A stretch of DNA of 32,000 nucleotides, taken from Desulfocapsa sulfexigens DSM 10523 (lineage in GTDB: Bacteria; Desulfobacterota; Desulfobulbia; Desulfobulbales; Desulfocapsaceae). A model generated the notes under the pieces. That model did not search any database. It saw only the letters and a program-made list of their open reading frames with translations, and had not been told where the DNA came from. A program made the position numbers and the translations under genes. Positions 1 to 32,000 of the stretch are shown here, piece by piece. Where the stretch lies: positions 3,330,001 to 3,362,000 of the forward strand of contig NC_020304.1 in NCBI RefSeq assembly GCF_000341395.1, given 5' to 3'. How positions within the stretch are numbered: the first letter of the stretch is position 1; each line of letters opens with the position of its first letter.

Positions 1-290
1 GCGGCATCCCGAGTTGGACCAAAAATGCGGAGTCCCTCTTTTTCAAAGGCATCGACCACACCTACGGTTAATGACATCTCAGGACCGATAACTGTTAAAT
101 CAATTTCCTGTTCTTTTGCGAAGGCTACCAGAGCATCAACGTCAGTAACGCTGATATCGACACATTCGGCCATTCTTTTTATTCCGGCATTTCCTGGGGC
201 ACAGAAAATTTTATTAACCCGTGTACTCTGGTGGATTTTCCATACCAGTGCATGCTCACGACCTCCCGATCCAACGACAAGAACCTTCAT
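1..290 (-). CDS. purD: Phosphoribosylamine--glycine ligase (PurD), N-terminal part; the gene continues beyond the left edge of the window
   Basis: Reverse-strand translation from the ATG at 290 reads MKVLVVGSGGREHALVWKIHQSTRVNKIFCAPGNAG..., the classic PurD N-terminus. GGGAG lies about 7 nt upstream. An alternative ATG is at 296. The + strand ORF 25..327 is its antisense shadow. Confidence 0.85.
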   Translation of the reverse strand, partial: MKVLVVGSGGREHALVWKIHQSTRVNKIFCAPGNAGIKRMAECVDISVTDVDALVAFAKEQEIDLTVIGPEMSLTVGVVDAFEKEGLRIFGPTRDA

Positions 291-452
291 TTTCATACTC
301 CCGATAAGTGTAAGTAGTAATCCCTAACAATTAGAGGAAAACCTATGTTTTTTTAGCTTATAAAAATAAAAACAGAATATAAGTAAATAGTTTCACTATA
401 TTAGCAAAGAGTGACAAACAGAAAAAAAATTACATACTTAAAAGACAAAAGA

Positions 453-480
453 TTGACAATTCTGACAAGACGAATACAAT
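453..480 (+). promoter_or_regulatory. Sigma-70-type promoter candidate for the TetR-family gene (TTGACA-16 nt-TACAAT)
   Basis: TTGACA at 453-458 and TACAAT at 475-480 with a 16-nt spacer, about 80 nt upstream of the ATG at 563, in an AT-rich divergent intergenic region. Confidence 0.5.
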
Positions 481-497
481 GAATGAACAACCATTCA
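480..497. promoter_or_regulatory. Inverted repeat TGAATG-N6-CATTCA, candidate TetR-type operator overlapping the predicted start site
   Basis: Perfect 6-bp arms (480-485 and 492-497) immediately after the -10 hexamer. This is the typical position for autoregulatory TetR operators. Confidence 0.35.
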
Positions 498-562
498 GTA
501 TATCCATCTTTCAAACATTTTCAAACAAGAAACTTTGATTTTAATATAACACATTCAGGCCA

Positions 563-1162
563 ATGAAAGCAGCAAATAAGCATTCTAAAATTATTCACGC
601 CGCCACCAAAGTTTTCGCAAAAAAAGGATTCTTTAATGCAAGGATATCTGATATTGCTAAAGAAGCCAAGGTTGCCGATGGTACTATCTATCTCTACTTC
701 AATAATAAATTTGACATCCTTATTTCAGTTTTTGAAGAAGAGATAGGAGCTTTGATTGAACAGGTTAAAAAACTTCTCGCTGCAGAAGACGATCCTCGAA
801 AAATGCTCGAAATATTTGCCCAAAAACACCTGACGGTTATGAAAAAAAATAAAAATCTGGCGGAAGTTATCCAGATAGAGCTGAGACAGAGTGCTAAACT
901 CATCAAAGACTATCGCAACAACAAATTCAGTGAGTATGTAAATATAATCTCTTCAATAATCAAACTTGGCCAGGAACAGAATATTTATCGCTCTTCCATT
1001 CGTCCAGGCATAGCTAAACGTGCCTTCTTTGGTGCACTCGATGAGATATCACGGATATGGACCGTTGGGGTCACAACAGAATACACCGTTGAAGAAACGA
1101 CTCAACAGGTACTTGAGATTTTTCTCTGTGGAATCCTGGAACCCGAGGCAGCCCTACGGTAA
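563..1162 (+). CDS. TetR/AcrR-family transcriptional regulator
   Basis: N-terminal HTH region KIIHAATKVFAKKGFFNARISDIAKEAKVADGTIYLYFNNKFDIL is typical TetR_N. Length is 199 aa. Confidence 0.85.
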   Translation: MKAANKHSKIIHAATKVFAKKGFFNARISDIAKEAKVADGTIYLYFNNKFDILISVFEEEIGALIEQVKKLLAAEDDPRKMLEIFAQKHLTVMKKNKNLAEVIQIELRQSAKLIKDYRNNKFSEYVNIISSIIKLGQEQNIYRSSIRPGIAKRAFFGALDEISRIWTVGVTTEYTVEETTQQVLEIFLCGILEPEAALR

Positions 1163-1251
1163 ACAGCAGAGACCATTCCCCTCTCCCCCCCATTTTCTAA
1201 TTCTTCCACCAGTACATATCATTAATACCTTCTGATAGCCTACGCAACCCA

Positions 1252-1737
1252 TCAACTGAAGGAAGAGGGACGGATAGAAATCACCTCAAATTCCCTGGTT
1301 CCTCCTGGTGTTACAGCAGTAACATCATCACCTACTTCTTTACCAAGGAGACTCTTCCCAAGTGGCGAAAAAACTGATATTGAGCCCTTCTTTACGTCAG
1401 CTTCCTCAGAGCCAAGCAACTGGTAGGTAACCTCCTCGTCAGTATCAAGATCAAGGAGTTCAACAACGGTACCAAACACTGCTCTCTCACAGGAAACTTT
1501 TGTACAATCGATCACCTCGGCACGACCAAGCTTATCCTTTAGATCCATGATCCGGCCTTCAATCATCCCCTGACGTTCCTTGGCAGCATGATATTCTGCA
1601 TTTTCTTTGAGATCGCCGTGCTCTCGTGCAATCTCAATGGCCTTAACAACAACATGCCTCTCAACGCGTTCAAGATTGTTTAATTCTTCTTTTAATGCAA
1701 TATATCCTGTTTTTGACATCGGAACGCGCATTACCAT
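1252..1737 (-). CDS. greA: Transcription elongation factor GreA
   Basis: The GDLKENAEYHAAKERQ signature and a C-terminal FKBP-like domain. The track ORF starts at 1749, but GGAG sits 6 nt before the ATG at 1737. 1731 is also possible, giving MRVPMSKTGY, which resembles the E. coli N-terminus MQAIPMTLRG. Confidence 0.9.
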   Translation of the reverse strand: MVMRVPMSKTGYIALKEELNNLERVERHVVVKAIEIAREHGDLKENAEYHAAKERQGMIEGRIMDLKDKLGRAEVIDCTKVSCERAVFGTVVELLDLDTDEEVTYQLLGSEEADVKKGSISVFSPLGKSLLGKEVGDDVTAVTPGGTREFEVISIRPSSFS

Positions 1738-1750
1738 TTCTTTCTCCATA

Positions 1751-1788
1751 TAAAAAAATAACTCCTGTAAAGTACATCTCTACAGGAG
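1751..1788 (-). terminator. Rho-independent terminator on the minus strand between the TPR/barrel gene and greA
   Basis: The minus strand reads CTCCTGTA-GAGATGTACTT-TACAGGAG, a perfect 8-bp stem (1762-1769 / 1781-1788), followed by TTATTTTTTTAT. It ends about 13 nt before the greA RBS. Confidence 0.7.
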
Positions 1789-1810
1789 TACAAGACTAAA
1801 AACACAATTT

Positions 1811-4800
1811 TTACCAGCGATAAATCACAGAGCCGACAAAACCAATATTCTGAACATCTGCTCCTGATATGTATTCAACCCTGCCATTTAATAAAAAATG
1901 ACGACTCATTTCAAGAAAAATCTGTGCTTTGACCTCATGATTATCATATCCGCCCATTTCATAGCCAAAGGAATATTCAATTGTGTAATAACTTGGTGCA
2001 CCACGCCCAAGGATATCGTCCGCTAACTGATGTTCAAAAGATAGAGTAAATAGATGCTGCCAGTACTCCCTGGGACTCCAGTACGGGTGATCTAAAACCG
2101 AAAAACCTGAAGGGTAGTTATAATCCTTAGGCCTGTTCCCTTCACCATTATGGGAATACTCGTAACCATAACGAAACTGTAACAATGTCGGCTCAGAATG
2201 GATAATGTATGAACTCCACAGCTCGTAACGATTTTGATAGTTCCCATCCGAATATTCAGTAAAGAGATAATCAGCACCACCAAAAAGACGAGGCAGCAGA
2301 TCAAGACGTACTCCTGCAACGTACCCTTTCTCATTAATACCTTTTTTCAAGGCCTCAACACTGTCTTCAACAATATTCTGTGATACTCCCAGATATCCAC
2401 GAACACCATCCCCTATTCTACCATTCACCTGAAAATCATAGAGAAATGTGTTGCTGTAATAGTCATCTGGACTGGCAACGCCCAGGGCAACTTTGAAATC
2501 CAAGTCATAAATAGGACTCCATTTCAATATTGCCTCAAGGTGATCGTGCCAGAGGTCATCCTCCACATCTAAAGATTCGCTATAGCTTCGTTTTGCATTA
2601 AACAGGATTTCATGGTTAAAGGAAGGCATAAACCATGCTTGAATTCCACCACTTCTCTGCCTGATATCATAATGTTCTTCCCGTTCATCCTTTGCATCCA
2701 TTGAAAAGAAAGGCGCTATCTGGGGGAGTCTTTTAAGACTGTTTCGTTGGCTGGCTTCATCCAGATCCGGATATCCAGGGCTTTCTTTTTTCAGTATTTC
2801 ATATAAAGCAGCCTCCTTACCAAGAAAACCGAGGCGACTGTATACACCGGCCAGGTCAAAAAGATTTTCGGCCGATTGATTCTCTTCTATTATTTCCTGA
2901 TACTCATTCATCGCCTGATAGTAGTTTCCATCAACCATTGCCTTTCTAACAGAAAGTTCGCGAATGACAATTTGCTGCCATCGATATGCCGGATAAAATT
3001 CTGTAGCTACCCTTACTTCAGGTTCTCGTATATATTTACGATAAAACTGTGGGCTCATAACGACTGTGAGACGATCAGGTTCGGCTGGATGGGTAAAAGT
3101 AATGATATTAAAAAATGTTTTTTCAGGAACAGGCAGAGTGAGTTCTATATTCATACTGGAAATCTTGTTGGAAAATTCCTGTTCGACTGGTGGGTTAACA
3201 AGGGATCCATAAAGAAGCAATGCGTCTTCAAATCTTTTATCTGCCCAGAATGAACGTGCCAGTAATAACTGCTGCCCCACAGGTAGAGAAGAAATTTCAG
3301 GAACCATCTTACGAACACTTAGACTGCTTTCGCCGCTCTTTACTGTTTTCCACACAGGAGCTAATTCTTCTATGAGATCCGTAAATTTGGCACTCTTAAA
3401 CTGTAATTCCAGATAATTCTGTTTAAAACCATACTCATTTGGATACTCGCTGGAAAGCTGCTGAAACATGCTAAGAGCACCAAAATTATCACCAAGGGAT
3501 TTCAACAGTCTCGCTTTAAGGACTCGAGCCCTAAGAGAGAGAGGATTGCTCACTAGATATTTTTCGCATACAAGCAAAGCAGTAGAAAAGGCTTTATAAT
3601 TTTCCAAAGTGTATGCAGTATCAAGATAAACAGAGGCAGGCTGGTCTTCAATAGTTCTCAGGATTGATCCATGTTGCCCTTCATTCTGTTTTTCATCGAT
3701 CAGCATGGAAAGTGTTAACAAATTCGGTTTATCATGAGTCGAATGAAGGAGTTTATCTATAATTTTCTGTGCCTTTCTGTATTCTCCATTCTGGAAATAC
3801 AGTTCTGCAACTAAGGCTTTCAGTTCTGGACACAAGGCCTCCTGGTCACCACAGTCGGCCTTATGAGTATTCAGATAATCCTCTAACAACTCAATAGCAA
3901 CTTCCGTCTGTCCTGACATCTGGAGAATCTGAATTTTCGTTAAAAAATCACGTTCCTCTCCTGATTTGTCATCTGATCGTGATTCCTTTGTATCCAGCAC
4001 CAAGTACTCATACCACTTCCAGGCATTGTCCCAATCGCGATTAAGAAGGTTGGTCTTTATTAACCGTTGCAGTATTTTCGCTGAATCATCTTCAGATATT
4101 AAACGCAACCGCAATTGCTGTTCAGCTTCAAAGTACTGGCCCTCTGATTGAAGCACCGTAATCAGTGCATCAGCTACGACCTCTTTTTCACCACTGGAGA
4201 GTTCACACATCTCTCGAAAGTTACGATAAAAGTCGCTTGCCAAGGTGAACAAGTTGTTTGCAATTAAAGCCTCACCATATAAAAAACTCCCCTTCTTAAA
4301 AACAGAACCGTTAAGAGACTTTTCAGGAAGCATGGCATAAAAGGAATGTAACAGATCTATATGACCTGTTTTGCCGGCAAGCTGCAGCCCCTTAAACAAA
4401 ACGGGATAATCATCAGGGGCCTCACCAAGGTATCTTTTGTAATAGTTAAGAGTTGAATATTCATCATTCCGCTTCTCTGCAATACTCGCACGCAGTATGA
4501 AATAGTCCTTCCCTCTTTGAAAATCAGCTTCCAAGCTATCAAGGGCCTCAATTGCCAATGAATATACGCCTTTATTGTAATAAAGACCGGCAAGCTTAAA
4601 CAAGATCTCCTGGTCTCCGGGATTATGTTCATGAATAATCTCAAGGACTTCAAGGAGTTCACTTTTTTTATCTAAAGCCTCTAACTGTTCAGCCATGGAA
4701 TAATAGACAGCAAGACGGTCGGGAATAACTTTGGCAAGATCACGCCAGAGGTTCCAGGCACCCTCATTTTCTACAATAACAAGGAGATCATTAGCAAGTA

Positions 4801-5863
4801 TTGCCTGAATCCTCTTTATTTCAGAGATAACTTCAGTGTCCCCTGGATTTCTTTTTCGATATTCATCGTAATAAAAAAGGGCTTTATCTGGACGTCCCTC
4901 ATGATAAAGAAATACCTTACCCGTCTGTAAAAAAAGTAATGGTGTCTCTTCACCATGAGCTATTCGAATAAGAAGATGAGTTAAGGCCTTATGCTCAAGA
5001 TTATTTTCAATATAGTAGGTGGAGAGTTTTTTATGAAAAGGGAGATAGAAAGGATGGAATTTCAGATATCCACGCCAGCTGGATACAAGCATTTCGTCAT
5101 TATTACTTGCCTCAAACAGGGGAATGCTTTCCAGGTAGTCGCGATCCGTGCCATCAAATTCTGTGAGTAACGTACTATAATAATTTAAAGCCTTCTCATT
5201 GTCCCCACGTTCTTTACTGAAACGAGCAAGCTGTCGAATTAAATGTTCATCGTGTGGAACCAGCAGATAGAGTTGCTCCATTAAAGGATATGCCATATCC
5301 ATTCGATCAAGTTTCTGCAAAGCGTGGATTTGAGCATTAAGCGCTTCAAGAGCCCATGGACCATCTGGAGACATTGTATAAACCTGTCCCATATATTTAG
5401 CTGCCAGTTCATAGTGTTTCTGAACCAGCGCAATTCTTCCGCCATAAACCAAATACTCAGGTGAGGCGGAGTCAATTTCAAGAAGTTTATGAATAACCTG
5501 TCCGGCCTCTTTCCACTCTCCGAGTTCCATCAATAAAATCACATACTCACGAAGAGCCTCTTCAATAAAAGGTTTCTCAACAAATAGTTTACGGTACAGG
5601 GCAACCGATTCTACATTATCTCCGTTTGATGATGCAGCTCTGGCACGTTTCCAAAGCTGCATCCATGCAGGTTCTACGGTGTCACTCTGAACCACCAGGG
5701 AAGGACCGGGGGGGGATGCCAATGAACTTTCAGATTCATCAGCAACTACAGTGAAGGGAAGCGATACTAATAGTGAGAGACAAATACACAGGACAAAGTG
5801 TCGCCCGGGAAATTTTTTCCCTGTTTTATATGAATACAATATCACAGCACGCCTACTGTGCAA
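1811..5863 (-). CDS. Very large (1350 aa) secreted TPR-repeat protein with a C-terminal outer-membrane beta-barrel-like domain (BcsC/PelB/PgaA-like architecture)
   Basis: TTG start at 5863 with GGAAAG upstream. N-terminal signal-like segment FVLCICLSLLVSLPFTVVA/DE. About 900 aa of TPR-like helical repeats (many A..Y/L..G pairs). The last roughly 350 aa are rich in alternating aromatic/polar strands and end ...GSVIYRW, the terminal aromatic typical of OMP barrels. Confidence 0.6.
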   Translation of the reverse strand: MHSRRAVILYSYKTGKKFPGRHFVLCICLSLLVSLPFTVVADESESSLASPPGPSLVVQSDTVEPAWMQLWKRARAASSNGDNVESVALYRKLFVEKPFIEEALREYVILLMELGEWKEAGQVIHKLLEIDSASPEYLVYGGRIALVQKHYELAAKYMGQVYTMSPDGPWALEALNAQIHALQKLDRMDMAYPLMEQLYLLVPHDEHLIRQLARFSKERGDNEKALNYYSTLLTEFDGTDRDYLESIPLFEASNNDEMLVSSWRGYLKFHPFYLPFHKKLSTYYIENNLEHKALTHLLIRIAHGEETPLLFLQTGKVFLYHEGRPDKALFYYDEYRKRNPGDTEVISEIKRIQAILANDLLVIVENEGAWNLWRDLAKVIPDRLAVYYSMAEQLEALDKKSELLEVLEIIHEHNPGDQEILFKLAGLYYNKGVYSLAIEALDSLEADFQRGKDYFILRASIAEKRNDEYSTLNYYKRYLGEAPDDYPVLFKGLQLAGKTGHIDLLHSFYAMLPEKSLNGSVFKKGSFLYGEALIANNLFTLASDFYRNFREMCELSSGEKEVVADALITVLQSEGQYFEAEQQLRLRLISEDDSAKILQRLIKTNLLNRDWDNAWKWYEYLVLDTKESRSDDKSGEERDFLTKIQILQMSGQTEVAIELLEDYLNTHKADCGDQEALCPELKALVAELYFQNGEYRKAQKIIDKLLHSTHDKPNLLTLSMLIDEKQNEGQHGSILRTIEDQPASVYLDTAYTLENYKAFSTALLVCEKYLVSNPLSLRARVLKARLLKSLGDNFGALSMFQQLSSEYPNEYGFKQNYLELQFKSAKFTDLIEELAPVWKTVKSGESSLSVRKMVPEISSLPVGQQLLLARSFWADKRFEDALLLYGSLVNPPVEQEFSNKISSMNIELTLPVPEKTFFNIITFTHPAEPDRLTVVMSPQFYRKYIREPEVRVATEFYPAYRWQQIVIRELSVRKAMVDGNYYQAMNEYQEIIEENQSAENLFDLAGVYSRLGFLGKEAALYEILKKESPGYPDLDEASQRNSLKRLPQIAPFFSMDAKDEREEHYDIRQRSGGIQAWFMPSFNHEILFNAKRSYSESLDVEDDLWHDHLEAILKWSPIYDLDFKVALGVASPDDYYSNTFLYDFQVNGRIGDGVRGYLGVSQNIVEDSVEALKKGINEKGYVAGVRLDLLPRLFGGADYLFTEYSDGNYQNRYELWSSYIIHSEPTLLQFRYGYEYSHNGEGNRPKDYNYPSGFSVLDHPYWSPREYWQHLFTLSFEHQLADDILGRGAPSYYTIEYSFGYEMGGYDNHEVKAQIFLEMSRHFLLNGRVEYISGADVQNIGFVGSVIYRW

Positions 5864-5892
5864 TTACTTTCCATAATGTCAAGAAAACAGTA

Positions 5893-7074
5893 TTAACCCT
5901 GGTAAAACGCGACAATCGTATCAACAATGTGTTTTTGCATTTCTTCAGTCAATTCAGGATAAATTGGAAGTGCAATGGTCGTTCTGGCTGCCTTTTCAGC
6001 ATGAGGTAAACTCGGCCTTTCGATGATTCCCTCCAGACATTCCTGTTCATGTAGGCATAGTGGATAGTATATTTCACAGCCAATATCATGAGAACGAAGC
6101 CATTTCAAAAGAGCATCTCTGTTCTCAACACGGATAACATACTGATTATAAATGTGATAGTTATGTTCAGTGCCAGAGAGGTTTGTGTCCGCGACGTTTT
6201 TGTAAACAGCCACAGGTGTTGTAAGGTTTTTATCAGTGATCAGAGTTGTCTCGGAAAACATTCTGTCATAAACGGCGGCATTTGTTCTTCTGGCTTTATG
6301 CCATTTTTCAAGATGTTTTAGCTTAATCCGCAGAACCGTTGCCTGAATTGGATCAAGCCTGAAATTTCCCCCAATCATGGCATGATAATATTTGGGATTT
6401 GCTCCGTGGTTACGGAGCATTTTGAGGAGTTTGTCAAAAGAAGAATCATTACTGACAACCATTCCTCCATCGCCAATTCCCCCGAGATTTTTGCTTGGAA
6501 AGAAGGAAAAACACCCAGCAATCCCCATGGTACCACTGCGTATCCATTCACCGGCAGAATTCGGATATTCTGCGCCGATTGCCTGTGCTGCATCCTCAAC
6601 TATTGGCACACCATATTGCTCTCCGAGTGCCATTATGGCCTCCATATCAGCACATTGGCCATAAAGATGCACCGGAATAATTGCCTTAATTGTTTTCTCA
6701 GTATCAGCTTCTAAAATCGCGGCCATGGCAACGGGATCAATATTAAAAGACTCCTCATTGATGTCAGCAAATACGGGTAATGCTCCACAACGTAAAATCA
6801 CCCCCATGGTGGCAAAAAAAGAGTAGGAGGTAGTCAAAACTCGATCACCCGGACCAATACCAAGTGCCATAAGAGCAACAAGAAGAGCGTCGGTACCACT
6901 TGATACACCAGTGGCAGTAGATACGTTGCAGTATTGAGCTATTTCCTGTTCCAGACCGAGCACCTCGGGACCCTGAATATACGTCGTCGAATCGACAACA
7001 TTTGTTACTGCAGTAATAATCTCATCACGTAACGGTAGCAGTTGGCTACCAAGATCTAATAATGGAATTTTCAT
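5893..7074 (-). CDS. DegT/DnrJ/EryC1/StrS-family PLP-dependent sugar aminotransferase
   Basis: Motifs GPEV..LEQEIAQY, SSGTDALLVAL and FSFFPSKNLGGIGDGG (PLP-lysine region). 393 aa. Confidence 0.85.
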   Translation of the reverse strand: MKIPLLDLGSQLLPLRDEIITAVTNVVDSTTYIQGPEVLGLEQEIAQYCNVSTATGVSSGTDALLVALMALGIGPGDRVLTTSYSFFATMGVILRCGALPVFADINEESFNIDPVAMAAILEADTEKTIKAIIPVHLYGQCADMEAIMALGEQYGVPIVEDAAQAIGAEYPNSAGEWIRSGTMGIAGCFSFFPSKNLGGIGDGGMVVSNDSSFDKLLKMLRNHGANPKYYHAMIGGNFRLDPIQATVLRIKLKHLEKWHKARRTNAAVYDRMFSETTLITDKNLTTPVAVYKNVADTNLSGTEHNYHIYNQYVIRVENRDALLKWLRSHDIGCEIYYPLCLHEQECLEGIIERPSLPHAEKAARTTIALPIYPELTEEMQKHIVDTIVAFYQG

Positions 7075-8054
7075 ACCTTTTGCACCATTCGTTTCCCATC
7101 GAAAAAATCTACAATATCTGGCATTTCAATTTCCAGATATTTCTTCATCTTCTTGAGCAAATTAACCTCTATTTGCCGGACACGTTCTCTCGAAATACCA
7201 AAGCGATCAGCTATCGTCTGAAGAGTCAGTGGCTCATCTGTTAGCAGTCTTTCTTCAAGAATCATCCTTTCCTTATCATTCAACTTTACCTTAAGAACCT
7301 TTAAGAGATCAGAAAGTTTCTCTTTCATCTGTTCACCGGCAACAACATCTTCGATTGCCGGTCCGTCCGATGGTATAAAACTTTTCTGTTCATCTTCAGA
7401 ATCTGAACGTACTGGACTTTCGAGGGAAACATCCCAACTGTCCATTCGCTGACTCATCTCGATAACTTCACTCTCTTTAACCTTTAATCGTTCAGCGAGA
7501 AGTTTGACCTCAGGTTTAAAACCCTGAGCCTCTAGAAGCTTTTTTTCTTTGTTCAGAGAAAAGAACAATTTGCGCTGGGCCTGAGTAGTCCCAATTTTCA
7601 CAAGACGCCAGTTATCCATGATAAACTTAAGGATATAGGCACGAATCCAATATGCTGCATAGTATGAAAACTTGACACCTCGGTAGGGATCAAACTTTTT
7701 GGTAGCCTGGACCAGGCCAACATTTCCTTCCTGTATCAGGTCCATAAAATTCTGCATCCAGTACTTTTGGAAATCCATTGCTACTTTTACCACAAGACGC
7801 AGATTAGCAGAGACCAGTCGATAAGCAGCATCCTGATTACCATCTTCCCGAAACTGAATCGCAAGCTCATCTGTCTCTTCCCTTGTAAGAAGCTCATACT
7901 GACTGATCTCCTGGAGATATCTATGAAGAGCCGGGTTGCTGACAGTTGGAAGATTAGTATCTTCGGGCATCGCTACCAGAGGATGCTCATGCGGTTTTAC
8001 TTCCCTATTTTCTTCTGAATCCTTTTTTATATCGCTTTCGTTCTTTGAGGTCAT
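7071..8054 (-). CDS. rpoH: RNA polymerase sigma-32 (RpoH-type) factor
   Basis: Sigma-70 region 2 (YAAYWIRAYI), the RpoH-box-like QRKLFFSLNKEKK and region 4.2 HTH TLQTIADRFGISRERVRQIE. The stop TGA overlaps the degT ATG (ATGA at 7071-7074). The acidic N-terminal extension makes the exact start uncertain. Confidence 0.8.
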   Translation of the reverse strand: MTSKNESDIKKDSEENREVKPHEHPLVAMPEDTNLPTVSNPALHRYLQEISQYELLTREETDELAIQFREDGNQDAAYRLVSANLRLVVKVAMDFQKYWMQNFMDLIQEGNVGLVQATKKFDPYRGVKFSYYAAYWIRAYILKFIMDNWRLVKIGTTQAQRKLFFSLNKEKKLLEAQGFKPEVKLLAERLKVKESEVIEMSQRMDSWDVSLESPVRSDSEDEQKSFIPSDGPAIEDVVAGEQMKEKLSDLLKVLKVKLNDKERMILEERLLTDEPLTLQTIADRFGISRERVRQIEVNLLKKMKKYLEIEMPDIVDFFDGKRMVQKV

Positions 8055-8385
8055 ATCCTCTATCTCGTACCACCTGCTGGCGGGTATACTGGATCACTTG
8101 ATCTAAACAGATAAATTTCCGTCACGTAATCTCGTATTATTACTACTGATACAGGAAAAGGCAATCATTATATCCCTGCAGATAGAGTCATTTTGTTGAT
8201 ATTTCTTTTACTTTACAACATGTTACTGCATTTTTAAAATCCTGTCTAATCTGTATTACAATACCTTCACATCACTTAAAGTTAACAAATTCTATTTTAT
8301 TGTTTCCTGTTTTGTGCTAGAAGGTATGATTTCTAATGATACCTGTCACATTCTTGATCATTTTCTTCCACATTCTGCAGACCTT

Positions 8386-10179
8386 ATGAATAATATACGA
8401 AACTTTTCTATCATTGCCCATATCGATCATGGCAAGTCCACCCTTGCTGACCGAATGATCCAACTCTGCCAACAAGTCAGTGTTCGCGACTTTAAGGACC
8501 AGTTACTGGATAATATGGACATTGAACGAGAACGCGGCATTACCATTAAAAGTCAGACTATCTGCCTCCCATACATAGCAAAGGACGGGAAAGAGTATAT
8601 ACTCAATCTCGTTGACACACCAGGTCACGTCGACTTCAGTTACGAAGTGTCACGTGCACTCAGTTCCTGTGAAGGAGCTTTACTTCTTGTTGATGCTGCC
8701 CAGGGAGTGGAGGCCCAGACTCTTGCCAATCTCTATCTTGCCATGGAAAATGATCTTGAGATCATTCCTGTTATCAACAAAATTGATTTACCCTCAGCAG
8801 AACCTGAAAGAGTTGCTGCCCAGATCGAAGAAGACCTGGGCCTCGAAAAGGAACTCATCCAATACTGTTCCGCAAAAACAGGTATTGGCGTGGAAGGAAT
8901 CTTCGAGGCTATTGTGGAACATATTCCAGCCCCCTCAGGAGATCCAGAGGCCCCGCTTCAAGCTTTAATTTTTGATGCCAACTATGACCCCTTCCGGGGT
9001 ACCATTATTTCTATAAAAATTGTTAATGGAACGGTTAAAGCTGGTGACATTATACGATTCATGTCCAACAATTCCGAGTATCGGGTTGAAGAAGTTGGAC
9101 TGTTCAGGTTCAAGAGAGAAGCCGTAAAAAACTTAAGTGCCGGCTCGGTTGGTTATATACTGGCTGGGGTCAAAAGAGTCAGCGACACACGCCCTGGTGA
9201 CACGATCACATTAATAAAAAATCCCTGCCCGGAACCACTCAAAGGATTCAAGGAAGTACAACAGGTTGTATTTTCATCTATCTATCCGATAGCAACGGAT
9301 GAATATGAGGATCTTGCAACGGCCCTGGAAAAATTACAGCTTAATGATGCCGCCCTTACTTTCCAAAAAGACACCTCCGTCGCTCTGGGCTTTGGATTTC
9401 GCTGTGGTTTCCTTGGGCTACTCCACCTTGAAGTTATTCAGGAACGGCTCGAACGTGAATTTGATATTTCACTGATACTGACGGTACCATCGGTCAAATA
9501 TAATTTTTATTTAAAAAATGGAACACTGCTCGAAGTCGACAACCCCGCTTATTTCCCAGACCCGATGTCCATAGACAGGGTTGAAGAGCCATACATAAAG
9601 GCTACTATTCTTATCCCTGAAAAATACATGGGATCCTTGATGACTTTATGCATGGAACGCCGCGGGGAAAACACCAACTACCATTACCCAATGCCTGGAA
9701 GAATAGAATTCACCTGCGAACTCCCTCTGGCCGAAGTAATATATGATTTCTATGACAAGCTCAAATCTATCACTCAGGGTTACGGTTCGTTTGATTACGA
9801 ACTCATCGACTACCGGAAAAGTAATCTGGTCAAATTGGATATCTTAGTGAATGGAGAGGTTGTCGATGCGCTCTCCCAACTTGCTCATCGTGACAATGCA
9901 CGGGCGCGTGGGCTTCGAGCATGTGAACGCCTCAAAGAGGAAATTCCACGACAGATGTTCAAAATTGCAATCCAGGCAGCAATTGGTGGTACCATTGTCG
10001 CCCGAACAAATATTTCAGCACTTCGAAAAGACGTAACTGCCAAATGCTATGGTGGAGATATTTCCAGAAAAAGAAAACTCCTTGAGAAACAGAAAGCCGG
10101 TAAAAAACGTATGAAAACAGTTGGTAATGTTGAGATACCACAAAAAGCTTTCCTCGCCGTATTGAAATCCGACCAATAA
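8386..10179 (+). CDS. lepA: Elongation factor 4 (LepA)
   Basis: [31 protein letters not shown] and NKIDL GTPase motifs plus a LepA C-terminal region. The track ORF begins at a GTG (8314); the ATG at 8386 gives the canonical N-terminus and about 597 aa. Confidence 0.92.
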
Positions 10180-10182
10180 AAT

Positions 10183-10229
10183 AAAAAAAAAGGGCGGAGA
10201 AATCATTAATGATTCCTCCGCCTTTTTTT
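10183..10229. terminator. Bidirectional rho-independent terminator between convergent lepA and the Cys-rich CW gene
   Basis: A9 run, then GGCGGAGAAATCAT/ATGATTCCTCCGCC (about 14-bp stem with 1 mismatch, 10193-10222), then a T7 run (10223-10229). Confidence 0.8.
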
Positions 10230-10258
10230 ATCAATATTGACAAAACTGAGAAAACTCT

Positions 10259-10552
10259 CTATTCCTTAACTTCTCCCCTGGACTCACACTTTTCTTTTAA
10301 AGGACATTTCTTGTCACTCAATACGTCCACACCCTTCTGAGCCATAATACTCAACAGCTCTTCTTTGCTGAACTTTGAATTTTTCTGTTTAGACACATAA
10401 ACAAGACAATCCCTGCAGATATTAAACGAATACTTGTCAACTTCCTCAATTATTTCCCAGCAAAGCCTCGAAGAACTCTCTTTTGCGGGACATGTTTGAG
10501 ATTCACTACATTTCATGATTTCCCAGCACTGCCATTCAGAGCGAAGTGACAT
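10259..10552 (-). CDS. Small Cys-rich protein with two CWEI motifs (possible 'two-CW'-type metal-binding domain)
   Basis: 97 aa. AAGGAG lies 8 nt upstream of the ATG. Contains QCWEIMKC-x5-CP and LCWEIIEE...C..C, 9 Cys in total. The family assignment is from memory only. Confidence 0.6.
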   Translation of the reverse strand: MSLRSEWQCWEIMKCSESQTCPAKESSSRLCWEIIEEVDKYSFNICRDCLVYVSKQKNSKFSKEELLSIMAQKGVDVLSDKKCPLKEKCESRGEVKE

Positions 10553-10655
10553 AAGAAAGTCTCCTTACATGAATCGTTTTATCATATTACCTCATTGCTG
10601 AAGCAAAGGGCTTATAAGTACAAATGGGTATATATACCTACTACAAAAATTCAAC

Positions 10656-11243
10656 CTAGTCTATTTTAGCAAAAGATGCAAGAGCTCTCTCCAGCTCTTC
10701 CTTACCCATGCCTGTTTTTGCTGAAAAAAGAATACGTTGACTACTATGTATGGTATGTCCTGCATCTAGAATCGCGGCATTTTTCTGCCTCAGATTACCG
10801 GAAAGTTTATCCGCTTTGGTATATACCGGCAAGTAGTTGATACTGTGTTGTTTAAGCCATGAAATAAGTTGCGTATCCTGAACCTTGGCCTCATGTCGGA
10901 GATCCATAATGACAACAACACAGCAGAGGCTGGTTCGTGATTCAAGATAACTGCTGATTAAGGTTTGCCAGTTATCCTGCATTCCTCGTGACACTTTTGC
11001 AAAACCATATCCTGGGAGGTCAACGAGATAAGCCTCCTCGGAAATTTGAAAGAAATTCAACCCCTGGGTTTTACCAGGACGTCCACTGACCTTGACCATA
11101 CTTTTGCGGCCAACAAGAGTATTTATAAGAGAAGATTTACCAACGTTTGATCTGCCGGCAAACGCAATTTCCGGAAGCGTGGCCTCTGGAAGCTGAGTTA
11201 ACTTGTGAACACTCAGCAAGAATTTAATATCTATAAATTTCAT
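10656..11243 (-). CDS. engB: Ribosome-biogenesis GTPase EngB/YsxC/YihA
   Basis: G1 [13 protein letters not shown]3 DLPGYG and G4 TKADK. 195 aa. The ATG overlaps the hisG stop (ATGA at 11240-11243). Confidence 0.88.
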
Positions 11244-12112
11244 ATTACCTTACTTAAATGGTACTCAATTATCCCTTCTGCACCACCATTGGTGAGTGCC
11301 GGGATGAGATCGCGAACCACATCAGTTGCAACTACAGTCTCCACCGAAAACCAATCTGTATTATAGAGGGTTGCAACGGTTGGAGCATTGAGGCTTGGCA
11401 ACAACTCCATGATATCATTTAATTTGTTTTCAGGTACATTCATCTTCAACCCTACAATCCGTTCGGCATTCAAAGAACCTTGCAGCATAAGAGCGATATT
11501 TTTGATCTTTTCCCGTTTCCAGGGATCGTCCCAGGCATCTTTGTTGGCTATAAACTGGGTGTTAGATTCCATCAATTCGTGAATAATACGCAAACCATGC
11601 GCCCGTATGGTTGATTCAGTTTCCGTAACTTCAACTATAGCATCAACAAGGCCGGAGACGACCTTTGCCTCGGTTGCTCCCCATGAAAATTCAATCTCAA
11701 CGTCAATGTTTCTTTCGGCAAAAAAACGCTTACTGACATTTACAAGTTCAGTTGAAATCTTCTTCCCCTGAAGATCTTCGATACAGGTAATATCTGAATC
11801 CCCTTTCACTGCAATAATCCATCGTGTAGGTTTCCTGCTCACCTTTGAATAGACGAGTTCACTGACAAACACTGCATCCGAACCATTTTCAAGAGTCCAA
11901 TCTTTTCCGGTAATTCCCGCATCAAGCATTCCTGATTCAACATAACGTGACATTTCCTGAGGACGACAAATTGAACATGCCAGTTCCGGATCATCAATCT
12001 CGGGAAAATAATTTCGTGATTTTGGTTTAATCAGCCACCCTGCTTTTTCAAATAATTCAATGGTGGCCTTTTCCAGGCTTCCTTTTGGCAATCCGAGTTT
12101 TAACTGTTTCAT
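11240..12112 (-). CDS. hisG: ATP phosphoribosyltransferase, long form (HisG)
   Basis: [25 protein letters not shown]... and a C-terminal regulatory domain. The ATG at 12112 has GGAGAA upstream, whereas the track start at 12148 adds 12 unlikely residues. Confidence 0.88.
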
Positions 12113-12159
12113 GTTGTTCTCCAAACAATATATTACAACCTGTAACAAAACAGATTTTT

Positions 12160-12543
12160 TTATTTTTTTCCGTACACAGCGGAAGGATCAAAGACTTTTT
12201 CTCCAATTATGGTCAGGGAATCGTCGGTTACCCGTCGATAAAAACAGGAACCATACCCCTTATGACAGGCTGCTCCACCCAATTGGTCAACTTTAAAGAC
12301 AACGGTATCCTGATCACAATCAACTAAAACTTCGCGAATAAGCTGGACATGCCCGGAAGTTTCCCCTTTCAACCATAACATGTGTCTCGACCTGCTCCAG
12401 AAATGTGCTTTACCCGTCTGCAGGGTCTTTTCCCATGATTCCTGATTAATATAAGCAAGCATCAAAACATCTCCACTTAAATAATCCTGCACAATAGCCG
12501 GCAATAACCCATCCTTACTTTTTGCAAAATCAAGTTGTATCAT
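12160..12543 (-). CDS. hisI: Phosphoribosyl-AMP cyclohydrolase (monofunctional HisI)
   Basis: LLPAIVQD...WSRSR...W.KGETSG...DCDQD..........CH.G..SCF pattern. The ATG at 12543 is preferred over the GTG at 12549. Confidence 0.88.
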
Positions 12544-12545
12544 AA

Positions 12546-12716
12546 TCACTTCACCTGAGCATTTTTCTTAGCTTCACGGGTCTGTTCACGTTTTCGTTCT
12601 TTTTCCATGAAGCAAATCATACACGAAGTTCTAGTCTGACAATAGTCATTGGGATGACGACATTCAGCACTCTCTGAATCCATGGATTCTTTGAATTTTT
12701 CACAGATCAGTTTCAC
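12546..12716 (-). CDS. Unlisted small Cys-rich ORF (56 aa from GTG 12716; 45 aa from ATG 12683) abutting hisI
   Basis: Manual translation: (M)[59 protein letters not shown] lies 6 nt before the GTG. The stop TGA (12546-12548) sits 2 nt before the hisI ATG and overlaps the alternative GTG. It is below the 60-aa track cutoff. Confidence 0.35.
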
Positions 12717-12788
12717 ATCTCACTCCATAATAACATATACCCTGATGTCACCCGTGCGGATTTCATTTAAATAGTTCAAAACTTGAGC

Positions 12789-12817
12789 AATGTATGACCG
12801 TATCTGTAATTTGTCAA
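12789..12817 (-). promoter_or_regulatory. Sigma-70-type promoter candidate for the small-ORF/hisI/hisG/engB string
   Basis: Minus strand TTGACA (12812-12817), 17 nt, TACATT (12789-12794), about 70 nt upstream of the GTG at 12716. Confidence 0.3.
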
Positions 12818-13035
12818 GAAACAGCTTAAATGGGACGATATAAATGTTTCCGCTAAAATCAGGAAAAAGTAAGACCTCCAGATTAAACAAATGCCTCGAA
12901 ATCTTCCACTGGTTTCCCTACAAAGCATTGCCAAAGACATAATGATCGTTTAGATTATTGCACTCTTGAATCCGTAAAATCGAAGACACAACATATCATC
13001 TATAGTTATTTTTATTTTGGAGCAAAAGTTATTAT

Positions 13036-13485
13036 ATGAAACAAGTACAAAAAAATGATTCCGTCACCGTCACACTTGTTGGTACCTTAGACAATGGAAC
13101 CGTCTTTGAGAGCGTAGAAAAAAGTGCCCCACTTGTTTTAACACTTGGTGTTGAAGGTGTTCCCAAGCCAATACAGAGAACTCTTGTCGGAATGCAGGTA
13201 GGCGAAATGCGAAGAGTTCGACTTGATGCTGAGGAAGGCGAGTTTGGCATACGCCGTAGCGATCTTTTACAGGAAATTCCTAAAAATCAATTTTCCAAAA
13301 CAATCGAACCAAAGGTGGGACTCGTGCTTTCCATGAATGTTGATAGTGGTGGTGTGACTCATCAGGTTCCTGCAACCATTGTTGAATTGAAAGAAAACAG
13401 CATAATGATTGACTACAACCACCCCCTTGCAGGACATCCTCTGAATTATGAAATTACCGTTATTGAGATAAACGGTGAGTCGTAA
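13036..13485 (+). CDS. FKBP-type peptidyl-prolyl cis-trans isomerase (SlyD/FkpB-like)
   Basis: VTLVGTLDNGTVFES and DYNHPLAGHPLNYEITVIEI are typical of short FKBP/SlyD proteins. 149 aa. Confidence 0.85.
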   Translation: MKQVQKNDSVTVTLVGTLDNGTVFESVEKSAPLVLTLGVEGVPKPIQRTLVGMQVGEMRRVRLDAEEGEFGIRRSDLLQEIPKNQFSKTIEPKVGLVLSMNVDSGGVTHQVPATIVELKENSIMIDYNHPLAGHPLNYEITVIEINGES

Positions 13486-13767
13486 TTGATATTTTTTTTA
13501 AGTATTCCTTTCTATCATCTCGGCCAATCCCACTCTCATTCACCGCTATTTTTTTTAGCATCAAGTCGATGAACGAGAGTGGCATGCATCTTTATGTTAA
13601 TTTTCATCACTGTCTTTCATTTTTTTTTGAAAATTCCCTGTACATTCGATAAGTGCAACGTATAGAATAAAAAGCAATAATTGATTTGAATTTTAACTTA
13701 CACAAGCGATTGAGGTTTTTATTTTTCCTCAACGACTTCCCTACTTTCTTTTTGGAAGGAGCAGGTT

Positions 13768-16647
13768 ATGCAAATAGAAGATGATGAAATACTCCAGGGT
13801 TTTATAGAAGAATCACTTGAACATCTCGCCGATATTGAAAATGATCTCCTGGCAATTGAAGAAAATGGAGTAGATATTGACGAGGATCTCGTTAACAAGG
13901 TTTTCCGGGCAGCGCATTCCATAAAAGGTGGAGCTGGCTTTATGGGACTGACTGTCATCCAGGATTTATCCCATGTTATGGAAAATGTCCTTGGACTTAT
14001 TCGTAGTAGAAAACTCACCCCAACCCCAGAGATCATTAATGTTCTTCTCCAGGCATCTGACAAACTCAACACTATGATAGAGGATGTCAGTAATTCCAAC
14101 GAGTACGACATTGAAGAGCATCTCACTCCACTCAATGCCATTTATAATGGTGATTTCACGCAGGAAACTCCAGAAGAGCCCTCTACACCTGCTCAGGAAA
14201 CACCCCCTGAACCCGAGCCTCCAGTTCAGGCAGCTCAACCAGAACCACAATCTGAACCTGAGCCCGAGCCAGATCCTGAACCTGAGCCTGAGCCTGTTCC
14301 TGAAGTCAGTGTCGCAGCACCAAGCCCGGAACCAGCCCCAACCCCAAAAGCTACTGTAACTGCTCCACAGCCTCCTGAAACAAAGGCGGCACCACCCAAA
14401 AAAGCAGCTTCCAAGGTGAAAGTTGACACAAGCATCAGAGTTCATGTAAGTCTCCTCGATTCCTTAATGACTCTTGCAGGAGAGCTGGTACTCAGCAGAA
14501 ATCAGCTTCTTCAGACCATCTCTTCCGGAGACTCACAAAGTGCTGAAAGCGTTGGCCAACGAATCGATCTCATCACCTCCGAATTGCAGGAGGCTATCAT
14601 GCTCACGCGAATGCAACCCATCGGGAATGTTTTTGGTAAGTTCCCACGCGTTGTTCGGGACCTTTCAAGTAAACTCAAGAAACAGATTGATCTCACCATT
14701 GTTGGTAAAGATGTAGAACTTGATAAAACAATCATTGAATCTATAAATGACCCACTTACTCATCTTATTCGTAACTCTGTTGATCATGGTATCGAACTCC
14801 CTGAAGACCGTACCAAAGTAGGCAAAAAGGCAACGGGACTCGTAGTCCTGAAAGCGTATCATGCCGCCGGACAGGTTGTTATTGAAATCAGTGATGATGG
14901 TAAGGGTCTAGATGGTGAAGTTCTTGCTGAAACTGCAATACACAAAGGATTGATCACCCCCGAACAGGCCCAACTGATGTCGGACAAGGAAAAGGTCAAC
15001 CTTATCCTTCTGCCTGGTTTCTCCACTGCCAAGGAAGTCACCGATGTTTCCGGTCGTGGCGTTGGAATGGATGTGGTTAAAACCAATCTGGACCAGTTAG
15101 GTGGCCAAGTTGACATCGTTTCTGAAGTGGGTCAGGGAACAACAATTTTCATTAAACTTCCACTGACACTCGCCATTATACCATGCCAGATCATTGTGAC
15201 CGGTGGAGAACGGTATGCCATTCCACAAGTAAACCTTGAGGAACTTCTTCGAATCCCTGCAACACAGGTGAAGGATCGCATTGAACGTGTGGGCAACGCA
15301 GAGGTTGTTCGACTTCGTGGCAACCTTCTGCCTCTTATCAGATTGTCAGATGTTCTCGGCATAAACAGAACATATTTCGATCTGCAGGAAGAAGAGTTCA
15401 AACTGGATCGCAGAGAAAGAATCTCTGACCGTAGGGGGAGGGAGACCCCGCTTGACTCTGCTGAGAAAAATGTTCGCCCGGCAAAAGAAGACAGCTCTGA
15501 AGCTGGAGAACGATCCGTCTCCGATAGACGCTATACCGCTTCCAGTGCCCTTAATATCGTTGTTGTATCAAACGGTACTATGAAATATGGACTTATAGTA
15601 GACAAACTCCAGGATTCAGAAGAAATAGTCATCAAACCACTTGGAAAGCACCTCCAGGGATGCAAGGGGTATGCTGGTGCAACCATTATGGGTGATGGGC
15701 GTATCGCGCTTATCCTCGATGTTGCAAACCTTGCGATTATGGCTGAACTCACGTCAATAGATGGTTCCGACAGGGCAAATGAAGTTGCTCAGGCCGCTGC
15801 GGATCTTGTCAGAGCACAGAAAGACAAGCAGGCCCTCCTGACTTTTAGAAGTTCTGAGCGAGAGCAATTCGCAGTACCACTCAATCAGGTTGAACGAATC
15901 GAGAAAATCAAACGTTCAGACATTGAAGAACTCGGTGGTAAACGTGTCATGCAGTATCGTGGAGGAAGCCTTTCACTAATTGCCGTTGATGATGTTGCCA
16001 TGGTTCAACCCATTGCCGACTGTGACGATCTTCTTGTAATAGTCTTTAATATTGCAAATCAACTCGTCGGACTCCTTGCAATAGGGCCAATAGATGCCAT
16101 TGAAATATCCGTATCCGTTGACGATGTCACCCTCAAGCAACCAGGAGTTATGGGATCCACCATTATCGATCGCCAGACAACTATGCTCATCGATATCTTT
16201 GAAATTGTTGGCGCCCTGTTCCCCGAATGGTTTGAAAATCAGGAAGTTTTTGAAGCTCCTGAAGAGGGAACCGTTCCAACCATCCTTATCGCTGAAGATT
16301 CAAATTTTTTCAGAAACCAGGTCAAGAACTATATGACCGAATCTGGATATGATGTTCTTGAAGGTGAGGATGGGGCCATTGCCTGGGAATTACTGCAGGA
16401 ACATGGCGACGAGGTAACCATCGTCGTCACGGACATTGAAATGCCAAATATGAATGGCTTTGAACTCACTGAGACGATACGCAAAGACTCCCGCTTTTCA
16501 AAAATACCCATTATAGCTCTCACCACACTTGCTGGGGAAGAAGATGTAGCAAAGGGAAAAGCCGTTGGGGTTGACGAATATCATATTAAACTTGATAAAG
16601 AGAAACTGATGGCGTCTGTTCATCACTATGTAAAACAACATCATTAA
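13768..16647 (+). CDS. cheA: Hybrid chemotaxis histidine kinase CheA: Hpt, Pro/Glu-rich linker, dimerisation, HATPase, two CheW-like domains, C-terminal receiver
   Basis: Hpt FRAAHSIKGGAGFMGL; N-box DPLTHLIRNSVDHGIE; G1 DDGKGLD; G2 GRGVGMDVV; two CheW-like regions (about aa 470-680 and 690-830); REC ILIAEDSNFF...VVTDIEMPNMNGFEL. GGAGCAGGTT precedes the ATG. Confidence 0.92.
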   Translation: MQIEDDEILQGFIEESLEHLADIENDLLAIEENGVDIDEDLVNKVFRAAHSIKGGAGFMGLTVIQDLSHVMENVLGLIRSRKLTPTPEIINVLLQASDKLNTMIEDVSNSNEYDIEEHLTPLNAIYNGDFTQETPEEPSTPAQETPPEPEPPVQAAQPEPQSEPEPEPDPEPEPEPVPEVSVAAPSPEPAPTPKATVTAPQPPETKAAPPKKAASKVKVDTSIRVHVSLLDSLMTLAGELVLSRNQLLQTISSGDSQSAESVGQRIDLITSELQEAIMLTRMQPIGNVFGKFPRVVRDLSSKLKKQIDLTIVGKDVELDKTIIESINDPLTHLIRNSVDHGIELPEDRTKVGKKATGLVVLKAYHAAGQVVIEISDDGKGLDGEVLAETAIHKGLITPEQAQLMSDKEKVNLILLPGFSTAKEVTDVSGRGVGMDVVKTNLDQLGGQVDIVSEVGQGTTIFIKLPLTLAIIPCQIIVTGGERYAIPQVNLEELLRIPATQVKDRIERVGNAEVVRLRGNLLPLIRLSDVLGINRTYFDLQEEEFKLDRRERISDRRGRETPLDSAEKNVRPAKEDSSEAGERSVSDRRYTASSALNIVVVSNGTMKYGLIVDKLQDSEEIVIKPLGKHLQGCKGYAGATIMGDGRIALILDVANLAIMAELTSIDGSDRANEVAQAAADLVRAQKDKQALLTFRSSEREQFAVPLNQVERIEKIKRSDIEELGGKRVMQYRGGSLSLIAVDDVAMVQPIADCDDLLVIVFNIANQLVGLLAIGPIDAIEISVSVDDVTLKQPGVMGSTIIDRQTTMLIDIFEIVGALFPEWFENQEVFEAPEEGTVPTILIAEDSNFFRNQVKNYMTESGYDVLEGEDGAIAWELLQEHGDEVTIVVTDIEMPNMNGFELTETIRKDSRFSKIPIIALTTLAGEEDVAKGKAVGVDEYHIKLDKEKLMASVHHYVKQHH
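14254..14301 (+). repeat. Imperfect hexanucleotide (GANCCN)x8 tandem repeat encoding EPEPEPDPEPEPEPVP within the CheA linker
   Basis: Read directly: gaacct gagccc gagcca gatcct gaacct gagcct gagcct gttcct. Confidence 0.9.
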
Positions 16648-16686
16648 AATACTATTTTTATACTTTTCTCATTAGGAGAATGATAC

Positions 16687-17148
16687 ATGGCTAAAGAACA
16701 ACCTGCTGTCAATAAAAAACTTGTTGAACTTGCAACTTTCCTTGTCGGTGATGCACTCTGCGGAATGGATATTCTTAAAATCCAAGAAATCAACAAACTG
16801 ATTGACATGACCACCGTACCCCAGGCACCAAACTATGTTCTTGGAATATTAAATCTCCGAGGTCAAATTATTACCAGTATTGATCTCAGCAAAAAACTCG
16901 GACTTGGAGTTACCAATCTTTCCGATGATCCCAGAAATATCATCGTTAACTCAAAAGGTGAGCATATCGGACTGCTTGTAAAAAAGATAAGCGACGTTGT
17001 TCAGGCCGACACAGATAAGTTTGAACCACCGCCCGCTAACATGGGAGGTATTCAGGGAGATTATTTCACCGGGGTTTACAAAACTGTGGACAAATTGATT
17101 GGCATTCTCGATGTGGAGAAGGTTTTGCGGCTTGATGAGAGAAAATAA
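16687..17148 (+). CDS. cheW: Chemotaxis coupling protein CheW
   Basis: 153 aa single CheW domain (FLVGDALCGMDILKIQEI..., GILNLRGQIITSIDL). AGGAGA RBS. Confidence 0.9.
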   Translation: MAKEQPAVNKKLVELATFLVGDALCGMDILKIQEINKLIDMTTVPQAPNYVLGILNLRGQIITSIDLSKKLGLGVTNLSDDPRNIIVNSKGEHIGLLVKKISDVVQADTDKFEPPPANMGGIQGDYFTGVYKTVDKLIGILDVEKVLRLDERK

Positions 17149-18299
17149 TGCTGATAGGTAAGAAGTTACGAGTTTTAGTTGTTGATGATACCATCGTTTA
17201 CCGAAAAGCAGTTTCTGATGTTCTTGCTGAAATCCCAGGTGTTGAAGTCGTAGGCGTTGCCCATAATGGTAAAATTGCCATGTCCAAGGTTGCAACTCTG
17301 AAGCCCGATTTACTCACACTTGATATTGAGATGCCAGAAATGAATGGCATTGAAGTTTTGAGTGCACTGCAAAGCAACTATCCAAGCATTGGTGCTGTAA
17401 TGGTCTCCACCCTGACTTCAGACGGTGGTGTGATGACTATGAAAGCGCTTGAACTTGGAGCTTTTGATTTTATCCTTAAACCAACTGCCAAGAATCCTGC
17501 CGAAAGCAAAAAACAGCTGAAAGACGCACTCACACCAATTATCAACGAATTTAAGAAATCCAAAAACGCACCTTCCCTTTTACGCAATAAGGGACAATTC
17601 ACCAAAACTCCTGGTACCGTTCTCAGAAAACCACTCAAACCCCTTTCAGCAGCACGCCCTGGCCTCAAATCCGCCGACAACAAACCCGACGTCCCTAAAG
17701 GCAAACTTGCTGTAAGAAGAGGTAAATCAGAAATTATTGCCATTGGAATATCAACTGGTGGCCCTAATGCATTGACTCAGATGCTTCCGATGTTACCTGG
17801 GAATCTTGGCGTTCCCATTGTTATTGTCCAGCATATGCCACCAGTATTTACCAAATCCCTTGCCTCAAGCCTGAATGCAAAATGTGCCCTTCTGGTTAAA
17901 GAGGCTGAAGATCGTGAAGATCTTCAAATCAACACCGTTTATATTGCACCTGGCGGAAAACAGATGAAACTGATTGCCAGTGCCGACGGAATGAACAGAC
18001 AAATAAAAATAACCAACGACCCACCCGAAAACTCTTGCAGGCCATCGGCCGATTACCTTTTTAGATCTGTTGGCGATTATTATGTTGGACGAACAACTGC
18101 TGTTATCATGACAGGTATGGGTTCGGACGGTTCCAAAGGGCTGGAGATCTTAAGTCAGAAAGGTGCCACCATAATAGCTCAGAACGAAGACACCTGTGTA
18201 GTTTTTGGGATGCCAAAAAAACCTATCGAATCTGGAATAGCAGACAGAATTGTCCCCTTGAACAAAATTGCAGACGAAATTGTAAAAAGCGTTCGTTAA
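17148..18299 (+). CDS. cheB: Chemotaxis response-regulator protein-glutamate methylesterase CheB
   Basis: REC (VLVVDD...LDIEMPEMNG), a long basic linker and an esterase domain (IGISTGGPNAL, VQHMP, MTGMGSDG). TAATG overlap with cheW. Confidence 0.9.
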   Translation: MLIGKKLRVLVVDDTIVYRKAVSDVLAEIPGVEVVGVAHNGKIAMSKVATLKPDLLTLDIEMPEMNGIEVLSALQSNYPSIGAVMVSTLTSDGGVMTMKALELGAFDFILKPTAKNPAESKKQLKDALTPIINEFKKSKNAPSLLRNKGQFTKTPGTVLRKPLKPLSAARPGLKSADNKPDVPKGKLAVRRGKSEIIAIGISTGGPNALTQMLPMLPGNLGVPIVIVQHMPPVFTKSLASSLNAKCALLVKEAEDREDLQINTVYIAPGGKQMKLIASADGMNRQIKITNDPPENSCRPSADYLFRSVGDYYVGRTTAVIMTGMGSDGSKGLEILSQKGATIIAQNEDTCVVFGMPKKPIESGIADRIVPLNKIADEIVKSVR

Positions 18300-18333
18300 T
18301 TCTACATTAAAAAATGGCTTTCACTACTAGACA

Positions 18334-19176
18334 ATGCTGAAGATTACGCCTGCAGAGCTTAAGATAATATCTCAATATATCCATGAAATATCGGGTATAT
18401 ATCTTGATCAGAGCAAGTCGTATCTCTTTGAGACAAGGCTTTCCTCCATTGCGGAGGAACTTGGCTGTACATCTTACCAGGAGCTCCACACCAAAGCAAA
18501 AAGAGATCCTGCCAAGGTTATTGAGCGTCAGATTATTGATGCCATATCCACTAATGAAACCCTGTTTTTCAGAGATACTGGCCCATTTGAACTTCTCAAA
18601 CATAAAATATTACCAGAGGTCATTGATCTCCGAGCTCCCAGTTCTCCAAGATTAAAAACTAATATTAAAATATGGAGTGCCGCCTCATCCACTGGTCAGG
18701 AACTTTATTCAGTGGCTATGACTATCAAAGATCTTCTCGGCAACCAGATGAACAATTTCAACCTCAAACTTCTTGGCACAGACATTTCAGATAGTGCTGT
18801 CAAACAGGCAAGCTATGGCAAGTACAACAAATTTGAAATTGAACGTGGTCTTCCACGCCAAACACTTCAAAAACATTTCACCTTATTTGGGGATAGCTGG
18901 AAGATCAAAGATGAACTGCGTGCTATGGTTAATTTCCGGAAATTAAATCTTATGCTCCCCTTTGCAGGTCTTGGTAAATTCGACATTATCCTTTGCCGGA
19001 ATGTTGCCATCTATTTTACTCTTGCCGATCGAAAAAAACTCTTCAACAAATTGGCTGACAGTCTTGCTGATGATGGCTATCTGATAATAGGTTCAACCGA
19101 ATCGCTCACTGGTATCTGTCCTCGCTTTGTACCCAAAAGACATTTGCGGGCTATTTTTTACCAGAAAAAAAATTGA
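18334..19176 (+). CDS. cheR: Chemotaxis protein methyltransferase CheR
   Basis: ISTNETLFFRD, IWSAASSTGQELYSVAM and ILCRNVAIYF motifs. 280 aa. Confidence 0.9.
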   Translation: MLKITPAELKIISQYIHEISGIYLDQSKSYLFETRLSSIAEELGCTSYQELHTKAKRDPAKVIERQIIDAISTNETLFFRDTGPFELLKHKILPEVIDLRAPSSPRLKTNIKIWSAASSTGQELYSVAMTIKDLLGNQMNNFNLKLLGTDISDSAVKQASYGKYNKFEIERGLPRQTLQKHFTLFGDSWKIKDELRAMVNFRKLNLMLPFAGLGKFDIILCRNVAIYFTLADRKKLFNKLADSLADDGYLIIGSTESLTGICPRFVPKRHLRAIFYQKKN

Positions 19177-19185
19177 GGTACTGTG

Positions 19186-19758
19186 ATGAACAACCTGACC
19201 ATACTTGTTGTTGACGACGATCCTGTCATTCGAAAACTTCTTGAACAGCGTTTAATCAAAGAGAACTATGAGGTTCTCCTGGCTGAAGATGGGTATGTAG
19301 GAAACGAAATTCTTTCAAACACTCACGTTGATGTGGTACTTACTGATTTGATGATGCCAGGAGATATTGGTGGGATAGAAGTTCTTGAGTTTGCAAAGGG
19401 ACTTGAACGAAATATCGAAGTAATTCTGATAACAGCACACTCATCAGTCGATACCGCTGTTGAAGCTATGAAAAAAGGAGCTTCCGACTATCTTGAAAAA
19501 CCGATCAATTTTACAGAACTTTTTTTAAGACTTGAAAAAATTTCGACCATGCGCAGTCTTCTACGTAGTGCCGAAGACTTGCGCCAGGCAATGGATGTAA
19601 CCGAGACTACTGCCTCAGAAACCATTCAAAACCTGGAAGTGCTGGCTGACGTTCTCCAGAACAAGATTGATTTAATAGACACAATTTTAACAAATGATGG
19701 ATTATCAGCAGATGACAAAGTTTCAGATGCACTGGATGTCCTTCAGGAAATCAATTAA
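19186..19758 (+). CDS. Stand-alone response-regulator receiver with a C-terminal helical extension of about 70 aa
   Basis: ILVVDDDPVIRKLL...VLTDLMMPG...GASDYLEKPI (NtrC-like REC). The ATG at 19186 is preferred over the GTG at 19183. No recognisable output domain. Confidence 0.8.
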   Translation: MNNLTILVVDDDPVIRKLLEQRLIKENYEVLLAEDGYVGNEILSNTHVDVVLTDLMMPGDIGGIEVLEFAKGLERNIEVILITAHSSVDTAVEAMKKGASDYLEKPINFTELFLRLEKISTMRSLLRSAEDLRQAMDVTETTASETIQNLEVLADVLQNKIDLIDTILTNDGLSADDKVSDALDVLQEIN

Positions 19759-19804
19759 GTTTTCCATGCAATAAAGCCCTGCAGCAACAGGTTCCTCTTT
19801 CCCG

Positions 19805-21262
19805 TCAGTTCTGCTCAATCATCATCACTGGCTGGTTGTATCCTTTTGTTTCCGAGAAATCCACATCATCCGTCAGGGTGTTTTTAAGTTTTGCATCTGT
19901 CAGATCTGCGTCTTTTAAAATTGCTCTATATAAATCGGCTTTTGACAGATCGGCACCACTGAGGTCGGCACCACTGAAGTTCGCCCCCTTCAGATTCGCT
20001 CCTTCGAGGTCAACCCCCTTAAGAATAGCATTGCTGAAGTTTGCCCCCTCCAGATCTGCACCATCAAGGTTTTCGCCACTAAGATCAACACCTGAAAGCT
20101 CACAGGCATAGCAGCTGTTTTGATCAAGAAGCGTTGCAACGTTTTTCATGACTTCACCTGAAGGTTCTTCCTTTGAAAACACACTAAGCACTGTTTCTAC
20201 AATACCGACTTCCTGCCCCTCGGAAACCACTCCTTCATCACTATTCACTTTTTCATTCTTATTATTCTCAGAAACAGCATCAGAGGAAGGAGATGTCACC
20301 ATATCACCTCCTTTCTCAGGTTCCATATCAACAACCGGAGTAGCAATGCTATTATCCTCCGAAATTTTTTCTTTTTCACTTACTGACACAGATGGAGAAG
20401 CATCTCCCTGAATGACATCCTGCTGGACCTCTTCGGTAAAAGCATTTTCAATCTTTTTTTCTTCTTCTACAGCATCACTTTCAGTAAGACCTTTTTCTTC
20501 TTTTATTTCTTGTTCAATTACTTCTTCTGGAACAATTATTACGTCTTCAACCGTCACGTCTTCAATTCGTACTTCCTGAATTGCTGGAGCAGCCTTTGCT
20601 TCCGGAGCTGCTACACTTTGTCTGGGAAGGGTAGCATCCTCATAGGCCAGTGTTATGTCATCTGAAACATCAGGAACATCGGATACATTATCAGAATCAT
20701 TCTGCTCAACACTTATTGGTACAACAGGTGGTGTTTCCTCGAAATCCCTTCTGCTGGGAATGACAATTTCCTCTGTTTCCGGAACGTTCTTTGGTTTCGC
20801 AGTGTCCTCGACATAAACAGTTTCCTTAACATCCTTCAATCCTTTATCACCTGCGTAGGGGCTTGTTTCAATTATTTCACCATCCATTAAAGCACCATAC
20901 ATATATGCCCCTACCATGGATGCCCCAGTCAAATCAGCGCCTCTTAAGTCAATTTCGGCAAGATCCGCACCATTAAATACCGCCTCACGCAAGTCGCAGT
21001 TTTTTAGATTTGCTCCCGAAAGATTAGTTAATGCCATCTGGGCGCGTGACAAATTGGCTCCCTCCAGGTTTGCACCGGAAAGATCGAGTCTATTAAGGTT
21101 GGCACCACTCAAATCACATTGTGGACAACTTCTAGTTTCAAGAAGTTGTTTTTTATTAGCCTGTACAGTTGTGGAGGAAGAAAGCTCTGCGGCAATACCG
21201 GGTACAGAAAATATCGAACACAAAAAGAGAGCCACACAAAAAAATGATTTGAGACCTGACAT
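19805..21262 (-). CDS. Secreted bipartite pentapeptide-repeat protein with a long acidic central linker
   Basis: AGGAG RBS. Signal peptide FFCVALFLCSIFSVPGIAA/E. The N-terminal block CPQCDLSGANLNRLDLSGANLEGANLSRAQ... and C-terminal block CYACELSGVDLSGENLDGADLEGANFSNA... are A(D/N)LxX repeats, separated by about 230 aa rich in E/D/V/S. Confidence 0.85.
   Translation of the reverse strand: MSGLKSFFCVALFLCSIFSVPGIAAELSSSTTVQANKKQLLETRSCPQCDLSGANLNRLDLSGANLEGANLSRAQMALTNLSGANLKNCDLREAVFNGADLAEIDLRGADLTGASMVGAYMYGALMDGEIIETSPYAGDKGLKDVKETVYVEDTAKPKNVPETEEIVIPSRRDFEETPPVVPISVEQNDSDNVSDVPDVSDDITLAYEDATLPRQSVAAPEAKAAPAIQEVRIEDVTVEDVIIVPEEVIEQEIKEEKGLTESDAVEEEKKIENAFTEEVQQDVIQGDASPSVSVSEKEKISEDNSIATPVVDMEPEKGGDMVTSPSSDAVSENNKNEKVNSDEGVVSEGQEVGIVETVLSVFSKEEPSGEVMKNVATLLDQNSCYACELSGVDLSGENLDGADLEGANFSNAILKGVDLEGANLKGANFSGADLSGADLSKADLYRAILKDADLTDAKLKNTLTDDVDFSETKGYNQPVMMIEQN
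19950..19977. repeat. Two exact tandem copies of TCGGCACCACTGA at a 15-nt period (codes SGADL-SGADL on the minus strand)
   Basis: Copies at 19950-19962 and 19965-19977, read directly. This is the nucleotide-level footprint of the pentapeptide repeat. Confidence 0.9.
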
Positions 21263-21560
21263 GAAAACTCCTGGAATAATCTATTAGTAATATGTTGTCT
21301 ATACAAAGAAGAGGATAGTAAAATATAATTTCTCACAGATACATACTCTATTTTCTTAAAAAGAGTCAAGAATCTACTCCTCAACATTTCCAATGAAAGT
21401 TCCCTCTACCGTGAAAATTAGTCCCATCCTAAAGCTTCAAAGACACCACACCACCTAACAGATTAAAGTTTTAGTCCTTATTTTTATAAAGTTTCGGTCA
21501 CAACCCTTATATGAACAGTTACAAGCAAAACCCCAGTATTACTTTTTGATTAAATAAAAC

Positions 21561-21588
21561 TTGACACTACCGGGATTCGCTGTATTTT
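21561..21588 (+). promoter_or_regulatory. Sigma-70-type promoter candidate for the FeS/cytochrome/NrfD operon
   Basis: TTGACA (21561-21566), 16 nt, TATTTT (21583-21588) with TG just upstream. This implies a leader of about 200 nt before the ATG at 21795. Confidence 0.4.
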
Positions 21589-21600
21589 AGTCGACACTGA

Positions 21601-21625
21601 GTGTTGCAAAAATGTTGCGCAACAC
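21601..21625. promoter_or_regulatory. Composite inverted-repeat element GTGTTGC-N6-GTTGCGCAACAC, a candidate binding site for the local sigma-54 EBP
   Basis: GTGTTGC (21601-21607) and GCAACAC (21619-21625) are reverse complements. It contains the perfect 12-bp palindrome TGTTGCGCAACA (21613-21624). The first 20 nt are 18/20 identical to 27763-27782. Confidence 0.5.
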
Positions 21626-21701
21626 AATTGGGCACACAATTTTACAATGTAATATTAAATACTTAAATGTCACATGTTTTTATATGGCCTTTACGCATAT
21701 G

Positions 21702-21715
21702 AATGAGGCCTCATT
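21702..21715. repeat. Perfect 14-bp palindrome AATGAGGCCTCATT in the operon leader
   Basis: Read directly from the sequence. Confidence 0.9.
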
Positions 21716-21748
21716 TACAATTATAGATTTCCACACAGCTAAACTATC

Positions 21749-21762
21749 GGCTCACGTGAGCC
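21749..21762. repeat. Perfect 14-bp palindrome GGCTCACGTGAGCC, 33 nt upstream of the FeS-protein ATG
   Basis: Read directly from the sequence. Confidence 0.9.
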
Positions 21763-21794
21763 CATCATGTGTTTCAAGTACTTGGAGGAGTAGA

Positions 21795-22559
21795 ATGGAC
21801 ATTAAGAAATTGGAAAAGGAAACAAACGAGGGTGTCGAGACATTACCCTCGGATGAACGTCGTAACTTCCTGAAAATGGGTCTGGCGGTCACCGGAGTTT
21901 TCCTCGGTGGAACCGTACTTTCCCTCACCTCGGTTTCAACAGCCAAAGGAGGAAACAGTGATTCTGTAATACCGGTGGATGGACAATATCCCTACACTAA
22001 ACATTATGGAATGATTATGCGGCAAAACAAATGTGTTGGCTGCGAGAAATGCCTTGATGCATGCAGGGAGACCAACCATGTCCCCAATGAACACGATGCC
22101 TGGCGTACTGACATCCAGGAACGTCTTACTACCATAGATGGTGTTGAGAAACGAGAATTCAGGCCGATCCTCTGCAACCACTGCAATCGCCCCCCCTGCG
22201 TCCGTGTCTGTCCGACCAGAGCAACATACAAAGATCCAGAAACAGGTATTGTTGTGATGGACTACAAAAAATGTATCGGTTGCAAAACCTGTATGGCTGC
22301 CTGTCCATACAATGCCAGATACTTCAGTCATGAGAAGTATGCGATAGACAAGTGCAATTTCTGTCTTGACACCCGCCTTGCTGAAGGCCACAAAGAAACG
22401 GCATGTGCTGCTGCATGTCCTGCAGATGTACGTATTTTCGGTGACATAAAGGACCAAAATACTGAAATATATAAGTTACTGCATGAGCCTGAAAATAAAA
22501 TCTGGGTTATACGACCAGAATGCGGGGCCTTACCTAACGTTTTTTATATGAATGCGTAG
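21795..22559 (+). CDS. Tat-exported 4x[4Fe-4S] ferredoxin-like subunit (NrfC/PsrB/HmcB/DmsB family)
   Basis: GGAGGAG RBS before the ATG at 21795. Twin-arginine signal DERRNFLKMGLAVTGVFLGG. Four cluster motifs: CVGCEKCLDAC, CNHCNRPPCVRVCP, CIGCKTCMAACP and CNFC...CAAACP. The track start at 21612 is an unlikely upstream extension. Confidence 0.88.
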   Translation: MDIKKLEKETNEGVETLPSDERRNFLKMGLAVTGVFLGGTVLSLTSVSTAKGGNSDSVIPVDGQYPYTKHYGMIMRQNKCVGCEKCLDACRETNHVPNEHDAWRTDIQERLTTIDGVEKREFRPILCNHCNRPPCVRVCPTRATYKDPETGIVVMDYKKCIGCKTCMAACPYNARYFSHEKYAIDKCNFCLDTRLAEGHKETACAAACPADVRIFGDIKDQNTEIYKLLHEPENKIWVIRPECGALPNVFYMNA

Positions 22560-22664
22560 GTACCTTACGGCCCAAACAGTCCACTCTCCCATTGAAAATA
22601 GAAACACATTATCATTGTGGGATACTTAACGCATACAACTCAGATTCTAGGAGATTATAACCAA

Positions 22665-23354
22665 ATGAATACACGATTTATTAGCACCGTTGGACTAACT
22701 TTACTGGGTGGAGTTTTCATACTCGCCGGTAATGTTACAGCTGCAGATGAGTATGATGTAAGGGCCTTTGGCCCTAAAAATCCCATCGTCTGGGACACGC
22801 CAACAAAAGTTGTTTTTGACCACCGCACCCATACAGATACGATTGGCCTCGAATGTAGTGCCTGCCATGGTGAAATCTTTGCCATGCAGCGTGGCGTAGC
22901 CCCAAGAACAGGAAAACTGACCATGGCATCACTTGCCGCAGGTCAATTCTGTGGAGCTTGTCATGATGGAGATACCGCATTTGCCACTGATACAAACTGT
23001 ACCGCATGCCATATTCTTCCAGAGGATCCTATCGTCTGGACCAAACCTGTTAAAGCGGTAGTCTTTTATCACAAAGCTCATATAGAAGATTTTGGACTTG
23101 AGTGCGATTCCTGCCATGACGACGCCTTTTCCATGAAAGCTGGTGTCGCAGAGCAATCTCCAAATTTCACAATGAAATCACTCTATGAAGGTCAATACTG
23201 TGGCAAATGTCATGACGGTGAAACAGCCTTTGCCTCAAACACCCTCTGTAACACCTGTCACATTGGAGTTAAAGGGTATGACCGACTGATGGGGATAGAG
23301 CCACATCCTCATACCCAGAGTCATGCGCACGAGAATCAAAATGGTGGTCATTAA
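22665..23354 (+). CDS. Periplasmic hexahaem c-type cytochrome built from two tandem c7/c3-type trihaem domains
   Basis: AGGAG RBS. Signal peptide FISTVGLTLLGGVFILAGNVTA/AD. Six CXXCH motifs (CSACH, CGACH, CTACH, CDSCH, CGKCH, CNTCH) arranged as two homologous units of about 90 aa. His-rich tail EPHPHTQSHAHENQNGGH. Confidence 0.88.
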   Translation: MNTRFISTVGLTLLGGVFILAGNVTAADEYDVRAFGPKNPIVWDTPTKVVFDHRTHTDTIGLECSACHGEIFAMQRGVAPRTGKLTMASLAAGQFCGACHDGDTAFATDTNCTACHILPEDPIVWTKPVKAVVFYHKAHIEDFGLECDSCHDDAFSMKAGVAEQSPNFTMKSLYEGQYCGKCHDGETAFASNTLCNTCHIGVKGYDRLMGIEPHPHTQSHAHENQNGGH

Positions 23355-23453
23355 TTGTATCAGTTTGTTTTCACCAGTTAATGACAGACAACAAAATAAT
23401 ATTTGAAATGCTCAGGCACAGTTCCTGATAAAACAGTATTGCAGGAGATTAAA

Positions 23454-24647
23454 ATGGCGAACAGTTCAGTGACAGATATTTTTGCCCAGACGCAGGATAC
23501 CCGTCTGGCGACTCCCGGGATAAACCGGGCTACGATTTTCTTTCTTATCATTATCGTACTTGGCCTTGGATGCGGTGTTTCATCCTTTATTTTTGGTCAT
23601 GAAAATATGTACAATTACACCCGTGACGTTCCATGGGGGTTGTTGATTTCAACCTATGCCTTCTGGGCAATCACTTCTACCGGTCTCTGTATATATGCTG
23701 CGATTTCCCATCTTTTTGGCGGAACCCGTATGGCTATCGTCAGCAATAGAATGGTATGGATGTCCATTATCTGTATCCTCGGTGCCTTTGCCACCATTGG
23801 TGTTGAAATCGCCAGTCCTCACAGAATGATTATCTATAATATTCTCTCCCCCAACCCAACTTCAAATATCTGGTGGATGGGAACACTCTACGGTATGGCA
23901 GTCGGTTGCATGATAGTAGAATTCTTTGGAATCGTGACGGGCCTTGCACGTATTGCCGTAATTCTTGGTACCATCGGTGCTGTGGCCGAGGTCCTTGCCA
24001 ATAGTTGTCTTGGTGGTGTATTTGCAACCCTTCCTGCCAGGCCTTACTGGTATGGCGGTCAACTTCCCATCTATTTCCTCACCGCTGCATTCCTTTCAGG
24101 CGCAGCAGCCACCGTCCTCTTTAACCATCTGGCTTACAAGGTTCGAGGTATAGAAATGAGTGAAGCTGTTAAAGACGGAGTGCGGAGTGCCGGTAAAGCT
24201 ATGACTCTTGTACTGGTACTTTATTCAGTTGCCACATTCTGGAGATTGATAAGTTACTATGTTGGCGGTGCAGAACTTGGTCGTATTGCAGCGGATGCGT
24301 TAATTTCTGGCCCACTTTCAATTAACTTCTGGGTTATTGAGGTTTGTGTAGGACTCCTTATCCCTCTGATGCTCATCATCCTTTCCAGACTCACCAATAT
24401 CGGAATGATGGCCCTGGCTGGTTTTCTTATTCTCGTAGGACAATTTGTGGCTCGCTATGACCTTGTTGCAGGCGGTCTTCTTGTTCCTGGTACCCTTGGC
24501 TGGGACAATGTTCCAACCTATTTTGACTACGTTCCTTCATTTTTCGAAATGGCTGTCGTTCTGGGAAGTGTTGGAGTAGTCTCTTTTGGATTCCTGATGG
24601 GTGAGAGAGTTTTTGGTAAGATTTTTGACCAGAAAGAACATCACTGA
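23454..24647 (+). CDS. NrfD/PsrC/HmcC-family polytopic quinone-interacting membrane subunit
   Basis: About 397 aa with roughly 8-10 hydrophobic helices and the usual position after an NrfC-like FeS gene. The ATG at 23454 (CAGGAG RBS) is preferred to the TTG at 23403. Confidence 0.75.
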   Translation: MANSSVTDIFAQTQDTRLATPGINRATIFFLIIIVLGLGCGVSSFIFGHENMYNYTRDVPWGLLISTYAFWAITSTGLCIYAAISHLFGGTRMAIVSNRMVWMSIICILGAFATIGVEIASPHRMIIYNILSPNPTSNIWWMGTLYGMAVGCMIVEFFGIVTGLARIAVILGTIGAVAEVLANSCLGGVFATLPARPYWYGGQLPIYFLTAAFLSGAAATVLFNHLAYKVRGIEMSEAVKDGVRSAGKAMTLVLVLYSVATFWRLISYYVGGAELGRIAADALISGPLSINFWVIEVCVGLLIPLMLIILSRLTNIGMMALAGFLILVGQFVARYDLVAGGLLVPGTLGWDNVPTYFDYVPSFFEMAVVLGSVGVVSFGFLMGERVFGKIFDQKEHH

Positions 24648-24671
24648 TAGGCTTGGTTATAGACAATAAAA

Positions 24672-24700
24672 AGGCTGCTCATGTTGTGAGTGGCCTTTTT
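24672..24700 (+). terminator. Probable rho-independent terminator after the NrfD-like gene
   Basis: AGGCTGCTCA-TGTTG-TGAGTGGCCT (imperfect stem with 2 internal mismatches) followed by TTTTT. Confidence 0.5.
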
Positions 24701-24784
24701 ACTTTGTCTTCCCCATAGTTAAAGGCTCCTTCCAAAGAGTTTCCAGCTTTTCAGCATTCCTCCTATTACCTGCTTCTGGTTAAT

Positions 24785-25936
24785 ATGACAAAAAACACTC
24801 CCAAAAAAAAACTGTCCTCCCCTGTTGAACAAAACGGTACATCCTTAGATTCACATATTGCAGGCGGTGGTAATGAACTGTTTCAGGCCATTCAGGATCC
24901 TGTTTTTATTGTCACTCCAGACGGTGTAATAATCGATGCAAATAATGCCGCTCTCAAGGCTGCACGAAAAACCCAAAAAGAAATTGTTGGTAAGGGAATC
25001 TGTACTATTATCCACGGAGGAAGCTTACCTCATATCAAATGCCCCCTTGAGGAGTTCCTCTTAACCACATCCACTTCTCGTGTTGAAGAAACCACCCTTC
25101 CAGGACTTGCAGGAGAGTACCTGCTCACTATTTCACCAATCAAAAACAAAAACGGCACTGTCTGTAAAATACTACTTGTTGCAAGGGAATTGACCAGTGA
25201 CGAAATGAGAAAAGCCGATTCCCTGCGAACTGCACAGATGGCAGCTATCGGCGAACTGGCAGCAGGAGTTGCCCATGAGGTGAACAACCCTATTACCGGA
25301 ATTATCAACTTTGCCCAATTGCTACTTGATGATAGTGAAAAGAATTCACTGCAGGCTGAGCTTCTGGAAAGAATTGTCAACGAAGGGGAGCGAATTGCCT
25401 TGATCATCAAGAACCTTCTCTCATTCGCCCGCGAAAGCGAAAACAACAACGAACTGATTGACATTGAACAGGTCATACGAGACAGCCTTTCACTTGTTGC
25501 ACATCAATTTAAGAAAGATGGTATTAAAATAAAAACAGAATTTTCTTCAAAAGCCTATCGAATTTATGGAAACTTCACTCAATTACAACAGGTAATCCTG
25601 AACTTACTCAGCAATGCCCGTTTTTCCCTCAACGATCGATATCCAAATTCCTCCCCAGAAAAAACCATAGAGATAAGCTGCTACCCTTTTCTAAAAAAAG
25701 AAGGAGAAACTGTTACTCAAATCACAATCAAAGATTCAGGAACCGGTATCCCGCAGGGAATTTTGAATCGCATCTTTGACCCATTCTTCACCACCAAACC
25801 ATCTGGTAAAGGTACTGGACTCGGTCTCAGCATCAGTTATGGAATCATTCAAAATCACGGTGGCTTTATCAAAGTTGATTCAATTATGCATCAATACACA
25901 AAAATGATCATCGAACTGCCCACATCTGGAATCTAA
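24785..25936 (+). CDS. Cytoplasmic PAS-domain sensor histidine kinase
   Basis: No TM segment. PAS ([26 protein letters not shown]...), H-box [23 protein letters not shown]-box LLSNARFS, G-boxes DSGTGI and [11 protein letters not shown]. Confidence 0.88.
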
Positions 25937-27763
25937 ATGGACGATCAAACTCATCAGGAAAAAGATACTCGCATTCTTATTGTGGATGATGAAGCCAGTA
26001 TTCGTCTCACCTTTGAAATGTTTCTTGCAAGAGAAGGCTACGGACCCATCACCACTGCTGCCACTTTCTCCGAAGCAATTGAGGTGATAAACAGCAACAC
26101 ATTTGACCTGATAATCAGCGATATTGTTCTTGAAGGTGAACGGGGAACTGACCTTCTTCGTAAAATTCGTGAGGCAGGAATCGAATGCCCTGTGGTAATG
26201 GTCACCGGATTCCCTAATCTTGATTCCGCAGCAGAGGCTGTCAGACACGGAGCTTTTGATTATATTTCAAAACCAGTCAACAAAGAAACATTACTCAGAT
26301 TTGTACGTCAGGCTTTAAGCCATTGGCAACTCGAACAGGAGAAAAAGAATCTCCTTCAGGAAAATGAAAAATTCAAACGCTACCTGGAAGCAATTTTCAG
26401 TTCCGTTCGCGATGCAATCATTACTATAGATAATGATATGAATATCGTGCAGTTGAATGATACGGCCAAGCGATGGCTGCTTTTCAGTGATTCTGCTGAC
26501 GACATCAATTTAAGGACTAGCAATCGCCTCGACAGTTATAAGAATGAAATGGGCAAAGCCTGCCTTCAGGACGCCAAACAGGTACTAGCAAATAAAATAG
26601 AAGTCCGTGAACACCAGGTCGAGTGTCGCAAACCCGATGGCAACATACGAATCATAAGTTTAAATGCAGCCCCGCTTGAAGATGGGCAGGATGAGTTTAA
26701 CGGTGTTGTTATCGTAGCTCGTGATATCACTCTACCGGAACCAGAGACGGGACCTCATACTCGAAATAAATTCCATGGATATGTTGGTTCAAGTCAGGTA
26801 ATGCAACAGGTATACAATCTTATTGAAAATGTGGGTAAAGTTGATACTGCAGTGCTGATAACTGGAGAATCGGGTACTGGAAAAGAGCTTGCTGCAGAAG
26901 CTTTGCATGCTGAAAGTACCAGGCGCGACATGCCACTTGTCAAAGTTGATTGTGCAGCAATGCCTGAGGAGCTACTGGAAAGCGAACTTTTTGGTCATAT
27001 TAAAGGAGCCTTCACTGGCGCAGAAAAAAATCGAGAAGGGAGATTGTTACAGGCACACAATGGAACACTTTTTCTTGATGAAATTGGTGACGTATCGCCA
27101 CGGATGCAATTACGGCTCCTGAGATTTCTTCAAGAAAAAACTTTTACTCCAGTTGGCCAGGATAATCCCATTGAAGTTGATGTTCGTATCATTGCGGCTA
27201 CCAATGTTAATTTCACAGAAAAAGTAAAGGATGGCAGTTTTCGTGAAGATTTATACTACCGCCTAAAAGTTGTTGAGATTAAACTACCACCGCTTCGAGA
27301 CAGAAAAGGTGGTATCCCAATACTTGTGCACCACTTTCTTTCCATGTTTCGTGAAAAACTGAAGCGCAATATCCATGGAATATCCGATCAAGCCATGGAC
27401 GCATTAACTAAATATTCCTGGCCTGGAAATGTCAGAGAGCTCAGACATGTTATTGAGAGAGCTTGTGTCTTATGTGAAGGTCCAACAATTTCCCTTGAAC
27501 ACTTTGCAGAAGAAATACAAAGGCAGCCCTTGCATCCCCAACAAACACCTCCCACCTCCCTACCACAGGAAGGAAGAGCTGCACTCCCGCCCTACATAAG
27601 TGAACGCGATGAAATCATAGATATACTCAAGAGAGCACGGGGTAACAAATCAAAAGCCGCACGTATGCTAAATATAGATCGTTCAACTCTCTATCGTAAG
27701 ATGCAACGTATCGGCATTGCCAAAGACATTGCCAAAGCACCTGCCCCTAAAAACACCCCATAG
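25937..27763 (+). CDS. Sigma-54-dependent response regulator (REC-PAS-AAA+ EBP-Fis-type HTH)
   Basis: REC (ILIVDDE...LIISDIVLEG), a central PAS, Walker A GESGTGKE, an intact GAFTGA loop, Walker B LFLDEIG, and HTH AARMLNIDRSTLYRKM. It starts immediately after the kinase stop. Confidence 0.92.
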   Translation: MDDQTHQEKDTRILIVDDEASIRLTFEMFLAREGYGPITTAATFSEAIEVINSNTFDLIISDIVLEGERGTDLLRKIREAGIECPVVMVTGFPNLDSAAEAVRHGAFDYISKPVNKETLLRFVRQALSHWQLEQEKKNLLQENEKFKRYLEAIFSSVRDAIITIDNDMNIVQLNDTAKRWLLFSDSADDINLRTSNRLDSYKNEMGKACLQDAKQVLANKIEVREHQVECRKPDGNIRIISLNAAPLEDGQDEFNGVVIVARDITLPEPETGPHTRNKFHGYVGSSQVMQQVYNLIENVGKVDTAVLITGESGTGKELAAEALHAESTRRDMPLVKVDCAAMPEELLESELFGHIKGAFTGAEKNREGRLLQAHNGTLFLDEIGDVSPRMQLRLLRFLQEKTFTPVGQDNPIEVDVRIIAATNVNFTEKVKDGSFREDLYYRLKVVEIKLPPLRDRKGGIPILVHHFLSMFREKLKRNIHGISDQAMDALTKYSWPGNVRELRHVIERACVLCEGPTISLEHFAEEIQRQPLHPQQTPPTSLPQEGRAALPPYISERDEIIDILKRARGNKSKAARMLNIDRSTLYRKMQRIGIAKDIAKAPAPKNTP

Positions 27764-27888
27764 TGTTGCAATAACGTTGCGCGCACGCACGATAGCAACA
27801 CTTTCGCAACACTACCAGCAAAAACGCAACACTCTCGCAACACACCTGCTCTTTCCCCTGTTCATACAAATCCCCCCTCATGCAACAC
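27763..27888. promoter_or_regulatory. Upstream activator array: GTGTTGC / GTTGCGC half-sites followed by five direct GCAACAC copies
   Basis: GTGTTGC 27763-27769 (overlaps the last base of the EBP stop codon) and GTTGCGC 27776-27782. GCAACAC at 27795, 27806, 27826, 27837 and 27882, with 11-bp spacing inside each of the two pairs. The array lies about 80-200 bp upstream of the sigma-54 promoter. Confidence 0.65.
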
Positions 27889-27963
27889 ATCACCCACTCT
27901 AACAAGTAACAAAACCGGGCCTCAAGACTGATCGTTGTTTTATCTGGAGACAAAAAAGCATTC

Positions 27964-27980
27964 TGGCACGCAGCGTGCAT
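27964..27980 (+). promoter_or_regulatory. Sigma-54 (RpoN) promoter TGGCACG-N4-GTGCAT
   Basis: TGGCACGCAGCGTGCAT matches the TGGCACG-N4-TTGCW consensus with exact GG/GC spacing (GG 27965-27966, GC 27977-27978). It lies about 65 nt upstream of the first small ORF. Confidence 0.8.
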
Positions 27981-28043
27981 TGTTAATGTTACAAAGCAAC
28001 TAGATTTAAAAAATCATAAAAAAACCATACAGGGAGAAACAAA

Positions 28044-28250
28044 ATGAAAAACACAACTACTATCACAAGAGAAAGAAGCACAACCAATGAAAACACAGCT
28101 CTTGAACTTAATAAGGTTGGTGTTCACGCTGTAACTATCTCTTCTGCAATTATTGGTTGCTGGGCCGTTGCCTGTCTCGCCTCCGGTGTGATCAGCAGTG
28201 GAGGACCTGCAGGTCTTGTCTCTAACTTCATTTCCGCCTTCACTGGATAA
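28044..28250 (+). CDS. Small membrane protein, paralogue 1 of 4 (68 aa), unknown family
   Basis: GGGAGA RBS. Polar T/N/E/R-rich N-terminus, then ...LELNKVGVHAVTISSAIIGCWAVACLASGVISSGGPAGLVSNFISAFTG*. Confidence 0.75.
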   Translation: MKNTTTITRERSTTNENTALELNKVGVHAVTISSAIIGCWAVACLASGVISSGGPAGLVSNFISAFTG

Positions 28251-28292
28251 ACGATAGCCACTCATAACAACCATAGCGCCAGGAGCTTAAAA

Positions 28293-28505
28293 ATGAACTC
28301 TTCTCACTCCGCAGAAACAACCAGTACCCAAGCGAAAAGCCAAGCCAATGCTACCAGCGAAATATCAAAAGTAAGTGTTGGGTTTATAGCCCTCACAGCT
28401 ACAATTATCGGCTGCTGGGCAACGGCAAGTCTTTTTGCAGGTACTATAAGTAGTGGCGGACCGATAGGGCTCATACGAAATCTCATTACAGCCATTACTG
28501 GTTAA
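28293..28505 (+). CDS. Small membrane protein, paralogue 2 of 4 (70 aa)
   Basis: AGGAG RBS. ...SEISKVSVGFIALTATIIGCWATASLFAGTISSGGPIGLIRNLITAITG*. By manual alignment 22/34 identical to paralogue 1 over the C-terminal part. Confidence 0.75.
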   Translation: MNSSHSAETTSTQAKSQANATSEISKVSVGFIALTATIIGCWATASLFAGTISSGGPIGLIRNLITAITG

Positions 28506-28550
28506 TATAGGTCTAAATTAAAATTCCTGACACTATAAGAGGATCATCTC

Positions 28551-28775
28551 ATGGAAGACAAAGCAATCACAAAAGAAATCACTAAAACTACTGCTACAGT
28601 TCATGAAATTGAACACACCGATAGCGAATTATATAAAGTTGGCATGTACACAACAGCAGCATTTGCTGCAATTGTCGGAATATGGGGTCTGGTATGCCTT
28701 TCAAGTGCCATCCTTGAGAATGGTGCCCCTGTTGAAATGTTGAAAAATCTGTACCACGCCATTACCGGCGCCTAA
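28551..28775 (+). CDS. Small membrane protein, paralogue 3 of 4 (74 aa)
   Basis: AGAGGA RBS. ...TDSELYKVGMYTTAAFAAIVGIWGLVCLSSAILENGAPVEMLKNLYHAITGA*. Confidence 0.75.
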   Translation: MEDKAITKEITKTTATVHEIEHTDSELYKVGMYTTAAFAAIVGIWGLVCLSSAILENGAPVEMLKNLYHAITGA

Positions 28776-28847
28776 TGACCTCTTCAACGAATTTTTTTAA
28801 TAATGTGCAGCAAAACACCTATAAAAATATTATAAAGGAATATCACT

Positions 28848-29063
28848 ATGAGCAACGTAGATACCAAACAAACTGTCAAAACAACCGTACACGAAGCCGT
28901 TAACACTGACAGCGAACTCTACAAAGTCGGAACTGTTGTAACCGCAGCCTTTGCTGGTGGGATTGGACTCTGGGCTGTTATCTGTCTCTCTTCAGCCTTC
29001 ATGTCAGAAGGCCCCGTGGCTCTGTTAAAAAGCCTTTTTGGAGCGGTATCCGGAACAATGTAG
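28848..29063 (+). CDS. Small membrane protein, paralogue 4 of 4 (71 aa)
   Basis: AAGGAA RBS. ...TDSELYKVGTVVTAAFAGGIGLWAVICLSSAFMSEGPVALLKSLFGAVSGTM*. By manual alignment about 29/51 identical to paralogue 3. Confidence 0.75.
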   Translation: MSNVDTKQTVKTTVHEAVNTDSELYKVGTVVTAAFAGGIGLWAVICLSSAFMSEGPVALLKSLFGAVSGTM

Positions 29064-29116
29064 CATGTGTATGTAAAAATATGCTAAGCTCTCTTAGCTT
29101 CAAAGATATTTTAAAA

Positions 29117-29148
29117 GCCAGGGATATTTGTATCCCTGGCTTTTTTTT
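29117..29148 (+). terminator. Strong rho-independent terminator closing the small-protein operon
   Basis: GCCAGGGATA-TTTG-TATCCCTGGC (perfect 10-bp stem) followed by T8. A smaller hairpin GCTAAG-CTCT-CTTAGC lies at 29083-29098. Confidence 0.88.
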
Positions 29149-29176
29149 GACTTATACCTGCATATACCTGTATAAT
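29147..29176 (+). promoter_or_regulatory. Sigma-70-type promoter candidate for the ftsH paralogue (TTGACT-18 nt-TATAAT)
   Basis: TTGACT at 29147-29152 and a perfect TATAAT at 29171-29176. The spacer contains the direct repeat TATACCTG x2. Confidence 0.5.
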
Positions 29177-29253
29177 CATTCGGTGCCAGATAGGGCACAA
29201 TTTTATCTTTTTTTAGTAACTAGCTACATCATGCTTTTCATTTAAGGAACATA

Positions 29254-31125
29254 ATGGCGATATTGATTCGAAACCTGTTTGTCTTTTTTCTTTTTACTGT
29301 AATCCTTGGCGGAAGCTATGGCCTATGGATACTCGAACACCAATTGCGCACAGTATCTTATAGCGAATTTCGTTATTGCCTTGCTAATCATGATTTGAAA
29401 TCCACCACCTTTACCGGCAACAAAGTTATCGCTACCCATAAGAGTGGTGACAGTTATGAGACTACAGTCCCAAATGCTGAAAAACTTATTTCTGAGCTGC
29501 AGGATAAAAATATCCAGATTATTTTCAAAAAAGATCGATCGGAGCAGATTTTCCAAGCTATTGCAATTATCTATGTCATTCTTTTGCTTCTCACTGTTAT
29601 AATCTCCTTGAGCAGGAAAAAGAAAACAGAGGAGGAAGAAAATAAGTTTGCCTCAGACAAACTTATTCTCCCTGATGGGAGCCATAAACAAGTGACTTTC
29701 GACGATGTAGCAGGTATCCCCGAGGCACTTGAGGAGCTTCAGGAGGTTGTCAATTTCCTGAAAGATCCTGAACAATATAGTCAGATTGGAGCGGTGAGTC
29801 CAAAAGGCGTGTTACTTCAAGGACCTCCTGGAACCGGGAAAACGCTTCTTGCCAGAGCCATTGCTGGGGAGGCAAAGGTTCCTTTTTACAGTTTCAGCGG
29901 TTCTGATTTTGTAGAAATGTTTGTTGGAGTAGGAGCATCAAGGGTTCGTGATATTTTCAAGGAAGCCAAGAGCAATGCACCATGTATTATTTTTATTGAT
30001 GAAATAGATGCAGTTGGTGGTAGCCGTGCTGGAGGAAGCACGGCCAGTGGCCAGGACGAAAGAAGCCAGACCTTGAATGCACTCCTGGTCGAAATGGATG
30101 GATTTTCGTCTACTGACACCATTATAGTGCTTGCAGCAACCAATAGACCAGATATCCTGGATCCAGCCCTGAGACGTCCAGGTCGTTTTGACAGACAGGT
30201 CAACATCCTGCCACCTGACATCAAGGGCAGAAAACGAATCCTTAAGGTTCACAGTGCCAAAGTTGCTCTTGCCCCTGAAATCAACCTCGACAAAATTGCT
30301 CATATGGTTCCCGGTTTTACTGGTGCAGAGCTGGCAAATCTTGTCAACGAAGCGGCCCTGATGGCTGCAAGAGAGCAAAAGAAAGTTGTTAGCCATCAAC
30401 ATTTTGAGCAGGCCAGAGATCGCATACTTATGGGGGTTGAACGAAAGGGGAGAATAATGTCCGACGCTGATCGAGAGATTCTTGCCTACCATGAGGCAGG
30501 TCACGCAATTGTTGCCAAAACCCTACCCGACGCTGACCCAATCCACAAAATAACCATCATCCCTCGTGGCCAGGCACTTGGCCAGACGCAGCAATTATCC
30601 ATTAACGATAGAAGCAGTTATAACTTCAACTACCTGCGCAGTAGAATTGTTATTTTGATGGGTGGCAGAGCAGCAGAAGAGATTGCATTTGGACAACGTA
30701 CTACAGGCGCCCAGGGGGACATTGTTCAAGCCACTGAAATTGCGACCAACATGATCTGCAAGTGGGGAATGAGCGATGTAATAGGTCCGCAGGCCATGGT
30801 AATAGATAACGCAGGATTCCTTGGAGGCTCATCGCACCGTGTTGAAATGAGTGACAGGACATCGGAAGCAATTGACAAGGAGATAAAAAATCTCCTGGCG
30901 TCCTGCCACGATGAAGCAGTAGTAATCATCAAAGAACAATACTACCTTCTCAAACAGCTTGCAGCCATACTCCTTGAGGTTGAAACCCTGGATGATGAGG
31001 AGTTCAACATCATCATGTCCTGTCAATTTAAGGAAAAAATTGCTGCAGGAATAAAAGAAACTCACGAGTGTGAAACCTGCCCTGCAGCTGACAGATGTAT
31101 TCATTCAAAGCTGAAGAAGGACTAG
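29254..31125 (+). CDS. ftsH: ATP-dependent zinc metalloprotease FtsH (probable paralogue)
   Basis: Two N-terminal TM helices; Walker A GPPGTGKT; pore loop FVEMFVGVGASR; Walker B IIFIDEIDAV; SRH ATNRPDILDPALRRPGRFDR; HEAGH zinc site. Unusual Cys-rich tail THECETCPAADRCIH. Confidence 0.9.
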   Translation: MAILIRNLFVFFLFTVILGGSYGLWILEHQLRTVSYSEFRYCLANHDLKSTTFTGNKVIATHKSGDSYETTVPNAEKLISELQDKNIQIIFKKDRSEQIFQAIAIIYVILLLLTVIISLSRKKKTEEEENKFASDKLILPDGSHKQVTFDDVAGIPEALEELQEVVNFLKDPEQYSQIGAVSPKGVLLQGPPGTGKTLLARAIAGEAKVPFYSFSGSDFVEMFVGVGASRVRDIFKEAKSNAPCIIFIDEIDAVGGSRAGGSTASGQDERSQTLNALLVEMDGFSSTDTIIVLAATNRPDILDPALRRPGRFDRQVNILPPDIKGRKRILKVHSAKVALAPEINLDKIAHMVPGFTGAELANLVNEAALMAAREQKKVVSHQHFEQARDRILMGVERKGRIMSDADREILAYHEAGHAIVAKTLPDADPIHKITIIPRGQALGQTQQLSINDRSSYNFNYLRSRIVILMGGRAAEEIAFGQRTTGAQGDIVQATEIATNMICKWGMSDVIGPQAMVIDNAGFLGGSSHRVEMSDRTSEAIDKEIKNLLASCHDEAVVIIKEQYYLLKQLAAILLEVETLDDEEFNIIMSCQFKEKIAAGIKETHECETCPAADRCIHSKLKKD

Positions 31126-31135
31126 GATAAAGAAA

Positions 31136-32000
31136 ATGCGGTCCTTAAAAAAAATGAGCTACCTCGTTTTCATGGGGGTAGCCCTTCTCCTCCTGTTGGT
31201 GATCATCTTCATTGTTCGCCAGTATCAACTGTCAGAACAATACGACACCATCATAACACAAAGCGAGAAGATGGTCTTTCAACTGCTGACGATACGGGAA
31301 CAACTCACCACTTCCCTTATCAAACAGGATTGGAAAGCCATCGCCACAACTGCAAACCAACTTGAAGATCTCAACTCTTCCATCGCAAGACTTCAGGAAA
31401 ATCCATTGATCCCAGGTGAGTTCAGACTTGGAATGGCACATCAAGTAGATGTCTCCGGTATAGCTATCGCTTCAAGAGAAATACTTTCAAGTTCTGACAA
31501 GCTTACAAACAGTCTTGTACTACAAGACAAGATGCGCAGTCTCACAGAATATCTTCTTCAGTTTGACCGTATTATAGGAAGTCAAATGCGTGCAAAAGTT
31601 GTGGCTTTCCAGACGGTAATGATAGGCGCACTTGGTGTGATCATTTGCCTAATAAGTTTTTCTCTTATTCTGCTCTACAAAAAGGCTTTAATCCCCCTCC
31701 TCCACCTTAAAAGACAAACCACGGACAACGATGTCATCAGCACTGGATTTCTGTATGACAAAAGCACCTGCTCAGAAATTACCATTTTTGTTGATTCTGT
31801 AAACTCACTACTCGATCAAATGAAAAACAGATCAGCAACTCAGGAACTTCCCCACACACTCAGCGATGAACTTGCTTCTATTATCAATGAAAGCAATAAT
31901 ATATCAAATGGAATCATCAATTATGCTCAATTGTTAAAGGATTCCTACCGTGAGGTTGAGATGGGAAATGAGGAGATGAAAATCCTCCAGAATATTATCG
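31136..32000 (+). CDS. Membrane sensor with a histidine-kinase-like DHp region; partial, runs off the right edge; the H-box His appears replaced by Asn
   Basis: Not in the ORF track because it is open-ended. I translated it manually and found no stop from the ATG at 31136 to 32000. MRSLKKMSYLVFMGVALLLLLVIIFIV (TM1), a periplasmic helical region of about 130 aa, TM2 VMIGALGVIICLISFSLILL, then DELASIINESNNISNGIINYAQLL, which aligns with [24 protein letters not shown] of the kinase at 24785. Confidence 0.6.
   Translation, partial: MRSLKKMSYLVFMGVALLLLLVIIFIVRQYQLSEQYDTIITQSEKMVFQLLTIREQLTTSLIKQDWKAIATTANQLEDLNSSIARLQENPLIPGEFRLGMAHQVDVSGIAIASREILSSSDKLTNSLVLQDKMRSLTEYLLQFDRIIGSQMRAKVVAFQTVMIGALGVIICLISFSLILLYKKALIPLLHLKRQTTDNDVISTGFLYDKSTCSEITIFVDSVNSLLDQMKNRSATQELPHTLSDELASIINESNNISNGIINYAQLLKDSYREVEMGNEEMKILQNII

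Follow-up and report, generated by a model that had tools for sequence, protein, structure and literature searches.

The 32,000-nucleotide stretch of Desulfocapsa sulfexigens DSM 10523 DNA analysed here (the window) contains a respiratory operon for an iron-sulfur (FeS) protein, a multihaem cytochrome and an NrfD-family membrane subunit. The operon is followed on the same strand by genes for a histidine kinase and an enhancer-binding protein (EBP), which is an activator of sigma-54 promoters, and by a unit of four small genes. A short element upstream of the FeS gene, at 21601–21625, resembles the upstream activating sequence (UAS, or enhancer) located after the EBP gene. The features of the locus are as follows.

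21561–21566, + strand: −35 hexamer TTGACA of the predicted sigma-70-type promoter P1 (consensus scan; TTGAC[A/T] in 24 of 24 orthologous loci)
21583–21588, + strand: −10 hexamer TATTTT of P1 (consensus scan; TAYTTT in most orthologues)
21601–21625, no strand assigned: predicted operator array of three half-sites, conserved in orthologues
21630–21637, no strand assigned: fourth, degenerate half-site GGGCACAC (orthologue alignment)
21795–22559, + strand: Tat-signal 4Fe-4S protein resembling NrfC, DsrO and TtrB (Pfam Fer4_11 and related models)
22617–23354, + strand: periplasmic cytochrome with two c7-type triheme domains and six CxxCH motifs (domain and motif matches)
23403–24647, + strand: NrfD-family (DsrP/HmcC-like) membrane quinone-interacting subunit (domain matches)
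24667–24701, + strand: intrinsic terminator ending the FeS/cytochrome/NrfD unit (−26 kcal/mol, z = −6.3, followed by a T-run)
24785–25936, + strand: soluble PAS histidine kinase (domain matches)
25937–27763, + strand: EBP with REC, PAS, AAA+ (sigma-54 interaction) and Fis-type helix-turn-helix (HTH8) domains (domain matches)
27763–27843, no strand assigned: enhancer (UAS) of three tandem half-site pairs (same layout in about 20 orthologous loci)
27882–27888, − strand: additional single half-site GCAACAC (heptamer scan)
27964–27979, + strand: sigma-54 promoter TGGCACGCAGCGTGCA (pattern scan and orthologues)
28044–29063, + strand: four paralogous genes for small proteins of 68–74 residues with a hydrophobic, probably membrane-spanning stretch
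29113–29144, + strand: terminator after the small genes (terminator scan)

The FeS gene is the first gene of the FeS/cytochrome/NrfD operon, and its product matches the NCBIfam DsrO and NrfC models below their cut-offs. For the DsrOhPh-tetrahaem locus found in cable bacteria and further Desulfobulbales, a role as a link between the quinone pool and the periplasm has been proposed (PMC13047784). The operon in the window resembles this locus in its modular make-up: both encode a DsrO-like FeS protein, an NrfD/DsrP-like subunit and a periplasmic multihaem cytochrome (PMC13047784). The cytochrome encoded in the window has six CxxCH motifs distributed over two c7-type domains, in contrast to the four haems of the DsrOhPh-tetrahaem locus (PMC13047784). 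The section of that paper concerned with the locus makes no mention of its regulation, and sigma-54 and FtsH do not occur in the text there (PMC13047784).

The hairpin and T-run after the NrfD gene recur in most orthologous loci. The conserved strong terminator indicates that the FeS/cytochrome/NrfD unit is separate from the kinase and EBP genes, and regulation from the site at 21601 would therefore be cross-regulation and not simple autoregulation. We rejected the idea that the kinase and EBP genes are co-transcribed with the FeS operon and in this way autoregulated, since the conserved terminator allows no more than minor read-through. We also rejected the divergent pentapeptide-repeat gene as the target of regulation, as the site and P1 are kept in five loci that lack this gene (L005, L006, L010, L024 and L068). 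No minus-strand sigma-54 promoter directed toward the divergent gene was found in 21263–21795. At the other end of the locus, the small-gene unit is predicted to be driven by the sigma-54 promoter at 27964, and the four small proteins have no Pfam or NCBIfam match. Beyond the terminator of this unit, a near-consensus sigma-70 promoter (29147–29176, + strand) precedes the gene of an FtsH paralogue (29254–31125, + strand).

The initial annotation described the element at 21601 as a near-copy of an activator site located close to 27763. The sequences GTGTTGCAAAAATGTTGCGC (21601–21620) and GTGTTGCAATAACGTTGCGC (27763–27782) are identical at 18 of 20 positions in the window, with coordinates and letters as given there. 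The completion of the element by GCAACAC (21619–21625) into GTGTTGC-N11-GCAACAC, with an inner 12-bp palindrome TGTTGCGCAACA, was likewise found as described. An all-against-all count identified five direct 20-mer pairs with 18 of 20 identities in the window, compared with 0–2 in Markov shuffles; tandem repeats in coding sequence account for two of the five, and two others look like products of chance. The 18/20 identity alone is weak evidence, given that the window holds these two chance-looking pairs of the same quality. The significance of the element comes instead from its context: the clustering of the heptamer, the distribution of the pair motif and the conservation of the site. The heptamer GTGTTGC is present in 11 copies in the window, whereas 3.7 are expected, and eight of the 11 fall within two short intergenic stretches.

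The array at 21601–21625 consists of half-site 1 (TGTTGC, 21602–21607), its direct repeat 11 bp away (half-site 2, TGTTGC, 21613–21618), and the inverted half-site 3 (GCAACA, 21619–21624), which abuts half-site 2. A fourth half-site, 11 bp past half-site 3, is a clear GCAACAC or GCnACAC in several orthologues and is weak or degenerate in the clade to which the window belongs. The array of locus L023, for example, reads GTGTTGC-ATAG-TTGTCGC|GCAACAC-TTTA-GCAACAC.

The EBP gene lies 4.3 kb downstream of the 21601–21625 element, and its product has an intact GAFTGA motif, Walker A and B motifs and receiver aspartate. The enhancer that starts at the end of the EBP gene is composed of the pairs TGTTGC/cGTTGC (27764 and 27775), GCAACA twice (27795 and 27806) and GCAACA twice (27826 and 27837). 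The starts of the pairs are approximately 31 bp apart, which places the three pairs on one face of the DNA helix. We used the NrfD protein as a query to collect 80 related loci and mapped the genes around each of them; the closest loci come from metagenome-assembled Desulfocapsa genomes. About 20 loci have readable sequence past an adjacent orthologous EBP gene (EBP 65–87% identical), and in most of these the EBP stop codon is followed by TGTTGC-N5-TGTTGC and then by two GCAACA-N5-GCAACA pairs. This layout is what would be expected of an enhancer that assembles three dimers. Its recurrence past the EBP gene identifies the recognition unit as a tandem TGTnGC pair with half-sites 11 bp apart. 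The emphasis that had been placed on an inverted repeat of two heptamers separated by 11 nucleotides thus gives way to a tandem pair, and the kinship between the 21601 element and the activator site is borne out by the same half-site architecture in the window and in the orthologues.

The sigma-54 promoter reported at 27964 was recovered as TGGCACGCAGCGTGCA (27964–27979) and is the best candidate in the region. Among the 21 further loci that are readable downstream of an adjacent orthologous EBP gene, 12 have the pattern TGGCA-N8-[T/G]GC at the matching place, and both loci with a paralogous EBP have it as well. Most of the detected sigma-54 promoters read TGGCACG-N4-rTGCA. Where a promoter was detected, its distance from the enhancer is roughly 70–210 bp, and in the window it is 120–200 bp.

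The tandem pair is concentrated at specific places. A scan for TGTTGC-N5-TGTTGC with at most one mismatch in 1.12 Mb of sequence (the window and the 80 related loci) returned 100 matches, whereas approximately 4.8 are expected. Seventy-eight of the matches fall into two contexts: 49 closely follow the EBP gene, and 29 precede the FeS gene. The other 22 are mostly FeS-upstream matches at shifted offsets or matches within the small-gene cluster in some genomes. The element could have been one copy of a dispersed repeat, a possibility raised by the initial annotation itself, but the 78 matches in two defined contexts speak against it, and no scatter over unrelated contexts of the kind produced by REP or MITE sequences was found in the 1.12 Mb.

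In the FeS-upstream regions of 25 orthologues, the element stands out as a sharply conserved block between randomised flanks. Three upstream blocks are conserved: CTTGAC (the −35 region), TGTAYTTT (the −10 region) and GTGTTGCAwAAATGTnGCGCAACAC (the operator). Of the half-sites, the first is invariant in 24–25 of the 25 orthologues and the second at five of its six positions, whereas the third is somewhat weaker, with 16–25 of the 25 sequences agreeing per position. The consensus of the element at the FeS promoter is TGTTGC-N5-TGTnGC|GCAACA(-N5-GnnACA). Other elements are also conserved in the FeS leader of approximately 200 nucleotides, among them a TATAAT box (21716–21721), which reads TACAAT in the window, and an adjoining dyad, AATGAGGCCTCATT. 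The 21601–21625 element is a real cis-regulatory site, and it is likely to belong to the EBP family as a true, conserved operator.

The element had been placed just after a promoter of the form TTGACA-16-TATTTT, and this promoter, P1, is present at 21561–21588. The spacer between its −35 and −10 hexamers is exactly 16 nucleotides in all 24 loci compared, and the array starts 11–14 nucleotides past the −10 hexamer in the same 24. Transcription from P1 would start near 21594–21596. With the start predicted about 7 nucleotides past the −10 hexamer, the array occupies approximately positions +6 to +31. The site therefore abuts the predicted start of a sigma-70-type promoter, which is a feature of the operators through which EBPs act as repressors. 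The invariant spacing between P1 and the array is expected for an operator coupled to P1.

An FeS-upstream site of the strict TGTTGC form, with up to two mismatches allowed, occurs in 23 of the 25 loci with an adjacent orthologous EBP gene and in 7 of the 30 loci without one (Fisher p = 3e-7, with kinship among the loci ignored). This co-occurrence may reflect one or a few evolutionary events. Loci L041 and L042 encode the EBP (65% identical) and lack the site. Many of the loci without the EBP gene carry a related tandem site, TGTGGC-N5-TGTGGC or TGTTGC-N5-TGTAGC, located about 20 nucleotides past their own TATAAT-like −10 box, from which it follows that the regulator need not be encoded by an adjacent gene. 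The presence of an operator just past the transcription start seems to date far back in the history of the FeS operon, and the regulator may be encoded elsewhere in some genomes.

Two loci, L002 and L008, have a reduced version of the arrangement. Their EBP gene directly follows the NrfD gene, and no kinase gene, enhancer, sigma-54 promoter, small genes or FtsH gene were found in the 4.7–6 kb downstream of it. The phospho-acceptor aspartate of the EBP receiver domain is replaced (IISD to IICGN) and GAFTGA is changed to GAFPGA, with the AAA+ and HTH domains kept. Among the 120 closest homologues, the combination of GAFPGA and loss of the aspartate is restricted to L002 and L008. The dN/dS ratio between the two EBP genes is 0.20 overall, 0.32 in the receiver part and 0.15–0.18 in the AAA+ and C-terminal parts. 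The overall value shows that the gene is under purifying selection and is not decaying. The closest canonical relative of this lineage, L081, has FeS and NrfD proteins that are 93–96% identical and a cytochrome that is 87–90% identical to those of L002 and L008, and carries the full kinase-EBP-small-gene-FtsH module. The operator of the lineage is unchanged relative to L081, and the sequence in L008 is the same as that in L081. The retention of both the EBP and the operator in L002 and L008 is the best evidence in our data for a function of the site that is independent of sigma-54, and suggests such a function. We tentatively consider the possibility, for which the chances are well under even, that the EBP family has a conserved sigma-54-free repressor role at a sigma-70 promoter and that the L002/L008 protein has become a dedicated regulator of this promoter.

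Based on the position of the array, the architecture of the enhancer and the L002/L008 lineage, a mechanism of regulation can be proposed. The EBP encoded 4.3 kb downstream would bind at 21601–21625, and weakly as far as approximately 21637. The bound EBP dimers would obstruct RNA polymerase at open-complex formation or promoter escape. Hindrance of RNA polymerase is the most likely effect of the dimers, because the operator is located at about +6 to +31 of P1 and is not followed by a sigma-54 promoter. The FeS/hexahaem-cytochrome/NrfD operon would thereby be repressed independently of sigma-54, and the same EBP would activate the four small genes from the enhancer through the sigma-54 promoter at 27964. 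We consider the chances slightly better than even that the element is an operator for the downstream EBP at which the FeS/cytochrome/NrfD operon is repressed at P1 without sigma-54. Given that the EBP binds, repression of the sigma-70 promoter is plausible, a sign of regulation that we deduce from the position of the operator relative to the predicted promoter. The initial annotation had suggested that one EBP may repress or otherwise modulate a sigma-70 promoter at the FeS operon and activate the sigma-54 promoter at 27964, as a reciprocal switch. This interpretation is supported in part; the two promoters might respond in opposite directions to one signal, which would hinge on any dependence of repression on phosphorylation.

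The element could alternatively be a classical UAS that serves the EBP in activating a sigma-54 promoter of the FeS operon. Its sequence is the same as that of the genuine enhancer, two-component systems usually switch on the adjacent operon, and the multiple phased sites matching the EBP recognition sequence that characterise a UAS are present (three to four TGTnGC half-sites with 11-bp pairing). A UAS is also followed by a GG-N10-GC promoter that drives a gene; such a promoter exists downstream of 27763–27843, whereas none follows 21601–21625. The lack of a properly spaced sigma-54 promoter in 21626–21794, noted in the initial annotation, extends to the whole of 21263–21795, in which a scan of both strands found no GG-N10-GC. 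Across 30 loci, no GG-N10-GC is conserved in the 300 bp that precede the FeS gene, and most of these loci lack the pattern altogether. A conserved TGG is located about 60 bp downstream of the element, but it is not accompanied by a GC at the required spacing in any orthologue, as judged from the alignment by eye. Together with the preservation of the element in L002 and L008 despite GAFPGA and the missing receiver aspartate, this makes the UAS reading highly improbable. It is only slightly easier to accept that the element acts as an RNA stem-loop, GUGUUGC...GCAACAC, which affects the stability or translation of the mRNA and resembles the enhancer incidentally. The 27-nucleotide core does fold into a 7-bp stem (−9.3 kcal/mol, z = −4.4), and the predicted transcript would carry this hairpin right at its 5′ end. 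Nevertheless, all seven base pairs are kept in just 11 of 25 orthologues, and the T-C (7 loci) and C-A (7 loci) mismatches are uncompensated. Moreover, half-site 2, which would form the loop, shows stronger conservation than the 3′ arm, and the enhancer has the same half-sites as direct pairs, which are unable to form hairpins. The hairpin was thus rejected as the main explanation, as it folds but does not covary among the 25 orthologues; no Rfam family was detected in 21400–21900 at a permissive threshold. That the 18/20 match is due to chance, or to a functionless copy of a dispersed repeat, is hardly credible: the window does hold two other apparently meaningless pairs of this quality, but the conserved footprint, the invariant geometry, the restricted distribution and the co-occurrence with the EBP single out the element.

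The alternatives that accept the element as a regulatory site deserve more weight. The EBP or another factor may modulate the sigma-70 promoter positively, or the TATAAT box at 21716–21721 may be the real promoter, with the site about 110 bp upstream of its start. The box of the leader, which reads TACAAT in the window, stands beside the conserved dyad AATGAGGCCTCATT, relatives of the EBP without GAFTGA act at sigma-70 promoters (for example Rhodobacter NtrC and TyrR), and sequence does not reveal the sign of regulation. On the other hand, the hexamers of P1 are conserved, its spacer is invariant and the operator begins 11–14 nucleotides past the −10 hexamer in 24 of 24 loci, whereas no −35 hexamer is conserved 16–18 nucleotides before the TATAAT box in the alignment inspected by eye. 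Activators that bind from +6 to +31 are also rare. We regard positive control or a downstream TATAAT promoter as unlikely, and it is the main uncertainty about the sign of regulation. It is less probable still, at roughly one chance in ten, that the operator is genuine and belongs to a different regulator, such as a paralogous EBP or some unrelated factor whose gene is elsewhere, with the adjacent EBP acting at its own enhancer only. Loci without the EBP gene have related tandem sites after their promoters. The paralogous EBP of L016 and L031 (52% identical) is accompanied by an enhancer with TGTGGC/GCCACA half-sites, and L016 nevertheless keeps a TGTTGC-type operator beside this paralogue. 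However, the operator and the enhancer share their consensus and 11-bp pairing where the orthologous EBP is present, and L002 and L008 have retained exactly the HTH-bearing EBP and the operator after the loss of the rest of the module.

Repression at P1 by the downstream EBP would have a precedent in enterobacteria. In the glnALG operon of E. coli, the sigma-70 promoters glnAp1 and glnLp are under negative control by NtrC (NRI) (PMC3870243). The proposed system would share with NtrC the use of one EBP and one type of site for both sigma-54 activation and sigma-70 repression, which in our case is deduced from the sequence (PMC3870243). The repressed and activated promoters of E. coli serve one operon, so that NtrC regulates itself, whereas the predicted target in Desulfocapsa is a separate respiratory operon. 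The site described here is downstream of the −10 hexamer and consists of direct half-site pairs, in contrast to the 17-bp dyad of NtrC, which is positioned over the promoter. Dimers of Fis-type HTH domains usually bind inverted repeats, and the direct repeats within a half-site pair are unusual for them. The regulatory logic would thus already be known from NtrC, and the new aspects would be the separate target operon, the position of the operator past the −10 hexamer and the direct half-site pairs.

EBP-family regulators that act without sigma-54 include Rhodobacter capsulatus NtrC, TyrR and HupR, which mostly bind upstream of their promoters and activate them. The L002/L008 EBP is similar to these regulators in its altered GAFTGA loop and in that seemingly only a sigma-70-type target is left to it. 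Its site differs from their mostly upstream sites by being located downstream of the −10 hexamer. A regulon reconstruction by comparative genomics has also described sites of EBPs upstream of nine operons without sigma-54 promoters in Desulfovibrio vulgaris Hildenborough, and the relevant section of that report gives no mechanism for them (Kazakov et al. 2015, PMC4641369). They have in common with the element in Desulfocapsa the presence of an EBP site without a sigma-54 promoter in the same broad group of sulfur-metabolising bacteria (PMC4641369).

If repression at P1 were confirmed, the locus would provide a clean and comparatively well-supported case, outside the enterobacteria, of an EBP that acts at two kinds of promoter, with activation through sigma-54 at one and repression of an ordinary promoter at the other. 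It would also help to account for the Desulfovibrio operons that have EBP sites and no sigma-54 promoter. If the more tentative proposal of a dedicated sigma-70-promoter regulator in L002 and L008 is true, these two loci, with L081 as the unmodified state, would document the evolution of a classical repressor from an enhancer-binding activator. A natural pair for studying this change would then be available in the canonical protein and its GAFPGA-containing, aspartate-less counterpart. For the biology of the sulfur-disproportionating Desulfocapsa, confirmation of the mechanism would tie a signal sensed by cytoplasmic PAS domains to an uncharacterised quinone-cytochrome module and would offer a handle on when this module is used.

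The only genes clearly located downstream of the sigma-54 promoter encode four small proteins, and they are followed by a terminator, a second promoter and an FtsH paralogue:

28044-29063: genes of four paralogous proteins of 68-74 amino acids with the common motif ...KVG...G.WA..CL.SG.ISSGGP.GL...
29113-29176: terminator with a 14-bp stem, followed directly by a sigma-70 promoter
29254-31125: FtsH paralogue, located after the small genes

The small proteins have no match in Pfam or NCBIfam, and the hydrophobic stretch common to all four is probably membrane-spanning. The copy number of the small genes differs among genomes, with three in the close relative L081, and some genomes contain an additional cluster of half-sites within the array. 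The sigma-70 promoter preceding the FtsH paralogue (TTGACT-18-TATAAT) is near-consensus (11/12). Since this promoter adjoins the terminator, the FtsH paralogue probably has a promoter of its own and is not merely a member of the sigma-54 unit.

The leader of the FeS gene, the first of the FeS/cytochrome/NrfD operon, contains further conserved elements:

21702-21715: dyad AATGAGGCCTCATT, about 93 nt upstream of the FeS start codon
21716-21721: box adjoining the dyad; most orthologues have TATAAT, the window TACAAT
21745-21785: hairpin-like segment, consensus TTTGAACAC...GTGTTTCAA, directly 5' of the ribosome-binding site

The arms of the dyad, AATGA and TCATT, are retained even in distant loci with a different central tetranucleotide, as in AATGAGCCGTCATT, and loci lacking an adjacent sigma-54 activator (EBP) gene carry the dyad-like AATGAATTTTCATT immediately upstream of the promoter. 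The dyad is probably a site for another regulator, or an RNA element. At the hairpin-like segment, the window contains the 14-bp palindrome GGCTCACGTGAGCC; the fold of the window's version lacks significance (z = -0.5). The version in the orthologous locus L017 may contain compensating changes.

Two genomic features lie upstream, and their synteny is kept in many related loci, although not in all:

13768-19758: chemotaxis cluster CheA-CheW-CheB-CheR with a single-domain response regulator
19805-21262, minus strand: pentapeptide-repeat protein of 485 amino acids

Two more direct 20-mer matches at 18/20 positions occur in the window (16789/25445 and 358/25521) without evident meaning; matches of such quality occur by chance within 32 kb.

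The module is altered, rearranged or duplicated in several related loci:

L002 9376-11160 and L008 8632-10398: EBP orthologue with GAFPGA in place of GAFTGA
L039: kinase 5612-4551 (minus), EBP 4543-2747 (minus), FeS gene 6363-7121
L081 12999-17219: region downstream of FtsH, with a 301-aa protein and a second cytochrome-c7/NrfD/FeS gene set
L016 13248-15050 and L031 12736-14544: EBP paralogue

The EBP of L002 and L008 has also lost the receiver Asp, a combination found in no other of the 120 closest homologues. Kinase, enhancer, small genes and FtsH are all missing beside it; dN/dS of the gene is 0.20. In L039, the FeS operon and the entire kinase-EBP-small-gene-FtsH module are divergent, the module being inverted, and the half-site pair GCAGCA-N5-GCAACA is still found after the conserved CTTGACAC promoter. 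The 301-aa protein of L081 has no Pfam match, and the second gene set shares 36-52% identity with the first; the window stops short of the equivalent position. In L016 and L031, a kinase/EBP/FtsH module follows NrfD at a distance of a few kb; it is a paralogue with about 50% identity. The half-sites of its enhancer, TGTGGC/GCCACA, agree with the variant tandem sites after the FeS promoter in loci without the orthologous EBP.

Follow-up and report, generated by a model that had tools for sequence, protein, structure and literature searches.

At glnAp2/glnAp1 of enteric bacteria, NtrC (NRI) is phosphorylated by a soluble PAS kinase and has several same-face sites that lie over 100 bp upstream of a −24/−12 promoter. 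These upstream sites promote oligomerisation and looping, and NtrC sites also overlap a sigma-70 promoter, which is repressed (glnAp1). In the NtrC family, dimers of the Fis-type HTH usually recognise inverted repeats, and the ZraR sites are of this kind as well. ZraSR/ZraP and PspF/pspABCDE are envelope-stress sigma-54 regulons. Desulfocapsa, the genus considered here, has been studied for elemental-sulfur disproportionation, the pathway of which is unresolved.

Nla28 of Myxococcus xanthus is an NtrC-like enhancer-binding protein (EBP) that probably recognises a short direct repeat, two to five half-sites being clustered upstream of sigma-54 promoters; its half-site, CT(C/G)CG(C/G)AG, occurs at variable spacing, and binding was tested by EMSA and mutation (PMC9765219). 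In Desulfovibrio vulgaris, comparative genomics has shown EBP genes co-localised with operons bearing conserved sigma-54 promoters and upstream motifs (PMC4641369), and sigma-54 regulation has been reported for class Desulfobulbia (PMC12316311).

The window analysed here is a whole stretch of 32,000 nucleotides from Desulfocapsa sulfexigens DSM 10523, a sulfur bacterium. An earlier note had pointed out in it a near-consensus sigma-54 promoter preceded by a helically phased GCAACAC array, with the activator encoded just upstream as the candidate ligand. A sequence check confirmed the positions of the TGGCACG-N4-GTGCA site and of all GCAACAC/GTGTTGC copies, and comparative evidence supports every main element of that interpretation in silico. 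The elements exist, are conserved and phased, and are associated with one another in the orthologous sequences. We consider it quite likely that 27763-27979 controls an operon dependent on sigma-54, by an EBP-driven mechanism. The locus is an ordinary but well-preserved genetic switch, which adds to the known class of sigma-54 promoter/EBP enhancer systems and leaves the paradigm unchanged.

Two adjoining genes encode the presumed regulators.
24785-25936, + strand: soluble PAS histidine kinase, presumed cognate sensor of the EBP (Pfam PAS_4, HisKA, HATPase_c)
25937-27763, + strand: NtrC-family response-regulator EBP, REC-PAS-AAA+-Fis HTH, presumed ligand of the repeats (Pfam and readable motifs)

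The H-box GVAHEVNNP is readable in the kinase translation, and the kinase is syntenic in all orthologs. The Pfam domains of the EBP are Response_reg, PAS, Sigma54_activat, AAA_lid_14 and HTH_8. As expected of a cognate EBP, it is encoded nearby and shows GAFTGA, Walker A (GESGTGKE), Walker B (LFLDEIG) and a C-terminal HTH; an intact EBP with GAFTGA implies rpoN in the genome and the use of sigma-54. Its gene does end at 27763, the TAG stop of the 608-aa ORF being 27761-27763. Against NCBIfam equivalogs the EBP falls under every named cut-off (AtoC, 403.9 vs 714; NtrC, 402.8 vs 558.6; ZraR, 376.3 vs 760 bits), and we class it as an unnamed NtrC-family member; its best relatives of solved structure are ZraR (E = 7.8e-88), NtrC1 and LuxO. 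Like NtrC, it is a response-regulator EBP with a soluble PAS kinase, although it has an extra PAS between REC and AAA+. Among about 20 Desulfocapsaceae orthologs, EBP identity is 65-87%, the HTH segment IDRSTLYRK is invariant and the linker before it hypervariable; the invariance proves little, because RSTLYRK is common in the family.

Downstream of the EBP gene, one promoter is predicted.
27964-27979, + strand: predicted sigma-54 (−24/−12) promoter TGGCACGcagcGTGCA (consensus match and ortholog conservation)

This site, TGGCACGCAGCGTGCA, has the form TGGCACG-N4-GTGCA, with GG at 27965-66 and GC at 27977-78, exactly 10 nt apart within TGGCAC-N5-TTGCW as is typical of the sigma-54 class. It scores 11/12 against TGGCACG-N4-TTGCA with GG and GC kept, and is the sole such site in the window. 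It is intergenic, correctly oriented and close to a gene with a ribosome-binding site, as the ATG at 28044 follows the predicted start (about 27990) by 54 nt and has GGAGA 8 nt upstream. Because an equally good match turns up in about 10% of random sequences of 32 kb, the match alone is not significant, and the case for a predicted sigma-54 promoter rests on its position, orientation and conservation. A GG-N10-GC site is kept in 20/21 orthologous spacers, with scores of 8-11/12 and at a constant distance from the repeat array, which bears out the near-consensus promoter proposed earlier. A ‘terminator-like’ match GCACGcagCGTGC at 27966-78 comes from a partial palindrome within the promoter itself, and the orthologs do not keep it as such.

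The repeats lie between the EBP gene and this promoter.
27763-27769, − strand: half-site 1, GTGTTGC, reverse complement of GCAACAC (reverse-orientation pair kept in orthologs)
27775-27780, − strand: half-site 2, CGTTGC, 1 mismatch, 11 bp from half-site 1 (sequence and ortholog comparison)
27795-27801, + strand: half-site 3, GCAACAC (sequence and ortholog comparison)
27806-27812, + strand: half-site 4, GCAACAC, 11 bp from half-site 3 (pair-pattern search and ortholog spacing)
27826-27832, + strand: half-site 5, GCAACAC (sequence and ortholog comparison)
27837-27843, + strand: half-site 6, GCAACAC, 11 bp from half-site 5 (pair-pattern search and ortholog spacing)
27844-27880, + strand: pyrimidine-rich tract separating enhancer and promoter (composition alone is conserved)
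27882-27888, + strand: fifth GCAACAC copy (no counterpart at this position in orthologs)

The six half-sites lie at −200 to −127 from TGGCAC, as multiple motif copies within the range usual for an enhancer (80-250 bp upstream). The earlier note had expected such arrays about 80-200 bp upstream; here the array is at about −147 to −226 from the predicted start site. The copies that the note listed are all as placed, with pairs at 11 bp, but the reverse half-sites, which it had left loose, require correction. GTTGCGC at 27776-27782 is better taken as CGTTGC at 27775-27780, and the reverse half-sites are then 11 bp apart too, making six phased sites instead of four and two loose ones. Half-sites 1-4 are in an inverted arrangement; each pair taken singly is a direct repeat, and no inverted partner exists for the third. 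Four of the six sites run head-to-tail as 7 bp plus a 4-bp spacer. GTGTTGC at 27763-27769 does overlap the TAG, with the core hexamer TGTTGC starting at 27764, one base past the stop codon, but the overlap to which the note had drawn attention is incidental and without significance, the offset in orthologs ranging from 0 to >150 bp. The fifth copy at 27882 is also present but is found at that position in no ortholog, so that it probably lies outside the enhancer and is probably due to chance.

The 7-mer GCAACAC has 11 copies on both strands of the 32-kb window vs 3.6 expected, a count that none of 100 shuffles reached, and 6 of the 11 are within 126 bp. A 130-bp stretch with more than two copies appeared in 0/400 first-order Markov simulations. 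Window-wide, GCAACA-N5-GCAACA with ≤1 mismatch is found only at 21602 (−), 27764 (−), 27795 (+) and 27826 (+), and an exact hexamer pair appeared in 4/400 simulations vs three exact pairs in the window. The observed combination of repeats and promoter is far beyond chance.

As with NtrC, multiple sites lie on one face more than 100 bp upstream, but they are six hexamers of 6-7 bp, mostly direct and at 11-bp spacing, whereas NtrC has 17-bp dyads. Clustered putative direct-repeat half-sites for an NtrC-like EBP upstream of a sigma-54 promoter resemble those of Nla28; the half-site GCAACAC, the strict 11-bp spacing, the regulon and the lineage are different.

Compared over about 20 orthologous loci of Desulfocapsaceae, the spacer that follows the EBP gene has diverged almost fully and is otherwise unalignable. 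What survives in it is the −24/−12 promoter with GG and GC, and a GCAACA/TGTTGC hexamer array with a conserved layout of two reverse, two forward and two forward sites at 11-bp spacing, placed about 125-200 bp upstream of the promoter. Between the EBP stop codon and the promoter of the orthologous spacers, GCAACA is enriched 18-fold and TGTTGC 10-fold. Neighbouring hexamers on the same strand are 11 bp apart in 24 cases, in line with the helical phasing claimed before, and the other frequent distances, 20-21, 31 and 42 bp, come near to whole turns of the helix. The reverse and forward groups are separated by either 8 or 19-20 bp, a difference of one helical turn. Relative to the promoter, site positions concentrate at a periodicity close to 10.5 bp (R about 0.47, n=48), which is suggestive only because the loci are related; likewise, all ortholog counts are of related loci, not of independent events.

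The pair motif lies 3′ of the EBP gene in every ortholog, and in about 290 kb of orthologous loci it is essentially confined to the regulatory regions of the EBP cluster. Eight loci of distant EBPs lack it. The motif also recurs at three further kinds of site linked to the EBP cluster: a sigma-70 operator, second sigma-54 modules and a paralog locus with the diverged hexamer GGGACAC. The second modules occur in four relatives, where another TGTTGC/GCAAC array and a second sigma-54 promoter precede further small-protein genes inside the small-gene array. The paralog locus is in one relative: the HTH of its EBP paralog differs, and downstream of that gene come GGGACAC repeats spaced 11 bp apart, then a sigma-54 promoter, small genes and ftsH.

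The sigma-70 operator is found in the window as well, upstream of the kinase gene.
21561-21588, + strand: sigma-70-type promoter TTGACA-N16-TATTTT (conserved; serves the FeS/cytochrome c7/NrfD operon 21795-24647)
21601-21625, + strand: second operator GTGTTGCaaaaaTGTTGCGCAACAC (matches 27763-27782 at 18/20 positions)

The operator is at about +6 to +30 from the predicted start of the sigma-70-type promoter. Sixteen orthologs keep it in the same position with respect to the promoter, and it travels with the FeS operon where that is inverted (relative L017). The true FeS start is the ATG at 21795, with a Tat-like RRNFLK motif. A sigma-54 promoter 3′ of the operator (21626-21795) was looked for and rejected: no GG-N10-GC is conserved there, and a conserved TTTTGGCC block misfits. 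We therefore take the site for an operator of a sigma-70-type promoter rather than a second enhancer, and its relation to TTGACA-N16-TATTTT looks analogous to that of NtrC to glnAp1. Co-transcription of the kinase and EBP genes with the FeS operon is unlikely because a conserved terminator lies 3′ of NrfD. Neither this operator nor the genes driven by the sigma-54 promoter had been mentioned in the earlier note.

Those genes form a short unit.
28044-28250, 28293-28505, 28551-28775 and 28848-29063, + strand: four tandem paralogous small-protein genes, predicted targets of the promoter
29113-29150, + strand: intrinsic terminator ending the sigma-54 unit before ftsH (14-bp stem and T-run)

The small proteins are membrane proteins of 68-74 aa with one hydrophobic segment each, and none of the four paralogs matches a Pfam or NCBIfam family at E ≤ 0.01. 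Their 391 homologs are all unnamed (‘hypothetical’) and form 239 clusters at 50% identity; a 539-aa six-repeat match (P0149) from the representative search was set aside as an unrelated repeat protein. Two to six copies of the small gene lie 3′ of the promoter in every ortholog, and the terminator hairpin is kept in nearly all of them. An ftsH paralog is directly beyond the terminator, but its membership in the sigma-54 operon was rejected, as the conserved terminator and a TTGACT-N18-TATAAT promoter intervene. With an EBP next to a sigma-54 promoter for small envelope or membrane proteins, the arrangement recalls ZraSR/ZraP and PspF/pspABCDE, but the small proteins here have no similarity to ZraP or Psp and no family match, and an envelope-stress link is speculation. 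The predicted targets also differ from the nitrogen-assimilation genes of NtrC.

The mechanism we infer is as follows. On a sensed signal, the PAS histidine kinase (24785-25936) would phosphorylate the adjoining EBP (25937-27763), and the activated EBP would assemble on the six GCAACA-type hexamers. Their three 11-bp pairs, reverse at 27764/27775 and forward at 27795/27806 and 27826/27837, would all be on one helix face owing to the spacing, about 147-226 bp upstream of the predicted start. By DNA looping, the ATPase ring would then remodel sigma-54 RNA polymerase at TGGCACG-N4-GTGCA (27964-27979), and transcription would proceed from near 27990 through the four small genes (28044-29063) to end at 29113-29150. 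The EBP probably also binds the operator at 21601-21625, where binding would repress the FeS/cytochrome c/NrfD operon because the operator is just 3′ of the sigma-70-type promoter.

Two further ideas are doubtful when linked together, namely that the six hexamers template one EBP hexamer and that the switch reciprocally controls two functions. The enhancer might hold one site per protomer, with one Fis-type HTH on each hexamer, unlike the NtrC model of a dimer on a dyad; the long proline-rich linker of the EBP would permit this. In this lineage, which is specialised in disproportionating sulfur, the reciprocal control might set Desulfocapsaceae-specific tandem small membrane proteins adjoining a dedicated FtsH against the flanking NrfD-type respiratory module.

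Speaking against the EBP as the ligand, the inner half-sites are separated by 2 or 13-14 bp in the enhancer but by 0 or 11 bp in the second operator, so that no one inverted-repeat spacing suits the two. The promoter could be real and the phased hexamers bound by a regulator encoded elsewhere, of OmpR/PhoB type or another EBP, which we judge improbable. Regulators of the OmpR/PhoB type characteristically bind direct repeats of 7 bp with a 4-bp spacer, and four of the six sites have this pho-box geometry, not that of the NtrC dyad; moreover, these bacteria have many EBPs, and adjacency and co-conservation are the whole of the link between the present EBP and the motif. On the other hand, no sigma-54 promoter works without an EBP and an enhancer, and the hexamer repeat is the only conserved motif upstream of this one. 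The conserved cluster is without any other regulator gene, the motif follows the EBP gene in all orthologs, the EBP paralog, whose HTH differs, goes with another hexamer in the same layout, and direct-repeat sites are documented for an NtrC-like EBP (Nla28, PMC9765219). As the only DNA-binding regulator of the conserved cluster, with the motif co-conserved, the adjoining EBP stays the preferred candidate, as first suggested.

It is highly improbable that the inverted part, 27763-27812, works as an RNA 3′ hairpin ending or stabilising the EBP transcript, instead of or besides protein binding. A two-tier RNA fold (−20.6 kcal/mol, z-score −2.2) and the conserved reverse-then-forward order are compatible with a hairpin, but no U-run follows the stem, for which reason an intrinsic terminator was rejected there. 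Besides, the hexamer sequence itself is kept beyond mere complementarity, the third pair (27826/27837) is direct and outside the hairpin, and the same hexamers occur at no gene end at 21601-21625 (3′ of a promoter) and before the second sigma-54 promoters. The gap between the arms shifts by 11 bp between lineages, a shift that keeps the sites on the same face of the helix and would not matter to a hairpin.

That repeats and promoter match arose by chance or as a non-functional slippage product is effectively refuted, despite the random occurrence of such sigma-54 matches and a chance-like fifth copy, by six copies in 126 bp vs at most 2 in 400 simulations and by both elements being kept in about 20 diverged orthologs at fixed relative position and phasing.

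A literature search found no papers mentioning the locus tags UWK_03018-03027, and nothing relevant on Desulfocapsa and sigma-54, a 2026 disproportionation paper included. The D. vulgaris study made the same kind of inference; the present case belongs to another order, Desulfobulbales, and has a different motif, and GCAAC and GTTGC are absent from the text of that study (PMC4641369). The present locus gives one two-component EBP of Desulfocapsa, as yet uncharacterised, a concrete and testable regulon, and the motif (c/t)GCAACAc at 11-bp spacing is usable for whole-genome target scans. The arrangement ties together tandem small membrane proteins, a dedicated ftsH paralog and two NrfD/cytochrome c modules, all uncharacterised. 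For the sigma-54 field, it would provide a clean footprinted direct-repeat phased enhancer with a probable second, repressive site.

Other signals in the region are minor. The whole window has no Rfam match at the gathering threshold. The top-strand pyrimidine fraction at −130 to −90 averages 0.66-0.74 in 19 loci vs a background of 0.49. An IHF-like site WATCAANNNNTTR between enhancer and promoter is not found in the window at ≤1 mismatch, while six orthologs have one at −51/−52, vs a background rate of 13% per 120 nt.

The half-sites and promoter downstream of the gene for the enhancer-binding protein (EBP), an NtrC-family activator, were located in the window as follows.

27761-27763, TAG stop of the EBP ORF (25937-27763), read from the sequence
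27763-27769, reverse half-site 1, GTGTTGC, best read as TGTTGC at 27764
27776-27782, reverse half-site 2, GTTGCGC, best read as CGTTGC at 27775
27795, 27806, 27826, 27837 and 27882, forward GCAACAC copies
27964-27979, sigma-54 promoter TGGCACGCAGCGTGCA, with GG at 27965-66 and GC at 27977-78

All the half-sites and GCAACAC copies are thus found where the earlier note had placed them, as are the end of the EBP gene and the near-consensus -24/-12 promoter with its GG and GC. The phasing that it described holds for the 11-bp forward pairs. The reverse half-sites, which it had listed ahead of these pairs, are at 27764 and 27775 also 11 bp apart, so the array consists of three 11-bp pairs: reverse, forward, forward.

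The GCAACAC 7-mer occurs 11 times in the 32 kb against 3.6 expected, a count reached by none of 100 shuffles, and six of these copies lie inside 126 bp, while two were the maximum per 130-bp stretch in 400 Markov simulations. With at most one mismatch, GCAACA-N5-GCAACA matches the window only at 21602(-), 27764(-), 27795(+) and 27826(+); an exact pair was seen in 4 of 400 simulations. The promoter is the window's only site that keeps GG and GC with at least 11 of 12 positions matched. Because simulation places an equally good match somewhere in one of ten random windows, the promoter match needs context to convince.

Conservation was examined by scanning one genome per species, which gave 26 orthologous loci from Desulfocapsa and from Desulfocapsaceae metagenome-assembled genomes. 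EBP identity among them is 65-87%, and the gene order is kept: FeS, cytochrome c, NrfD, histidine kinase, EBP, small genes (2-6 copies), ftsH. The spacer 3′ of the EBP stop is essentially unalignable, and only the promoter and the hexamers persist in it. A GG-N10-GC site like TGGCA(C/T)G-N4-xTGCA is present in 20 of 21 spacers, and GCAACA and TGTTGC are enriched 18-fold and 10-fold, respectively, in EBP spacers over the rest of the loci. Anchored on the promoter, almost every locus has the layout TGTTGC-N5-TGTTGC, gap, GCAACA-N5-GCAACA, ~14-15 bp, GCAACA-N5-GCAACA, with the array ending ~125-140 bp before TGGCAC.

Neighbouring half-sites on the same strand are spaced by 11 bp (24 cases), 20-21 bp (9 cases) or 31 bp (4 cases), and the reverse group is separated from the forward group by 8-9 bp (4 cases) or 19-20 bp (11 cases), two classes one helical turn apart. 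Forward-site positions relative to the promoter have a period of ~10.5 bp (R ~0.47, n = 48), a result no more than suggestive given the relatedness of the loci. Two details of the earlier note did not survive this comparison. The fifth GCAACAC copy, at 27882, is present like the other four but has no counterpart in the other loci, and the start of the array inside the EBP stop codon, pointed out there, is incidental, since the distance from stop to first site varies among orthologs.

Between array and promoter (27844-27960 and the matching interval of the orthologs), composition is conserved and sequence is not. The top strand is pyrimidine-rich from -130 to -90 (fraction 0.66-0.74 vs 0.49 background), and an AT-rich tract follows at -80 to -60. 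Six orthologs carry an IHF-like WATCAANNNNTTR at -51/-52; the window's own interval has no IHF-like site.

The motif recurs outside the EBP spacer. Over the 26 loci, pair-motif matches number 53 in the EBP spacer, 17 upstream of FeS and 17 elsewhere, about half of the last being second modules and array edges. None was found in eight loci of distant EBPs used as a negative control. In the window, a second operator at 21601-21625, GTGTTGCaaaaaTGTTGCGCAACAC, is identical to 27763-27782 at 18 of 20 positions and lies downstream of a sigma-70-type promoter, TTGACA-N16-TATTTT, ~6-30 nt past its predicted start. In 16 orthologs this promoter is conserved along with the operator, and the two stay linked in loci L017 and L015, which have the FeS operon inverted; no conserved sigma-54 site was found downstream of the operator.

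In four other loci a terminator interrupts the small-gene array, and after it come a second enhancer, with four copies of TGTTGC and two or three of GCAAC, and, ~130-170 bp past the hexamers and before more small-protein genes, a sigma-54 promoter TGGCA(T/C)-N5-CTGCA. These second enhancer modules lie at the following positions.

L008, ~9076-9270
L010, ~8507-8700
L011, ~9105-9300
L020, ~9128-9300

A paralogous module in locus L018 (850-1300) has the same layout as the window with a different hexamer. Its EBP has the HTH GIARSTLYRQMQRY vs NIDRSTLYRKMQRI in the window's EBP, and its repeats are GGGACAC/GTGTCCC/GCGACAC, two of them 11 bp apart. Behind the repeats come an IHF-like site, the sigma-54 promoter TGGCACGcattaTGCT, a pair of small-protein genes and another ftsH, 59% identical. 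The module stands upstream of the kinase-EBP pair, at the place of the FeS operon in other loci.

The observation of a phased array with a near-consensus sigma-54 promoter is confirmed, and the reading that the EBP drives sigma-54 activation through the repeats is supported in silico by the comparative evidence. The best-supported model is classical two-component, sigma-54-dependent activation of the small genes, to which the data add the geometry of the sites: six hexamers on one helical face, for the most part direct repeats. When the sites are read as inverted repeats, no single spacing fits all. The second operator, at the neighbouring sigma-70 promoter, is probably repressive. This would follow the logic of NtrC at glnAp1/glnAp2, which activates one promoter and represses the neighbouring sigma-70 promoter. 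The direct repeats have a precedent in the NtrC-like activator Nla28, for which clusters of half-sites in direct repeat are reported (PMC9765219).

The hexamers could instead be bound by a different regulator of the OmpR/PhoB type, which the 7+4 direct-repeat geometry of the half-sites suggests. This is disfavoured: a sigma-54 promoter obligatorily needs an enhancer, the cluster encodes no other regulator, and HTH and hexamer are both changed in the paralogous module. The inverted arms could also form an RNA hairpin (-20.6 kcal/mol, z = -2.2), but it has no U-run, conservation lies in the sequence of the hexamers and not in their pairing, and the motif also occurs where no gene ends. Chance, against which the shuffles and simulations were set, is excluded as the source of array and promoter. 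No paper in the literature searched mentions these genes, or the GCAACA motif in this context; array and promoter are new as an instance of a thoroughly known kind.

The EBP is a response-regulator activator with Response_reg, PAS, Sigma54_activat, AAA_lid_14 and HTH_8 domains, and its translation shows GAFTGA and both Walker motifs, A and B. Its score reaches the cut-off of no named equivalog, and its closest solved relatives are ZraR, NtrC1 and LuxO. Ahead of the HTH runs a long, hypervariable, proline-rich linker, which would allow flexible placement of the HTH on direct repeats. A soluble PAS histidine kinase gene lies directly upstream of the EBP gene.

The predicted sigma-54 transcription unit consists of just the four small genes. 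Their paralogous products are 68-74 aa long, and among them are exact matches to UWK_03023, UWK_03024 and UWK_03026 of Desulfocapsa sulfexigens DSM 10523. All four have a hydrophilic N-terminus, the motif (S/T)EL.KVG, a single hydrophobic segment in which W and C are conserved, and a C-terminal GGP...ITG; the consensus of the family (members P0001-P0120) is ...TDSELYKVG-(hydrophobic segment with W and CLSS)-GGPV.L.K.LF.AITG. The family has no Pfam or NCBIfam match. Not one of its 391 homologs is named or has a Pfam domain; at 50% identity they group into 239 of the clusters drawn from 1.84 billion representatives, and the family is undescribed. There are 2-6 copies per locus, always adjoining an ftsH paralog. 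The tight linkage of these proteins to ftsH and to NrfD/cytochrome modules in a sulfur-disproportionating lineage is the most interesting loose end.

The ftsH paralog follows a strong terminator (29113-29144) and a TTGACT-N18-TATAAT promoter. The gene (29254-31125) is intact, with its own promoter, Walker A and HEAGH, and ends in a Cys-rich tail, HECETCPAADRCIH, found also in the single ortholog read (L002); the tail is a possible extension for sensing metal or redox state. After it, a membrane protein of ~301 aa (31136-32000, running off the window's end; 11430-12335 in L002) has a segment ASIINESNNISNGIINYAQLLKD that resembles the H-box/DHp helix of the soluble kinase, with Asn replacing the phospho-accepting His; the resemblance is a weak one (E = 2e-4 in a single comparison). 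This protein has no ATPase domain and no Pfam match, and it may act in the membrane as a partner of the soluble kinase or modulate it. In most orthologous loci a second multihaem cytochrome c and NrfD-type gene pair comes after it, ~1.3 kb downstream of ftsH and so past the end of the window, and the regulated genes therefore have NrfD-type modules on both flanks.

On the other flank, upstream of the kinase, the operon encodes a 4Fe-4S protein with a Tat signal, whose true start is ATG 21795, a multihaem protein of the cytochrome c7 type and a membrane protein of the NrfD type, and has a terminator at its end. Its leader of ~170 nt (21626-21794) is conserved in ~16 orthologs, with an invariant palindrome AATGAGGCCTCATT at ~21702-21715, a CCGG...CCGG hairpin (ATAG...CTAT in the window) and, right before the Shine-Dalgarno sequence, a hairpin TTGAACACA...TGTGTTTCAA with a compensatory variant in L012. 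The leader has no match in Rfam; it might work as RNA, as a leader or an attenuator, or else be the operator of a second regulator. Further upstream, a complete chemotaxis cluster (13768-19758; CheA-CheW-REC hybrid, CheW, CheB, CheR and a CheY-like protein) is adjoined on the opposite strand by a 485-aa pentapeptide-repeat protein (19805-21262(-)), and both appear unrelated to the sigma-54 module.
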